Of a stretch of DNA of 64,000 bases, positions 1 to 64,000 are shown one piece after another. Under the pieces are notes generated by a model. The model did not search any database, was not told the origin of the DNA, and saw only the letters and a list, made by a program, of their open reading frames with translations. This DNA comes from an uncultured bacterium (GTDB taxonomy: Bacteria > CSSED10-310 > CAZUFC01), in contig CAZUFC010000008.1 in the NCBI GenBank assembly GCA_964619725.1, positions 1 through 64,000 on the forward strand, written 5' to 3'. Made by a program: the position numbers and the translations under genes. Position 1 is the first letter of the stretch. The number at the start of each line of letters is the position of its first letter.

Positions 1-1
1 A

Positions 2-136
2 TCCGAAGATTGACGCAGTATTGGGAAAAATTCGCCGTTTATGGACAAAAACTAATTAGCGCCTGTTCGTAAACTCATTTTTACCTGGCATGCCGGAGCA
101 TTGGGGGAAGTTCGCCGTTTATGGACAAAAACTAAT
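2..136. repeat. Two direct copies of a MITE-end-like motif (ttcgccgtttatggacaaaaactaat at 31-56 and 111-136)
   Basis: Exact 26-nt repeat. A longer near-copy lies at 42126-42176. The window edge limits interpretation. Confidence 0.7.
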
Positions 137-954
137 CAATTATCCCCAACTTCCCTAGAAATTATTTCCTGTCTTTTTCTATACGGAATATTGACTTTCC
201 GGCTCGCAGACGTCCCGGCAGTCCAGGCCGCCATGCTCAAAAGTAAGTCCTCCGTTTCAACGCTCATCTCCGGGTGAAAACCCGTAAGAGCTATGCGTCC
301 CTCTCCATACGAAGCCGTCAATGCCGCAGGCGCATCTATTTTTTTATACCAGGCGAATATTTCAGAACCGGGAGCATCGAATGCGGGACCGTCGAAATAA
401 TATCCCGGAACCAGGCCGCTGTCGAGTCCGCAAGCAGGATGACCCTCCCCGATTCTCAATTCAACCCATTCCGGTTCTCCCGGATTCGCAAGCTCATCCA
501 AAGGACCTGTTCCGCATCCGTCAACCAGGTCCAGAAGATAATCATATTCCCTCTCATACCAGACGATTCGATCCATGGCAAAAAAAGCTCCGGCACATAT
601 CCCGATGAATCCGCCGCCCTCAAGCGTAAAATTCCGTATTTCTTCTATACCCTTTCCGAATAGATCGGAATTGTAGAAGCCTGACTTACCGCCGGGTATG
701 ATCAATAACGCATATGTCCGGTCCAGATTCCCTCTACAAATATCATCCGAACTTAACCTGGAACAGTTATATCCTTCAGCGCTCAAAACACTTTCGATCG
801 TTTGCAGTCCTTCCTCCCAGACACCTCTGCCGTCATATAACGCAATCGACGCGTCTGACGGTCCCGATGGGGCTTCATTCGAACAACCAAAAACATTATT
901 AAAAAGTAAAATTAAAATGCTCAACTTCTGTATTCTTCTTTGTTTCATGTCCAA
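136..954 (-). CDS. BPL_N-like (class I glutamine amidotransferase-like fold) putative lipoprotein
   Basis: Motifs LLIIPGG, GGGFIGICAGA, FDGP and FHPE; N-terminal hydrophobic stretch ending VFGC (lipobox-like). Confidence 0.7.
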   Translation of the reverse strand: MDMKQRRIQKLSILILLFNNVFGCSNEAPSGPSDASIALYDGRGVWEEGLQTIESVLSAEGYNCSRLSSDDICRGNLDRTYALLIIPGGKSGFYNSDLFGKGIEEIRNFTLEGGGFIGICAGAFFAMDRIVWYEREYDYLLDLVDGCGTGPLDELANPGEPEWVELRIGEGHPACGLDSGLVPGYYFDGPAFDAPGSEIFAWYKKIDAPAALTASYGEGRIALTGFHPEMSVETEDLLLSMAAWTAGTSASRKVNIPYRKRQEIISREVGDN

Positions 955-1320
955 TAACCTGTCATCATGAATGAATCTTTAGCCCTCTTTTATTGATGCG
1001 GCAAGTCCGGAAAAGTTTAATGGAAATTTTGACTTTTTTGAACCTCACGCCTATGATCTTTCTGTCTTTAAAAGAACCTTCCCGAAAATTCAGGAAGAGT
1101 TCACGCTTTTCAAACTTTCACGCTGCCTGGGAGGAATTGGAAAATAATGGACCTATTCTTCATTGCTCCGTTAAAGTGTGCCCTCCATAATCGTCCATTG
1201 ATCGGATACCGGCAGCCCCTGTCCGCCCTCTTATGACGGATAAAAAAAGACCGTGCGGATACTCGCTGACCCATCCGGCATGAAAATTCTTAAAAAACAC
1301 ATTACGAAGAGTAAAAGCTT

Positions 1321-2775
1321 ATGAAGATAAATCGTGATTCCATTATCCAGAGAAACGCCGAATATTTTAAAGAAAAAATACCGGCCGGGAGCTGGTTGAC
1401 GGAAAAACAGAAGGGTCGCGCCGAACGGGAAAGGGAATCGATTCTGAAATCAATGGAAGGAGAAATAAAAGTAATTTGCAAAGGAACTAAATTATATCAC
1501 GGGAGTATTTCAAAAGGGTGTCGCATATGTGCGGCAGGCAAGTGGTCCTGTCTTTTCATCAACGGCAAATGCAACGCTGCCTGTTTTTTCTGTCCCTCGG
1601 CTCAAAAAAGCATGGATGCGCCGATCACGAACGGAATAGAGTTCTCGAAAGTGAAGGATTACACTGATTATTTGAAAAGATTCGATTTCAAGGGAGCGGC
1701 GATAAGCGGCGGGGAGCCGTTTTTAAGTTTCGAAAGGAGTATGAGTTTCATTCGGAAGATACGAAGATCGATGGGGGAAGAATTTTATATCTGGTTGTAT
1801 ACGAATGGAATGGAAGCGACGCGGGAGAAGATAAAGAGGTTGTCCGATGCGGGGTTGGATGAGATGCGTTTTAATATATGCGCGGTCAATTACAATCTGG
1901 ACAAGGTGAAAGCGGCGGTTGGAAACGTCGGGACGGTAACGGTGGAAATACCGGCGATTCCAGAAGATTACGAGGTTCTGAAGAAGACGATTTTGGAATT
2001 AGAGGCGATAGGAGCTAATCGTCTTAATGTTCATCAGTTGCGCTGCACTCAGTATAATTCATCTAAACTTGTCAAAAGGGGATATACATTTCTGCACGGT
2101 CCTGCGGTCACGGTACTGGAGTCGGAATTGACGGCATTGCGGCTTCTTGAATATGCAGCGGCAGAGGGAACGGGACTGGGTGTTCATTATTGTTCCAACG
2201 TTTACCGCAGGCAGTATCAGGGCATGGCTGCGAGAAAGCTTTGCGCATCTTATATTTCGGAAGACTACGAGGATATAACGGAAACAGGATTCATCAGACA
2301 TTTTAAAATCAAAGGTCAGGCCGATGAACTGAAAGGACTTATGGAAAAATGGAGCGGCGCCGGCATCGCCGGCGACAACGTGAAGCTGGATGAAACAGCA
2401 GGCGTTCTGATTTTTAACGAAGAAGCGTTTCGATATGCGGGGGACGCGGGAAAGCCCATTTATGTATCTTATTATATGCCTGTGATCAGGTCTTTTGTTT
2501 CTTATCGTCATCGTTTCAAAAAATTAGCGTTGAACGCCAGGCGGGAGCTCATCGTTGAAAAAGTACCTGCCGTAACGGACGTGGAAGCGGAAGCCGGTTC
2601 GGATATTACCGCAGACCTGTTGAGGAATATGGCGGCTGAAGACCGTAAAATGCATCGTCCGCTTGTTGAGGATCGTCCGTACAAGATAGTTTTGAGAGGA
2701 TTCGAAGATAATCGGTTTTTGTATCGGACGAATGAGATGGAATACATCACAGAAGGTTTACAGGAGTATTTTTAA
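1321..2775 (+). CDS. Radical SAM protein (PFL-activating-enzyme-related, uncharacterised)
   Basis: CxxxCxxC motif CNAACFFC, upstream GCRIC, SGGEP, YTNG and GLDEMRF. Confidence 0.85.
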   Translation: MKINRDSIIQRNAEYFKEKIPAGSWLTEKQKGRAERERESILKSMEGEIKVICKGTKLYHGSISKGCRICAAGKWSCLFINGKCNAACFFCPSAQKSMDAPITNGIEFSKVKDYTDYLKRFDFKGAAISGGEPFLSFERSMSFIRKIRRSMGEEFYIWLYTNGMEATREKIKRLSDAGLDEMRFNICAVNYNLDKVKAAVGNVGTVTVEIPAIPEDYEVLKKTILELEAIGANRLNVHQLRCTQYNSSKLVKRGYTFLHGPAVTVLESELTALRLLEYAAAEGTGLGVHYCSNVYRRQYQGMAARKLCASYISEDYEDITETGFIRHFKIKGQADELKGLMEKWSGAGIAGDNVKLDETAGVLIFNEEAFRYAGDAGKPIYVSYYMPVIRSFVSYRHRFKKLALNARRELIVEKVPAVTDVEAEAGSDITADLLRNMAAEDRKMHRPLVEDRPYKIVLRGFEDNRFLYRTNEMEYITEGLQEYF

Positions 2776-2801
2776 AAAGCAAAACGGAAGGGGATAGTGG
2801 A

Positions 2802-3143
2802 TTGAGCAGCGAAACTTCTGGATTATATGAGCGCATATACAGCATTGTCCGTCAGATACCTTACGGGAAAGTCGCTTCCTACGGGCAGATAGCTCTGATG
2901 GTTGAAGGAAGCGCTCCCCGCATTGTAGGGTACGCCATGGCGGCAGTTACTCCTGAAAGCGGCGTTCCGTGGCACAGGGTCATCAACAGCCGAGGTGAAA
3001 TAAGCAAACGGTTCGGCGGAACGGGAGACGCTGATCAGAAGGCGCTTCTTGAATCTGAAGGGATAACTTTTAACGAGAAAAACCGTATTGACATGAAAAA
3101 ATACGGGTGGATCGCACCTGAATTTCTGCTGCAGTCGCCTTAA
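2802..3143 (+). CDS. Alkyltransferase-like (ATL/YbaZ, MGMT family) DNA-binding protein
   Basis: IPYGKVASYGQIA, PRIVG and PWHRVINSRG, with Trp replacing the catalytic Cys. Confidence 0.9.
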   Translation: MSSETSGLYERIYSIVRQIPYGKVASYGQIALMVEGSAPRIVGYAMAAVTPESGVPWHRVINSRGEISKRFGGTGDADQKALLESEGITFNEKNRIDMKKYGWIAPEFLLQSP

Positions 3144-3181
3144 GGAGGCGGTTGAAAAAGGATACGGTTTTCGACTCTTTC

Positions 3182-3210
3182 TTGACAGAATGTTGAGATT
3201 TGCCTAGTTT
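3182..3210 (+). promoter_or_regulatory. Putative sigma70 promoter for the ATP-cone gene
   Basis: TTGACA-17 nt-TAGTTT; RBS AAAGGAG at about 3244. Confidence 0.45.
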
Positions 3211-3262
3211 TTTCTGAGGTATAAGCGGCGCCGGCCGCTTGCGAAAGGAGAAATAACATCAA

Positions 3263-4612
3263 ATGGGCGGATCAAAAATATATAGTATAATTAAAAGAAA
3301 CGGAAAAGCCGTTCCGTTCAATAAGCAAAAAATAACTAATGCCATTTACAAGGCAGCTTATGCTGAAGGCGGTCATGATCGAAAACGGGCCGAAGACCTT
3401 TCGGACCAGGTTGTTAATTATTTGGAGAACCATTTCGATGAGAAGAACCCGCCCTCTGTGGAGCAGATACAGGATGCGGTCGAAAAGATTCTGATAGAGA
3501 ACGGACACGCAAGGACAGCCAAGGCTTTCATTATATACAGGAACGAGAGAACCAGGGAAAGGAAAGCCAGAGAGCGGGGCGAAAAAACCGTAACCTCTGA
3601 TTTCATTCCCTACCGGAAAATCTGGGAAACGCTCGATTGGAGCGTGGCTCACGGGCTCAGTACCATTGAGGGAATAAACAGGCGCGTTGAAAAGGGTGAA
3701 TTTTGCGATATCGTGAAGGAAAGCGATGAGCGTTACGAATGGGACATTGAGAAGGCAGCCGAAAGCATTCTAAACAGGAGAGAGAACGTGAGGCTTGTCA
3801 TCATCGCCGGCCCCTCTTCATCCGGCAAGACCACGACCACGCTGAAGCTGGCTCGACGTCTGAAGCGCAGCGGATTGAACCTGGTGGAAATGAATCTGGA
3901 CAATTATTTCTATGACCTGGAGCTGCATCCAAAAGACGAATACGGCGATTATGATTTCGAAACCCCGCAAGCGCTTGATATACCTTTAATCGATGAGCAT
4001 CTGGGGATGCTCCTGGAAGGAAAAACCATTTATGCTCCCCGTTATGATTTCAAGTCAGGCGTCAGGCGCGACGGTAAAACACCCTTTCGGCTGAATGAAG
4101 GAGACATCATTCTCATCGATTGTTTGCACGGTTTATATGAAAGTTTGACGGGAAGCGTCCCGAAAGAGGTGAAATTCAAGTTTTACATTGAGACGCTGGC
4201 CCAGATCAAAGACGACGCGGGCCATTACATACGATGGTCTGACACTAGGATGCTTCGCCGAATGTCCCGGGACGCGGAACATAGAAACCATCCTTATGTC
4301 AAGACGCTGGAGCACTGGCATTATGTTCGCAAAAGCGAGATGCGTCACATTATACCTTTTATTCATTCCGTGGATTACATTGCCAATGGATTCCTGGAAT
4401 ACGAGTTGCCTGTTTTCAAGGCGAGATTGGGCAAGACTTTCCGACAATTCGCTGAAAAGTATCGTTTGCGGAAGGATAAAAGGGATGCATTTAAGCGGGC
4501 GAGCAGGATAAACAGGATGCTGGAGCAATTCAAGGCCGTATCTGATACATCCTGCATTCCGGGCGATTCTCTTTTGCGGGAATTCATCGGCGGGAGCAGT
4601 TACAAGTATTAG
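3263..4612 (+). CDS. ATP-cone domain fused to a uridine kinase/phosphoribulokinase-like P-loop kinase
   Basis: N-terminal IIKRNG...KI..AI...VEQIQD.VEK.L...AKAFIIYR (ATP cone); P-loop GPSSSGKTT; LDNYF; RMLRRMSRD. Confidence 0.85.
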   Translation: MGGSKIYSIIKRNGKAVPFNKQKITNAIYKAAYAEGGHDRKRAEDLSDQVVNYLENHFDEKNPPSVEQIQDAVEKILIENGHARTAKAFIIYRNERTRERKARERGEKTVTSDFIPYRKIWETLDWSVAHGLSTIEGINRRVEKGEFCDIVKESDERYEWDIEKAAESILNRRENVRLVIIAGPSSSGKTTTTLKLARRLKRSGLNLVEMNLDNYFYDLELHPKDEYGDYDFETPQALDIPLIDEHLGMLLEGKTIYAPRYDFKSGVRRDGKTPFRLNEGDIILIDCLHGLYESLTGSVPKEVKFKFYIETLAQIKDDAGHYIRWSDTRMLRRMSRDAEHRNHPYVKTLEHWHYVRKSEMRHIIPFIHSVDYIANGFLEYELPVFKARLGKTFRQFAEKYRLRKDKRDAFKRASRINRMLEQFKAVSDTSCIPGDSLLREFIGGSSYKY

Positions 4613-4703
4613 CACGCGCCTTTCCATGAACTGAATCATCGAACAAGTCATCATTCTGCAGGAACATTCGTTCAAAAAGCAAACAAAAATAAGGGAAAAG
4701 CCT

Positions 4704-7700
4704 TTGAGGTATCTGATCAGACCAATGTTTGACAGGAGCATTCTGACGGTTATTTGCTTCAATGTTGTATTTTGCCTGTGGGGTCTGGAATGCTGTTTCG
4801 GCGAAAGGCTGATTCGATGGGAAGGCGAAGAGCGAATCATCGTAAAGTTGAAAGCTGCAGTGAGTCGCTCACGAATGACAGATGTTGTGGAGTCTGTTCC
4901 CGGATTTCTGGGAAGCGCAGGATTATATCCGGTTGCTCTGCCTGGTAACTTTGATACGACGGGTTTAAACCGGGTACATATTTTACGTTTTAATGCGGGA
5001 ACGGGGATTCAGAGGATCATTAAGCGGTTGGACGCTACGGAATTATTCGAATATACGGAAGCCGACGAATTGAATTATTTTCAGTGGCGACCGGATGATC
5101 CTTATTTTGAAAGGCAGTGGGGATTGTCGAATCACGGAGAATACGGCGGCATACCGGGAGCTGACGTGAATGCTGAGAGCGGCTGGGATGTATGGCGCGG
5201 GAACAGGGGAGCTGTAACGGCTGTTGTAGATACCGGCATAGACTATGATCATCCTGATCTGATGAATAATATGTGGTTTAATTCTCAGGAGCATTACAAC
5301 GGCATCGATGACGACGGCAACGGTTTTACGGACGATATAATCGGATGGGATTTTGAAAACGATGATCTGAACCCGATGGATGATTACGGTCACGGCACGC
5401 ATGTAGCGGGGATAATCGGCGCCGAGGGGAACAACTGGACAGGGGTATGCGGAATTGCGCCGAAATGTCGATTAATGGCGGTAAAAATCGGCAGCGTCTA
5501 CGGATTCTGGAATACAAGCGCAGCCGGCGGTATTATCTATGCTGTTCTGAACGGCGCGGACATTATAAATTGCAGTTGGGGAAGCTACAATGATTACGAA
5601 CTCATCAGAGACGTTATGGATTTTGCCGTCAGCAATGATGTATTAATCGTCGCTGCAGCCGGCAATGATGACACTGAGTTGAAGCATTATCCGGCGGCTT
5701 ATCCTGACGTGATCTCGGTCGGCGCTGTGGATGATTGGATGCACAAGGCTCGCTGGAACACGGAAAGGGCTTCCAACTTCGGCAGGTGGGTCGATGTATG
5801 CGCACCAGGCTGGTCTGTATTTTCAACCTTCTGGGACGATTCATACGCTGAAAAAGGAGGAACTTCCATGGCCGCGCCCTTCGTTTCCGGTCTGGCCGTT
5901 CTTCTCAAAACTTATCGCCCTCTTGAATCTTCGGCAAGCCTCCGGTCTCGTCTAATAAGCGCTGCATTCGATATAAACGAAAGCAATTTCGATTATCGGT
6001 TGAAAATGGGAAGCGGTTGCATCGATGTTTATGCAGCATTGACCGAAAAAGAGAGTCCCCGATTGCTCGTCAAAGAAGTATGGTTCAACGATGCGCTATT
6101 CGGAAATCATGATGCGAAGCTTCAGGCAGGCGAAAAGGCCGGATTAATGGTCGAGATTCGTAATACGTGGAGCTGCGCTGCAGACACAAAGGGCTTTTTG
6201 TCGACTGAGGATACTTTCTGCAGGATAATTACGGACGAGATAGCCATCGGGGACATCTATCCGGAAGAAACAGCGATTACGGATGAACCGGGATTCCTGA
6301 TGCAACTCGGTGAAGAATGCCCTCGAAATCATTTACTGAGTCTGTGGCTTGAGTTAAAGCAGCATGAGACGATTATTGATTCGGCGAGATTGCTTGTTGA
6401 AGTCAATTCCGCCGTCGGACCGCAGAAGGGTTGGCCGCAATTTGTTGATGATGCGGTTTCCTCCTGTCCGGCAACATGCGATCTGGACGGTGACGGTTAC
6501 CTGGAATTGGTTTTCGGTTGCGAATCCGGAGAAATATATGCTTTTCATTATGACGGAAAACCGGTGTCCGGATTCCCTGCGGAAGTCCAGGCCAAAATCA
6601 TCGGCAGCCCCGCAACTGCAGACGTCGACGGTGACGCAAGAGAAGAAATAGTGATAGGCGATGTCGGCAATAAATTGTATTTGTTTAACGGCAGGGGAGA
6701 AATTTTGTCCGGATGGCCTGTTGAAAACGGCGGTCACGGCGCCCCTACTTCTCCTGCAGCCGGTGATTTAAATGGAGACGGTTTGCTGGAGATTGCAGAC
6801 GCGGCCTGGAACGGCAGCGTTTCTGTTTATTCCAGGGAGGGGAGACTATTGAAGAACTGGCCATTCATAACGGATGACGGGAACAATACATCTCCGGCTT
6901 TTGGCGACCTGGACTATGACGGAGAACTCGAAATAGTCTGCGCTTCCAAAGACGGTCGCATTTATGCTCTGGATAACAACGGAGAACTTTTGCCCGGATG
7001 GCCTTTTGAAGCAAATTCAGGATTCATCGCAGCTCCGGCCCTGGTCGATTTCGATGGAGACGGCGATCTGGAGGCGCTGGCCCATTCCTACGACGGCGAA
7101 CTGTTCCTGCTTCACCATGAAGCCTCGGCATCATATCTCCCACTCACGGCAACCGAAGCGTCGGCAGTATCATCCCCGGCAATTGCAGACCTTGACCGTG
7201 ACGGCGAACCGGAAGCCGTGGTCGTCGATTCTGCTGGAAATATTCATATTTTCAATCATCGACGTATTGTCCGGCAGTTTAGCGTTAATGCAGAGGCAAG
7301 AATAACGGCTTCACCGGTTATCGCCGATATTGACGGAGATGCGCAGCAGGATATTATCATCGCTGCAGGAAGAAACATTTACGCTTTTAACGTGGAAGGA
7401 AACGTTGCGGACGGCTGGCCCGTCAGAGGAAACGGACTTATCGTAGCATCCCCCACCATTGATGATCTCGACCGGGACGGCGATCTGGAAGTCATTATCG
7501 TTGATCTGAATCGAAGAATATCCGTTATCGACACTCCGGGCATACCCTCTGAAAACGATTGGCTTACATACCAAAAAAACGGTTCCAGGACCGGTTTATA
7601 CCGCCCCCTTTCCGGCGCCCCAAAAATCCTGATGGCCGGAGTTATTCCAACTCTAGCCGACGATTGGATCGCCGCCGCCTGGATTGCCGATCCTGATGAT

Positions 7701-8345
7701 GACATAACCGGCGTCTGCGGTAAATTCGGTGATTCTGAATCCGTCGCCTTTCATCCTCATAATGATGACCGGCTTTTTACAGCTCCGCTTCCGCACGATT
7801 TGCCCGACGTCTTCTCTTTCACATTGACCGCTTCTGATGCCCGAAAGCGGAGCTCATCTCTCTGGCCTTACTTCACGATACATCAACAGCCCATTTATAA
7901 CGGCATTCTCCACGACCCGGCAGCCCTTTGCTCCAGCAGTGATACCCGCGAATGCCCGGAGAACCTTGCGATCGACCCGGAAGAGTATCCCCCCTGGAAC
8001 ATCGACGGCCCCGTCGTTCTGGCGGCTGGGTTTATGCTTTCCAATGTCATGAGTGAAACCGGCGGTCCGTTCGTTGTTAACGCTGTCATCCTGGCTGAAA
8101 AGCAAATTATGAACGTTGATCTGATGATGAACGGAAAATCGCTGGATATTTCAATGCACGACGATGGTCGCTCAATGGACTATTCCCCAAATGACGCCAT
8201 TTTCGGCTTCCGCTTCCTCATTCCACGCGGCATCGATTTGAGCGGAACATGGCAGTTCAGCATCCAGGCCGAGGATGTTTCGGGACGGCGAGGACCTCCC
8301 TGGCCGCTGTTCGATAAGAGAACTTTGGGGCGATTATTAGATTGA
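4704..8345 (+). CDS. Secreted S8 subtilisin-like serine peptidase with FG-GAP/VCBS repeats and C-terminal accessory domains
   Basis: Catalytic motifs VVDTGID, HGTHVAG, AAAGND and GTSMAAP; multiple DLDGDGxxE repeats with GWP spacers. Start codon uncertain. Confidence 0.9.
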   Translation: MRYLIRPMFDRSILTVICFNVVFCLWGLECCFGERLIRWEGEERIIVKLKAAVSRSRMTDVVESVPGFLGSAGLYPVALPGNFDTTGLNRVHILRFNAGTGIQRIIKRLDATELFEYTEADELNYFQWRPDDPYFERQWGLSNHGEYGGIPGADVNAESGWDVWRGNRGAVTAVVDTGIDYDHPDLMNNMWFNSQEHYNGIDDDGNGFTDDIIGWDFENDDLNPMDDYGHGTHVAGIIGAEGNNWTGVCGIAPKCRLMAVKIGSVYGFWNTSAAGGIIYAVLNGADIINCSWGSYNDYELIRDVMDFAVSNDVLIVAAAGNDDTELKHYPAAYPDVISVGAVDDWMHKARWNTERASNFGRWVDVCAPGWSVFSTFWDDSYAEKGGTSMAAPFVSGLAVLLKTYRPLESSASLRSRLISAAFDINESNFDYRLKMGSGCIDVYAALTEKESPRLLVKEVWFNDALFGNHDAKLQAGEKAGLMVEIRNTWSCAADTKGFLSTEDTFCRIITDEIAIGDIYPEETAITDEPGFLMQLGEECPRNHLLSLWLELKQHETIIDSARLLVEVNSAVGPQKGWPQFVDDAVSSCPATCDLDGDGYLELVFGCESGEIYAFHYDGKPVSGFPAEVQAKIIGSPATADVDGDAREEIVIGDVGNKLYLFNGRGEILSGWPVENGGHGAPTSPAAGDLNGDGLLEIADAAWNGSVSVYSREGRLLKNWPFITDDGNNTSPAFGDLDYDGELEIVCASKDGRIYALDNNGELLPGWPFEANSGFIAAPALVDFDGDGDLEALAHSYDGELFLLHHEASASYLPLTATEASAVSSPAIADLDRDGEPEAVVVDSAGNIHIFNHRRIVRQFSVNAEARITASPVIADIDGDAQQDIIIAAGRNIYAFNVEGNVADGWPVRGNGLIVASPTIDDLDRDGDLEVIIVDLNRRISVIDTPGIPSENDWLTYQKNGSRTGLYRPLSGAPKILMAGVIPTLADDWIAAAWIADPDDDITGVCGKFGDSESVAFHPHNDDRLFTAPLPHDLPDVFSFTLTASDARKRSSSLWPYFTIHQQPIYNGILHDPAALCSSSDTRECPENLAIDPEEYPPWNIDGPVVLAAGFMLSNVMSETGGPFVVNAVILAEKQIMNVDLMMNGKSLDISMHDDGRSMDYSPNDAIFGFRFLIPRGIDLSGTWQFSIQAEDVSGRRGPPWPLFDKRTLGRLLD

Positions 8346-8487
8346 TGCACAAATTTCGGACAATCGATGGCCTGCCTTTATCTTCCTTCTATCCGAAAAA
8401 TAGTCCCACTTTCCAGGAAAACTCAGACCCGCATGACCATTTTGTTCCGTAACTACAGAGCTTCTCAATCAACATTTTTACTTTCTC

Positions 8488-8516
8488 TTGAAATTTAATC
8501 CCGCGTCGTTCATAAT
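8488..8516 (+). promoter_or_regulatory. Putative sigma70 promoter for the FHA-GGDEF gene
   Basis: TTGAAA-17 nt-CATAAT. Confidence 0.45.
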
Positions 8517-8650
8517 TAAAGTGTAACAGGTACGGGTATCGGCTGTTGGCGTCGTTGAGCCGAACTCGCTTGCTTTTTTAAAATGAGTCGTTGGGGAAAA
8601 TTGCTGCTTGCATCGTACTTGTGTCGTCTGAGAAAATCATTTAAGGAAAA

Positions 8651-9658
8651 TTGACGATGAAGAAAAAACCGGAAAAAAAACCAGAAGAATTTCCGGAAAA
8701 TGAGGATGTTTCTCAATCAAAAAACGCTGCAGAGGAATCGGATTATAATACGGAAGGCGAACAACATACCACTATTATAAGGGGAGAACAGCTCCTCAAC
8801 CTTCGAAAAAAAACTAAATGCATTCCTGCCCTCACTATACTGGAGGGACCTCGAGCTGGAACGATTTTTCAGTTTCCCGCCGCGAAAAAACGCATAATCA
8901 TCGGCCGTATTCAAGCGGACTTCGTTATCTCGGACGATACCGTATCCCGCTCCCATGCCAGGTTCACCCGCCTTAAGCGTAAAAATCAGGAATGTTTTGA
9001 ACTGGAAGACCTTAACAGCACAAACGGCACATATTTAAACGGCCGAAACGTCATTCGCGCTCCTTTGCTTCCCGGCGATAAGATCAATTTAGGCGATGTT
9101 TTGCTGCAATTCGACCTTTATGATCCCATTGATTTGAAATATCGGCAGAATCTGGCTCGAAAAATTTCGGAAGCGGACAAAGATGAAGTTACGGGGCTGT
9201 ATTCACGAAAATATTTAAAACAAATTACAGGCAAAATAATAACGAAATACAAAGGCTCGCTCAGCGCGTTATGCATATGCATGACTGACCTGGACCATTT
9301 TAAAAGCGTCAATGATCGTTTCGGACATCCTGCAGGAGACGACGTTCTTAAGGTCATGGGAAAATTGCTTCGGGAAAATCTGAGGACAAACGACATTCCG
9401 ATACGTTACGGAGGCGAGGAATTTTTGATCATTTTGCCCGACTGCACTTCAGGCTCCGCGCATACGATCATTGAACGGATCAGGTGTGCTCTGGAGTCTT
9501 ACGATTTTTCAAGAATTGATCCTGAAATGAGCGTCACTTCCAGTTTTGGAATAGCGGAACTGCAACATTCGGATGATTTCGAAAGCCTGTTGAAACGAGC
9601 GGACCAGGCGCTTTACCAGGCAAAGAAAAACGGCAGAAACAGGGTTTGCATAGTATAA
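8651..9658 (+). CDS. FHA domain + GGDEF diguanylate cyclase
   Basis: FHA motifs IGR, VSRSHA and DLNSTNGTYLNG; GGDEF motifs DLDHFKSVNDRFGH.AGD, RYGGEEF and ADQALYQAK. Confidence 0.92.
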   Translation: MTMKKKPEKKPEEFPENEDVSQSKNAAEESDYNTEGEQHTTIIRGEQLLNLRKKTKCIPALTILEGPRAGTIFQFPAAKKRIIIGRIQADFVISDDTVSRSHARFTRLKRKNQECFELEDLNSTNGTYLNGRNVIRAPLLPGDKINLGDVLLQFDLYDPIDLKYRQNLARKISEADKDEVTGLYSRKYLKQITGKIITKYKGSLSALCICMTDLDHFKSVNDRFGHPAGDDVLKVMGKLLRENLRTNDIPIRYGGEEFLIILPDCTSGSAHTIIERIRCALESYDFSRIDPEMSVTSSFGIAELQHSDDFESLLKRADQALYQAKKNGRNRVCIV

Positions 9659-9778
9659 TTCACGGCTGTGACAGCAGTCTTGTTCCCGGTTCTGTGGTTT
9701 TTCTGAAAAAAGGCTTTTTACGGCGGCGCCGGCGAAAGTTTATTATGCTCCGTCGGAAAGACGAGGAGAATCTTTATA

Positions 9779-12151
9779 TTAAGCATTGATCTTTTTCAAG
9801 CTTTCGTTGATCATGGATTTCAGTTCGGGGTTCCTGGTCTTTTTCTTCTGGTCCTCCAGTTCATTCAGGCTGGCCTTGATGTTCATATTGCCTAAAGCCT
9901 GTATGACCAGTTTTTTCTGTTCGATGGTTTTGGCTTTGGAAAAGAGCGTTTCTTTTTTATTCAGGATTTCCCGGAAGAATTTCATGGCGAAAACCGTATC
10001 TTTTCTGTTTGCAACGCTGATTCTTCCGATGGTTTCGATCATTCTGGCAGAGAAATCCGGGTCTTTATCCGATATTTGCTGATGGTCACGATAGACCTCC
10101 GCCAATTTTTCCGTGCTCCCTGAAGGTTTGAGCAGGTTAATGACTTTGAAGGTTTCGAATCTGACCTGTTCATGATCATCGATGACGGAGTTGATCAATT
10201 CGCCGGCCAGGTCTTCCTGGACGTTCGGTTTGAGTTCTTCCCATTTGTTTTCACAGAGCAGGCCGATGGTCCTGACGGCCTCTTTTCTGACTTGCCAGAC
10301 CATATCGGTCAGCAGGGGTATGATTTTTTCGATTATTTCCAGGGAGCCTATTTTCTGAAGGATAATGAGGAGGTTTCTTCGATAATGCCAATTAGGGTGA
10401 TCGAGATTCTTCAATATATGCGGAATAAACATATCGCCCAGTTTTTCGATTTTATGTATGGTTGCGACTCTTTCCTTCCGCACGGGATTGACGATCTCAT
10501 TAAACAGATCATCCAGGCCTTTACCCTGGATCATTTCCACACGGGCGTTCTGCATGCTGTCTTTCAGCAGCAACGGCGTTTTATCCGAATTGATCAATTC
10601 TCCGAGTTTATCATAGAATTTTTTCAGATTCTCCCACTCCGCCTTGGCCGTTAACTGCTTTCCCAGGTCGATCAGCAAATCGATAATTAAATATGTCGAG
10701 GGCGTCGTTTTCGGACTCGATTCAAGCAGATTCAAAAGATGATATTGCACGCTCAATATATCGTCCAACTCGGCTTTATAAAGAAGAAGCTTGTTGCCTT
10801 CTATTACTCTCGACCGTAAAGGCTTATGTATTTTCTGCGGAAGGTCTTCTTTCTGAAGGAAAGCGATCACGGCATTAAAAAATTCCCACCAGGCGTCCCT
10901 GTCTTCATACTGATAAAGATGTTCGATAAGACGGTCCAGGGTTTCGGTTATTTCGAGCCTCAGATTCTGATCAGACAATGAACTCTCCAGAAGGTTCAAA
11001 AGAGCGATCATGATCGAAACGCCTTTCTCTATTTCGCCGTTCTGGATAATCAGTTCCGTGACGTTTTCGATTTCGTGACGGAAACATGAAAACTGATCGC
11101 CCAAATCCGTGATCAAATTTCTAAACGAGGATATCGATTCATTAAAACTCGCAGAACCGATCTCATTAGGATTCGCCTGGATCATGTTCGTAAGGTAATT
11201 CATGCTTTCCGTCAATTCCGTGTCCAGACTGCTGCACGTCGCTATGCAGTCGTATCGGAGCAATATTTCTGAAACAAGATTGACGTCATTTAATTCACGC
11301 CAGTTGAAACGTTTCAGATTTCCTTCTACCGAAACAGGCAACTGATTGAAACGATTCAGCGTCTCCTCCGGAAACCCCTTTATCAAATGGGAAATAATGG
11401 CCGCATCCTTCTCCCAGGACCTCTCCTTATATAGTTCTTCTATTATGGCCGCCACGCGAATCGAAACTTCTCTCGCCGTCGTATCCCAGAATTTTGAAAC
11501 ATTGTTATGCTCTTCATTACTGGCTGAAATCAGAACTTCCGATACAAGAATATTCATGCACCGCTCCGTTGATACCCTTAAAAGCTCCCTTATCGTAGGC
11601 CGGATGTCGTCCCGTTCCTGCTGGTTTAAATCCCCTGCAAAAAAATGGAAAATAAATCCGTCGTCGTTATGTCCCGCCAAAGAGCTTAAATGCAACGTAT
11701 TGATCCTTATCCTCAATACCTTCCTGGATTCCAGAAGCTTATAAAGTCCTCCTCTCAGGTCCCTGTCTTCCGGGTCCTGCGACAGCACCTCGAAGAATCC
11801 CGCCGCTTCTTCTTTTGCTAAACCGTTGATGAACGTGATGTTATCTACATCGTTTCTCGACATCGTTTCGTTGAACTTCTTGTAAAGCTGCGAACGAAAA
11901 GTCGGCGGCAGAGGTTTTTCATTGGCGAACAAACGTCCGTCGACTCGCGTCAGATTTACGAATCCGTTGAGAAAATCATAGTTCTCCATAAGCTTAACCA
12001 ATGTAAAATAAGCCTTATTCGTAATCTGAGTCACGAGAGGATGCGTAAGAGGATAAATTTCATAATACTTGATCCCTGCATCAATGTCCCTCATCAGCTC
12101 ATCAATTTCTTTTATAAAATGCTCTTGGAGTTCTGGAGATTGTTCTTTCAT
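9779..12151 (-). CDS. Large alpha-helical HEAT-repeat protein
   Basis: C-terminal HEAT-like repeats (LDHPNWHYRRN, LLTDMVWQVRKEAVRTIG); N-terminal YPxxHP motif. Confidence 0.7.
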   Translation of the reverse strand: MKEQSPELQEHFIKEIDELMRDIDAGIKYYEIYPLTHPLVTQITNKAYFTLVKLMENYDFLNGFVNLTRVDGRLFANEKPLPPTFRSQLYKKFNETMSRNDVDNITFINGLAKEEAAGFFEVLSQDPEDRDLRGGLYKLLESRKVLRIRINTLHLSSLAGHNDDGFIFHFFAGDLNQQERDDIRPTIRELLRVSTERCMNILVSEVLISASNEEHNNVSKFWDTTAREVSIRVAAIIEELYKERSWEKDAAIISHLIKGFPEETLNRFNQLPVSVEGNLKRFNWRELNDVNLVSEILLRYDCIATCSSLDTELTESMNYLTNMIQANPNEIGSASFNESISSFRNLITDLGDQFSCFRHEIENVTELIIQNGEIEKGVSIMIALLNLLESSLSDQNLRLEITETLDRLIEHLYQYEDRDAWWEFFNAVIAFLQKEDLPQKIHKPLRSRVIEGNKLLLYKAELDDILSVQYHLLNLLESSPKTTPSTYLIIDLLIDLGKQLTAKAEWENLKKFYDKLGELINSDKTPLLLKDSMQNARVEMIQGKGLDDLFNEIVNPVRKERVATIHKIEKLGDMFIPHILKNLDHPNWHYRRNLLIILQKIGSLEIIEKIIPLLTDMVWQVRKEAVRTIGLLCENKWEELKPNVQEDLAGELINSVIDDHEQVRFETFKVINLLKPSGSTEKLAEVYRDHQQISDKDPDFSARMIETIGRISVANRKDTVFAMKFFREILNKKETLFSKAKTIEQKKLVIQALGNMNIKASLNELEDQKKKTRNPELKSMINESLKKINA

Positions 12152-12272
12152 CGTTTTCCTCCGATGATTTTTTATTATTATATTATTAATTTCCAGAAAA
12201 ACAAAGCTTTATTCGCGTCCGTTGGAATCCATGCGCCGGAGAACATCGTTCCGCCTTTGGATATAACCCGTA

Positions 12273-13379
12273 ATGCTGCTTTTACGACCGGACAAGGGTA
12301 TATTTCGGGGAAACCGGAATAATCCTTTGTTTTTCTCCCCGCTTCTGGTTATACTTCGTGCGACGCGACAGGAGGAGCAAGAAATCGTGATCCCATCAAA
12401 GCTGAAAAACAAGTTTCTGACGGCGATAATACTGGGTGCCGTCGTTTTCCTGGGGTTGGCCGTTTACGGCGATTGGAAAGACATCCTTGAGTGCGCGGAT
12501 TACTTTCAATGGAGCATGTTGATACCGGTGCTTTTTTTGGCTTTCATGAATTACATCGTCAGATTTTTCAAATGGCATTATTATATTCGACTCCTGAATA
12601 TCGGTATTCCCAAAATGGTCAGTCTGAAAATATTTTTCTCAGGACTCATCATGTCGATATCTCCGGGGAAATTCGGGGAAGTGTTGAAATCTTACCTGCT
12701 GAAGAAGTCCGATGGAACTCCGATAAGCGTATCCGCTCCTGTGGTGGCTGCAGAGCGATTTACTGATTTCATTTCTCTTTTGATACTGGCCATGTTCGGC
12801 GTCGTTTCGTTCAGGTATGGAGCGCCGGTTTTCATACTGGGAATAAGCATTGTTGTTTTTATACTGGTATGCGTGGGCAACCGGCGTCTGGCATCGGTCA
12901 TAGTTAAGTTGATGCGTAAAGTGCCGTTGATAGACCGGTTTGGAGATCGGCTGGAGACCGCGTATGAAAGCATGTATTTAATGGTCAGGCCTGCGCCGCT
13001 GACGATAGCCACGGCGGTCAGCGTTCTTGCCTGGTTTTGCGAATGTCTGGGTTTTTATCTGGTGCTGGTGGGATTGAACATTACTGATATCAGCTTGTAT
13101 CAGGCGACCTTCATTTATTCCATTTCAACGATTGCGGGCGCCCTGACCATGCTTCCGGGCGGCATTGGATTAACTGAAATAGGCATGACGGGACTTTTGC
13201 GGCAATATGGAGCAGCAAAGTCTCCGGCGGCATCCGCTACCATCATCATCAGGATTTGCACATTATGGTTCGCCGTCCTGGTGGGAATAGCCGCGCTTTC
13301 AATCTACCAAAGGAATTTGAGAAAATCAGGAAAAGATTTGAAAGATTACGGCAATCTTGATAAAAATAATGAATTATGA
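12273..13379 (+). CDS. Lysylphosphatidylglycerol synthase TM / flippase-like membrane protein (UPF0104)
   Basis: RFFKW, SPGKFGEVLK, ERFTD and LPGGIGLTE plus many TM helices. The likely true start is GTG at 12387, after GGAGGAG. Confidence 0.8.
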   Translation: MLLLRPDKGIFRGNRNNPLFFSPLLVILRATRQEEQEIVIPSKLKNKFLTAIILGAVVFLGLAVYGDWKDILECADYFQWSMLIPVLFLAFMNYIVRFFKWHYYIRLLNIGIPKMVSLKIFFSGLIMSISPGKFGEVLKSYLLKKSDGTPISVSAPVVAAERFTDFISLLILAMFGVVSFRYGAPVFILGISIVVFILVCVGNRRLASVIVKLMRKVPLIDRFGDRLETAYESMYLMVRPAPLTIATAVSVLAWFCECLGFYLVLVGLNITDISLYQATFIYSISTIAGALTMLPGGIGLTEIGMTGLLRQYGAAKSPAASATIIIRICTLWFAVLVGIAALSIYQRNLRKSGKDLKDYGNLDKNNEL

Positions 13380-13471
13380 ACACAAAAGAAAGAAAGAAAA
13401 TTTTTTTTGACAGTTTTTTCAAGGAGAAACTGTTATTTTAGGGAAAATGCTGTTGTGAAAAGAGTCGCACG

Positions 13472-14338
13472 ATGATTATCAGGCATTACGCTAAATCGGA
13501 TATCGGCAAAAAACGGAAAAGAAACGAGGATAAATATCGTATAAGCGACGATGGACGATTGTTTTTGATTGCAGACGGCATGGGTGGGCATTCCGGGGGT
13601 GAAATCGCCAGTAAAATAGCCGTTGATACGATAGCTGCTTTCATTGACAGAACCAGAGACGACGATGAAATAACCTGGCCTTACGAATTTCATGAAAGGC
13701 TTCCCGAACCGGCCGGAAAATTGAAAACGGCCATTCTTCTCGCCAATCAGAAGATATATGAGTTGTCGCAGGAGAAGGAAAGTTTGGGCGGAATGGGAAC
13801 GACCATCGTAGCCGGGTTCATTCAAAATGATTTCATTTATATCGCTAATGTAGGCGACAGCCGCGCCTATCTGATTCGAGATGAAAGCATAAGTTTATTG
13901 ACGACAGATCATTCGTGGGTGAACGTTCAGATCAAGTTAGGCCGTCTGAGCGAGGAGGAAGCGAGGCATCATCCGTTAAGAAACATCATTACGAGGGCTT
14001 TAGGCACGAAAAATGATGTGGATGTTGATCTGGTCATTGAACCTTTGAACGACGGAGACATTATTTTGCTCTGTACCGACGGTCTGACAGCGGAGTCGGA
14101 TGATGAAGAAATAAAAAACATTATTCTCTCCGCCGGCGGCGATCTGGAACAGGGAACGGATAAGCTTATTGAAATGGCTAATAATAAAGGAGGCGACGAC
14201 AACATAACGGTGATAGTGATACATTATTTTTCGGAAGATACGGACCGAAACGGACAAAATCCGGCAAACGGGAGCAGAAGCGCACCCGGCGATGCGGGTC
14301 TCGTTCGGCAGGAACCGCTGGATAACCAGGATCGTTGA
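13472..14338 (+). CDS. PP2C-family Ser/Thr protein phosphatase (Stp1/PrpC-like)
   Basis: RKRNED, IADGMGGH, MGTT, NVGDSRAY, LCTDGL and GGDDNITV. Confidence 0.95.
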   Translation: MIIRHYAKSDIGKKRKRNEDKYRISDDGRLFLIADGMGGHSGGEIASKIAVDTIAAFIDRTRDDDEITWPYEFHERLPEPAGKLKTAILLANQKIYELSQEKESLGGMGTTIVAGFIQNDFIYIANVGDSRAYLIRDESISLLTTDHSWVNVQIKLGRLSEEEARHHPLRNIITRALGTKNDVDVDLVIEPLNDGDIILLCTDGLTAESDDEEIKNIILSAGGDLEQGTDKLIEMANNKGGDDNITVIVIHYFSEDTDRNGQNPANGSRSAPGDAGLVRQEPLDNQDR

Positions 14339-14407
14339 GACCGGAAATTCATCAATGAAATTATATGCAATTGTTTACGAAGATGCGGTTTCGACGAATA
14401 CAGGATA

Positions 14408-15166
14408 ATGAGATCGAACATGATGAATTCAAATTTAAAATTTCAGGGCAGGCTGGAAGACATAGCATTTCTTGAGGTAATGGGGATGATCGCTGATTAC
14501 GGCGCTTCGGGACATTTGAACATGAGGACGGAGGCGTTTGAAGCGAACATATGGTTTAAAAAAGGACGCACTATTTTTGCTGATACGAATTCACCGGAAG
14601 ACAGCATATCGGGAATTCTCATAAAATTGGGAAAAAAAGGGAACGACAGCGAAGAGCTTGAGGGCGGACCGGATAAAATTTCTTTGGAGAAGCGAATAAA
14701 GCATAATTTTGATCTGAGCCGAAAGCTGATAAAACAAAATGTTCTGACCGCCAAGGAACTGATAAACGTTCAACGTTGCCGTACGCTTCAGATAATTTAC
14801 CGGTTGGCTGTTCAAAAAGAGGGCGATGTGTATTTTCTGCCGTGCGATCCGAACGATGCCGGATTCATAAGCATCAATATGGATTCTTTCGACGTCATTC
14901 TGGAGATCGTCCGATACGGTTTGCCTGAAGAATATTTGACGGAGTTTTTCAAGAAAGATACCGTCATTGCGGAAATAAAAAAAGAAAAACAAAGCCGGTT
15001 CAAAGAATTGAATCTCACTCAGGGCGAACTCCTCGTTTATCATCTCATAAACGGAAAAAGGGATATCGGGAAGCTCGTTTCAATTTCTCCTCTCGGGCGA
15101 TTAAATACTTTGAAAATAATAATAAGCATGTTTTTTTTGGGAATTATACGAATTAAGGAGAGTTAG
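14408..15166 (+). CDS. DUF4388 (PATAN-like) domain protein
   Basis: FQGRLEDIAFLEV...SG.L...IWFKKG N-terminal pattern; C-terminal LINGKRDI..L helix-turn-helix-like tail. Confidence 0.7.
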   Translation: MRSNMMNSNLKFQGRLEDIAFLEVMGMIADYGASGHLNMRTEAFEANIWFKKGRTIFADTNSPEDSISGILIKLGKKGNDSEELEGGPDKISLEKRIKHNFDLSRKLIKQNVLTAKELINVQRCRTLQIIYRLAVQKEGDVYFLPCDPNDAGFISINMDSFDVILEIVRYGLPEEYLTEFFKKDTVIAEIKKEKQSRFKELNLTQGELLVYHLINGKRDIGKLVSISPLGRLNTLKIIISMFFLGIIRIKES

Positions 15167-15172
15167 AAAAAG

Positions 15173-16522
15173 ATGGAGAGCGATTCCATGTCAACAGAAA
15201 AGAATTTATCGGGTAAGGCGCGAAGACTCATAGAAGACTTTAAAAAGCGTGAAGCGACCGCAGTGGTTATAGGCATTGGATATGTGGGATTGCCGTTAGC
15301 TGTTGAGATGTGCAAGGCAGGCTTCACAGTCGCCGGGGTGGATGTTGATGAAAGCAAAGTGAAGCGGATTAACGCCGGTAAGAGCTATATTCTTGACGTC
15401 AGGGAAGAGGATATAAAGGAATTGCTGAAAACGAACCGTTTTCATGCCGTGAGCGATTTTGGGGTCATAGAGCGAGCTAAGGCTATCAGCATATGCGTGC
15501 CGACGCCTTTACGAAAAACGAAAGACCCTGACATTTCTTACATAGTGGATGCCGTTGATCGTATCATAAGATATTCGGTCGATTCCAAGCTCATCGTTCT
15601 TGAAAGCACTACGTATCCGGGGACGACAGAGGAGATCGTTCTGGAAAAATTGAAGAAGAACGGATTAAGAGTAGGTCATGATTTTTTTCTGGCGTTTTCA
15701 CCGGAAAGAGTCGATCCCGGGAACATGACGTACGGCATAAAGAATACGCCCAAGGTTATCGGCGGCATTACAAACGAGTGCACGGACGTGGCGAAGGCGT
15801 TTTACGAGCAATTTATCGATGAGGTCGTTCCGGTTTCGTCCGCTCGTACGGCGGAAATGGTCAAATTGCTCGAAAATACTTTCCGGGCGGTCAACATTGC
15901 TCTGGCCAACGAAGCAGCCTTAATGTGCGACAAGTTGGACCTAGACGTCTGGGAGGTATTGATAGGGGCTTCGTCCAAGCCGTTCGGGTATATGCCGTTT
16001 TATCCCGGACCGGGGTTGGGAGGTCATTGTCTGCCGATAGACCCCTATTACCTCTCCTGGAAACTAAGGACCCTTGACTATCACTCCCGCTTCATCGAAA
16101 TGGCCCAGGCGATTAATGCGCAAATGCCCGGACATGTGCTCAGCAAAATCAACGACGGGTTGAATCTCTATAAAAAAAGCATCAACGGTTCAAAAATTCT
16201 CGTACTGGGTCTGACATATAAAAAAGACGTTAACGACATAAGGGAATCGCCCGCCCTGGATATTATCAGTTTGCTGATGAACAGAGGCGCCGAAGTCCTT
16301 TATAACGATCCCTATGTTAGCGAATTGGACGAAGCCGGCATAGTTCTCGAATCGCAGGAACTCAAACCTGCGCTGTTGCGCGGTCTGGACGCCCTGGTCA
16401 TAACCACGGACCATTCAAGTTACGATTATGAAATGATCGTGAAAAATTCTCGATTGATCATAGATACGAGGAATGCGATAAAGGGCATTAACTGCGGCGA
16501 ATGCAAGATCATCAGCATTTAA
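15173..16522 (+). CDS. Nucleotide-sugar (UDP-GlcNAc/ManNAc) 6-dehydrogenase, WbpA/WecC family
   Basis: GIGYVG Rossmann motif, CVPTP, ESTTYPGTT, SPERVDPG, GGHCLPIDP and DIRESP. Confidence 0.93.
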   Translation: MESDSMSTEKNLSGKARRLIEDFKKREATAVVIGIGYVGLPLAVEMCKAGFTVAGVDVDESKVKRINAGKSYILDVREEDIKELLKTNRFHAVSDFGVIERAKAISICVPTPLRKTKDPDISYIVDAVDRIIRYSVDSKLIVLESTTYPGTTEEIVLEKLKKNGLRVGHDFFLAFSPERVDPGNMTYGIKNTPKVIGGITNECTDVAKAFYEQFIDEVVPVSSARTAEMVKLLENTFRAVNIALANEAALMCDKLDLDVWEVLIGASSKPFGYMPFYPGPGLGGHCLPIDPYYLSWKLRTLDYHSRFIEMAQAINAQMPGHVLSKINDGLNLYKKSINGSKILVLGLTYKKDVNDIRESPALDIISLLMNRGAEVLYNDPYVSELDEAGIVLESQELKPALLRGLDALVITTDHSSYDYEMIVKNSRLIIDTRNAIKGINCGECKIISI

Positions 16523-18969
16523 AAATAAGCATGCATGCCGAATGAAGGCAGAAGCGGCAGTCCGTACATTTCCTCTTTTTCCGTATAATCTTCGTTATAA
16601 TCGTAACTGAAAACGTTATCGCGATTGTACAGATTAATTATATCCACATAAAACAGCCATTTGACCCGGGCGGATTCGACTTCATAGTTGACCCGCATAT
16701 CCAGGCGGTGATAGGCCGGATAATGTTCGGAGTATCTGAGATGTTCCGGGTCTTCGCGCTGATAGGTAAACCATTCGCCTTCCTCCGGTTCAAAACGGCC
16801 GTCTTCGTCCAGGTCCTCGACGACTCTGATCACTTTGGAAACCGGAGTATATGGAAATCCGTCATTCAGACGCCATTTGAAGGAGATATTCCAATGTTCA
16901 GAGAACCGGTATCCTCCCATGAGTGTGACAGAATAGCGTTGCTGGTATCGTGCCGGCCGGTAATCGTAAAAGACTGATCGCTGTTCCGTCCTGGATAAGC
17001 CTAAACCGGCCATTCCCCAGTAAGGCCTGTCGTTTCCCTCCATAAGAGTAAAAGTTGTTTCCGCCCCCAGCGCCCTGCCTTCAACCGTATTTTCCGGAAT
17101 GAACGTATACCTTTCACGGGTGAAATATTCCGTCTCGTCTTCAGGCGTTAAAATGAGTATCGTTTCCTGTTCCCGGCCGGATTGGAGCATATCGTCCAAT
17201 TTTTTGTAATACCCGTCCACCGCGATTTTCCAGCCGTTGAGCGAGTCAAACGAAGCGCCCAGCAAATAATGGACGGCTTTTTCCGGTTTCAGTTTCAGTT
17301 CTTTAATACCGCTCAGGTCCAGGAAATAACCGTCACCCTGCAGAGTTTCATAACTGGGAAATTGTTTATATATTCCCCAGGCCGCCCTGAAAACAAGACG
17401 GTCGTCAGGCTTATAGGATAAGCCCAATCGGGGACTCCAGGCGCTCATGCCCGACAAATCCGAATGATCCCATCGTAAACCGCTTCTCACAGTGAATTTT
17501 TCGCCGATATCAAAGGCATCCTGGACGAACGCTCCCATCTTTCTGAAGTTCTGCTCCATACCGAAATTTTCCAGGAACTCCGGTATGCGGAATCTCGGGT
17601 CCTCCGACAGAAGCTTGAACTGCACGTCGTTCCGGCTTAACGCATAGGACAGGCCCGTCATGAAGGTATGACCGCCTAACTGATAATGCAACTTGGAACT
17701 CGCCGTATAAACCGTACTGATCAGATTCTGAGACAAATTGGTCTCATAATCCGTCTCGCCTTCCAGATAATCCACGCTGCTGGTCTGACTGTTGTGAGTC
17801 CGGGACAGGACATACTCTATTATAACGTCTTCCGAAATTACGCTTTCTCCCTGAATGCCGTAAACAGTGTCTCGCTGCGCATCGTTCAGATCGAATTGGT
17901 CGTTGTTCTCCTCATCATCCCATTCCCCGTCTGTTTTTTCCCGGCATCCGATAATCGTTGAAGTGAACCGGTGATTTCCGGAAGGCTCAAAGTAAAGACG
18001 CGCCTGGATGTCGCTGAAAGAGGGATAGGAATTTGAGCCGGATTCTTCGAGTTGTTCGAGAAGCAGATCATAATATGTTCTTCTGAAGGAAAAAAGCCAA
18101 CTGGCCGGAAATTTCAAGGGTATCGCTCCTTCCGTTACAAGATTGGTGTTGGTCAAACTCAGGTTCGCACTGCCTGCAAGAAGCTTATCCGTAACTCCAT
18201 GACGGTTTTCGACATCAATTACCGCTGACAGGCGATCTCCGTATTGTGCGTCGAAACCGCCGGGATAAAGCATGATCGAATCCAGCAACTCCGGATTAAA
18301 AAGAGTCGTCAAACCGAAAAGCCTGTATGGATCATAAATCGGTATGCCGTCCAGGTATATGCCGTTCTGATCGGGACGGCCTCCCCTGACGTATAATCGC
18401 GACGTAAAATCATTCGTCGAAAATACTCCCGGCAAATACTGAAGACTGCTTAACGCATCCTCGCCGGCCCCAGGAATCTTCTTCACCTCCTCAGGTTCGA
18501 TTTCCTTCACCGTCGCCGCCTCTAACGCTCTATTACCCAGCGTTACCACTTCCTCCGTCATATGTTCAATCGGGTAGAGACGAATCTCAAATGGAGAACG
18601 CACTTCTGAAAAGTCATTCCAGACAGTACGATATGTCTTGAATCCCTCTTTTCTCGCTTCAATCCAAACCGGAAATGTCGCTTCTTTCAAAACAACCTTG
18701 AAATAACCAGTCTTGTCAGCAGCGAATTTCTTTCCGTTTACTTTGATTTGAGCTCCCGCTAAACTGTATTCCGTATCCGCTATGAATGTTTTTCCCGTAA
18801 TGATCAGCTTATTGCCGCCTTCCTCCGCCGGAAAGCCATCCGCTATACCGCTGAAATACAACAGCGCCGGAATGATCGCCATGATCGACATTATCGCTTT
18901 CTTTATTCCGCCACGGTTTATATGCATTTTAGTTTCGCTCCTCATTGCCTGCAAAAAAATATAATTCAA
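16519..18969 (-). CDS. TonB-dependent receptor with N-terminal carboxypeptidase-regulatory-like domain
   Basis: Plug motifs LPGV, YVRGGRPDQN..YLDG and GGFDAQYGDRLSAVID; beta-barrel; C-terminal Phe. The true start is probably later. Confidence 0.9.
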   Translation of the reverse strand: MNYIFLQAMRSETKMHINRGGIKKAIMSIMAIIPALLYFSGIADGFPAEEGGNKLIITGKTFIADTEYSLAGAQIKVNGKKFAADKTGYFKVVLKEATFPVWIEARKEGFKTYRTVWNDFSEVRSPFEIRLYPIEHMTEEVVTLGNRALEAATVKEIEPEEVKKIPGAGEDALSSLQYLPGVFSTNDFTSRLYVRGGRPDQNGIYLDGIPIYDPYRLFGLTTLFNPELLDSIMLYPGGFDAQYGDRLSAVIDVENRHGVTDKLLAGSANLSLTNTNLVTEGAIPLKFPASWLFSFRRTYYDLLLEQLEESGSNSYPSFSDIQARLYFEPSGNHRFTSTIIGCREKTDGEWDDEENNDQFDLNDAQRDTVYGIQGESVISEDVIIEYVLSRTHNSQTSSVDYLEGETDYETNLSQNLISTVYTASSKLHYQLGGHTFMTGLSYALSRNDVQFKLLSEDPRFRIPEFLENFGMEQNFRKMGAFVQDAFDIGEKFTVRSGLRWDHSDLSGMSAWSPRLGLSYKPDDRLVFRAAWGIYKQFPSYETLQGDGYFLDLSGIKELKLKPEKAVHYLLGASFDSLNGWKIAVDGYYKKLDDMLQSGREQETILILTPEDETEYFTRERYTFIPENTVEGRALGAETTFTLMEGNDRPYWGMAGLGLSRTEQRSVFYDYRPARYQQRYSVTLMGGYRFSEHWNISFKWRLNDGFPYTPVSKVIRVVEDLDEDGRFEPEEGEWFTYQREDPEHLRYSEHYPAYHRLDMRVNYEVESARVKWLFYVDIINLYNRDNVFSYDYNEDYTEKEEMYGLPLLPSFGMHAYF

Positions 18970-19346
18970 TGGAAAACATTTTCGATGATCAACGCCTCAG
19001 AAGCATTTTCGTCAGTCCTGCTTAACGGAAACGACCCCGAAAGGCGAGGCGCTTCCGTTTGAAGAGCAAGGAACATGCCGGCTTGAAAAGCCTGCGGGTT
19101 TAATAGACCGAATTGTTTCCGCATTGCTTGCGCTTGCCCTACTGTAACGGTACTGAGGAATACAATTCAATTCTATATGAGTTTAAAGAGAATGGCGAAA
19201 CAGTGAAAAGACAATTCAGGAGTGAAAGAAAAACATAGCGCCATTTTGTCGATTGATTATTCAATTTCAATGTATGAGTGTTACTTGGTCTCCTCAGGAT
19301 TGAGACCTTTGTTGTTAAAGTCGTTTTACAGGATATTTCGAAGAAT

Positions 19347-19847
19347 TCAGGATTCGAAATCAGCCGGTTTGATTTTATCCAACCAATCTTCGATTTTCTG
19401 TGAATAAGCGTCGCTCTTTCTTTTTTCTTTCTTGCTCCAGTCCATTTTAACCGCTAATCGCTCGAATACGGCTTCGTTGACGAATATGGGCGCTCCCGTT
19501 CTTACGGCTATTGCTATGGCGTTGCTTGGGAGAGCATCCAGAGTAATTTTCCTGCTCTTGGATTTAAGAAATATCTTGGCGAAATAACTGTCGTTTTTAA
19601 AATCGTCAACCAGTATTTTTATCACTTCAGCATCAAAACCGTCCAATACGGATTTAATCAGATCAAAAGTATGCGGACGCAGGAAATTCTGATGATTGAG
19701 TTGATGAAAAACCGCAATGGTTTCCCATGCGCCGGCAACCATGGGAATAACCTTGTCGGAATGAGGATCGATCAGGGTGATGATGCCCGAATTCGATTGC
19801 TGATCAAATCCTAATATTCCGACTTTAACTTCACGCTCTTTTTTCAC
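19347..19847 (-). CDS. Bifunctional nuclease family protein (DUF151)
   Basis: RPHTFDL, YFAKIFL and DALPSNAIAIAVR..APIFV. Confidence 0.85.
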   Translation of the reverse strand: MKKEREVKVGILGFDQQSNSGIITLIDPHSDKVIPMVAGAWETIAVFHQLNHQNFLRPHTFDLIKSVLDGFDAEVIKILVDDFKNDSYFAKIFLKSKSRKITLDALPSNAIAIAVRTGAPIFVNEAVFERLAVKMDWSKKEKRKSDAYSQKIEDWLDKIKPADFES

Positions 19848-19861
19848 GATATCGACCCCTT

Positions 19862-20872
19862 TCAGGGTAATAATCTTTTTGAGAGGTTAAAAGGCAATTT
19901 ATATAAACTGTTTTCGCCTGCAATGACGAAGGCTCCCGCAGGTGCGAAAGCCAGGCCTGTCAGATCGGTGCCTGCTACGATGTGTCTTATGTTTTTTTTG
20001 GCCGATACCTTGTAAATGCCGCCCTCGCCCTTCAATATTCCGCATACGTATAAATTACCGGCTTGATCAAAGAGAATTCCCCTGGCCCTGTCGAAAACCT
20101 CTAAAAATACCGAAATTCTGCCGTTCTTATCGATCCGGTAAACAGGATCGCGATTGCTCATTGACGGGGATGTGACGAACAGCGTACCGTCCGGATGAAC
20201 AGCCAGATGATAGGAGCTCATGGAAGCAGACAATTGAGCGAACTGAGATATATTTCCTGAAGCGTCTATTCTGAGAATCTTACCGGTTCTGTCTCCTACA
20301 AAAATGTTTTTATATTCATCCATCGCTATGCCCGTCGCTATTCCCAGGTCATTCGCTATTACTTCCTTTTTGCCTTTGGCATCCAGTCGCAGCAACCGGC
20401 CCGATCTCCGGCTCGTTACGTAAAGAAAATCATCTTTGAACAGCAATCCGGTGGGGTCTGAAACGTCAGGAGCGAATGTTTGCGTAACGCCCGAAGGACT
20501 TATCCTGGATATCGAAGCATCGGAGGACTGACTTCCCTTTTTCAGAAAAGTTGAATATACGTTTCCCTTTTTGTCCACTGCAGGATTGCTCAGAGCAAAT
20601 AATCTGGCGGCGATCTCCCGTCCGAACTTGATCGAATATCGATCACACGGCTTTTTATCCAACCTTAAAATTATATTTCCGTTGCGAGCCTTTTCAGGTA
20701 TGCGAACCATGATTAAATCATGCCGGGCCATGTGAATCCGGGCTCGCTTTTCTCCAATTATAAGACTGAATTTTGCCGCATCTTCAGGAGCCGCCCCCTT
20801 GCAGCGAATACGGATAATACTTGTGGGCAATGCCGCGTTAGGTTCAACCTTCGTTATTCTGACAGACTCCAA
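19862..20872 (-). CDS. IPT/TIG-like + beta-propeller (SMP-30/gluconolactonase/NHL-like) protein
   Basis: Repeated GxAxDxxGNxYV propeller blades after an Ig-like N-terminus. Confidence 0.7.
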   Translation of the reverse strand: MESVRITKVEPNAALPTSIIRIRCKGAAPEDAAKFSLIIGEKRARIHMARHDLIMVRIPEKARNGNIILRLDKKPCDRYSIKFGREIAARLFALSNPAVDKKGNVYSTFLKKGSQSSDASISRISPSGVTQTFAPDVSDPTGLLFKDDFLYVTSRRSGRLLRLDAKGKKEVIANDLGIATGIAMDEYKNIFVGDRTGKILRIDASGNISQFAQLSASMSSYHLAVHPDGTLFVTSPSMSNRDPVYRIDKNGRISVFLEVFDRARGILFDQAGNLYVCGILKGEGGIYKVSAKKNIRHIVAGTDLTGLAFAPAGAFVIAGENSLYKLPFNLSKRLLP

Positions 20873-21070
20873 AAATCCCCTCCGTATCCATACGATGAAA
20901 AACTATCAAGCATGAAAAATTCATGTCAAGAGATTGAGCATAATTCAAATTGCTTATTTAATCTCTTCTATTAGTTCGATGTGAATTTTGATTCCGACTT
21001 TGAACAGGCTGACGCGGCATAACGCGGGACAAAAAAAAACGTTTTTCCGTCACCCTTACAACCTCTGTTT

Positions 21071-22540
21071 TTACTTTAAACGTTCCTTAATCGTTTTTTC
21101 CGCTGCTTCGGCCATTTCCGCTTCGTCGGATTTTATCCTGTAATACCTGGTCTTCAGGGCCGACATCCCCTTCGATGTTCCCAGCTTTTCCAAGTATTTT
21201 ATAGCTGCTGTTCTGACTTCCGATTCATCAGATTTAAGTTTCTTGATGACTTCCTCTTCCGCCTGCGCCGCTTCCATCTCCGTCAGAAGCTCCAGTGATT
21301 TTATCTGGATTTCCGTGCTGGGTGATTTTAGAGCATTCACCAGTTCCGGGACCGCCTCATCGCCGTATGACTTGATGAGTTCAGCCGCTTTGGCCGCCAC
21401 TTCCTCATTCTCGTCCGCCATTATATCGCGAAGATAGTAAATGGAAGAGGCTCCCCTCTGCTCGTTGATATAGTCGATCAGTCGGATTTTCAGCTCAGGG
21501 GACGGCTCTTCGTTCAGTCTTCCGATAAAGATCGAGAAGGAACTGCTTCCGCCCATGTCATAGAGCATCTCATAGGCGGCTTTGCGTATTGCTTCATTCC
21601 GGGAACCCGCCAGGGCAGTGACCCGAGGCAGCGCCTTTCTGACGCCCAGTTCGTGAAGGGCATTCAAGGCGGCGAGTTGAACCTTGTCGCTTTTGTCGTT
21701 CAATGCATCCGTTAAGGCATCGATTCCTTTGGTGGAAGACATTTCGCCCAGGACTTTAGCCGCCTGTATTTTTAATTCCTCAGATTTACCCGGAATCCTC
21801 AAGATTCCGGCCAGGATTTGCGCGCCGTCGTCTCCGAGCTCTTTTAAGGCATCGATTGCGCAACGGCGGACCTCTGAATTGTCATCAACCATAGCTTCGG
21901 CAAGATCGTGCGCTGTTGAAGGGTCCTTGCATTCGGACATGGCGATGGCTGCCGCCATCTTAACTTCATCCGTTCCGCTTCTGAGCGCAAATATCAGTTC
22001 AGGTATGGCCGATTCTTCCTGCATTTTTCCCAGGGCCAGAGCTGCCGCGGCCCTGTTGGGATGATTTTCGGTCTTGAGTATGTCCATCAGCAGATTCAAG
22101 ACTAGTTCATCGCCTTTGAATCCGGCCATGGCTAAAATAAACTGCTTCTGCACTTCCCCTTCAACGTCATCTATTCTTCTGCGAACTAATTTGGCTGCAC
22201 GGTTTCCGCCGATTTTCCCCAATGACTTCGCAGCCGCTATCTGAACATCATCATCTTTGTCCTCTATCAATTTTTTTAATATCGGAAAGGCTTCATCGCT
22301 GCTGAAATTCGCCAGCCATTCCGTAATTTCCGCTCTGTAAGGGTTCTTCCTGCGCAGAACGAATTTTTTTACGTCGGACAAGGCGTCTTCGCCATACCTG
22401 GATTTTATCTCCTCCAAAATGCCGGAAACTTCTTCCGGCGGAGCTTTTTCCAATTGGTCCAGCATGTCGCCTGCATCCGCTGAAACCGTTCCGCCTGCCG
22501 TGAATAGGGCCAACAAGAGAATGATCAGTAATTTTCGCAT
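21071..22540 (-). CDS. Secreted HEAT/PBS-lyase repeat protein
   Basis: Signal peptide MRKLLIILLLALFTAGG; many L.D....V...AA.ALG repeats. Confidence 0.85.
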   Translation of the reverse strand: MRKLLIILLLALFTAGGTVSADAGDMLDQLEKAPPEEVSGILEEIKSRYGEDALSDVKKFVLRRKNPYRAEITEWLANFSSDEAFPILKKLIEDKDDDVQIAAAKSLGKIGGNRAAKLVRRRIDDVEGEVQKQFILAMAGFKGDELVLNLLMDILKTENHPNRAAAALALGKMQEESAIPELIFALRSGTDEVKMAAAIAMSECKDPSTAHDLAEAMVDDNSEVRRCAIDALKELGDDGAQILAGILRIPGKSEELKIQAAKVLGEMSSTKGIDALTDALNDKSDKVQLAALNALHELGVRKALPRVTALAGSRNEAIRKAAYEMLYDMGGSSSFSIFIGRLNEEPSPELKIRLIDYINEQRGASSIYYLRDIMADENEEVAAKAAELIKSYGDEAVPELVNALKSPSTEIQIKSLELLTEMEAAQAEEEVIKKLKSDESEVRTAAIKYLEKLGTSKGMSALKTRYYRIKSDEAEMAEAAEKTIKERLK

Positions 22541-22587
22541 TTTTAGCCTCCGTAATAATCTTTGCTTTATTACTTTATCCGGGAAAC

Positions 22588-22621
22588 AAACCGCTGAAAG
22601 CAGAAAACCGCTGAAAGCAGA
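22588..22621. repeat. Perfect 17-bp tandem duplication (aaaccgctgaaagcaga x2) in a divergent intergenic region
   Basis: Read directly from the sequence. Confidence 0.8.
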
Positions 22622-22915
22622 AAAAAATTGCTTCCCTTCGTATAATAATCTGAATTCGATTTCTTTGCAATCCTAAACCATCCCTTCTTGATAGGCTCCT
22701 GCAAACAACTTTATCCGGTTAAAAAAACATATTCGCCGCGTGTCTGCAAAATCGTTCAACGGACAATAGGACAGGCGCTCCGGGTTCATGGACAGGCCCT
22801 TGTTTATTCTGCTGTTTTTCCATAGACTGTGGACGGCTGTTCCTGCTGACGCATTCAGGGAATTTCAGCCTTCAACGGTAATTTTCTCAACTTTTCAAAC
22901 AGCGATAAATTAAAA

Positions 22916-24148
22916 ATGATAAAGGACATCCGGGACTGGCCTGAAAAAATCGGACCCTATCAGGTCGATTACAAGATCGCTTCGGGCGGCATGGCTGAGA
23001 TATTTCTGACGCGTTTTGAGGGAATATCAGGTTTCGAGAAGCGTTTTGCGGTTAAGAGGATTCATACTTTTCTGGCCCGGAATCCTGAATTTGAAGAGAT
23101 GTTCATACGGGAAGCCAAGCTGGCGGCGCGGCTGAATCATCCCAATATCGTTCAGGTGATCGATTTCGGTTATGACGGTGAATGCTATTACATCGTTATG
23201 GAATACATCGACGGAAAGGACCTGAGAAAAATCATCAGAGAGTTGCTCAGAAGGAAACGACTCCTGTCTGTTCCCCACTGCTGTTATCTGATGCAAAAAA
23301 CTGCTGCCGCCCTGGATTATGCGCATCGCTTCAGAAACCACGAAGATAACCTTACAGGTATAGTGCACCGCGATGTCAGTCCTCAGAACATTCTTGTTTC
23401 CTATTCAGGAGAAGTTAAACTGACGGATTTCGGCGTCGCGCTTATGCGAACCGGGAAATCATCCGGCGATGAATCTCCTGATAAGCTGAAAGGTAAAATA
23501 GCTTATATGTCGCCTGAACAATCGCTGGGGAAAGAACTCAATCATCAGTCCGACATCTTTTCCCTCGGCGCGGTTTTTTTTGAAATCGTCACCGGGCAAC
23601 GCCTTTTCTATTCAAAATCCGATGCACATACCCTCGAAAATTTGCGGCATGCCGCTGTCCCCGATCCAGATACAATCGATCCCGCCGTTCCTGCTGAATT
23701 ATCCTCCCTCATCCGCCGAACATTGCAGCGAAACACGAACAACAGGCTTCAGAGCGCTCGTATTCTTCGAGATGAATTGAGCGAACTTGCAATAAAAAAT
23801 CAATGGCTGAATGTTGCCGGAGAGCTGGGAGAGCTTGTCAACGCTTTGTTTCTAAAGGATTACGGCAAGGATGCAACATCTCCTGTTCATAAAGCGTCCA
23901 GGCCGATCCCTCAGAACAGGATAAACGTCGTCGTCAGCGGAGTTCGTCCTGCCGCCTCGCTTGAAAGGCCCGTCACAAGCGTCACGATATGCCGCCCTGA
24001 ACAGACGCAAACCAATGAATCGCAGCCACAGACTTATGATGAAAAAATAGAATCAGACGGCAGCTTGCTGAAATGGAATCTCCTGATGCTCATTTCCGGT
24101 ATTATTTTACTTCTTACTGCCTTTCTTTGCTTTCACATGCTCTCATGA
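22916..24148 (+). CDS. Hanks-type Ser/Thr protein kinase with C-terminal TM helix
   Basis: GGMAEIF, AVKRI, HRDVSPQN, DFG, YMSPEQ and DIFSLG. Confidence 0.95.
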   Translation: MIKDIRDWPEKIGPYQVDYKIASGGMAEIFLTRFEGISGFEKRFAVKRIHTFLARNPEFEEMFIREAKLAARLNHPNIVQVIDFGYDGECYYIVMEYIDGKDLRKIIRELLRRKRLLSVPHCCYLMQKTAAALDYAHRFRNHEDNLTGIVHRDVSPQNILVSYSGEVKLTDFGVALMRTGKSSGDESPDKLKGKIAYMSPEQSLGKELNHQSDIFSLGAVFFEIVTGQRLFYSKSDAHTLENLRHAAVPDPDTIDPAVPAELSSLIRRTLQRNTNNRLQSARILRDELSELAIKNQWLNVAGELGELVNALFLKDYGKDATSPVHKASRPIPQNRINVVVSGVRPAASLERPVTSVTICRPEQTQTNESQPQTYDEKIESDGSLLKWNLLMLISGIILLLTAFLCFHMLS

Positions 24149-24170
24149 AAAGCAACCGAAGCTGTTTAGC

Positions 24171-25631
24171 TCAAGGCGAGCCGTAAAACGCCGGAATCAA
24201 TATCCGCCACACGGACGATACGTCCAGCAAAAACAGGATCGCCACGCATAATATCACGGTAATTCGGCCGCTGCGCCGTCGACAGAGAACCACCGCGCCG
24301 CTGCCCGCCAGAATGCTCACCGGCGTTAAAACAGGAAAGATGTATCGCCCTTGCGCCAGTATGCTGTTGCATCCGTACATCAGAAATATGGCTGCAATGA
24401 ACAGAAGAAAACTGAAGGCAAAAAGAATGAAAACAGGAATATTATTTTTAAGGACGTTGATGTCCTTCTTCAGTAAATAAACGAATGAAAGCGACGCTCC
24501 GACGATGTAAACGCAATACCAGGTTCCATACCAGTAATCTGGAGCGCTGTAATACATCCAGCCGAATTTAAGGAAAAAACTTTCGAATAACACGCGGAAA
24601 AAAAGAATATTGCTGAACGCATGTCTTGAGGGCCCGGAACTTGTCGCCGCAAAAAGGTTTTTCAACTGAAGAGAAATTTCCATTATCGCTTTCCTGAAAA
24701 CCGAAGGGAAAAACCACCCCAGGAGGGTCCATAGAATGAAACAGAGCATGAGCGTCATTCCGATGATAAGGTAAGCATATTTGCTTTGGGTGAGCGAACG
24801 GATTTTTACTGCGCCGAAGGCTGCCGCAGCCGCTAGAACGGGAAGAAAAACGAACCCGGAACGTTTGACCAGGATGATGGATAAAAAAGATAAAACGAGC
24901 AGGACTGAAAAAAGCGGTTTTTTTTCGCCTTTGATCACGCAGGTCAGGAACAGGAAGAAGCAACTGCTCAGCATGACAAGAAGGGAATCATTGCTTACTG
25001 ATGCGGAGATGAAGGAAAATTGAGGAAGGAAAAGGGGCAGAGATATAAGGGGAAGGAGGTTCGTCCTTTCATCAGGGAATATTTTCCGGAAGGTCATAAA
25101 CATGAAAACAAGGCTGATCAATCCGAAAATAAGGGATTGAGTTCTTAGCAGGTACATTTTATTGAGCATCGATAGAGAGGAAAAAAAACGCACAAGGAGT
25201 CCGCTGATCATGTAATATAGAGGCGGCTTGGTAAACTGAGTGGGGCGTTCATGAATCAATGGCGTTTGGTAGAACGTCTCAGGCAGATTATCCGGCTTTC
25301 GTCTCCCGGTCAGTTTCCAGAAATCGAAATCGTCCATGCTTTGAATGACTGCTTTTTGGAGTTCAAAGTCAGGTTTTTTCTGTGAGAAGAAGATATCGGA
25401 TTGAGCGGCGACTGAAACATATTCGAAATGCGTCGGTTCGTCCGGGGCTTGCCAGGGCGGAATAAAAACCACATATACGCATGTTTTGATCGTCCAGTAC
25501 ATGCCGAGAACGACAAGAATGCCGGCGAATGAGAAAAATGAAACCTTATGACTTCGCCGGCGGTTGTCTTTGCAATTCATATAAAATTCTTTCTCGCAAA
25601 AGTAAAAAGTTCTTATCGGACAGTTCAACAT
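24171..25631 (-). CDS. DUF2142-like polytopic membrane protein (GT-C-type glycosyltransferase-like)
   Basis: PPWQAPDEPTH, PPLYY, SVSND and QGRY motifs; many TM helices. Confidence 0.7.
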   Translation of the reverse strand: MLNCPIRTFYFCEKEFYMNCKDNRRRSHKVSFFSFAGILVVLGMYWTIKTCVYVVFIPPWQAPDEPTHFEYVSVAAQSDIFFSQKKPDFELQKAVIQSMDDFDFWKLTGRRKPDNLPETFYQTPLIHERPTQFTKPPLYYMISGLLVRFFSSLSMLNKMYLLRTQSLIFGLISLVFMFMTFRKIFPDERTNLLPLISLPLFLPQFSFISASVSNDSLLVMLSSCFFLFLTCVIKGEKKPLFSVLLVLSFLSIILVKRSGFVFLPVLAAAAAFGAVKIRSLTQSKYAYLIIGMTLMLCFILWTLLGWFFPSVFRKAIMEISLQLKNLFAATSSGPSRHAFSNILFFRVLFESFFLKFGWMYYSAPDYWYGTWYCVYIVGASLSFVYLLKKDINVLKNNIPVFILFAFSFLLFIAAIFLMYGCNSILAQGRYIFPVLTPVSILAGSGAVVLCRRRSGRITVILCVAILFLLDVSSVWRILIPAFYGSP

Positions 25632-26499
25632 TTTTATCGGCTTTATAATCTTCTAAAGAATAAGGCGTAAGGTTTTTACTGAGTCTGTCGGATTGCTCGG
25701 AATAAAAATCCAGGTCAGGATGATCCGGTTTGATTCGCCTGGTTCTCTGTATCAATTCCCGGACTTTTTGAGCATCCGGCCGAACGTAAAGGTAGAACCG
25801 GGCGAGCCTAAGCAATGCCGCTGCGGTCTGGAATTCCGCTTCGGCTGCTTTTTGATAGTAACGGTAAGCTTCGTCTATTTCGCCGGCATCCAGAAAGGCA
25901 TCGCCCATATTGATATAAATGTAGGGATTGTCGGGTTCCTTCTCTAAAGCCGTATGGTATAATTCCAGGGCCCTTTCGACATCTCCCCTCACGAAATGAA
26001 AATTGGCCGTCGCAACATATGGATCGTATTTTTCTGAAAAACGCTCTATCGCCTCATTAAATTCATTTTCTGCTTCCTCATCTTTTTGTAGCTTTTGAAG
26101 AGCGATACCGGTTAATATTTTGTAGAATAAATTCAAATCGCCATGTTTTTCGATTTCTCTGAATAAACAGAGGCTTTTTTCATAGTTTCCCAGAAGAAAC
26201 TGTTTCAACGCCCGGCTTCCCCTGATTGAAGACAATGCATTCGTCAAAACCTTCTTCCGGTCGACATCCGTGAAAACAAGCAGCTCCTCGTAATTTTTCA
26301 CTGCAGCGTCCGTTTGTCCTGTTGCTTCCTGAAAGGTTGCCGCTGTGAATTTAATCGAAAAAATTATTTTTTTCATGAAATTTGAGAACGCATCATTCCG
26401 ATTAGTCCAAAAGGAAGGATCAGCGAATGCTGCGAAAACTGATAAAGCGATGATCGTCAATGGGATCAGAAGGCTTTTCCGGGAACGCAGGAAACTCAT
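25546..26499 (-). CDS. TPR-repeat protein with N-terminal signal/anchor
   Basis: TPR consensus (ALELYHTALEKEPDNPYIYINMG, AYRYYQKA). Confidence 0.8.
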   Translation of the reverse strand: MSFLRSRKSLLIPLTIIALSVFAAFADPSFWTNRNDAFSNFMKKIIFSIKFTAATFQEATGQTDAAVKNYEELLVFTDVDRKKVLTNALSSIRGSRALKQFLLGNYEKSLCLFREIEKHGDLNLFYKILTGIALQKLQKDEEAENEFNEAIERFSEKYDPYVATANFHFVRGDVERALELYHTALEKEPDNPYIYINMGDAFLDAGEIDEAYRYYQKAAEAEFQTAAALLRLARFYLYVRPDAQKVRELIQRTRRIKPDHPDLDFYSEQSDRLSKNLTPYSLEDYKADKNVELSDKNFLLLRERILYELQRQPPAKS

Positions 26500-27257
26500 T
26501 TTTTCAATCCCCGGTCGTCGTGGTGATTCCGCTCATACCCCCAATGAACTAATGCTAACGACAGAATTACGCTCATGATGAAAAAAACGGAAAGCGTGCA
26601 GTAAAACAAAAGGGGGATGGAGAAAGGAAACGGCTTGTTATGGATTATGCGGCTGATTAACTTTTTGACGTATTCCGCGGAGGAAACCCTGACGAAGGCA
26701 TTGAAAACCAGGTCTTTGTCCGTCGCTTTTCCGTTCAGGACGGCGAAGCCTTTTTCAAGCGCGTCGTTACCGGAATGATAAACCGTGACGGCATTACCGG
26801 GAGTTGCATTTTGGGAAGCCAGACGGAATAAAAACCAGTTTGCTGCGGAGTCATGAACGGGCTGAAAACGAAAACGGAAATACTCATTATCTTTGATATG
26901 TGAAGCATTCAATGCGACTTCTCTTATATTGCGCTTGTCTTCCATTTCGCTCTCCGCCGGCTGGTTATCGGATATCGGCTGCCGGGGATCGCTGATCTGA
27001 TAAAGGGTGAATTCCAGAGAACAATCGTTCCTGCGTCTGTAAGTTGCAAGTAATATCTCAACTGCAGAGAGATTTTTCCGGGGACAAAAAAAAGTCTGAC
27101 CGACAGACCGGTCCGGCAATATTTCCCCCGCGGGTCCGTAATGAACGTTCTGAGATACTGTTTTCAATTCACGGGAGAAAAAATAGCGTCCAAAAGAGAG
27201 AAGGAACAGGATGCAGAGAGCCAAGAAACCGATAAATGTTTTATGAAACCGACGCAT
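26496..27257 (-). CDS. Hypothetical membrane protein with a periplasmic beta-sandwich-like domain
   Basis: N- and C-terminal TM helices; GEI....VGQTF motif; overlaps the next gene, as in an operon. Confidence 0.55.
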   Translation of the reverse strand: MRRFHKTFIGFLALCILFLLSFGRYFFSRELKTVSQNVHYGPAGEILPDRSVGQTFFCPRKNLSAVEILLATYRRRNDCSLEFTLYQISDPRQPISDNQPAESEMEDKRNIREVALNASHIKDNEYFRFRFQPVHDSAANWFLFRLASQNATPGNAVTVYHSGNDALEKGFAVLNGKATDKDLVFNAFVRVSSAEYVKKLISRIIHNKPFPFSIPLLFYCTLSVFFIMSVILSLALVHWGYERNHHDDRGLKK

Positions 27258-27429
27258 TGATGCTTATTTCTTTCCGCCTTTGAAAACGTTGAGGATTAGG
27301 CAGAGCATTCAGAGATATTGGAAAACCTGCCGTCGGAGATTTTACATCAGGAGAACGAAAAAAAAAACATCTGTTGATATTACAGCGGAAATGGAGTAAT
27401 ATCGTGTTCGCCAAATTTGAGTTGTATCT

Positions 27430-28215
27430 ATGGAATTACGTTGGTTTTCAAGCATATCGAACAAGAAAAAGCAATTTTCAAGAGTTTTACAACTTCTGCG
27501 GAAATCTCGCCAGGGAAAAATCAAGCGGGAGGAAGTTTTATCTCAAGTGGAGAATTTTATAAACTCGCCTTTCTGGGAAGTGCGGAATGAAGCGATAAAA
27601 CTGACGGGATTGTGCGGTTTGAAGAATTATAAGGACCTCCTTGTCGGGATATTATTGAAGGAAGAGGAAAAACCGTTTTTAAAACGCAATTCAATAACGG
27701 CTCTTGTCAGATTGAAAGAAAAATCGCCCAAAATCATTGATGCACTTCTGGCATCTCTCGCCGATCCATATTGGGAAATTCGCTCTCATGCCGCTGAAGC
27801 GCTGGGAGTATTGGGGGATGCCGATGAAAGGATCGAGAAGGCGTTCAGCACGGCTTTATTCGGTTCGTCCGGCAATCCTTCGGCGGAGAACGCTTCTTTT
27901 AAACCGAAGGAAAAGAACTTTGAAGTAAGATTGAAAATTGCGGAAGCGCTGGGGCGAATCGGTTGTACGCCCAATGCCTTTCAGTTATTGACCTTTTTAA
28001 TCAAGGATTCGAATTGGCAGGTCAGAAAAGCGTCGCTGGAGGGATTATTTCAGATGCACAGGCGGGGAATTATACCGCCGGAAAAAATCATTTCTCTTTT
28101 GAATACGGTCGATCTGTCGTGCGAGGGTATCCAGCCGTTGTTTCCGTTGAAGGAGAGTTACGGAAAGGTGATAGAGGAGCTCCGTCAGTCGGCTTCATCG
28201 ATTAAGGAGAAATAA
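27430..28215 (+). CDS. HEAT-repeat protein
   Basis: Repeats FWEVRNEA, DPYWEIRSHAAEALG, FEVRLKIAEALG and DSNWQVRKA. Confidence 0.8.
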   Translation: MELRWFSSISNKKKQFSRVLQLLRKSRQGKIKREEVLSQVENFINSPFWEVRNEAIKLTGLCGLKNYKDLLVGILLKEEEKPFLKRNSITALVRLKEKSPKIIDALLASLADPYWEIRSHAAEALGVLGDADERIEKAFSTALFGSSGNPSAENASFKPKEKNFEVRLKIAEALGRIGCTPNAFQLLTFLIKDSNWQVRKASLEGLFQMHRRGIIPPEKIISLLNTVDLSCEGIQPLFPLKESYGKVIEELRQSASSIKEK

Positions 28216-28218
28216 GAG

Positions 28219-29325
28219 ATGTTTTATTTTCTTTTTGAATATTTTTACGATCCCGACAACGTATTTTCCATTTTTCGCCTGTTTAAATATTTGAGTTTTC
28301 GGACCATTTTTTCCGCTATAACAGCTTTTCTGACGGCTCTTCTCATGGGACCCGCCATAATCAGATTGTTGAAACGACAGGATATAAGGGACACGTCTTA
28401 CACGCAGTTCGGCTTGCCCGGCGTCGCTCATAAAAGCGGAACTCCGACCATGGGCGGATTGTTGATCATTGTCTCGCTTCTCATCCCGGCATTTTTGTGG
28501 TGTAACCTGTCGAACCGTTTTATTCAGATGGCTTTCGCCACAAGCATATGGTTCGGTTTATTGGGAGGATTGGACGATTATCTTAAGTTAACCAAAGGGA
28601 AAAAAGGGTTGGCGGAAAAATACAAATACCTGGGTCAGATCGCTTTCGGCATTCTGTTTGGAACGGTTCTTTTTTCATCGCATCTGACTCCTTATGAAAA
28701 CGGTCTCGGGTCGCTGATGTTCGTTCCCTTCCTGAAGTCGCCGTTGCTTGACCTCGGGTTCTTCTACTTTATTTTCGTCATCATCGTCATAGTTTCATCG
28801 ACCAACGCGGTCAACCTTACGGACGGTCTCGACGGTCTGGCCATCGTGCCGGTTATCCTGGTGTCGGTCATACTGGGGGTTTTCGCGTACATAATCGGTA
28901 ATGTGAAATTCACGGAATACCTGCATTATCAGTACATCATGGGCGCCGGCGAATTGACCGTTTTCTGTTCCGCACTGGCCGGCGCCGGCATCGGTTTCCT
29001 CTGGTTCAATTCCTATCCCGCTCAATTATTTATGGGAGACATCGGCTCCCTGGCGCTCGGCGGTATCCTCGGCTCCATCGCGGTCATGATAAAACAGGAA
29101 TTCGTCCTGATGATCGCCGGCGGAATTTTCGTCATCGAAGCTTTTTCCGTTTTATTGCAGAAATACGTATTCGTAAAATTCCTGGGAAAAAGACTGTTTT
29201 TCAGGGCCCCTCTGCACGATTCCTTAAAATATAAAGGATGGGCCGAACCAAAAGTAGTGGTAAGATACTGGATACTGGCCGTCATCTTTGCGCTCATCAG
29301 TCTCAGCACTCTTAAACTGCGCTGA
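28219..29325 (+). CDS. mraY: Phospho-N-acetylmuramoyl-pentapeptide transferase (variant HHH motif)
   Basis: KSGTPTMGG, GGLDDYLK, NAVNLTDGLDGL, FMGDIGSLALGG and APLHDSL..GW.EPKVV. Confidence 0.92.
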   Translation: MFYFLFEYFYDPDNVFSIFRLFKYLSFRTIFSAITAFLTALLMGPAIIRLLKRQDIRDTSYTQFGLPGVAHKSGTPTMGGLLIIVSLLIPAFLWCNLSNRFIQMAFATSIWFGLLGGLDDYLKLTKGKKGLAEKYKYLGQIAFGILFGTVLFSSHLTPYENGLGSLMFVPFLKSPLLDLGFFYFIFVIIVIVSSTNAVNLTDGLDGLAIVPVILVSVILGVFAYIIGNVKFTEYLHYQYIMGAGELTVFCSALAGAGIGFLWFNSYPAQLFMGDIGSLALGGILGSIAVMIKQEFVLMIAGGIFVIEAFSVLLQKYVFVKFLGKRLFFRAPLHDSLKYKGWAEPKVVVRYWILAVIFALISLSTLKLR

Positions 29326-29565
29326 GAAACCCGCATGCGTTACCGCCCGCTGATTTGTTTCTGTCCGGTAACCGCAGCGCCTGCCCGGCGTTGAAATTAG
29401 AATCGAGAATCGGGTTTACGGCCGGACGATAATTTACATTTCAATTTCAAAAAGTTAATATCATTAGTTCCTATTCCGGCGGGAAGAACGGATCACTCCG
29501 CCGGATAGCAGGAGAAAGGTTTATTAACGATGTGTTGATCCGAAGCAGATGAGGAGTTTGAATTT

Positions 29566-30717
29566 ATGTCATTTGACAGAGATACTCGCGTCATAAACAT
29601 TTTAAAGCGAATAGCCGGTCCGACAGCGCCATTTCATGAAGGAATCGTAGCGGAGAGAATAACGGAAACGCTGAAATCGATAAGCGCCTTTGATTCCGTG
29701 AATTTTTACGACGACGAGTACGGCAATATGATTTATGAGTATAACGGAAATACGGAAGATAAATTGCCGGCGATAGCTTTTATGGCTCATATGGATCATC
29801 CCGGAATGGAGATTACTCATGTGGGAGAGGGCAAGGCTGAAGCGAGAATTATAGGAGGCTTACCCCTGAAGAAGCTTCCCGGAATGCCCGTTCAGGTTGA
29901 ATCTCATGCCGGGGAATGGATACCGGGCGTCGTGGATTCCGTTCTTATTGGAAAAGGACGGGACAACAGGAAAGCGTTTATAACGCTGCAAAATGATAAG
30001 CAGAAACCGGCGCTGCACGGTATGGCGGTTCCCGATTTTCCTGATTTCGCACTCAAGGAAGAAACGATAGAAGGAAGAGCCATGGATGATCTGGCGGGAT
30101 GTGCGATTCAGGCGGCAGTGTTCGAGAAAATCGTGGAAGAACACTTGAACATAAACGCCTATGCCGTCTTTCATCGCGCCGAAGAAACAGGTTTCCTCGG
30201 CGCTTGCGCCCTGGCTGAAACAGGCATCATCCGTAAAGATGCCCTTATCGTCTCCATCGAAGCCAGCAAACAGATGAAAGGCGTCAAAATGAACCAGGGA
30301 ATAGTGATCAGAGAAGGCGATAAAATCTGCTGGTTCGACAGAAATGTTGAGGCTTATCTGACCAAGGGCAAGGAAATCGCTGAAAGCGCCGGCTTCAAAA
30401 TACAAAAGGCGCGCATGACCGGCGGCACATGTGAATCGACGATATATCACGCACACGGATACGAAACGACAGCCGTAGCCCTGCCGCTGCTGAATTATCA
30501 CAACGAAGGTCCTGTTGCACCCGCTCCTGAAATAATCGGTATCTATGACATCAATTCCGGCGTGGAATTATTGATCAATACGGCACGTTTCATATCCGAA
30601 AAAAACAGATACACCAAACTCAAATTGAAAGAAGACAAGATGAAAAGGTTCAATCTCTTCGCCGATAAATTGAAAAAAACTGCCCCCCTGATCGGAATGA
30701 CCGTCAAGCAGAATTAA
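29566..30717 (+). CDS. M20/M28/M42-clan metallopeptidase
   Basis: AHMDHPG, RAMDDLAG, RAEETG and NYHN metal-ligand motifs. Confidence 0.8.
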   Translation: MSFDRDTRVINILKRIAGPTAPFHEGIVAERITETLKSISAFDSVNFYDDEYGNMIYEYNGNTEDKLPAIAFMAHMDHPGMEITHVGEGKAEARIIGGLPLKKLPGMPVQVESHAGEWIPGVVDSVLIGKGRDNRKAFITLQNDKQKPALHGMAVPDFPDFALKEETIEGRAMDDLAGCAIQAAVFEKIVEEHLNINAYAVFHRAEETGFLGACALAETGIIRKDALIVSIEASKQMKGVKMNQGIVIREGDKICWFDRNVEAYLTKGKEIAESAGFKIQKARMTGGTCESTIYHAHGYETTAVALPLLNYHNEGPVAPAPEIIGIYDINSGVELLINTARFISEKNRYTKLKLKEDKMKRFNLFADKLKKTAPLIGMTVKQN

Positions 30718-30748
30718 AAATTCACATCTCCGAAATTTTGTTGCAATG

Positions 30749-30910
30749 CGACAGAATCGTCTGTCATTTTGTTTCGATTTCGATCACGATTGCGATACCG
30801 ATGCCTATACCGATTACGATACCGACCCCGACTCCTATCCCGGAACCGATTGCGATGTCGACACAAATTGTCAAAAGTTTTGAAAGAATTCCCGGCTTGA
30901 TCAGTCCCCA
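30749..30910 (+). repeat. Partial copy of the composite dispersed repeat with a (cgatNc)n hexamer tract
   Basis: Shares cattttgtttcgat, the hexamer array and caaaagttttgaaagaa...gatcagtccc with copies at 40.5, 42.5, 44.8, 49.6 and 52.2 kb. Confidence 0.8.
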
Positions 30911-31013
30911 AAAATGCTAATTACTTTGACGATATCGTGTCGAGCGCTATGCGATTCTTGCTTAGGGGGCGTCTCTCAGGTAGAATTAAGGGGGGTGTGA
31001 TTCGGAAAGGATT

Positions 31014-31508
31014 TTGGCCATGAGAAAGCGGACTTACATAGAAACAACGATCCCGAGCTTTTATTTCGAGATACGCTCCGAACCGGAGATGGCGGCCCGT
31101 CGCGAGTGGACACGCCGCTGGTGGGGCGATGCCGGCGCTCGTTACGAGTTGGTCACGAGCGAGGCGGTGATCGAGGAGCTTTCACTCGGCGACTTCCCCA
31201 GTCGCGAAGAGCGCTTGGGTTTCATTGAACACATACCTTTAGTACCGATCGAGTCCGCAATATCAGAGATTGTTCAAACCTATATCACGCGTCAGGTTAT
31301 GCAGCGATCTCCAGTCGGTGATGCACTGCACTTGGCTCTGGCATCGTACCATCGATGTGACTTCCTGGTCACATGGAACTGTCGCCATCTTGCGAATGCA
31401 AACAAGTTCGATCATATCAGACGAGTCAACACGATGTTGGGACTCTTCGTTCCAGCGCTTGTGACGCCGTTAGAGTTACTAGGAGACGACCATGAAGAAA
31501 GAGGATGA
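31014..31508 (+). CDS. PIN-domain (VapC-like) toxin
   Basis: YIETTIPSFY, SEAVIEE, DALHLALA and LVTWNCRHLAN. Confidence 0.88.
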   Translation: MAMRKRTYIETTIPSFYFEIRSEPEMAARREWTRRWWGDAGARYELVTSEAVIEELSLGDFPSREERLGFIEHIPLVPIESAISEIVQTYITRQVMQRSPVGDALHLALASYHRCDFLVTWNCRHLANANKFDHIRRVNTMLGLFVPALVTPLELLGDDHEERG

Positions 31509-31683
31509 AGGCATCCGAGCCGTGCGCGATGTGCGTAAGGCAATCTCGGAAAAGTTTAATAATGATCCGGAAAGGCTTATCAAGCACTACATCGCGATCC
31601 AGGAACACCATCGCGATCGCCTGCTCCGGCCGGTTGCCGCCCAACAAGGCAATGCACCTGCCGACGCTTCGCGCCGCAAGTGA
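31492..31683 (+). CDS. Small putative antitoxin partner
   Basis: Overlaps the PIN gene; DEGIRAVRDVRKAISEKFNND.ERL pattern is typical of small PIN-associated proteins. Confidence 0.65.
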   Translation: MKKEDEGIRAVRDVRKAISEKFNNDPERLIKHYIAIQEHHRDRLLRPVAAQQGNAPADASRRK

Positions 31684-31700
31684 TTGCCAAGACGTTGGCA
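31639..31700 (+). mobile_element. Integron attC recombination site
   Basis: R'' gcccaac, L'' caatGcacctg (extrahelical G), central loop, L' caagtgattg and R' gttggca; 62 bp at the 3' end of the TA pair. Confidence 0.7.
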
Positions 31701-32004
31701 CGGACGACAAATAATTTTTTAGGCTCATCCCTCAAATACGACAGCGACGTTTGTCACCGACAGAGACATTTCCGACGAACCCTTTTTTCGCGTGAATTCG
31801 TGAAGTTTCGCATGTAGCCGAAGAACGAAATGAAGCCATACTGCATCGGCAAGTGATTGAAGCGTTTTCTGGGAAATTTTGTCCGCTGAATTACGCGAAC
31901 CTGCGCGAAAAGAGAAGAGAATGGAAGAGAAGATTGAAGAGATCAGCGGATTAAATATTTACGTAAAGAGTTTTTTTTTGCGGATCAGTTTTGTTTATTG
32001 CCCT

Positions 32005-32504
32005 TCAAAAATCATCGAACAGAAAATCCCGGTAATTTTCGACAAAGAACCTCTTGCCTTTCCGGGATACCTGTAAGCCCTCATTTTCCAGTAATTTTCC
32101 ATGCGCTTCCGCTCCGCCCGGATATTTTTCATTCAGAAAACCGTCCGATTTCAGCGTCCTCCAGTAAGGTACATTCATATCACTGTTTTCCTGCTTCGCT
32201 TCTTCAACCGCGTTGGCTGCAGTCATGATGAATATTCCAGTGGTCAGTGTGCAGCATCCCTTCACATTATGGTTACGAGCTATGCTTTTACATATTTCTG
32301 CTATAGTCGTAACGCGACCCTCCGGAACTTTCTGCATTAATGGTACTATTTCACTTGGATTCACCAGGATAATTTGATCGCCTGTTTCAGCGCCCATTTT
32401 ATGAACGGCATTGTAAAAGGGGAAGTTTTTTCCAACTGCAGTATTTTCGGGAAGTTATCTTTATCGGCGAGTTTCTCTCGCCAGGTTTTCTTTTTATAAC
32501 CCAT
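32005..32504 (-). pseudogene. MGMT/ATL-like DNA-binding protein with a single-base frameshift
   Basis: N-terminus MGYKKKTWREKL starts at 32504. The frame shifts in the T6 run at 32426-32431 and continues as ORF 32005-32397 (VPEGRVTT, PYWRTLK, EKYPGG). Confidence 0.7.
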
Positions 32505-32511
32505 CTTTCGA

Positions 32512-34353
32512 TCAGGACGGTACTGGCTCAGGGGCCGATTCTCTGACGTATTGGGCGTCGCCGTATTCTTTGTACGGTTCGGCCTTGTCGGGGTTTCTCT
32601 TTGCTATGAGGTAATCGTTGAGCGCAAGGTATGTCAAGCCTGAATGCGTCAGGACGTGAAAGGCTTCTTCAGGCAGGTTGACCATAGCGTCGCCGTGCAG
32701 ATTAAGCGATGTGTTCAGGACAGCTCCTATTCCCGTTTTTTCCTCGAACTTTTCAATGATGTCGTAATAGTCCGGATTGTATTCCCGTTCCAGAATCTGA
32801 GGTCGCATACTGAAGTCGGACTGATGAATGGCTGCCTGGATTTGTTCACGGTTGTCCGGTACTGTCGGAAAGGCTATGACCATGTAATGTCCCTTGATGT
32901 TCTTGGGATTGATCAGATACCGATGCGCGTATTTATCCAGAACAGTCCCTGCAAAGGGCATCCAGAAATCACGGCATTTTATCATGAAATTGAGCCTCTG
33001 AACGTTATGAAAATCGGACGGATTGGCCAGGATGCTCCTGTTGCCGAGGGCTCGCGGTCCATACTCCATTCTTCCTGAGCAGCGCGCTACCATCTCATTT
33101 TGCGCCAGGAGATTCGCTATCTCCTCGTTTATATTTTCCGGTTTCGTTACTATGAACGCATCTTTGTCCATATTTTCCACGAACCGTTCCACATGTTCGT
33201 CAATCGGTTCACCGAAATACATCGTGTTGAGAGGTTCGAAAGAATAGGATTCGCCTCTGTCCTTCTTCATATCGACGTATCCCAGGATGGCGGCGCCGAC
33301 CGATATGGAATCGTCGCCTGCAGCCGGAAAGATGAAAAAATCTTCAACTTCGTCCAGCTCGGTTATCCTGTTGTTGGCTTTTACATTCAGAAAACTTCCG
33401 CCCGAACCCGCAATTTTACGCGGCCCGAAATACCTGATGTTGTTCCGTATCCACTCGGTCATAATTTCTTCAAGTAAAGTCTGCAATGCGTAACAGAAAT
33501 AATCGAAACGCGTGTTCTTGAATTCCCTGTTAAGATGATCCACCAGGGCATCCCCCGCGTATCCGCACCTGTTTTTAAAGCGCAAACCTTCTACCGTCCA
33601 TAACTTGCGGAGCTTTTCCAGGACCGGTTTGGACTTGGCTTTGTCTCCCCAGGGAGCCATTCCCATTACTTTATATTCATCCTGCCACGGCGACATCCCT
33701 AAAAACTTGGTGGCCCTGGCGTAAAGTCCACCTATCGAATGAATGGAAGGAATCAGTATTTTCCGCTCGAACTCATCCCCCTGGCCGACCGATACGCTGG
33801 CGCAAATGCCGTCTCCGTTGCCGTCGCACGTGAAAATCAATACCGGCTCGTCTTTCCACGGATTCAGATAATGACCCGTGGCCGTATGACACGTGTGATG
33901 ATCGTAATACTTGATCTTTTCTTTGCCTATTCCCATCGATTCAAAAAATGGGAGGTAATTCCTGAAAAAATGGGACTTTCTGTAGCGGCTCAGTAAAAAG
34001 ACGTACGAATTCCTCAGGAAATCGGATTCGTTCAAAGATATCGGCAGCAGGCGTGAGGCTGTCGATACCGCTCGCGTCGTGAAGCGATATTCATTTTTCT
34101 GAGCTTTATTGGAGTCGAAAATTTCGCATCTGGTCCCTACTGCGACCAGATCGATATCTTTTCCCTCCACTCCGCCGATCTCCATCACTTTTTTTATGCT
34201 TTGTTCCGGAAAATCGGCGCTGTATTTTATTCTGTTCAGACGCTCTTCGCCGATTAATGCGACGATGCGCCCGTCACGGATCAGGCAGGCCGACGAATAA
34301 TGACTCATATTTATACCAAGGACTGTCGTCATAGATTTACTCCTGTTCTTCAT
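32512..34353 (-). CDS. Carbamoyltransferase, NodU/CmcH family
   Basis: EERLNRIK, HHTCH, DGNGD, EYKVMGMA, EYGPRALGNRSILANP and LNTSLNLHG. Confidence 0.93.
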   Translation of the reverse strand: MKNRSKSMTTVLGINMSHYSSACLIRDGRIVALIGEERLNRIKYSADFPEQSIKKVMEIGGVEGKDIDLVAVGTRCEIFDSNKAQKNEYRFTTRAVSTASRLLPISLNESDFLRNSYVFLLSRYRKSHFFRNYLPFFESMGIGKEKIKYYDHHTCHTATGHYLNPWKDEPVLIFTCDGNGDGICASVSVGQGDEFERKILIPSIHSIGGLYARATKFLGMSPWQDEYKVMGMAPWGDKAKSKPVLEKLRKLWTVEGLRFKNRCGYAGDALVDHLNREFKNTRFDYFCYALQTLLEEIMTEWIRNNIRYFGPRKIAGSGGSFLNVKANNRITELDEVEDFFIFPAAGDDSISVGAAILGYVDMKKDRGESYSFEPLNTMYFGEPIDEHVERFVENMDKDAFIVTKPENINEEIANLLAQNEMVARCSGRMEYGPRALGNRSILANPSDFHNVQRLNFMIKCRDFWMPFAGTVLDKYAHRYLINPKNIKGHYMVIAFPTVPDNREQIQAAIHQSDFSMRPQILEREYNPDYYDIIEKFEEKTGIGAVLNTSLNLHGDAMVNLPEEAFHVLTHSGLTYLALNDYLIAKRNPDKAEPYKEYGDAQYVRESAPEPVPS

Positions 34354-34565
34354 CTTCGACCTTGAAGGCCGTCATCTCTTTTTACCATATTCTGAATCGA
34401 AATCAAATAATATTAATGCCGGCGGAAAAGAAACAACCGGCAATTCAATGTTCCGGTCACCGAACAATCCATTGATTTTCCATTTATTTATTGAAATATA
34501 ATCAAATAATAAAGCTTCAGGTGAAGCGTTCAATAAATGGAATACGTCATGACGAGGCCGTAAAG

Positions 34566-35021
34566 TTAAAGAACCGGGGTCGGCAAATTGCGGATATATT
34601 CCGCATAACGAACCAGCTTGTATAAACCTTCGGTCGTCCGGCAATCCCTGATCTTGTCGAAAGGAACCCATTCGGCTTTTTCCGCATCGGAACCTGCCGA
34701 AACCTTACCGCTTAGATATTCAGCCATAAAGTCCACTATCACGTAATGAAAAACTATTTCATTTTTTTCGTTGCGGACTATTCTGTCGACGGCCGTAAGA
34801 AAGCGCGGCGTTTCAACCCTTATATTGCATTCTTCCATGAGCTCCCGATGCACCGCATCCTCCATCTTTTCCCCCAAAAGGACAACTCCGCCCGGAACGC
34901 TCCATAATCCTTTGGCCGGTTCCCGCGCTCGCTTGACAAGAAGCGCCCGATCTTCCTTGTAAACCAGAACTCCGACAGCCAATCGCGGCGCCGCTGGAAA
35001 TTTCCGATGATCGGGAGACAT
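34566..35021 (-). CDS. NUDIX hydrolase
   Basis: Nudix box GGVVLLGEKMEDAVHRELMEECNI. Confidence 0.9.
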   Translation of the reverse strand: MSPDHRKFPAAPRLAVGVLVYKEDRALLVKRAREPAKGLWSVPGGVVLLGEKMEDAVHRELMEECNIRVETPRFLTAVDRIVRNEKNEIVFHYVIVDFMAEYLSGKVSAGSDAEKAEWVPFDKIRDCRTTEGLYKLVRYAEYIRNLPTPVL

Positions 35022-35026
35022 GACGC

Positions 35027-35539
35027 TTAAAACATGTCTTCAAAAACTACAATACTTGATATCCTGGCGTTCTCTTTGATCCGAATCCCCTGGCGGCCCA
35101 CATGCATAGGCACCAGCAACCGGTTGAAATCCTCAAATACATAGAAAGACGAATGGGAAGCGCCCAGCGCCCTCAATCGTTCATGCGGCTGAACGAAAAC
35201 CGCGATATTCTTCTGTCCGACGTATTTTTCATTGTATTCGAACAAATATGTTCCTTCCCCCAGGTCCCACCAGCCGTACTTCTCTCCTTGAGTCCGTTTC
35301 ATGGCCCGGAGTATATCTTTTCTGGCAGAATGCCACTCTGTTCCGCCGAAATCCAGAGCGCCGCTTTCAGAGAGCTGGAACAACTTTTTAATCGTTATAT
35401 CCAGTCCCCACTCATGGACCTGCTTTTTGGCGTAAATCAAATTATCGAACATCGTAGCTAATTCTGCTCCCTTCAGAAGCTTTGCACTCATCGTTATCCT
35501 CCTTGATTCGACCGTTAGCCCATCATAAATCAAATGCAT
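35027..35539 (-). CDS. dCTP deaminase/dUTPase-fold protein
   Basis: GLDIT, LDFGG.E, WWDL..GTY...YNE and IKENARIS. Confidence 0.7.
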   Translation of the reverse strand: MHLIYDGLTVESRRITMSAKLLKGAELATMFDNLIYAKKQVHEWGLDITIKKLFQLSESGALDFGGTEWHSARKDILRAMKRTQGEKYGWWDLGEGTYLFEYNEKYVGQKNIAVFVQPHERLRALGASHSSFYVFEDFNRLLVPMHVGRQGIRIKENARISSIVVFEDMF

Positions 35540-35630
35540 CCCAAATGCAACAAGTTTTATTTCCGTCCGGCGCCTGTCGTCGGAATTATTCAGCGATAAG
35601 AATCCGGTTTTGATCAGACGCTATAAGTAA

Positions 35631-36656
35631 TTATACAAAAAAGCGCATTATATTTCTATTATCCCTTTTTCGCGTACTGAGAATTTTTTTGCGTTCTTTA
35701 AGAGTTCGGGGAAGCCGAGTTATGATGTCCTTTACGGCTTTAATCAGGTGCCTTTCTTTCAACAGGACATAGGCCGCCATTCTGATCTCAAACCATAAGA
35801 AGGGTCCCAGGTCAGGCAGGAGAGCTTTCAAAGTATCATTTCTCAATAGTATAACGTAGCGGTTTCGATAAGAGAGGTATTTGAAAAACCGCGATTGTTT
35901 TTTCCGTGTTTTCGGTGAAAAACCTCTAACGTGATAGCCTCTGGCAGTGGGAACATAAAGAGCCTTCCAGCCCCGCCCCGCAGCCCGCCAGGATACGTCG
36001 ACCACCTCGCGGTATATCAGGAAATCCGAAACGAAAACTTCACCGTCGTGGGATGAGGAAATATCATCGAGCATTTTTTTTCGATAGAGGGGAGCCGAGC
36101 CGTCTGCACCGAAAATTAATTCGGGAAAGTCATATTGTCCGATATCCGGCTCCTCCTGGCCGCGATCGAAATTTCTGCGGCTGCGAATCACAAGAATGCC
36201 TGTGGTGTCGATATACTCCTCGTCCGGGATAAAACCGGGAGGATCGCCGGCCTGCAGCAGCTTTCCCTGGGCCTGTCCGGCAGAGGGATCGTTTTCCAGG
36301 CTGCGGACCAGTTCCGAGATGAACGAAGGGGTCAAAAAAACATCGGAATTCATCGGCAGGATATAATCCCCACGGGACTGCTCTATGCCGATATTATGAC
36401 TTTTACAGTAATAATAGTTGGTGGGATTCTCGATGAGTTTTACTTCGGGAAAGCGGCTCCTGACGTATTCTGCAGAGCCGTCATGAGAATTATTGTCGAT
36501 CACCGTTATTTCAATATTAGGATAGATTTGCTCCTTCAGATGCTTCAGGCAGATTTTCAAATGCTCCTTTTCGTTCGTGCAAAGAACGTTGACGGATACC
36601 AGGGGATATTGGCGGCGATTGTCTGTCATCGAAGGGCTTTGTCTGCTGCTTTCCAT
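35631..36656 (-). CDS. Family 2 glycosyltransferase
   Basis: VIDNNSHDGS, HNIG...SRGDY...NSD and YREVVD. Confidence 0.88.
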   Translation of the reverse strand: MESSRQSPSMTDNRRQYPLVSVNVLCTNEKEHLKICLKHLKEQIYPNIEITVIDNNSHDGSAEYVRSRFPEVKLIENPTNYYYCKSHNIGIEQSRGDYILPMNSDVFLTPSFISELVRSLENDPSAGQAQGKLLQAGDPPGFIPDEEYIDTTGILVIRSRRNFDRGQEEPDIGQYDFPELIFGADGSAPLYRKKMLDDISSSHDGEVFVSDFLIYREVVDVSWRAAGRGWKALYVPTARGYHVRGFSPKTRKKQSRFFKYLSYRNRYVILLRNDTLKALLPDLGPFLWFEIRMAAYVLLKERHLIKAVKDIITRLPRTLKERKKILSTRKRDNRNIMRFFV

Positions 36657-36659
36657 TTT

Positions 36660-37559
36660 TTATCCTGATTTTTCCGGAGTTTGGAATTCACTGCCTTCAT
36701 CGAATGTTGGTGAAACCTGCCTGGCGATGAAACTGAGGAACCTGCCGGATTTTCTTCCTTCTTTGGAAGCGGAGAAGAAGAGTTCATTCCTGCAGGCTGT
36801 GCAGATACCCGCATCGAAAATATGGTTTTCCAGGATGCCGAATTCGTGCAGATCATTCAGCAATTTACCTTTAATATCCACGGAATAATGAGAAGCAGAA
36901 ATCTTTTTAATCCAGGGCATCCATTTCGGGTCCTCTTTTTGAACGGGATGCGACATGGTATAGCATTCGGGACCGATACAGGGACCGATGCCGACCAGGA
37001 AATCTCTGGGACGCATTTTCGCCTTCTTTTGCATACGCTCCAGGGTTTTAATCGTGATGTTATTGGCGACGCCGCGCCATCCGGCATGAACGAGGCCGCA
37101 CAGGCGTGACTGAGGTTCAAAAATAAAAACGGGGATGCAGTCAGCGGTGCTGACGAGCATGACGACCGGGCTTTCAGATGCGATAAGGGCATCTGTTTCT
37201 GTGATGACTCTGAGGTTCACGGAGCGTTCGTCGTAGATATCGTCAATGTCGAGTATATTATCCCTGTGATCGGGAGAGAGAAGGAATTTGGGTATGTCAT
37301 TCCAGTTCATCAAACGGAAGATTTTTCGGCGGTTTTCGTCCGTATGAGGGTCTTCAGTGCGCCAGGCCGCGTTCAGTGATTCGTAGGGCGGCCGGCTGTT
37401 TCCTCCTGCCCTGGTGAAGAAGCCGTATTTGAGGTCCGGGATGTCCAGGTTTTTCCAGCAGAACCAGGTTAAATCTCCGTTTTTTCGTTTCAGCAGGTTC
37501 ACGATGCTTTTTCTTTCGTGTGAGATTTCCGGGCTGATATGATTAACGATGTTTTCCAA
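36660..37559 (-). CDS. pgeF: Peptidoglycan editing factor / YfiH-family purine nucleoside phosphorylase
   Basis: FFTRAGG.S..PYESLN, TADCIPV, VHAGWRG, IGPCIGPECY and CTAC...FFS. Confidence 0.88.
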   Translation of the reverse strand: MENIVNHISPEISHERKSIVNLLKRKNGDLTWFCWKNLDIPDLKYGFFTRAGGNSRPPYESLNAAWRTEDPHTDENRRKIFRLMNWNDIPKFLLSPDHRDNILDIDDIYDERSVNLRVITETDALIASESPVVMLVSTADCIPVFIFEPQSRLCGLVHAGWRGVANNITIKTLERMQKKAKMRPRDFLVGIGPCIGPECYTMSHPVQKEDPKWMPWIKKISASHYSVDIKGKLLNDLHEFGILENHIFDAGICTACRNELFFSASKEGRKSGRFLSFIARQVSPTFDEGSEFQTPEKSG

Positions 37560-38320
37560 TGATTCAGAAACAGGACTTCCAGAAACCCCCAGAAAAGACC
37601 TTCCAGAAGATCGACGGGATTACGGAAAGACATGGGGCGTCGTGGAGGATTAAAGTATCTTCTTATGCGGGTAAAGCCTGCTTTTTTCAGTTGGGAGCGG
37701 AGGAACCACCAGGAGAATCCCTGTTCGGTAACGTCGAATTTTTCAGCAATTTCACGGCTTTCGCGGGAAAAGCGGTGGAGCAGATTAGGTTCGTTCAGCA
37801 GGATTGAGCCGCCAGGCTTGAGGGCATCCCGGCAATGTTTGAACGCCAGGTCGGTCCTTTCAATGTGATGCAGGCTGTCATAAAAAAACACATGATCGAA
37901 TTGTTCCTGCATGTTTTCCGGCAGCGTTTCCTCGATATCCAGGCAGAGAAATTCGGCTTCAACGCCTTCATTTTGGGCTTTTTTTGAAGCTATTTCCACC
38001 ATTTTGCCGGAAAGATCGACGCCGGTCACGCTGGCTCCCATGCGCGCCAGGAAAAGCGACGTCCATCCCGGTCCCATGCCCACGTCCAGGACGCGGGAAC
38101 CGGGCCGGGGATGCATGATTCTGAGCAGCCAGCCGAAGCGTGTTATTTCCTTTCCGCTTATCACGGGCGTATTGCCGAAAGGTTTGGAATACAACCACTC
38201 CAGCGAAGGTTGTTTCGACGGATAATCGATCTCGCCCTGTTTGCTCATGAAACTCCGTGATTTATTGAAAAAGTTAATGGAAATCGTTATTTTACGCCGG
38301 CAAAAACGGACTATAATCAA
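37499..38320 (-). CDS. Class I SAM-dependent methyltransferase
   Basis: VLDVGMGPG, GVDLS, SLHH and LKPGG; the likely start is about 38248. Confidence 0.88.
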   Translation of the reverse strand: MIIVRFCRRKITISINFFNKSRSFMSKQGEIDYPSKQPSLEWLYSKPFGNTPVISGKEITRFGWLLRIMHPRPGSRVLDVGMGPGWTSLFLARMGASVTGVDLSGKMVEIASKKAQNEGVEAEFLCLDIEETLPENMQEQFDHVFFYDSLHHIERTDLAFKHCRDALKPGGSILLNEPNLLHRFSRESREIAEKFDVTEQGFSWWFLRSQLKKAGFTRIRRYFNPPRRPMSFRNPVDLLEGLFWGFLEVLFLNHWKTSLIISARKSHTKEKAS

Positions 38321-38337
38321 TCATATGAATGCTATGA

Positions 38338-38375
38338 AAGCCCCCCCTGAATCCCCCCGCAAGCAGGGGGACTTC
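38338..38375. repeat. REP-like GC-rich palindrome
   Basis: cccccctgaatccccccgcaagcagggggac hairpin in an intergenic region. Confidence 0.5.
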
Positions 38376-38521
38376 AACTGTGAACCGTCGTCCAGGGTAA
38401 TGATTGCGTTTGCAGTTCATTTTTTTGAATTTGATTCTTTCTAATCTCAACCGTCTTTTGATTCCAGGAATTTTAATGTCAGTTGTCTGTTGTTGTGAAG
38501 CATCGACAAATAACTCTGATT

Positions 38522-39916
38522 TTACTGGAACGAGAAGGAATAAGTATCCAGGCTGACGAAGCAGTAAGAAACGGGTCTGGCCAGACCCGCGTAGAATCCG
38601 ACTTCACCGCAGCCGGCGCCTTCGGGCCAGACGAATTCCAGGATAGTTTCCGTTTCTTCAAAGCCGCCGCACAGCCATCTTCGCTCGCAATCAAGCATTT
38701 TCCCCCACGAAGGATAAAAGAAATACTCGCCGTAAGCATCCAGAACGATGTAAAGGTTCAGGTAAAGAGGACTCAGGGGATTCTCAAGACGAATAAGGAG
38801 CTCAAAATCGTCGCCGGCCCTGTATACGTATTTGTTGGAATAGATCAGTACGGATTGACGGTAAACAGGCGTCGGCGTTGGCGAAAATTGCGGAGGGCAT
38901 GTCGGAGTCGGCGAACAGCCTCCCCGCGGCGTCACCGTCGGCCTGGCCCCGGCCGTTTCGGCCAGCCACTCCGAAACGTTCATGAAAAAAATGTCATTGG
39001 TGTTGCGGGTGTTCGCCCAGGTGCTCCGTAAACTGTCGGAGGGATTCCCGGTTCCGTCGGAACAGGGCGAACTGTCGATAAAAGCAGCCACTCGTCCCGC
39101 TCCGTATTCGCTTACCGCCGCTGCTACGCATGAGTCGCCCTGAGGTTTTCCGTTCATCCACATGAATGCGGATACGGAAGAATTCATGCTTTTATTGATC
39201 GTAAGAGTCGTACCGTTGAAAATGCCGACGGATTCGACATCGCCCCACAGTCCATGAAGAATGGGATGATCTGGGTCGTCGCTGAAATTATCGCATTCCT
39301 CATTCGTGACGTCATTGTTCGACTCTTCCTCGCCCATGAACCTGAATCCGAAATGCTGCTCCGCTCCGAATTCATTCCAAACCACAACGGAATCCGCTCC
39401 GTTATTATTACGGTCCGATCCGGCATGATTGGAAATCATGAACAGAGACCCGCCGTTTTGCAGAAATTCCAGCGCCGCTTGAACCTGGCCTGCAGTAAAT
39501 TTAATCTGAGGTTCACACACTACAAAAACGTCATAGAATCCCAGGTCCTGCGGATTAGTAGAGTCGCCGTAGGTTATCGAACACCCAAGCGGCAACGTTT
39601 CCACGCGATGCCCGGCCCCGGCCAGTGCGACCCCCCAGGCGGACAGCGCTCCCGTCCAGAATTCCTCATGCGTACAAGGTGTCGCCAGGCAACCTGGAGG
39701 ACTGGGATACCGTTCAGGTCTGTCGGGCATATCAGTATCCACAACCCAGTCAGCATCCCCCGCAGTTTCACGTTTGGATGCATCGAATAAAAACGATGCG
39801 CCGAAAACCCCTGACGCATTCATCAAGAAAATAACCAATAAACAAATCAGAAAATGTCTGATAAAAGTTTCCTTCATGAAAGTCTCCTTGAATTTATTTT
39901 TCATCTGTAACTCCAA
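38522..39916 (-). CDS. Secreted protein: GATase-like domain, Pro/Thr linker and C-terminal beta domain
   Basis: Signal peptide; YDVFVVCEP...FLQNGGSL; TPTPTP linker; C-terminal LYIVLDAYGEYFFYPSW domain. Confidence 0.65.
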   Translation of the reverse strand: MELQMKNKFKETFMKETFIRHFLICLLVIFLMNASGVFGASFLFDASKRETAGDADWVVDTDMPDRPERYPSPPGCLATPCTHEEFWTGALSAWGVALAGAGHRVETLPLGCSITYGDSTNPQDLGFYDVFVVCEPQIKFTAGQVQAALEFLQNGGSLFMISNHAGSDRNNNGADSVVVWNEFGAEQHFGFRFMGEEESNNDVTNEECDNFSDDPDHPILHGLWGDVESVGIFNGTTLTINKSMNSSVSAFMWMNGKPQGDSCVAAAVSEYGAGRVAAFIDSSPCSDGTGNPSDSLRSTWANTRNTNDIFFMNVSEWLAETAGARPTVTPRGGCSPTPTCPPQFSPTPTPVYRQSVLIYSNKYVYRAGDDFELLIRLENPLSPLYLNLYIVLDAYGEYFFYPSWGKMLDCERRWLCGGFEETETILEFVWPEGAGCGEVGFYAGLARPVSYCFVSLDTYSFSFQ

Positions 39917-40455
39917 CGCGCCGCAAAGGCGAATCCAATTTATCGAATCACGAGTCCCTTGTAAACTTAAAACAAAATTCTGAATAGTTTGATGAAGGAA
40001 ACCCGGGAATGAATCAAACGATTTTAATAAAGAAAAGTCCGCCCGCCTGCGGAATAAGAATCAGGAGAAGCGTTATTTCATATTTATGAATATGCAAGCA
40101 GCAAAATCGTTCGGAATACCGAGCGAAATTACTGTTAAATGCAATTTCGCCTGAATGAGAATAATGTATAAATTCAGAGATCGTTAAAAAGTGGTGAAAA
40201 AACAGTGGATTTTTTGGACGTTGGGTCATTTTATTAAACCTATTAAAATCATATAGTTAGACCAAAAAGAGATGATCAGACAATTCGCCGGCATTGACTA
40301 TCGTATTGAATTTAAATAGTTTTAAAATGTTTGTTTTTGCTCGGTTGTCCAATTTTAGAGATGCTGCTCAACTAATTGTATTTAAATGACTTTAAATTTT
40401 GACTTAACGAAGACTGAAATTCGACAACGAAAAAATATTTAAAGTTTTTTCGACA

Positions 40456-40734
40456 ATGATCAATAATGCGTCTTTGGGGATTAAAATTCTTTAGAATATC
40501 CCATCATTCAGAACCCGATCCCGATCCTGATTATCGATCCCGATTACCGAAACAAACCGTAAAACGTTTTGAAAGAAGTGCAGCCCCGGCATGGCCAGTC
40601 CCAAAATTCCGTTTCTTTTCAAAGACGGTTATTCTTCAGATGCCGGTTTTTACTTGTAAAAATGATTTTACGTACCAGCCGTCCCTTACGTCCCTTAGGT
40701 CCCTTAGGTCCCTTGGTCCCTTAGTCCCTTAGTC
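40456..40734 (+). repeat. Full copy of the composite dispersed repeat (unique 5' block, cgatcc hexamers, conserved core, gtccctta tandem tract)
   Basis: Reverse-complement match to 42338-42610 and 49447-49720. Confidence 0.85.
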
Positions 40735-41022
40735 ATTTATAATTTAATAAACAAAACCCGCCCTCGAATTCAATCAAGAAGTAATCGCCGCTCCGCTGAG
40801 CACGAAAGTTATTTTTGAGTATCGAGATCACAATTTGTAACCCCTCTTTTATCAGAGTCCCATTTTTAAAAGGACAAAAGGAAAAAGGGACAAAAAAAAC
40901 AACAGAACACATTTTGTATGCTTCTAAAAAGAGGATTTGAATCAATACCCGCAAGATATATCCTGCGATCCGCATTCTTGACCGCAACCGGCAGGAAGGC
41001 ATAGACTGAAAAAAGAGATTTC

Positions 41023-41835
41023 GTGTCATTTCTCCAACGGAAAGGATTCCCCATTATGCCCTATTATGACTCGCACGCTCATCTGGACGCCCCGAAGTTT
41101 GCCGGTGACGTTGATGAAACCGTAAAAAGAGCCGTAAACAAAGGCGTCGCCAGAATTATAACCATAGGCACAGGCCTGGAAAGCTCCCGGAAAGTCATCG
41201 AATTAGCCGAAAAACAGGAAGAAATTTATGTCTCTGTAGGGCTGGACCCCCATTCGGCCAGTAAATTCTCTGGCGAGATGCCGGAAGAATTCAGAAAACT
41301 GACCCGCCATGAAAAAGTAACCGCGGTAGGCGAAACAGGATTGGATTATCATTACATGCATTCGCCCAGGGAAATACAAAAAGAAGTATTTAAAAAACAA
41401 ATCCAACTGGCGATGAATGAGGGGCTGCCGCTGATCATCCATAACAGGGAATCCGACCAGGACCTTCTGAAAATACTAAGGGAAGAAAAACCCCAGGATA
41501 CCGTTCCCGTCGTACTGCACAGTTATTCCGCCTCCATGGAAACCGCAAAAAAAGCCCTGGATATGGGATGTTTCTTTTCCTTTTCGGGGATGATTACATT
41601 TAAAAAATTCGACTGGCTGCGCGATATCGCCCGGACCATTCCAATGAATAGAATCCTGGCCGAAACGGATTCGCCGTATCTCGCCCCCGTTCCATACAGA
41701 GGAAAAAGAAACGAACCGGCTTTCGTGATCGAAACATTTAAAATGCTGCAGAAAATAAAAAAATTGCCGGAAAATGAGTTTCTGGATGTGATGTACAATA
41801 ATTTTTTGCGTGTTTTTCGCCGGGTTAAGGGGTAG
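41023..41835 (+). CDS. tatD: TatD-family DNase
   Basis: DSHAH, GETGLDY, IHNR, LHSY and ETDSPYLAPVPYRGKRNEP; the likely start is 41056. Confidence 0.93.
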   Translation: MSFLQRKGFPIMPYYDSHAHLDAPKFAGDVDETVKRAVNKGVARIITIGTGLESSRKVIELAEKQEEIYVSVGLDPHSASKFSGEMPEEFRKLTRHEKVTAVGETGLDYHYMHSPREIQKEVFKKQIQLAMNEGLPLIIHNRESDQDLLKILREEKPQDTVPVVLHSYSASMETAKKALDMGCFFSFSGMITFKKFDWLRDIARTIPMNRILAETDSPYLAPVPYRGKRNEPAFVIETFKMLQKIKKLPENEFLDVMYNNFLRVFRRVKG

Positions 41836-41981
41836 AGCTTTCTCACCGTGCGGCAGGCTTTTGGTTAGCCGTTAAGTTCTGGATTATTCGCCGCATATCG
41901 CAATCGTGAGCGGGATATGAAAATTGGGATGGATCAAAGACATATTCTAATTTATCGCGAGGAAAAAATCGAGGTATTGCC

Positions 41982-42176
41982 TGTCCATAAACTCGATTGT
42001 CGATTCAAAATTTAATGCTGGACAGTCACTGCGGTTTTTGATCCATAAACGAGCGAATTTTTCTTAAGTCAAGGATGGTAATGATTTGCGAGGCAGGGGC
42101 GGCGCTTATATTTTGACTGACCAAGTCCGAAGACTGACGAAGAATTGGGAAAAATTCGCCGTTTATGGACAAAAAC
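41982..42176. mobile_element. MITE-like element with terminal inverted repeats
   Basis: tgtccataaac (41982-41992) is the perfect reverse complement of gtttatggaca (42161-42171). A longer imperfect inverted pair lies at 42035-42062 and 42151-42175. Confidence 0.55.
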
Positions 42177-42288
42177 AGGCTAGGATTTACCCACAACTTT
42201 TTTGTTTTAAATCCTTGAATTTCCATTTCGTCCTTTTAAAAAAGGGCTGAAATTCTTTGGCGTCATGCTGAATGAAGAAGTGAACGAT

Positions 42289-42772
42289 ATCATGGACGAT
42301 TATGGTGGGGTTGCATTGGGTATGGGTTTTATTACAAAAGGGACCAAGGGACCAAGGGACGTAAGGGACCCAAGGGACCTAAAGGACGTAAGGGACTAAT
42401 GGAATATTGAATCATTTTTAGAAGTAAAGACCTGCATCTGAAAATTAACCGTCTTAAAAAAGAAACGGAATTTCGGGACTGATCAAACCGGACTTGCACT
42501 TCTTGCAAAACTTTTGACGGTTTGTTCCAGTAATCGGGGTCGGTATCGCAATCGCTGATGGTATATTCTGTCGAATTAACCTACAAAGATGCATTTTTGA
42601 TCAATGCCCGCATTTCGTTTAATCCTTTTGAAGGGCGCTTAATCGTCCGGGTTATTGTTTTACTGCGCTCCTTCAGAGCTCGGAGTTTTTATGATCCGGA
42701 CCCAGGGTTGCGCTCCGCTCCGCTTCGCTTAACCCTGGGCTTTCGTACTTCGCTCCTTCGGAGCTTCAGAAA
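42289..42772 (-). repeat. About 480-bp repeat, copy A (composite repeat plus REP-like triple hairpin)
   Basis: Near-identical direct copy at 49398-49880. Confidence 0.92.
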
Positions 42773-42818
42773 TATCGGCTAACATAATATTATCGGAGGA
42801 GGAAAAGTTGATTCGCTA

Positions 42819-43175
42819 TTATTGCTTTCCGGCAAAGCGGACCTGATTTTCGGTAACTACAGCGAATGTTCCCCTCAATCTATCCGAATATTTTTTCAGA
42901 AGAATGGAAAGAGCTCTGATTTTCGAGGGCGGTCTTTCATCTTCCAGGCGGAGCAGGATAACGCCTTTGTGAGGACGGCCATCTCTATAAACCTTATCCC
43001 CGAAGTCTTTATCATTAGTGATCAGAATCCAGTTTTCTTCATACGCCTTTCGGATAATAGCTTCATCGTTTATTCCGCGGGCTTCATCGAATACGGAAAA
43101 GACCTCATAAGATTGTTCTTTAAGCCATTCAGCTACAGCAGGACCCGTGCATTCATCGACAATGAATCTCATCAC
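42819..43175 (-). CDS. DUF5615 PIN-like toxin
   Basis: MRFIVDEC, D..II..A..E..ILITNDKDFG and GVILLRL. Confidence 0.88.
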   Translation of the reverse strand: MMRFIVDECTGPAVAEWLKEQSYEVFSVFDEARGINDEAIIRKAYEENWILITNDKDFGDKVYRDGRPHKGVILLRLEDERPPSKIRALSILLKKYSDRLRGTFAVVTENQVRFAGKQ

Positions 43176-43420
43176 GCTGATTCAACAGCCAAAGGCATAA
43201 AATCGGCATTCCTGATGGAATTTGCGGCAAAGAGCAAACAAGCCTGGATGTCTTCCGATTTTAATGAGTTATATTCTTCCAGTATTTCACTCTCTGTCGC
43301 CCCGTGGGCCATTAAGTTGAGAATGAAATCGACTGTCAAACGCGTCCCGCGTATTACAGGCTTTCCGGCCATAAGTTTCGGATTCAGCGTGATGCGTTGA
43401 AGCAATTGATCATCTTTCAT
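43172..43420 (-). CDS. DUF433 antitoxin
   Basis: RITLNPKLMAGKPVIRGTRLTV...EILEEY..L..EDIQACL; overlaps the toxin gene. Confidence 0.92.
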   Translation of the reverse strand: MKDDQLLQRITLNPKLMAGKPVIRGTRLTVDFILNLMAHGATESEILEEYNSLKSEDIQACLLFAANSIRNADFMPLAVESA

Positions 43421-43541
43421 ATGATCTTCCTCCGATCGTCAAATTATCAGATGAGTTTGACGCAGTCAATTATCAGTCCATTTTTGAAGCAGATTTTTTT
43501 TTGCCTGGAGGCTTAAATGCAAAAAGCAGTCTGTTTGATAA

Positions 43542-43826
43542 TACGGTCCCTGTTTCTGTCAGGTAATCGATGCCTGGGGGTGCAGCGCAACATGCGGTGA
43601 AGGCATAAACGTGACGGTGCATGATGTTCCGTCAGTCACCGTTTTCGTCGGAGATGAACCCACTCCCACGAATTCGCCCGAATCGACCTACACGCCCACA
43701 ACGCCGCTTACCGCAACTTCGTCCCAAACGCCGCTTCCTCCGGTGATTCCGGCAGCGGGTCGTATCGGTATTATCCTGCTGATCTTTGGTTTCGGCGTCA
43801 TTTTGTTTAGAAGAACTAAATCCTGA
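43542..43826 (+). pseudogene. 3' remnant of a surface protein with a Pro/Thr linker and IPTL-CTERM-like sorting tail
   Basis: VIDAWGCSATC, then a PT-rich tract, then VIPAAGRIGIILLIFGFGVILFRRTKS (IP motif, TM, basic tail); no N-terminus. Confidence 0.55.
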
Positions 43827-43881
43827 TGAGGGTTCATAAAAACAGCCTTAATTGGAACCATAACCGCCTTCCAATAGGAAA

Positions 43882-43904
43882 GTAGAAGCGGCATCCTGCC
43901 GCTT
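43882..43904 (+). repeat. GTAG-type REP palindrome
   Basis: GTAG followed by the perfect hairpin aagcggca-tcc-tgccgctt. Confidence 0.65.
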
Positions 43905-43919
43905 TCCGATGCGCTTTCA

Positions 43920-44224
43920 ATGACCGATGACGAGGATATGACTCAGCAACATGAATGTAAATCTTTATGTTGTTATGTCAATAAAACTCCTGTTCCTCTG
44001 GATGAAGCCCCGACTTTGCTCGAGGCTATTATGATTCTAGGAAGGCTTGGAGGTCACATCGGCAGAAAGAGTGACGGATTCCCGAGAACGCAAACGCTTT
44101 GTAGGGGAATTCAACGCCTGGAAACCATGACTGAAATGTTCGTCATACTTAAGAAACGCATTGATCCGCATCCGATGCAATCAGGTCCCTAATCTCCATG
44201 GTGTCATGTGTGTATAAAGGTCAG
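43920..44224 (+). mobile_element. IS4-family (IS50/Tn5-like) transposase C-terminal remnant with terminal repeat
   Basis: PTLLEAI..LGRLGGHIGRKSDG.P...TL.RG..RL dimerisation region; 44206-44224 reads CTGACCTTTATACACACAT on the minus strand, like an IS50 end. Confidence 0.85.
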
Positions 44225-44303
44225 GGCATGAGGATGTAACCTGTCAGTAGTGTGTTGCAAGATTTATTTTTCGGATACGATTTTCGTTGAAAAGATTTCG
44301 ATA

Positions 44304-44443
44304 GCGCTTTATCGTCCGGCTTATTGTTTTACTGCGCTCCTTCAGAGCTCGGAGTTTTTATGATCCGGACCCAGGGTTGCGCTCCGCTCCGCTTCGCTTA
44401 ACCCTGGGCTTTCGTAAATCGCTCCTTCGGAGCTTCAGAAATA
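44304..44443. repeat. REP-like triple-hairpin element (third copy)
   Basis: cccagggtt...aaccctggg stem flanked by gctccttc(a/g)gagc hairpins; matches 42636-42772 and 49745-49880. Confidence 0.85.
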
Positions 44444-44781
44444 GAGGTTTAACCGGCCAACAAAATTCCACAGAACTCGGACAATATGAAAAAGCCGCAT
44501 AAAAAAGTAAAGCCGGCTGCAAGGGTTTACGGTAAAAACATAATGAACCTCGGCAGGGCTTTGAAAGTCATGGTTTGCATTAGAGTTCAGTTTTGCTTAA
44601 GCAGGCTTCCAGCCTGCCTTCGCATAGTATAGTAACGCATGGGGTCAGAGCCTGCCGGGATGTCTTGGAGACAGAAGATTCATCATCTTCGAAAAGATAC
44701 TGTATTACACGAACGATAGTCCCCAAAGGCTTCATTAACAATGAAGCCGAAATAACTAATATGAAAAAGAGGCTTTACGGA

Positions 44782-44902
44782 ATGATCAAAATAGCTCTTT
44801 TGAGGTTACAGTTCGATAGAATATCCCATCATTTTGTTTCGATTGCGATTGCGACCCCGACCCCGATACCGATTGCGATTGCGACCCCGACCCCGATTAC
44901 TG
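44782..44902 (+). repeat. Partial composite repeat (5' block plus cgattg/cgaccc hexamers)
   Basis: Matches the 5' half of the 40456 copy. Confidence 0.8.
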
Positions 44903-45003
44903 ATGAGGGATATTTTTGCAATAAGACATTTTTTCCTGCAAAAAAAAATAAACGATGCTAAAATACGACAACGAAAAACCAGCAGTCGTCAGGAGATGAA
45001 AAG

Positions 45004-48000
45004 ATGGATTGCAAACAAACATTTCCGGGCAATAATCCGATGGAACCAATAAAAGCATACCGAATCCGCATCCCCGCCGAACGAGGCAAACTGGTTGAAT
45101 GTTCATTATACGGCGGTCCGGCTGAACACTGGCGATATATGAAAAGCGCCGGGGCATTCGATTCCGGGTCGTATGAATCCGCTTTGTCTGAAGCTTTAGA
45201 CGGCGTGAAGGATGGTGAGAACAGACTGCTTTTGAGTATCGGTCATCCGGACGCAGAGACCCGGGTCCTTTACAGCCGGGAATTGATAGCCGATTTGTGG
45301 AGGGCTGACCGGGGATTGGGTCCTTATCCTTTGCTTGAGTTGTTGGGCGATTATGAACGTGACGGCGTTTATTATTATAAATACCGGGAGCATCTGGCTC
45401 ATCAGGTCCGCGTCTGGCTGCTGGGATTGTATCTTCTGCACCGGGTGGACGTTATTCGCTGGGCTCTTCTGAAAGAGATAAAAGAGGATTTGAACAGGGG
45501 TGAAGCCCTGACCAAACTACAGTTAAATTCGGAAATGCTGCGGCGATGGAAGATTGCAGCTTTATGGCATGATATCGGGTATGTATTTGAAGTGCAGAAT
45601 TCCGGAGAAGCTGCAGAATTGATTAAAAAGAGTCTCAATGCGCTTAATAATACTTATTCTGCACCCATATCAGAGCTGACGGCCGGAAATTCATGCGGAA
45701 TTTCGCTGGAACTGGAAAGGGAGATTCAAAACCAGGCTGAATATGGATTCCCATCCTGGAAATATTTGAGCAACTTCGATGCGCTGGTTTCGGGTCGTCA
45801 TCGTAAACTTTGGTCCAAATTTAAACGGGAAGGTTCCGGGGCATGCCTGGTCGGAGATGCCGATCCGTCAGGCGGATTAAAGGTTTATTTTGAGATGTGT
45901 CGAAATAAGTCCTTCAGTAAAACGGCCGGAATGCGACCCGGGTTCATCGATCACGGAATAGCCGGCGCTTTGACGCTTCTGCGTATCCATGAATTCATGC
46001 AGCATTATGTTAAGGCTCTTCATGAATTCCTGATGGAGGAACCGGAGCTGAGCGACGAAAATCAAAAGAAGGAAGCAGAAGGGATACTGCAGGCGACAAA
46101 CAGCGCCGTCAAAACAGTGAGGGCTGCCGCTGGAGCGATAGCGCTGCACAATATCCATCCGGGTTTGCCTGAACCGAATACTGCTGCGACCGTGGGGCTG
46201 ACCCTGAATAAATATAAAATCCGCCTGACGGAAAAAAACGATCGTCCCGGCACGGCTCTGGCTTACCTGCTGGGCCTCTCGGACGGACTGCAGGAATGGG
46301 ACCGGCCGCATTTCAGACTGGTGCGGGATAAACGTGACCTGACGCTGATCGACCAGCATATTGAAGTCACCGCGGATGACCGTGCGGTTTACCTTCAGTA
46401 CTTCACGGGTGACGATTCGTTCGACGATTATAAAAAAGCGCGGGAAAACCTGGGACAATACCTGGACCGCATCAGAGGCGATAACGCCCTGCTTCGAGAG
46501 GGAAGAATTGAACGTCTGGCGAACGACCTGCCGGAAGAGGCGCAGCCTGCCGCGGTTGCGCGTCTGGACGATTACGACCTCGAACCATACCTGAAAATCA
46601 TCCTGCGCGAATGCGGAACCATAACCCTCCGGGGAATCATGGCCGCGGGAAAATCGCGTGAGGCGCTGGAAATACCTATCCAGGATATTTATGCTCCTTT
46701 GCGGATAGAAGGCGGCGGCACGGATGAACAGATGTGGCGGCTCATAGCGGGTGTGAAAGATGACGTGAGAGAACACAAGGGCCGGACTGAATTGATGCGG
46801 ACGGCGGAACCAATTGAAGATGAAGGCGGAGACGATGATGATAATGATACGAAACGCCAGGGATTGTTGCTCATCGGCGATCCGGATTCCGGCAAGAGCA
46901 CCTTTTTACGCCTGACGGCCGCAGTGATCGCCCGTGCCTTAATGAAAAAAACAGGCGCAGAGGAACACCCCGCAGTAAAAATCTTAAGCGGCGATAACGA
47001 CAAGCTCCCGCTGCCGCTTTACCTTCGCCTTTCCGAATTCGTTACCTTCATGCGGGATAATCAGGGAATCGCCGTTCCCGGAAGCCCCGGATGGTTGGAG
47101 GAATATTTACGTCAATGGCATGAGCAATTCGGTTCGGGAATAGCCTGGGAAGCTTTCAGGAAAAAAATGGAAGAGGGCGGCGTTCTCCTTCTGCTGGACG
47201 GACTGGATGAGATACCCGGCTCTGTAGAAAGACAAAAGGCGGCAGCAGCGCTGAAATCGGCCCTGTCGGAAAATAAATATGGAAAATGCCGCGTATGCAT
47301 CGCCAGCCGTCCGATGAATGAATATGATCTCGATCTGCCGCTCGCATCAAGGAAACTTGACGGGTTGAGCGACCGCGCCATAGAGGAATTTTTGAAATGC
47401 TGGGGTTCCAAAGTTACGCTGGATGAAGCCGGACGTTTCACGACCCCCGAAGAATACACGGAGGACCTCATGGGAGCGGCTAAAAAAGCCGACGTCGCCA
47501 TCCGGCGAATGCTGCGGAATCCGCTGATGCTGACCTGCCTGGCCGTCATACACTGGAATGAACGGCGTCTGCCGCAGCAACGGGCTGAGCTGTTCGATGC
47601 CGTCATCGCCTGGTTGTTGCGTGCCCGCAGACCCATAGAGGCCGGAATGCCGCAGTTGAGCGAACATGAAGCGCGACGAGCGTATCAACTGCTGGCGATA
47701 GCCATGCAGATGCATCCCGGCGGCAGAATACGTGAAATAGACCTGGTTGAAGCTGCTGAGAAAATCGCTGAATGTTTCAAAGGTGATAACGATGAGATTA
47801 AGCGTTTCAAAGCATGCCGTTTTCTTGAAGCAGAGGTCATCAATACAGGCATAGTCACCATGAGAGGCGATAAGCGGATATCGTTCTGGCACCTGTCGTT
47901 CCAGGAATTTCTGGCTGCGGATTATCTGTGCGAAGCTCCTGATAAAATGTGGAAAGAAATATTAAACCAAAAACGTCTATTCGAAAGGGAACAGCGCGAA

Positions 48001-49068
48001 GTCGTTCTACTCCTGGGCGGTCTGATGAAAGGGGGACCCAGAACAAACGAATTGCTGAGACATATCCTCCAGACCCCAAAAAGTGGAAAACTCGCTGATA
48101 AAGCCCGGGAATACGGATTGGCCGGAGCGGTGATCGAGGACGTCAAACCCTACGGTTTCAAACCCGATGCGAAACTCGACATTGAAGGATTGAAACAGGA
48201 TGTTATGCAAATTTTTACCGTCGAAGCCGCCGGCATCCCATTAAAAACAAGGGTTGAAGCTGCTGAAGCCCTCGGTCAGACCGGCGATCCGAGACTCAAG
48301 GAAGATAACTGGGTTGAGATCGAAGAAGGAGGGTTCTGGATGGCGAAATACCCGGTCACGGTGCAGGAATATGAAGCATTCGTGGAAGACGGCGGTTACG
48401 ATCCGGACGGATTCGGGAAAAAATGGCTGCCGGAATGGAAAAAGGCCTTTGATCAATTTCTGGCGTATGAAAAACTGAGAGAAAGATATTCATGGATAAA
48501 GGATGACGATTTTCAAAGACAAAAGCCCCATGATTGGGAAAAACAACTGCTTTATTACAACCGCCCCGTTGTTGATATTACCTGGTTTGAAGCCATGGCT
48601 TATTGTCGGTGGTTTACGGAAAAACAGAAGGACGGATGGAAATACACTCTTCCTGACGAAAAACAATGGGAAAAAGCGGCGATGGGAAAGAAAGGCCGGG
48701 GCCGTTATCCCTGGGGGGACGATCCTCCGGGTGAGGGCGATCAGGCCAGGGCGAACTATGACGGCGCCGGTATAGGCCATCCGTCGCCTGTCGGTCTGTT
48801 TCCGACCGGAACCTCCAAATGGGGCGAAAAAGGAGAATTATTCGATATGTCGGGAAACGTCTGGGAATGGTGTGTCGACACATTGTCAGAAAGTGGCTAC
48901 AAGTCTGTCGGCGGTTCTTACCGGCCGTTGCGGGGCGGCTCGTATTGGAACGACGCCGACAACGTTGAGGTGCGTAACCGTAACAGGAACGTCGCCGTAA
49001 ATCGTAACGACAACAACGGTTTTCGTCTTTGCTGCGTATCCGTCCCCGCCCAACACGCAAAACGATGA
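45004..49068 (+). CDS. HD-domain + NACHT NTPase + FGE-sulfatase (CLec-fold) protein; probable DGR target
   Basis: HD motifs EHLAHQ, WHDIGY, DHG, ALHN and LSD.LQEWDR; Walker A GDPDSGKST; Walker B LLLLDGLDE; NPLML; FWHLSFQEFLAA; FGE motifs KYPVT, PVV.ITWFEA.AYC.W, LPDEKQWEKAA, DMSGNVWEW and RGGS...GFR. Confidence 0.9.
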   Translation: MDCKQTFPGNNPMEPIKAYRIRIPAERGKLVECSLYGGPAEHWRYMKSAGAFDSGSYESALSEALDGVKDGENRLLLSIGHPDAETRVLYSRELIADLWRADRGLGPYPLLELLGDYERDGVYYYKYREHLAHQVRVWLLGLYLLHRVDVIRWALLKEIKEDLNRGEALTKLQLNSEMLRRWKIAALWHDIGYVFEVQNSGEAAELIKKSLNALNNTYSAPISELTAGNSCGISLELEREIQNQAEYGFPSWKYLSNFDALVSGRHRKLWSKFKREGSGACLVGDADPSGGLKVYFEMCRNKSFSKTAGMRPGFIDHGIAGALTLLRIHEFMQHYVKALHEFLMEEPELSDENQKKEAEGILQATNSAVKTVRAAAGAIALHNIHPGLPEPNTAATVGLTLNKYKIRLTEKNDRPGTALAYLLGLSDGLQEWDRPHFRLVRDKRDLTLIDQHIEVTADDRAVYLQYFTGDDSFDDYKKARENLGQYLDRIRGDNALLREGRIERLANDLPEEAQPAAVARLDDYDLEPYLKIILRECGTITLRGIMAAGKSREALEIPIQDIYAPLRIEGGGTDEQMWRLIAGVKDDVREHKGRTELMRTAEPIEDEGGDDDDNDTKRQGLLLIGDPDSGKSTFLRLTAAVIARALMKKTGAEEHPAVKILSGDNDKLPLPLYLRLSEFVTFMRDNQGIAVPGSPGWLEEYLRQWHEQFGSGIAWEAFRKKMEEGGVLLLLDGLDEIPGSVERQKAAAALKSALSENKYGKCRVCIASRPMNEYDLDLPLASRKLDGLSDRAIEEFLKCWGSKVTLDEAGRFTTPEEYTEDLMGAAKKADVAIRRMLRNPLMLTCLAVIHWNERRLPQQRAELFDAVIAWLLRARRPIEAGMPQLSEHEARRAYQLLAIAMQMHPGGRIREIDLVEAAEKIAECFKGDNDEIKRFKACRFLEAEVINTGIVTMRGDKRISFWHLSFQEFLAADYLCEAPDKMWKEILNQKRLFEREQREVVLLLGGLMKGGPRTNELLRHILQTPKSGKLADKAREYGLAGAVIEDVKPYGFKPDAKLDIEGLKQDVMQIFTVEAAGIPLKTRVEAAEALGQTGDPRLKEDNWVEIEEGGFWMAKYPVTVQEYEAFVEDGGYDPDGFGKKWLPEWKKAFDQFLAYEKLRERYSWIKDDDFQRQKPHDWEKQLLYYNRPVVDITWFEAMAYCRWFTEKQKDGWKYTLPDEKQWEKAAMGKKGRGRYPWGDDPPGEGDQARANYDGAGIGHPSPVGLFPTGTSKWGEKGELFDMSGNVWEWCVDTLSESGYKSVGGSYRPLRGGSYWNDADNVEVRNRNRNVAVNRNDNNGFRLCCVSVPAQHAKR
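48916..49060 (+). repeat. DGR template-repeat-like segment, in frame at the 3' end of the NACHT-CLec gene
   Basis: Nine AAY codons (8 AAC, 1 AAT) among the 23 codons at 48949-49017, at the variable positions of the RGGS..GFR motif; about 140 nt upstream of an RT start. Confidence 0.7.
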
Positions 49069-49136
49069 TTGAAACGTTAATCGATTTTCCGTGCAGGCTG
49101 CGTCCTGGCCGGGTTATTGTCCGGTTAAAGCATTAC

Positions 49137-49181
49137 AGCCTGTCCGTTCCGGTAGGAAATATCCGAACGTCCGGACAGGCT
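49137..49181 (+). other. Stem-loop in the TR-RT spacer
   Basis: 10-bp stem agcctgtccg/cggacaggct enclosing ggtagg...ccgaac. Confidence 0.65.
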
Positions 49182-49199
49182 TTTCCATTATTGTAACAA

Positions 49200-49406
49200 G
49201 TGAAGACGTTCAATAACATTTTTGAAAAAATCGTCGCTTTTGAAAATATATGGAACGCCTGGAGGAAGGCCAGGAGGAGAAAAAGACGCACGCATCCTGC
49301 TGCATTATTCGAATTTAATGCTGAACATAACATTGAAAGAATCCGTCGCCGGTTGAAAAATGGAACTTACAGGCCGGATCGCTACAGGATGATTAAGATC
49401 ATGGAC
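49200..49406 (+). pseudogene. N-terminal fragment (about 67 aa) of a DGR-type reverse transcriptase, truncated by the repeat
   Basis: MKTFNNIFEKIVAFENIWNAWRKARRRKR....LFEFNAEHNI..I...L.NGTYRPDRYR matches the DGR RT N-terminal pattern. The sequence switches into repeat copy B at about 49398, and no YxDD core is present. Confidence 0.8.
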
Positions 49407-49880
49407 GATTATGGTGGGATTGCATTGGGTATGGGTTTTATTACAAAAGGGACCAAGGGACCAAGGGACGTAAGGGACCCAAGGGACCTAAAGGACGTAA
49501 GGGACTAATGGAATATTGAATCATTTTTAGAAGTAAAGACCTGCATCTGAAAATTAACCGTCTTAAAAAAGAAACGGAATTTCGGGACTGATCAAACCGG
49601 ACTTGCACCTTGCAAAACTTTTGACGGTTTGTTCCAGTAATCGGTATCGCAATCGCAATCGAAATGATGGGGTATTCTGTCGAATTAACCTCAAAAGATG
49701 CATTTTTGATCAATGCCCGCATTTCGTTTAACCGTTTTGAAGGGCGCTTCATCGTTCGGTTCTTTGTTTTACGGCGCTCCTTCAGAGCTTTAATTTTTAT
49801 GATCCTGACCCAGGGTTGCGCTCCGCTTCGCTTCGCTTAACCCTGGGCTTTCGTACTTCGATCCTTCGGAGCTTAAGAAA
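49398..49880 (-). repeat. About 480-bp repeat, copy B
   Basis: Near-identical to 42289-42772. Confidence 0.92.
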
Positions 49881-50183
49881 AGTAAGTAAAGAACATTTTC
49901 GGATGAAGAATTTTCACACAACCGATTAATTTTGCCTGATGAATAATATTGCAACCGTAGAACATTTCCGAAAAACCAGGCTTTTATGTTATAGCGATAG
50001 GCGAAGCGGGCCGGCTGTTTCCTGGATGTTGGTTTACCAGCAAAAGCTTGCATGCTGGGGATTTCATGAAGGGGCTAACCCAGTCATTGAATAAGTTTAC
50101 ATTTTTTGCAAAGTTGGGGCGCTTGCGTTATTGTAAAAAGATGAGATGGTCCTTATGATTGATCCTATTTTCCGAATCCAACC

Positions 50184-50437
50184 GAATGGTTTTTAGTACG
50201 GATGAAAGGAAGCCATCGACAGTCAAGCATCCCGATAAAAAAGGTCTGATTAGCGGGGAAATCAGGTGAAGACCTGGCGCCGGGAACACTGAACAGTATT
50301 TTGAAACAAGCGTGATTGAAAAGAAGAAATATTTGATTGTGGTTGAAAAAACAGAAAAAGGTTATTCAGCGTTCTGTACGGATTTGGATGGATGCGTTGC
50401 TGCCGGACAAACGCAAGAAGAAGTCGAAAGTTTAATG
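50184..50437 (+). pseudogene. hicAB: Decayed HicA-HicB toxin-antitoxin pair
   Basis: Frameshifted HicA pieces WFLVRMKGSHRQ, KHPDKKG and GEDLAPGTLNSILKQA; HicB N-terminus KYLIVVEKTEKGYSAFCTDLDGCVAAGQTQEEV, cut at a repeat. Confidence 0.8.
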
Positions 50438-50490
50438 GGCATTGATCAAAAATGCGTCTTTTGAGGTTACAATTCTTCAGGATACCCCAA
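50437..50490 (+). repeat. 5' block of the composite repeat
   Basis: gggcattgatcaaaaatgcgtcttttgaggtta is the near-exact reverse complement of the block at about 49686-49718. Confidence 0.75.
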
Positions 50491-50550
50491 CATTTATAAT
50501 GGACCTAAGAATAGTGATGTTTGCGTTGTGACTATAAGAAAAACAACCCC

Positions 50551-50606
50551 CCGATTCGCTAATGCTGAGCCTTCGACTTCGTCTTGTCTCAGCATAAGCG
50601 TATCGG
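50551..50606. repeat. Long imperfect palindrome downstream of brnA (REP-like or terminator)
   Basis: ccgattcgctaatgctgag pairs with ctcagcataagcgtatcgg. Confidence 0.55.
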
Positions 50607-50707
50607 TCCCCCCTTTGGTAAGCTCACTTTTATACACGCTTGACACAATAGAGGAATGATTTTCACTTTACACTTCAAATACAATTAGTATCAGATTTTA
50701 GTTCTGC

Positions 50708-51004
50708 TTACGCGGCATCACCTCTTTTAAATTCATTTAGTTCCTTCTGAATACGCTCGGCGATATATATTTTCAGCAAAGACTGATAAGGAACATCCCG
50801 TTTATTCGCCAGAAGCTTCAAATGCTCAATAACGCTTTCAGGCAAACGGATGGATATCGTTTTGGTCGACGGTTTCAATTTCGCCAGGGTCAAAGAGTCA
50901 GCTTTTTTCCAATCAATATATTCAGTTGAATCATGGGTTGCCCAGAATTCATTTTCTTCATTTTCATCTTTAAATTCAGGGATTCTCTTTTTGTTCATTT
51001 TCAA
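50708..51004 (-). CDS. BrnA/CopG-family antitoxin
   Basis: IPEFKDE.EE.EFW.THDST.Y; C-terminal RHH TISIRLP....LK.LA.KR.VPYQSL.K. Confidence 0.88.
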   Translation of the reverse strand: MKMNKKRIPEFKDENEENEFWATHDSTEYIDWKKADSLTLAKLKPSTKTISIRLPESVIEHLKLLANKRDVPYQSLLKIYIAERIQKELNEFKRGDAA

Positions 51005-51299
51005 AAACCTTTCGTTCTTTATTGCTCATGTCTCTGGCAGAGATGATCCGAATAAAATCATTTCTGACAGTGAATACAATAAATAATCTTCTCCCCAAGT
51101 CCGTCTCTCCTAATAAGTAATATCTCTTTTCCGTGACGGAATGGGAAATATCATGGGCCACTATCATGGGCTGATTGAAAAAAACCTGCTCCGATTCAGT
51201 TCGGGACACCTGATGCTTTTCCCAATTTTTTGTCGCATTACCCGCATCCCATTCAAATCCTTTGCAATTTTTTAATAAATCCATCAGACCACTCGACAA
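50976..51299 (-). CDS. brnT: BrnT-family toxin
   Basis: FEWDAGN..KN.EKH.V...E.E.VF, E.RY..LG and RIISARDM..KER; the likely start is 51284. Confidence 0.9.
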   Translation of the reverse strand: MSSGLMDLLKNCKGFEWDAGNATKNWEKHQVSRTESEQVFFNQPMIVAHDISHSVTEKRYYLLGETDLGRRLFIVFTVRNDFIRIISARDMSNKERKVFENEQKENP

Positions 51300-51328
51300 A
51301 TCAGTATACTATGATCATATACAAATGT

Positions 51329-52040
51329 CAAGCGCTGCAAAAATTTTTCGGAGTTGCATCGCTTTATAATGTTAAAAAGGTGTAAAGGTATGCTGCTGCA
51401 TTCCGATGCGGAAAGAGTAAAAAGGAAAGATCGCCGGAAGCTGTGGCTGCATGGCTTCAACTGGGGGAATTGAAAGCCAGGGTGATTAATTGCAGGGATT
51501 TCAGTAAGAAGCGGATAATAGCTTCGTTGGAAGAAATCAGACAAATGACCGTTCAATCTCCGTAAGATTTTTTACCCGGTTTGACTTCGCTTCTCGCTGA
51601 TTGCGGAATAGCTTTCACATTATGTCCTCATTTTCCGAAAACTTACGTGAACGGAGCGGTATTTCGATTGGGCCGAAACAGGATAGTAATAATGATGACT
51701 TTAAGAGGGAAATGGGCTGACATTTTCTGGTTCAGTTTATTTCGTGAGCCTGAGCATGTTGTTTTGCATGACCGCCGGGCCGTAATAGTCGAATGCGAAG
51801 AAGGAAACCTGGAAAGCGATAAAGATGGAAGATGATGCGAACGATTTTGCCGCTGATGCGCTTGTTCCGCCTGATAATTGGTTCGTATTTATCCGAAGGA
51901 AATCGTTCGGGAAGACAACGATAGAAAAGTTCGCAGCAGATATTGGAATCGCTCCGGGCATTATCGTGGGCCGCCTGCAGCACGAGGGATACCTTAAGCA
52001 TCACTGGAACGACGATTTACGGATTCGTTATGTTTGGTAA
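51329..52040 (+). pseudogene. HigA-type antitoxin / ImmA-IrrE (M78) metallopeptidase remnant
   Basis: FFGVAS...AAWL..GE, NGA....RGKWADIFWFSLF, E..AN.FAA..L.P and PGIIVGRLQHEG; two in-frame stops, a frameshift, and HExxH degraded to REPEH. Confidence 0.8.
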
Positions 52041-52190
52041 AATTCTTTGTGAATATTTAATCGCAATATTAAGCTGAAAGGTTGATATACCTTTTTAACT
52101 GCTTTCATCAGTTCTCTTTTCCTAAAACCGGTCTTCGTGTAGAATAAAATGTTAGTACGGGAAAGGGTTGGTTCAACGCCGCCAAAAAAG

Positions 52191-52282
52191 GGGGACTGAT
52201 CAAAGGGGGTTACACTTCTTTCAAAATTTTCGACGGTTTGTTTCAGTAATCGGGTTCGGGGTCGGTATCGGGATCGAAATGG
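52191..52282 (-). repeat. Partial composite repeat at the 5' junction of the beta-helix gene
   Basis: gggactgatcaaa...gacggtttgtttcagtaatcggg..ggtatcgggatcgaaatg matches 42475-42555 and 49584-49667. Confidence 0.8.
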
Positions 52283-52345
52283 AAGCGAAATAATTGTTCC
52301 AACGGCAATTCATACGAGGAGATACAATATAATTTCACGGGCAAT

Positions 52346-55300
52346 ATGGTGAACGACAATCAAAGCGGAGGCGTTTACGTTCGCACGGGCGACAGTTCGG
52401 AGGAAATATCCGTACTGATGCAAAATGAGATTGTAGAGGGCAATGTTGCGGACGGCATCAACGTTCGATTCAGCTCTTATTCATCAATTACGTCTATGGT
52501 TTTACAGAACGTTGCGTCTTATGACAATGCGGGAGCGGGTGCGGAAATTCATTATGACAACAGTCAGACGGCGGCGGCCCTGGAAATAGAATCATGTGAT
52601 TTTTACGGAAACACGGGAAGAGGATTATATGTTTACGGAGATGGAATAATTTCTTCTTCGGTTTTTTCGAGCTGCACATTTTATGCGAACGGAAATGACG
52701 GATGTCGAATTTTCACGCCGGCAGAAATATTATTTCTGGACAACTCAGCGCATGACAATTTGAATCACGGCATCAGCATAAAACCGACTGCCGGGGCTTC
52801 TGTAGAAATACGGGGCAATGAGTCGTACGGCAACGCGGAGGACGGCATTTACTGTGAGAACTCTGACGCTCTGTTTATTTACAACAGCGTGCATGAAAAC
52901 GGGAGCAGCGGGATCAATTTTAATGACAGGACAGGGCATTTCATTCAGAACGATATTTTCACGAACGGCTTCTGCGGAGTGAGGTTCAACGCCGGTGACG
53001 GCGTGCAGGTCGTTAATGGTAATAATATATATGATAATTTGGAATATGAGATTTACAACAATACGCTTTATGCTGTCGATGCCAGGAACAATTATTGGGG
53101 AACAGCGACGACGGAAGCGATGAACACTCAGGGGTATACTGCCGACCTGGAAACTGTATATGACATCCATGACGATTTGCTTCTCGGCATGGTAGACTAC
53201 CGGGGTTGGAATGGGGATTTACTGGATACTTCGACTGATCCGGTTTCTTATATTGTAGTTCCCCTGGAAGGCATGACGTTGCCCCGGGGCAATTTTACGA
53301 TTGAGGGAGTAGCGTGCGCTTCGGCCGGCATAGCCCTGGTGGAAGCTTATAAAGACGGTGGCTGGGAGGAAGCCTCAGGGACGGTCGACTGGACCATAGA
53401 TTGGTTTGCGGGCGTATCAGGTCCTGCTACGGTTAACTCCAGGGCCGAGGATAGTGATTCCAACGTGGAGACGCCTGGTCCGGGAATCAACGTGGACGTG
53501 GATGTTTCCATGAATCACGCCAGGGGAGAACTTTACGCGGATGAAACCTGGAGCGGCGACGTATATGTTACCGGAGACGTCATAGTGCCTGAAGGCATCA
53601 CGTTGACCGTGCTTCCGGGATCAACGGTGAATTTCCTCCGTAACCGGGACGATACGCTCAGCGGTTTGGATACGTCGCGTTCTGAGTTGATCGTAAGAGG
53701 CGTTTTAATAGCTGACGGAGACCCGGAAAGCATTATCAGGTTTACGAGTGAGGAGGTTTACAAGCGCGACTGGTATGGAATAAGGTTCGACGATGCGAAT
53801 GATGAGCTTTGCGTGCTTGATCATTGCGAGATCAAGTATGCGCATGCAGGGATCAGCCTGGAAAGCGCTTCCGTGCCGATTACTAACTGTCTTGTCGCTG
53901 AATGCTGGTATCGCGGCATTACCGGCGAATCATCGGGAGGGGATATAATCCTCCGGAACAACGAGATTCTCAACAACGGTACAAGCAGCGAGGGCGACGG
54001 GGTAAACATCAAATGTAAATCATCCATTTCGGTATTGCTGGAGAATACAGAAATTCACGGCGCTTTCGCGACCGGAATACATTTTTACAATGAAGCGGAA
54101 ACAACGAATATTGATTATACGGTTATGGACAATAATATTCATGACAACGGCGAGCACGGCCTGAGCATCATCGCGGGTTCACGTTCGACAAACATTGATA
54201 TTCAAGTTCAAAATGAGGTTCATTATAATAATGTCGAGGACGGCTTCAACATAAGGATTAATTCTCAATCGTCCGGTACGGCGGTAAGTTTTGAGAACGT
54301 CGATGTTTACGACAACGACGGCGACGGAATAGAGGTGTTTTTCAACGAATTGGAAACATATTCGGGGATTGAGATGGCCGATTGCGAAGTTTATCGAAAC
54401 GAAGGGAGCGGCATTTGGATACGAGTGTCGGGAGAGCTTGATGAAGCTTTGGTTCATGAATGTTTATCGTATGAAAACGGCGGAGCGGGTTGCAGCATAG
54501 GAAAGACGGATATTTTAACGGTGAGGAACAACGAGATCAGGGATAACGGCGGCGACGGGTTATGGGTGAGAATAACGGATACGGGAAGCGTTATAGACGA
54601 TAATTACATCCGTGAGAATGCGGGAAGGGGAATACATTGTGAAGATGGAAATGCGATGTTCAAGTATAACACCGTCAGGAAAAACGGTTCTTATGGGATA
54701 GAGTTCGAGCGGGGATTCGGCACATTTTTGCAGAACAACATATACATGAATCAGAGCTGCGGATTACTGTTAAGCGACTGCGCATCCATTAACGAGATAC
54801 ATTACAACAATATATTCAGAAACGCCACGTATGAAATTTACAATAATTCGCCGCGTGCTGCGGACGCCAGGCTAAACTGGTGGGGCGACGTAGCGACCGC
54901 CCAGATGGACTCGCAGGGATATTCCGTGGATATCGAAGTGATTTACGATATTCATGATGATTTCACTCTGGGCATGGTGGATTACCGTGGTTGGTTCGTC
55001 CGTCCGTCAGACATTTCAAAGGACCCGGGTTCTCATATAACCGATCCCATGGACGGCATGACGATACCTGCCGGTCCGATAAATATTGTGGGAACGGCGG
55101 TTTCGTCAGCGGGTCTGGACCATGTGGATGTCAGCACGGACGGCGGGAACGTCTGGAACCCGGGAACAGGAACGGCACATTGGCATTATCCGTGGAATGC
55201 TGATACTGAAGGCACGTATAATATTCGTTCGTGTGCGTATGACGCTGAGTTGAATGCGGAATTTCCAATCGATGAGGGGATATTCGTCGATGTTGAGCCA

Positions 55301-57685
55301 GGTTTGCTTCATACGTGGGGAACCATTTACGAGGATGAGACATGGAGTGAGAGCATTGTGATAATGGGGGACGTCGTGGTTCCGGCCGGGGTAACGCTGA
55401 CTGTAATGCCCGGAACGACGGTGGTTTTTGCAGCAGAGCGGGACGACACGATGAGCGGCTTTGATGATTCCCGTTGCGAACTTATTGTGCAGGGGGCTTT
55501 AAATGCTGACGGCGATTCTGAAAATGAGATACTCTTCACCGTCGATTCGCTGGTTCCCGTCAGCAAGGACTGGTATGGAATACGTTTCGTTAATCCTGAC
55601 GCTTCATTCTGCGTCATGGACCATTGCAGCATCCAATGGGCCCATGCGGGCATATCCCTGGAATCGGCTTCTATCGACATAACGAACTGCAGTATTTCCG
55701 AATCTTTTTATCGGGGAATAACCGGAGCGACTTATGGAACGGGAATGTCGCTTCAGGACTGTCGAATATTCGACAACGGTCATGACGACGAAGGCGACGG
55801 CGTTAATATAAGATGCGGTTCATTCAACTCTCTGACTGTAAGCGAGAATGAATTTTTCGACAATTTCAACTGCGGAATTCACTGCTGGAGCGGTTCCGAA
55901 ACGTCGAACATTGATTACCTGTTCGTTAATAATCTAGCTTACGGCAACGGAGCAAGCGGCTTCAGCGTAAAAGCGGGCGTCGAATCAATGCATATTTCCT
56001 CGACATTTCAGAATGAGACTTGCTATGGCAATGCGCAGGACGGCATTCATGTCGAGTATTCGGGAGGAGCTGCGGATACGGAAGTCATCCTGGATAACGT
56101 CGTTACTTACGATAATGAAGGCGACGGCGTAGAGATACGTTCCAATGATCTTGACGGTCCGTCAGTTGTCGAATGCGTTGATTGCGATGCGCATGGCAAC
56201 GGAGGCATGGGCATCCGGTCGAATGTAACCGGAAGCATCTCCAGCCTGGGTATTGCCGATTGTGTGATTCATGAAAACGAAGGAGGGGGTTGTTCCCCGG
56301 GAATGTCGATTCAGGCTTCGATCAGCGGCATGAACATTTATGACAATAACGGCGAAGGACTGTGGATAAGGGGCGGCAATGCGGAGTTAACCGAAAACGA
56401 TGTATCGAACAACAGCGGAACGGGCATCCATTGTCAAGGCGGCGCTGTTCAGGGTTTCTGCAATGTGATGACGTTCAACGGCGGAGACGGCTTTCAATTG
56501 CAGAACGGAAGCGCTGTCTTCCATTACAACGATATAAACTGGAATGAAGGATACGGCGTCAGGTTTACTGATTCGGGAGCCGGTTCTAATTTCGATCACA
56601 ATAACATCTACACTAACGGCGATTATGAATTTTATAATAACTCGAACGAAGATGTTTCCGCCCAGTACTGCTGGTGGGGAAACACGGTCACCGGTGAAAT
56701 GAATGAACTGGGGTATCCCGCGGATATAACCCGGATATACGACGTACACGAAAATTCTTCCCTGGGAGAAGTCATTTACGATAACTGGCTCGACGGACAC
56801 GTGCCCACTGTAACGCCGACGCCGGGACCGACCTTTACGCCCGGTCCCCCGACTTATACTCCGACTGCAGGACCATCGCCCACGCCGCCGGTGTTTTCTC
56901 CAACTCCGCCCTTTACTCCCACTGTAACGCCGCTTTGCCTTAACGACGGAGACGTCGACCAGAACGGCAAACTGACTCCCCAGGATGCTCAGTTTGCTTT
57001 CTTTATTTATCTGGGTGTTATCGATCCCACTTACATAGAATTATGCTCCGCTGATTGTCTCGGTGAGGGCGAAGTCACTCCTGACGATGCTCAATGCATT
57101 TTACAGCATTATCTGGATATGGGCTGCGATTGCGCAGACCCTATAGCGATGCCGCCATATCCGAACCGAAAACAGAACACCGGCAAGCAAAAATGTCCGC
57201 TTGAAAGGCATATCCCCCGACATGCTCAGAATAATGCTCGTTCACACTTGTCGAAATCTGACCGGGCGCCGGCCGCTGTGGACCGGGAAAAAACCGGCGT
57301 CATCATCATCGAGCGGAAACGGGACGCACAGTCGGGATATTTAACCCTACGCATCAGTATGGAAAATTATCGTAATGAAGCGGATGCTTTTGGGTTTCGA
57401 TTGAATTTCCCGCAGAACCTGCTTACGCCGGTCAACATGCAGTTCGGCGAAAAAATTGCCGATTGGAGGGCTGTTGCCGCGAATCATGAACCGGGCAGTA
57501 TAATTTTCGGCGCTTTTGATACGGAAAAGGCTTTGCCTGCGGATTCTCAGAGCATGATAGCGGATGTCGAATTCATGATAAAGGGAATCGGCGAGACGGC
57601 CGGAATAGAAATAAGAGTCGTTGATCTAGTGGATGATATAGAAGATTACGAAATTTACGTTAACGATATGATTTTCAATGAATAA
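52346..57685 (+). CDS. Giant right-handed beta-helix repeat protein with Ig-like spacers, PT linker, dockerin-like and cohesin-like domains (5'-truncated)
   Basis: N..YxN...GI beta-helix repeats; repeated DETWS..DWYGIRF modules; GDVDQNGKLTPQDAQ..DCLGEGEVTPDDAQ (dockerin-like); AFGFRLNF..IFGAFD (cohesin-like); no signal peptide. Confidence 0.8.
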   Translation: MVNDNQSGGVYVRTGDSSEEISVLMQNEIVEGNVADGINVRFSSYSSITSMVLQNVASYDNAGAGAEIHYDNSQTAAALEIESCDFYGNTGRGLYVYGDGIISSSVFSSCTFYANGNDGCRIFTPAEILFLDNSAHDNLNHGISIKPTAGASVEIRGNESYGNAEDGIYCENSDALFIYNSVHENGSSGINFNDRTGHFIQNDIFTNGFCGVRFNAGDGVQVVNGNNIYDNLEYEIYNNTLYAVDARNNYWGTATTEAMNTQGYTADLETVYDIHDDLLLGMVDYRGWNGDLLDTSTDPVSYIVVPLEGMTLPRGNFTIEGVACASAGIALVEAYKDGGWEEASGTVDWTIDWFAGVSGPATVNSRAEDSDSNVETPGPGINVDVDVSMNHARGELYADETWSGDVYVTGDVIVPEGITLTVLPGSTVNFLRNRDDTLSGLDTSRSELIVRGVLIADGDPESIIRFTSEEVYKRDWYGIRFDDANDELCVLDHCEIKYAHAGISLESASVPITNCLVAECWYRGITGESSGGDIILRNNEILNNGTSSEGDGVNIKCKSSISVLLENTEIHGAFATGIHFYNEAETTNIDYTVMDNNIHDNGEHGLSIIAGSRSTNIDIQVQNEVHYNNVEDGFNIRINSQSSGTAVSFENVDVYDNDGDGIEVFFNELETYSGIEMADCEVYRNEGSGIWIRVSGELDEALVHECLSYENGGAGCSIGKTDILTVRNNEIRDNGGDGLWVRITDTGSVIDDNYIRENAGRGIHCEDGNAMFKYNTVRKNGSYGIEFERGFGTFLQNNIYMNQSCGLLLSDCASINEIHYNNIFRNATYEIYNNSPRAADARLNWWGDVATAQMDSQGYSVDIEVIYDIHDDFTLGMVDYRGWFVRPSDISKDPGSHITDPMDGMTIPAGPINIVGTAVSSAGLDHVDVSTDGGNVWNPGTGTAHWHYPWNADTEGTYNIRSCAYDAELNAEFPIDEGIFVDVEPGLLHTWGTIYEDETWSESIVIMGDVVVPAGVTLTVMPGTTVVFAAERDDTMSGFDDSRCELIVQGALNADGDSENEILFTVDSLVPVSKDWYGIRFVNPDASFCVMDHCSIQWAHAGISLESASIDITNCSISESFYRGITGATYGTGMSLQDCRIFDNGHDDEGDGVNIRCGSFNSLTVSENEFFDNFNCGIHCWSGSETSNIDYLFVNNLAYGNGASGFSVKAGVESMHISSTFQNETCYGNAQDGIHVEYSGGAADTEVILDNVVTYDNEGDGVEIRSNDLDGPSVVECVDCDAHGNGGMGIRSNVTGSISSLGIADCVIHENEGGGCSPGMSIQASISGMNIYDNNGEGLWIRGGNAELTENDVSNNSGTGIHCQGGAVQGFCNVMTFNGGDGFQLQNGSAVFHYNDINWNEGYGVRFTDSGAGSNFDHNNIYTNGDYEFYNNSNEDVSAQYCWWGNTVTGEMNELGYPADITRIYDVHENSSLGEVIYDNWLDGHVPTVTPTPGPTFTPGPPTYTPTAGPSPTPPVFSPTPPFTPTVTPLCLNDGDVDQNGKLTPQDAQFAFFIYLGVIDPTYIELCSADCLGEGEVTPDDAQCILQHYLDMGCDCADPIAMPPYPNRKQNTGKQKCPLERHIPRHAQNNARSHLSKSDRAPAAVDREKTGVIIIERKRDAQSGYLTLRISMENYRNEADAFGFRLNFPQNLLTPVNMQFGEKIADWRAVAANHEPGSIIFGAFDTEKALPADSQSMIADVEFMIKGIGETAGIEIRVVDLVDDIEDYEIYVNDMIFNE

Positions 57686-60600
57686 CCAGGAGGGAGTCAA
57701 TATGAAAAACCTGTCTTTTAAAAGGCAATTGTTTGTCGTTGCGGCGCTTGTTATGTTTCTGCCGTGCGTATCCGCGTTTGCTCAAACCACAACGCCTTCT
57801 CCGGGGGCTACGGCTACGGTATCGCCTACGCCGGCGCCGACCCTGGCTTCGGGCATTCTTGCTGTGGACGAAACCTGGGACGGCAGGGTATTGGTTACAG
57901 GGGATGTAACGGTGCCGGATGGATTGAGTCTAACGATTCAAGCAGGTACGCTGGTTGAATTCACGGCGGTTTCTGACGATATGAGCAGCGGAGCTGATAA
58001 TTCCAGGTGTGAGTTGATTATTGAGGGAATCCTGGAAGCGGACGGGGAAGCGGCGAATGAGATCATCTTCACCAGCGACGCGGATACTCCTGAACCCAGG
58101 GATTATTACGGCATCCGGTTCCTGGACCCGGCAGATGAGCTCTGCGTGCTCGATTATTGTCAAATAGCCTGGGCTTATATCGGCGTTGAACTCAATACGG
58201 CTTCTCCTGCGGTTACCAATAATGTTATTTCAGACTGCTATTTCCAGGGAATCAGCGGCAGCTCCTCGGAAGTGGACCTGATTATCGAAGGTAACGAAAT
58301 TTTTAATGTCGGAGTCAACAACGACGGTCACGGCATCTACATCGATTGCTTTACCGATATGGATATCTATTTAAACAATAATCATTCTCATGATAATTAC
58401 GGACGGGGCATTTACTGTTATAACGGCAACGGGTTATCAAACATTAATTATTATTTCACGGGAAACCTTACTGAGAATAATGCGAGAGGGGGCATTTACG
58501 TTTACGCCGGCAATTCCTCCAATAACGTTAACTTTCATTTCCAGGATGAAACGGCAAGCAGCAATGGAGGCGACGGCATACAAGTGAGATCCTATGCTTA
58601 CGGCTCTAATATGGATGCCTTTTTTCAAAGCGTCGACTCATATGATAATGACGGCAACGGCGTTCATCTGTATTTCGACCGTATCAGCGATCCGACGAAT
58701 GTTGAATTAAGGGATTGTAATTTATATGAAAACGCTCAAAAAGGCATATACGCCTGGGGAAGCGGCGATCCTTCGTCAGCCCTGTTTTCGATGTGCGCTG
58801 TTTATGGAAACGAAGATGAAGGCTGTTATTTCAGGGCATTCAAGAATTTTTTAGCGGAAGGCAATGCCGTTTATGATAATCTGGACAACGGCTTACATGT
58901 AAGGCCGTCGTCGAACGCCGCAGTCGAATTCCAGCATAACGACATTTATAATAACGCATCTTATGGCGTGTATTGCAATGGGTCTTCTCCTCTATTTATT
59001 TACAACGAAATACATGAAAATTTGGGAGGAGGCGTATGGTATCAGGACGAGATAGCGACATTCGTTCAGAACGACATCTACATGAACGGGACGTACGGCG
59101 TATATTTCAACAATGTAAACGACACACAGGCAATCAACGGGAACAACATTTACGACAATACGGACGCTGAGATTTACAATAACACCGGACACGCTGTTGA
59201 TGCGCGGTGCAATTACTGGGGCGTTTCGACGACTAATGAGATGAATACGATGGGATATTCCGCGAATCTGTCGGCTCTTCACGATATCCACGATGATATT
59301 TCGCTGGGAATGATCGATTACCGCGGATGGAAATCGACTGCCCTGGACACTTCCGTGGACCCTGTATCTTACATAATTGATCCGCTGGACGGCATTACGG
59401 TTTCACGAGGCGTGCTTGACATAGAGGGAGTGGCCTGTGCGACGTCGGGTATAGATATCGTTGAGGTGACGAGAGATGGAGGCATGTTCTGGCTGGAAGC
59501 TGACGGCAAGGAGGATTGGTCATTTCCGTGGTATGCCAGCGCATCGGGAATATATAATCTTAATTCCCGCGCTTACGACGATGATTCGGTGATGGAAACT
59601 CCCGGAGCCGGAATTTTTGTGGAAGTCGATTCAGATAAGATTCATACGCTGGGCGATCTGTTTCTGGACGAAACCTGGAGCGGCGACGTATTCGTTACCG
59701 GCGACGTCACTGTTCCCAACGGAGTAACTTTGACGATTCTTCCGGGAACGACGGTGACTTTTGCCGCAAACCGGGACGATATGATCGGAGGAATGGATAC
59801 GTCGCGCTGCGAGCTGATCGTTAAAGGCATTCTTAATGCGACAGGAACATCGGGAGATGAGATCGTCTTCACAAGCGACTATGAATCTCTGAAGGATTGG
59901 CACGGCATCCGTTTCGTGAATCCTGTGGATGCTTTCTGCATCCTGGACCATTGCGATATTCAATGGGCGCATGCAGGCATTATCCTTGAAGATGCTTCGC
60001 CGACCATTATGAACAGTTCTGTTTCTCATTGCCTGTATCGGGGTATCACGGGCGAGACTTCGGAAGAAGACATGCTGTTGCAGGGCAACGACATATTTTT
60101 GAACGGCTCCGACGGCGACGGTTACGGCGTTTACCTGAGTTACAGATGTTCGCTGACGTTCGACGACAATCATATTTACGAGAATTTCAACAACGGCGTT
60201 TACTGCGTAGGATTCCAGGCGGTCAACATAATCGAACATAACTTCATGAACAATGTGGTCAACAATAATGGAGACACCGGCGTTTACATGAGAGTCCCTT
60301 CAAGTTCGCAGAACGTCGAGGTGAATTTTCAGAACGACATCTTTTTCAGCAATAACGACCATGGGGTTTTTGTCGATTTTGACCCTTATGGAACCAATTT
60401 GGGAGCGACATTTAACGGCGTAACCTCTTATGATAATGATGATGAGGGAATCAAGACAGCATTTGACCGGGATAATGCACCGAGATACGTTGAAATCTAC
60501 TCATGCGAAGTATATGAAAACATTGACTTTGGTATAGAAATTTGGGGCGGAGTGGATGATGTGACGGTACAGGATACCTCTGTTTATGAAAATGCGGGAA

Positions 60601-63600
60601 TAGGTTGTTACATAAGGTCTGTCGAACAGCTTGATTTTTCGAACAACTCTATCAGCGAGAACTTGTCTGACGGGCTTTGGTTGAGAGTATCCGATCCCGT
60701 GAGTCAGGTTTATTGGAATGATATTTACAGCAACGGTGAAGACGGCATTCATTGCGAGTACGGCAATATTGAGATGAAGTACAACGAGATACGAAAGAAC
60801 GGCATATACGGTATTGAGTTTGAATACGGGACAGGAACTTTCACACATAATAACATTTACCTGAACGCCGGATATGGGGTCATGCTTAAGGAGAGCGGGG
60901 ACATTTGCAAATTTCATTTCAACAACCTGTTCAGAAACGAGACATATGAGATGTACAACGATTCGGCAAGGCCAGTGGATGCCCGGCTTAACTGGTGGGG
61001 GGACGTAACGACGGCCCAGATGGATGCACAGGGTTATTCGGTGGATATTGCGAAAATCTATGACATTCATGATGATTTTACTCTGGGTCAGGTTGATTAT
61101 CGAGGCTGGATAGGGATGGCGGTTAATGTCGACAAGGACCCGGCATCTCATATCATAGAGCCGATGGACGGCATGGTATTGCCGAAGGGTCCGGTGGACA
61201 TATACGGGATAGCGGTTTCAACAGTAGGCATCGATCATGTGGACGTAAGTACTGACGGCGGGAACGACTGGGATGAGGTTCTCGGCGAGGAACACTGGAT
61301 TTTTCCGTGGTTTGCGGGCGTCGACGGAACATATAATATACGTTCAAGAGCCGTTGATACGGATTTAAACCTGGAATCGCCCGTCGGGCCCGGCATCACC
61401 GTAGACGTGGATACGGATGCGCCTCATACGTGGGGAACGCTTTATGAGGATGAAACCTGGAGCGGCAGCATGGTGATAACGGGCGACATAACCATCCCTG
61501 CAGGCAATGCGCTGACGATCCTTCCCGGAACTGACGTTATATTTGCTGCGGAACGGGACGACACCATGAGCGGAGTGGATGAGTCGAGGTGCGAATTGAT
61601 TGTGGAGGGATCGTTGATTGCTGATGGAGATGCGGCTGACGAAATTACATTTACGGTCAATTCGGTCGTTCCCGAAAGAATGGACTGGTACGGCATCAGA
61701 TTCGTGGAATCAAACGATGCCGAATGCGTGCTGGATCATTGCAATATTCAATGGGCCTACACGGGCGTCATGCTGGATAATTCTTCCCCTGAGATCAGCC
61801 ATTGCTCGATTTCCAACTGCTATTATCAGGGGATATCAGGCAGTACCTCGGACAACGACATCACCATATCCGACAGCGAAATATTCGAAAACGGCATGGA
61901 CAACGACGGTTACGGCATTATACTCGATTGCGGCGAAGAAATCAGGATAACGTTGAACGGCAATCACGTGCATGACAATTTCAGCTCTGGAATTCACTTC
62001 AGCAAAAGCAACGGACTGTCTGACATCCATTACATACTCATGAACAATACGGTCCACGATAACGACGGCCACGGCGTAAGGATATGGACGGGGAACAACA
62101 CCAATAATTCAGATGCATTCTTCCAGAACGAATATTATTACAACAATTACGGCGACGGACTTAACTTCAGATTCTCCGACTATTCGACTGATACGCAAGT
62201 AATTCTGGATAACGTAACCTGCAGGGCGAACACCGGCGACGGAATGTACCTGGAATTCAAACGCAACAACGAACCCGTCAATCTGGAATTATACGGGTGT
62301 GAGTCTTATGAAAATGATGAGAACGGCATTAAAATGTTTGCGAACAGTTGTTTTGTTTCCACGCTAACCTGTTCGGATTGCTATGTGCATGACAATGGAG
62401 AAGCGGGATGCCGGTTTGAAAAAACGGAGGAAGCGATCGTGAGTCACAATACGATCGGCGACAATGACGGCGACGGACTATGGATGAAACTAGGCGGAGA
62501 GAATGTATCCCAAATTTTTGACAACCAGATATTCGATAACGGGGGAATGGGACTTCACGTAGAAAACGGCGATGCGGTATTTTCAAACAACGCTGCAGAC
62601 CACAACATAAGTCACGGGATAGAATTCAGCGCCGGCCTCGGGGTTTTTCATTACAATGATATCAACTGGAACGGCGGATACGGCATCAGGCTAAACAATA
62701 CAAGCGACGTGACGGATTTCGATTACAACAATCTTTATCTCAACAACACCTATGAAATGTACAACGATTCTTCTTACGATGTATCGGCCATGTGCTGCTG
62801 GTGGGGCGATGCAGCGACCCAGGAGATGAATGATTACGGATTTCCTCACGATATATCGAGGATATACGACAACTGGGATTCGCCTTCGCGGGGACTGGTG
62901 AATTACAGCGGCTGGCAGAGCGGCCCGCTTCCGACGTTGACTCCCACAGTAGCGCCTACGGCGACGCCGGCGCCTCCGACATTGACTCCCACCATATCGC
63001 CCACCATGCCTTCCTGGACTATAACGCCGACCCTGGTACCGCCTACGGCCACGCCCGTATGCTGGAACGACGGCGATGTGGACGACAGCGGAGTATTAAC
63101 GCCCCTGGATGCCTTGATGTCATTCCGTATTTACCTGGGGGTGATACCCGATCCCACATTCGATGAATTCTGTTCCGCTGACTGTCTGGGAGAAGGCAAT
63201 GTTACGCCGGCCGATGCTCAATGCATCTTCGAGCATTACCTGGGAATGGAATGCGATTGCGCTGATCCTGTCGGAAAGGGATTCGGCGATGACTATGCTG
63301 CTCTGAATCAACGCAGAGGTTTACTGAGCGGACATGATGAAGCGTATGAGATTCAGGAACGGAGCGACGGCGAAAGGTTGGATGCGGTCTCCGAGGCTGG
63401 GATACAGAAGGTTCCGGACGGGTTTCTTTACGCTGAACTGGATTATAATTATACGACGGATTTACTCCTGGTCAGCATCAGGATGAGGAACGACGCAGAG
63501 CTCGTGCAAGCCTTCGGATTCCAGGTGTCATTCGATGAAAGCGTTTTAAATTACAAGGAATACCTGTTCGGCGAAATGATTGAGGATTGGGCATTCATGG

Positions 63601-63830
63601 GATCGAATTACAGCGAGGGCAACCTGACGGTCGGCGCCTTTGATGCTTTTTCAGGCATAAAGCCGGGATCGGAGGGCGTATTAGCGTTGTTTGTCTTTGA
63701 AGTCAGGGGAATCAGCGAAAGGTTTGATTTCGGGATTGATATTCACGGCCTGGCGGACGACATAGGCGAATATGAAACGACTACATATTGGTTGGATGAG
63801 AGCTTAAACGATTCAGAAGCGCTGCAATAA
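57678..63830 (+). CDS. Secreted giant beta-helix protein, paralog of the previous gene (three modules, PT linker, dockerin-like and cohesin-like domains)
   Basis: Signal peptide from the likely start at 57702 (MKNLSFKR..SAFA); three DETW modules; GDVDDSGVLTPLDA..DCLGEGNVTPADAQ; AFGFQVSFD..TVGAFD. Confidence 0.85.
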   Translation: MNNQEGVNMKNLSFKRQLFVVAALVMFLPCVSAFAQTTTPSPGATATVSPTPAPTLASGILAVDETWDGRVLVTGDVTVPDGLSLTIQAGTLVEFTAVSDDMSSGADNSRCELIIEGILEADGEAANEIIFTSDADTPEPRDYYGIRFLDPADELCVLDYCQIAWAYIGVELNTASPAVTNNVISDCYFQGISGSSSEVDLIIEGNEIFNVGVNNDGHGIYIDCFTDMDIYLNNNHSHDNYGRGIYCYNGNGLSNINYYFTGNLTENNARGGIYVYAGNSSNNVNFHFQDETASSNGGDGIQVRSYAYGSNMDAFFQSVDSYDNDGNGVHLYFDRISDPTNVELRDCNLYENAQKGIYAWGSGDPSSALFSMCAVYGNEDEGCYFRAFKNFLAEGNAVYDNLDNGLHVRPSSNAAVEFQHNDIYNNASYGVYCNGSSPLFIYNEIHENLGGGVWYQDEIATFVQNDIYMNGTYGVYFNNVNDTQAINGNNIYDNTDAEIYNNTGHAVDARCNYWGVSTTNEMNTMGYSANLSALHDIHDDISLGMIDYRGWKSTALDTSVDPVSYIIDPLDGITVSRGVLDIEGVACATSGIDIVEVTRDGGMFWLEADGKEDWSFPWYASASGIYNLNSRAYDDDSVMETPGAGIFVEVDSDKIHTLGDLFLDETWSGDVFVTGDVTVPNGVTLTILPGTTVTFAANRDDMIGGMDTSRCELIVKGILNATGTSGDEIVFTSDYESLKDWHGIRFVNPVDAFCILDHCDIQWAHAGIILEDASPTIMNSSVSHCLYRGITGETSEEDMLLQGNDIFLNGSDGDGYGVYLSYRCSLTFDDNHIYENFNNGVYCVGFQAVNIIEHNFMNNVVNNNGDTGVYMRVPSSSQNVEVNFQNDIFFSNNDHGVFVDFDPYGTNLGATFNGVTSYDNDDEGIKTAFDRDNAPRYVEIYSCEVYENIDFGIEIWGGVDDVTVQDTSVYENAGIGCYIRSVEQLDFSNNSISENLSDGLWLRVSDPVSQVYWNDIYSNGEDGIHCEYGNIEMKYNEIRKNGIYGIEFEYGTGTFTHNNIYLNAGYGVMLKESGDICKFHFNNLFRNETYEMYNDSARPVDARLNWWGDVTTAQMDAQGYSVDIAKIYDIHDDFTLGQVDYRGWIGMAVNVDKDPASHIIEPMDGMVLPKGPVDIYGIAVSTVGIDHVDVSTDGGNDWDEVLGEEHWIFPWFAGVDGTYNIRSRAVDTDLNLESPVGPGITVDVDTDAPHTWGTLYEDETWSGSMVITGDITIPAGNALTILPGTDVIFAAERDDTMSGVDESRCELIVEGSLIADGDAADEITFTVNSVVPERMDWYGIRFVESNDAECVLDHCNIQWAYTGVMLDNSSPEISHCSISNCYYQGISGSTSDNDITISDSEIFENGMDNDGYGIILDCGEEIRITLNGNHVHDNFSSGIHFSKSNGLSDIHYILMNNTVHDNDGHGVRIWTGNNTNNSDAFFQNEYYYNNYGDGLNFRFSDYSTDTQVILDNVTCRANTGDGMYLEFKRNNEPVNLELYGCESYENDENGIKMFANSCFVSTLTCSDCYVHDNGEAGCRFEKTEEAIVSHNTIGDNDGDGLWMKLGGENVSQIFDNQIFDNGGMGLHVENGDAVFSNNAADHNISHGIEFSAGLGVFHYNDINWNGGYGIRLNNTSDVTDFDYNNLYLNNTYEMYNDSSYDVSAMCCWWGDAATQEMNDYGFPHDISRIYDNWDSPSRGLVNYSGWQSGPLPTLTPTVAPTATPAPPTLTPTISPTMPSWTITPTLVPPTATPVCWNDGDVDDSGVLTPLDALMSFRIYLGVIPDPTFDEFCSADCLGEGNVTPADAQCIFEHYLGMECDCADPVGKGFGDDYAALNQRRGLLSGHDEAYEIQERSDGERLDAVSEAGIQKVPDGFLYAELDYNYTTDLLLVSIRMRNDAELVQAFGFQVSFDESVLNYKEYLFGEMIEDWAFMGSNYSEGNLTVGAFDAFSGIKPGSEGVLALFVFEVRGISERFDFGIDIHGLADDIGEYETTTYWLDESLNDSEALQ

Positions 63831-63866
63831 AAACGGCAATTTTCACCAATAACAGGGAGCAGCATA

Positions 63867-64000
63867 ATGAAGCGAAAAATATTTCTCGGATTATCAGCGA
63901 GCTGCCTCATCCTGTTCAGCAGCGTAGCGTTGTGTTTGGGATATAATCCCGCATCTAAAAGCGACCTGGTATGGGTCGCCGATAGTACCGGCTGTACAGG
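63867..64000 (+). CDS. Start of a further secreted protein (runs off the window)
   Basis: ATG after GGGAG; MKRKIFLGLSASCLILFSSVALC signal-like sequence; open to the window end. Confidence 0.6.
   Translation, partial: MKRKIFLGLSASCLILFSSVALCLGYNPASKSDLVWVADSTGCT

What the first reader, a model, noticed from the sequence alone, without database searches (positions are those of the whole stretch)
48916..49406. DGR locus in which the template-repeat-like sequence is the in-frame C-terminus of the target gene, followed by a broken RT
Seen in sequence: the CLec gene ends in W-NDADNVEVRNRNRNVAVNRNDNN-GFR with 9 of 23 codons AAY, then a 10-bp hairpin, then a DGR-type RT N-terminus. There is no separate VR/TR pair and no avd in the window. 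Established: DGR TRs carry AAY at diversified positions and lie beside the RT, whereas VRs have these adenines mutated, and FGE/CLec folds are common targets. Inference: (a) VR-TR recombination deleted the intervening avd region (the TAC just before RPLRGGS could be a residual VR-type codon), (b) the assembly collapsed VR and TR, or (c) this is an unusual layout where the target mRNA is also the template RNA, possibly serving remote VRs with an RT supplied in trans.
Basis: partly seen in the sequence, partly recalled or inferred. Interest (0 to 1): 0.85.

Follow-up and report, generated by a model that had tools for sequence, protein, structure and literature searches.

The report
Broken DGR with target-template fusion
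This is a decayed copy of a bacterial targeted-hypermutation cassette (a DGR): the sensor gene now ends in the unmutated template copy, the helper gene is gone and the reverse transcriptase is cut off after 66 codons, so the sensor is probably frozen.

Summary
The 1354-aa NACHT/FGE-sulfatase gene (45004-49068) ends in a 23-codon stretch with 9 AAY codons. A conserved hairpin follows, then a 66-codon N-terminal stub of a DGR-type reverse transcriptase (RT) at 49200-49397.

Two complete DGRs in the same genome (contigs C26, C9) show that this Asn-rich state is the template (TR) state. Their TRs encode 8-9 Asn and two C26 variable repeats (VRs) encode 0-1. The 143 nt between the AAY stretch and the stub match a covariance model of TR-to-RT spacers from 13 complete cassettes (67.2 bits, E 2.5e-14).

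So the target gene is joined in frame to a real TR. No cognate VR, no avd and no rest of the RT were found.

Best reading: VR x TR homologous recombination deleted the accessory genes. A second deletion, ending inside a dispersed repeat, cut the RT.

Contigs from two or three runs of one study carry the same junctions, so assembly collapse is unlikely. Nothing supports a working in-gene template.

Degenerate DGR loci are already in print (PMC10907252). Earlier notes of this scan describe decayed DGRs on other DNA, none with this target-TR fusion. Interest is modest.

The parts
45004..49068 (+). DGR target gene, 1354 aa: N-terminal region with a weak HD-domain hit, NACHT NTPase, helical/HEAT-like part, C-terminal FGE-sulfatase (C-type-lectin-fold) domain
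   Evidence: ORF. Pfam FGE-sulfatase E 1e-36, aa 1096-1342, profile positions 22-253 of 255 without a break. NACHT scores 29.7 bits against a cut-off of 26.7 when the middle part is scanned alone; HD E 0.0069, below its cut-off.
47179..47409 (+). NACHT match (aa 726-802)
48289..49029 (+). FGE-sulfatase domain match (aa 1096-1342), running without interruption into the TR-state segment
48912..49047 (+). Template-repeat (TR)-state segment that forms the 3' end of the target ORF; the VR x TR crossover would lie at or before about 48912-48948
   Evidence: nhmmer hit 48912-49035, E 1.1e-26, to the TR/VR family profile. 74% identity to the free-standing TR on C29 and 76% to the TR of C26. Alignments.
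48949..49017 (+). 23 codons with 9 AAY (Asn): the adenine-rich positions that a DGR would mutate, all in the unmutated template state
   Evidence: 9 Asn here, 9, 9 and 8 in the TRs of C26, C29 and C9, and 1 and 0 in the two VRs of C26.
49052..49058 (+). AACACGC, a TR-side end motif that lies inside the last codons of the ORF
   Evidence: The TRs of C26 and C9 read GAACACGC here and the VRs of C26 read GAGCACGG. ACACGC heads 8 of 13 aligned TR-to-RT spacers. Coordinates.
49066..49068 (+). TGA stop codon of the fused ORF, supplied by TR-side flanking sequence
49060..49202 (+). Conserved TR-to-RT spacer RNA element of this DGR clade (CGTGCAGG box and long hairpin)
   Evidence: Covariance model R1, built from 13 spacers of complete cassettes without the window, gives 67.2 bits, E 2.5e-14, full-length match to positions 1-135. 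Three-way alignment.
49137..49181 (+). Hairpin of the spacer: 10-bp outer stem and inner pairs
   Evidence: for coordinates. RNAalifold on four loci of this genome predicts 21 pairs, 8 of them with compensatory changes.
49200..49397 (+). N-terminal stub (66 codons, GTG start) of a DGR-type reverse transcriptase
49398..49910 (.). Cluster of dispersed repeat modules that replaces the rest of the RT; the junction at 49398 lies inside the repeat consensus
   Evidence: 651 HSPs genome-wide; 92% identity to 42289-42804. The first 211 nt differ at 1 position from 42289-42499. Other copies continue about 50 nt further left than 49398.

Best explanation
This is the remnant of a diversity-generating retroelement of the kind that diversifies STAND-NTPase/FGE-lectin sensor proteins. 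The ancestral layout, as in the two complete cassettes of the same genome, was target gene with a C-terminal VR, then an HTH-like accessory gene, avd, TR, a structured spacer and the RT. Homologous recombination between the directly repeated VR and TR, with the crossover in the identical stretch 5' of the first variable adenine, removed the VR, the accessory gene and avd. In 11 of 13 comparable cassettes that interval is about 1.1-1.4 kb. The event joined the target gene in frame to the TR. The sensor therefore now carries the all-Asn template ('ground') state of its binding site and ends in TR-side flanking sequence. A separate deletion runs from RT codon 66 to a point inside a dispersed repeat and removed the rest of the RT. 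With no RT, no Avd, no VR and a TR-type rather than VR-type 3' boundary, the locus can no longer diversify; the sensor gene itself remains an intact ORF. Shown: the TR identity of the segment, its contiguity with both the target ORF and the spacer and RT stub, the absence of partner parts, and the position of the RT break. Inferred: the recombination mechanism, the order of the two events, and the loss of function.
For: TR state: 9 Asn codons here, as in the TRs of C26 (9), C29 (9) and C9 (8), against 1 and 0 in the C26 VRs. The control cassettes behave canonically. C26 TR against its VRs has 19 and 18 of 31 adenines changed and 0 of 106 other positions; C9 has 8 and 13 of 22 adenines changed, and 3 of 98 and 2 of 106 other positions. 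TR position: the sequence downstream (49060-49202) is the conserved TR-to-RT spacer (R1: 67.2 bits, E 2.5e-14; alignment; 8 of 21 pairs compensatory). The end motif AACACGC is the TR version, not the VR version. Precise, homology-type join: the FGE-sulfatase match runs unbroken through the junction (profile positions 22-253 of 255), and the 23-codon variable block has the same length as in the C26 targets. Normal layout elsewhere: 11 of 18 analysed public cassettes with related RTs have a free TR within 300 nt of the RT and separate VRs with adenine-biased mismatches. In none of 14 other TRs (11 public, plus C26, C9 and C29) does the open frame through the TR start more than about 470 nt upstream, against 3954 nt here. 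Parallel decay in the same genome: C29 has a pseudo-avd, a free TR (the closest relative of this one) and the spacer, followed directly by repeats with no RT. C27, C207 and C226 hold RT fragments. Missing parts. The junctions are real in contigs of other runs. TR-VR homologous recombination without RT activity has been seen in an engineered system (10.1101/2025.03.24.644984, passage read). Degenerate DGR loci with repeat arrays in place of the RT are described for Thiohalocapsa (10.1101/2023.09.22.558884 section 7 and PMC10907252 passages).
Against: No intact ancestral or orthologous locus could be found: 0 of 40 related genomes match and the best metagenome relatives are 35-36% identical. The deletion is therefore inferred, not seen. 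The crossover cannot be placed more exactly than about 48912-48948. An ectopic exchange with the TR of another cassette would give the same product. The AAY codons, the hairpin and the 66-codon stub are all undecayed. That fits a recent event but equally fits selection on a still-used element. The assembly is about 91% complete in 344 contigs, so a VR, an RT or an avd in the unassembled part cannot be excluded. The read evidence consists of contigs, which cannot show depth or rare adenine variants.
Confidence: 0.7

Rival explanations
1. Module shuffling rather than an intra-cassette deletion. A TR-spacer-RT module from another cassette was joined to this target by ectopic recombination or duplication, with its TR pairing with this gene's VR or FGE 3' end. 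The avd region was then never deleted from this locus as such.
For: The genome holds at least two complete cassettes and several fragments of DGRs, and hundreds of dispersed repeats that could drive rearrangements. Recombination of target C-termini with different N-terminal domains is proposed for Thiohalocapsa (PMC10907252, passage). The N-terminal part of this target differs from those of the C26 targets.
Against: The product is identical to that of a simple direct-repeat deletion, which needs one event and no second locus. No reciprocal product (avd followed by a hybrid repeat and VR-side flank) was seen; the C29 remnant has TR-side flank.
Confidence: 0.15
2. A working, unusual layout. The 3' end of the target mRNA (TR plus spacer) serves as the template RNA for an RT-Avd pair supplied in trans, for example by C26 or C9, and feeds remote VRs or the gene itself.
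For: The spacer element and hairpin are intact and score nearly as a full member of the family. All AAY codons are preserved. Complete RT and avd genes exist elsewhere in the genome. Trans use of DGR parts is argued for Thiohalocapsa (PMC10907252, passage).
Against: No cognate VR exists in the assembly: the best match at non-adenine positions is 71 of 105, whereas true pairs in C26 match 106 of 106. Self-homing would erase the adenines, yet all remain. The 3' boundary is of the TR type. The sequence is identical in contigs of a second run (X2). The stub is only about 32-33% identical to the C9 and C26 RTs, so the cassette lineages are distant. None of 14 other TRs is in frame with a target.
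Confidence: 0.07
3. Assembly artefact: VR and TR were collapsed, or the contig is chimeric at the repeat next to the RT stub.
For: A 211-nt repeat with a single mismatch lies at the RT break. The genome is a repeat-rich, 344-contig metagenome bin.
Against: An independent k-mer assembly of run X1 spans 47800-49642 in one 4583-nt contig. Run X2 spans 48837-49280 and run X3 spans 49324-49449. All three have 0 differing letters. X1 may be the source sample and all runs are from one study. The stub/repeat junction lies 5' of the near-exact repeat, so it must be present in reads. VR/TR pairs at 86-88% identity were kept apart in C26 and C9 by the same assembly. No orphan avd contig with matching ends was found.
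Confidence: 0.03
4. An ordinary VR that happens to be unmutated, for instance just reset, with its TR and RT elsewhere.
For: The segment is the C-terminus of an intact target gene, where VRs lie.
Against: It is followed directly by the TR-side end motif, the TR-to-RT spacer and an RT start, not by VR-side flank and accessory genes. No other copy exists in the assembly.
Confidence: 0.03

Closest known systems
DGR cassettes that diversify STAND-NTPase (NACHT/nSTAND) plus C-type-lectin/FGE sensors, often with two target genes ('clade 5D' of Dore et al., PNAS 2024, PMC10907252; passages read)
   Same: The target architecture is the same (NTPase plus a C-terminal FGE/CLec domain with the diversified block before GFR). 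So are the TR sequence family, the TR-to-RT spacer and the type of RT N-terminus. The complete cassettes C26 and C9 of this genome and 11 public cassettes show this layout.
   Different: Here there is no separate VR, no accessory gene or avd, no second target and only 66 codons of RT. The TR is the 3' end of the target ORF.
'Degenerate' DGR loci of Thiohalocapsa sp. PB-PSB1, where arrays of MITE-like repeats replace the RT or the TR (10.1101/2023.09.22.558884 section 7; PMC10907252 passages)
   Same: A multi-DGR, repeat-rich, large genome from a microbial-mat-type community. Key machinery is missing and repeat arrays sit where the RT should be.
   Different: In the passages and section I read, those loci keep a VR and lose the RT or TR; a target fused to the TR is not mentioned. 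Their supplementary figures (S3, S4) were not available to me and might show such a case. Whether the repeats here are MITEs was not tested.
Bordetella phage BPP-1 DGR (mtd-avd-TR-brt), the prototype. The roles of the VR-side and TR-side end motifs and of the TR-brt spacer are recalled; the abstracts of PMC3240598 and PMC6182149 were seen only in search listings.
   Same: The logic of the parts is the same: an adenine-rich TR next to the RT, a spacer between them, and TR-specific versus VR-specific 3' ends.
   Different: Different target fold family and host. BPP-1 is intact and active, and this locus is a fusion remnant.

Membership tests
Functional diversity-generating retroelement | Full-length DGR-type reverse transcriptase (catalytic YxDD and the [ILV]GxxxSQ motif; the motif definition is recalled) | tested here: not met
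   Only codons 1-66 remain. PF00078 gives no hit on contig C8. The frame runs into repeat sequence at 49398.
Functional diversity-generating retroelement | A TR/VR pair that differs at adenines of the TR | tested here: not met
   There is one family member on C8. The best adenine-masked match elsewhere is 71 of 105 positions, against 106 of 106 in the C26 controls. The assembly is about 91% complete.
Functional diversity-generating retroelement | Accessory gene (avd) in the cassette | tested here: not met
   PF05635 gives 8 hits in the genome, none on C8. tblastn with the C26 avd and its 214-aa neighbour finds nothing on C8.
Functional diversity-generating retroelement | Target protein with a C-type-lectin/FGE fold and a C-terminal diversified block | tested here: met
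   FGE-sulfatase E 1e-36. The block aligns with the VRs of the C26 targets.
Functional diversity-generating retroelement | TR immediately upstream of the RT, separated by a conserved spacer | tested here: met
   Model R1 hits 49060-49202 at E 2.5e-14. The RT start is at 49200.
Degenerate DGR locus (remnant) | Recognisable DGR parts with key machinery missing or pseudogenised, and repeat arrays at the breaks | tested here: met
   The C29 remnant is a second case in the same genome.
Group II intron or retron RT (the alternative identity of the stub) | Best similarity to group II or retron RTs rather than DGR RTs | tested here: not met
   tblastn hits the DGR-type RTs on C9, C280, C26 and C226, plus C78 weakly (E 0.009), which lacks the DGR-type motif, but none of the three group II RTs C274, C247 and C66. 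16 of 20 full-length relatives carry [ILVM]GxxxSQ. NCBIfam has no DGR model, and 10 of 10 relatives score far below the group II cut-off (82-153 bits against 300).

The most novel reading that the evidence does not exclude
The fusion is not dead. The sensor mRNA, which carries the TR and an intact spacer hairpin at its 3' end, would double as a DGR template RNA for an RT-Avd pair made by another cassette. One gene would then encode both a 'naive' all-Asn receptor and the template from which diversified copies are made at a site not in the assembly.
Probability: 0.06. Interest if true: 0.7.

Novelty: new member of a known kind. Interest (0 to 1): 0.3.

Why it matters
It gives a clean natural example of one way a DGR can end. 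The VR and TR are direct repeats, so a single crossover can remove the helper genes and lock the receptor in the template-encoded, all-Asn ground state.

That has three practical uses. DGR-finding pipelines that look for TR/VR pairs will miss or mislabel such loci. The fused gene shows what the undiversified form of a NACHT-lectin sensor looks like. The conserved TR-to-RT spacer element (model R1) is a handy marker for orphan TRs.

It also adds a second large, repeat-rich, mat-dwelling genome in which dispersed repeats sit where DGR parts have been lost, as reported for Thiohalocapsa.

Tried and rejected
- **Related genomes.** A DNA search of 40 related genomes found no match; the nearest are only 'same phylum'. 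No orthologous locus could be compared.
- **Word-index protein search.** A search with the stub for longer proteins scored nothing. It was replaced by the exhaustive HMMER search.
- **Metagenome loci.** 80 loci were found with the target's C-terminal half. The best is 35-36% identical, only 3 of 80 hold an RT hit, and most look like generic FGE proteins. They are not informative about layout.
- **Rfam.** On 48700-50000 the only hit was RF02956 at E 0.81, 18.2 bits against a gathering score of 81.3. This is treated as chance.
- **NCBIfam.** It has no DGR-RT model, so it could not name the relatives.
- **PADLOC.** The target matches 0 families.
- **Read laying.** All three runs are served as contigs, so doubled depth and rare adenine-only variants could not be tested. 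No differing letters were listed in 48900-49060.
- **Runs X2 and X3.** They cover only parts of the stretch; the gaps are not evidence.
- **Is the RT C-terminal fragment on C27 the missing half of this RT?** Both pieces are close to the same public protein: P0038 is the C27 fragment's best match (48%) and the stub's second-best (43%). About 48 residues between them are missing from both, and no cognate VR lies there. Inconclusive.
- **Public cassettes.** Of 21 public RT loci, 3 (L118, L131, L132) were left out of the TR/VR analysis because the match lacks the RT N-terminus. 7 of the 18 analysed gave no adenine-biased pair.
- **Earlier notes of this scan.** There were none for this genome. Four notes on other DNA concern decayed DGRs.
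- **Literature.** Searches for a natural VR-TR deletion or a target-TR fusion and the passages read gave no description of one. Supplements were not seen.
- Searches failed on my own input errors.
Full report
**What is there.** The window is the first 64 kb of contig C8 of a 9.17-Mb, 344-contig genome bin, about 91% complete.
- A 1354-aa ORF runs from 45004 to 49068 on the + strand.
- Pfam finds a C-terminal FGE-sulfatase domain (E 1e-36, aa 1096-1342) and a central NACHT NTPase.
- The N-terminal part gives only a weak HD-domain hit, below its cut-off.
- The ORF ends ...RGGSYW NDADNVEVRNRNRNVAVNRNDNN GFRLCCVSVPAQHAKR*.
- The 23 codons 48949-49017 hold 9 AAY codons. The background frequency is 0.028, and no other 23-codon window of the ORF holds more than 4. 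The binomial tail is 5.7e-9, or about 7.6e-6 after allowing for all windows.
- A hairpin with a 10-bp outer stem lies at 49137-49146 / 49172-49181.
- A GTG-initiated frame starts at 49200.

**The RT stub.** The first 66 codons from 49200 match, N-terminus to N-terminus, the RTs on contigs C9, C280, C26 and C226 of the same genome (28-33% identity, E 1.8e-7 to 0.02). A weaker hit (E 0.009) is the RT on C78, which carries a group II-like motif rather than the DGR-type one. The stub does not match the three group II intron RTs on C274, C247 and C66.
- The RTs it matches on C9, C26, C280 and C226 carry IGNLTSQ. The group II RTs carry QGxxISP. That [ILV]GxxxSQ marks DGR RTs is my recollection, not a call result.
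- An exhaustive HMMER search of 1.84 billion representatives gave 612 hits at E <= 0.001. Most of the 150 listed align at the protein's own start.
- Of the 20 listed proteins of at least 280 aa, 16 carry [ILVM]GxxxSQ.
- The stub's best PADLOC model (PDLC01136, E 1e-6, profile positions 2-62 of 263) is also the best model for the complete C26 RT (E 5.8e-36).
- NCBIfam has no DGR model. Ten of ten relatives score far below the group II cut-off.

**The AAY stretch is a template repeat.** The genome holds two complete DGRs that serve as internal standards.
- On C26 the order on the minus strand is: a 1008-aa NACHT-FGE target with VR1, a 214-aa accessory gene, a 110-aa avd, the TR (32574-32438), about 190 nt of spacer, the RT, and a second, convergent target with VR2.
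- The C26 TR differs from VR1 at 19 of 31 adenines and from VR2 at 18 of 31, and at 0 of 106 other positions in both.
- C9 has the same layout. Its TR differs from its two VRs at 8 and 13 of 22 adenines, and at 3 of 98 and 2 of 106 other positions.
- Translated, the TRs of C26, C9 and C29 encode 9, 8 and 9 Asn in the block before GFR. The two C26 VRs encode 1 and 0. The window's block encodes 9.
- At the 3' end the window reads AACACGC, like the TRs (GAACACGC) and unlike the C26 VRs (GAGCACGG).

**The TR sits in the TR's place.** The 143 nt between the AAY stretch and the RT start align with the TR-to-RT spacers of C26 and C9. They share a CGTGCAGG box and a long hairpin, CCGTTC...GAACGTCCGG. 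RNAalifold on the four copies in this genome predicts 21 pairs, 8 of them with compensatory changes.

I then fetched 21 public loci with related RTs from several phyla.
- I analysed 18 of them. The other 3 lack the RT N-terminus.
- 11 of the 18 have a free TR within 300 nt of the RT and separate VRs with adenine-biased mismatches. Ten of these have two or more VRs.
- Their spacers, together with those of C26 and C9, align with 21 invariant columns.
- A covariance model built from these 13 spacers, without the window, finds window 49060-49202 at 67.2 bits, E 2.5e-14, as a full-length match.
- It also finds the C29 remnant at 51.9 bits. Nothing else in the 64 kb scores better than E 0.38.

The AAY stretch is thus a genuine TR, or is TR-derived. 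On its 3' side it is joined to spacer and RT, and on its 5' side it is joined in frame to the target gene.

**Missing parts.**
- The nhmmer profile of the TR/VR family gives one hit on C8.
- A scan of both strands of the whole assembly, counting only the 105 non-adenine positions of 48916-49047, finds no site better than 71 of 105. That site is the TR on C29.
- There is no avd on C8 by Pfam or by tblastn with the C26 genes.
- There is no RVT_1 match on C8.

**How the RT was lost.** The stub stops at 49397. From 49398 to 49910 lie three modules of a dispersed repeat family with 651 HSPs genome-wide.
- In other copies the repeat consensus continues about 50 nt further to the left. The junction is therefore inside a repeat, not at an element end.
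- This points to a deletion with one end in the RT and the other in a repeat, rather than a simple insertion. No RT remainder follows the repeats.
- The first 211 nt of this copy differ at a single position from the copy at 42289-42499, whereas the next best copy elsewhere is 83% identical. This suggests a recent event or gene conversion.
- The same genome shows parallel decay. C29 begins with a pseudo-avd, a free-standing TR (the closest relative of the window's, 74%) and the spacer. Repeats follow directly where the RT should start.
- C27, C207 and C226 hold RT fragments.

**Most likely history.** VR and TR are direct repeats at 86-88% identity, and their longest perfect stretch lies 5' of the first variable adenine. 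One crossover there deletes everything between them and gives exactly what is seen.
- In 11 of 13 comparable cassettes that interval is about 1.1-1.4 kb holding the accessory gene and avd. This is my arithmetic.
- The predicted product is an all-TR block joined to the target without any change of register.
- The FGE match is unbroken through the junction.
- The variable block has the same 23-codon length as in the C26 targets.
- A random deletion would rarely achieve this.
- In none of 14 other TRs does the open frame through the TR reach back to a target gene. The fusion is an exception, not a layout of this clade.
- TR-VR homologous recombination independent of the RT has been reported in an engineered system (10.1101/2025.03.24.644984, passage).

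I could not see the ancestral state. No close relative exists among the 40 genomes searched, and the metagenome relatives are at most 36% identical. The mechanism therefore remains inferred, and an ectopic exchange with another cassette's TR cannot be told apart from it.

**Assembly artefact?** Logan contigs of three runs of one study were laid on 47800-50300.
- Run X1, possibly the source sample, has one 4583-nt contig covering 47800-49642.
- Run X2 has a 444-nt contig covering 48837-49280.
- Run X3 has a 126-nt contig covering 49324-49449.
- All three have 0 differing letters.
- No variant is listed within 48900-49060.

Collapse is nevertheless unlikely. The same assembly kept comparably similar VR/TR pairs apart on C26 and C9.

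**A working in-gene template?** The intact hairpin, the preserved AAY codons and the presence of complete RT-avd pairs elsewhere keep this open. Several points count against it.
- There is no cognate VR in the assembly.
- The 3' boundary is of the TR type.
- Self-homing would have erased the adenines.
- The sequence is the same in a second run.
- The stub's lineage is distant from the complete RTs, at about 32-33% identity.

I give this about 6-7%.

**Comparison with what is known.** The cassette family is the one that diversifies STAND-NTPase/CLec sensors in multicellular or aggregate-forming bacteria (PMC10907252 and its preprint; passages and section 7 read). That work also describes 'degenerate' loci in which arrays of MITE-like repeats replace the RT or the TR, and possible use of parts in trans.
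- In what I read there, the degenerate loci keep a VR. A target fused to its TR is not mentioned.
- It is not mentioned in the passages I read of the survey PMC5758913 either.
- My four literature searches did not find one.
- The supplementary figures of the Thiohalocapsa paper, which I could not open, may bear on this.
- Earlier notes of this scan report decayed DGRs on other DNA, including an orphan TR fused in frame to a broken tnpB, but none fused to its own target. I did not test those notes.

**Verdict.** The locus is a decayed member of a known system with an unusually tidy VR x TR fusion. It is not a new kind of DGR.

Noticed in passing
window 40454-40734, 42289-42804, 44282-44441, 49398-49910, 52206-52294: A modular family of dispersed intergenic repeats: a GGGACC-type short tandem module, a CGATCCCGA-type module and a GC-rich palindromic module. 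A query of window 49300-50100 gives 651 HSPs at E <= 1e-5 across the genome. Copies sit at the breaks of DGR remnants in the window and on C29 and C27. Whether they are MITEs was not tested.
   Followed up: partly
window 49060-49202; L030 (C26) 4252-4438 minus strand; L031 (C9) 3740-3911; L115-L125 and L133 upstream of position 6001: A strongly conserved TR-to-RT spacer element (ACACGC, a CGTGCAGG box and a 9-bp hairpin with CCGTTC / CGTCCGG) is shared by DGR cassettes from several phyla. The 13-sequence alignment has 21 invariant columns. No Rfam family matched the window copy. It may be a useful marker of this DGR clade's template RNA.
   Followed up: partly
L032 (G000:C29) 1-820: A second DGR remnant: a frame-broken avd, a free-standing TR (about 481-626, 9 Asn codons) and the spacer element (691-818). 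Repeats follow directly where the RT should begin. The contig starts here, so the upstream target is unknown.
   Followed up: partly
L030 (G000:C26:28000-37000) and L031 (G000:C9:102000-110000): Two complete DGR cassettes, each with two NACHT-FGE target genes that flank the RT and converge on it. The mismatches are purely adenine-specific on C26 and almost purely so on C9. They look recently active.
   Followed up: yes
G000:C27:66920-67441; G000:C207:2-478; G000:C226:6430-7155; G000:C280:479-1812: Further DGR-type RT pieces: C-terminal fragments on C27 (preceded by repeats) and at the start of C207, a truncated RT with avd on C226, and a full RT with avd on the short contig C280. The public protein P0038 is the C27 fragment's best match and the window stub's second-best.
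   Followed up: partly
window 52346-57685 and onward to about 63300: Very large ORFs (one of 1779 aa) built of internally repeated units of about 1.8 kb with many N/D/G-rich short repeats (repeat families D1, D4, D8, D9). Not analysed.
   Followed up: no
window 50312-52040: A run of small ORFs on both strands between the repeats and the large repeat protein. By eye their translations resemble toxin-antitoxin-type small proteins. This is a recollection only and no family search was run.
   Followed up: no
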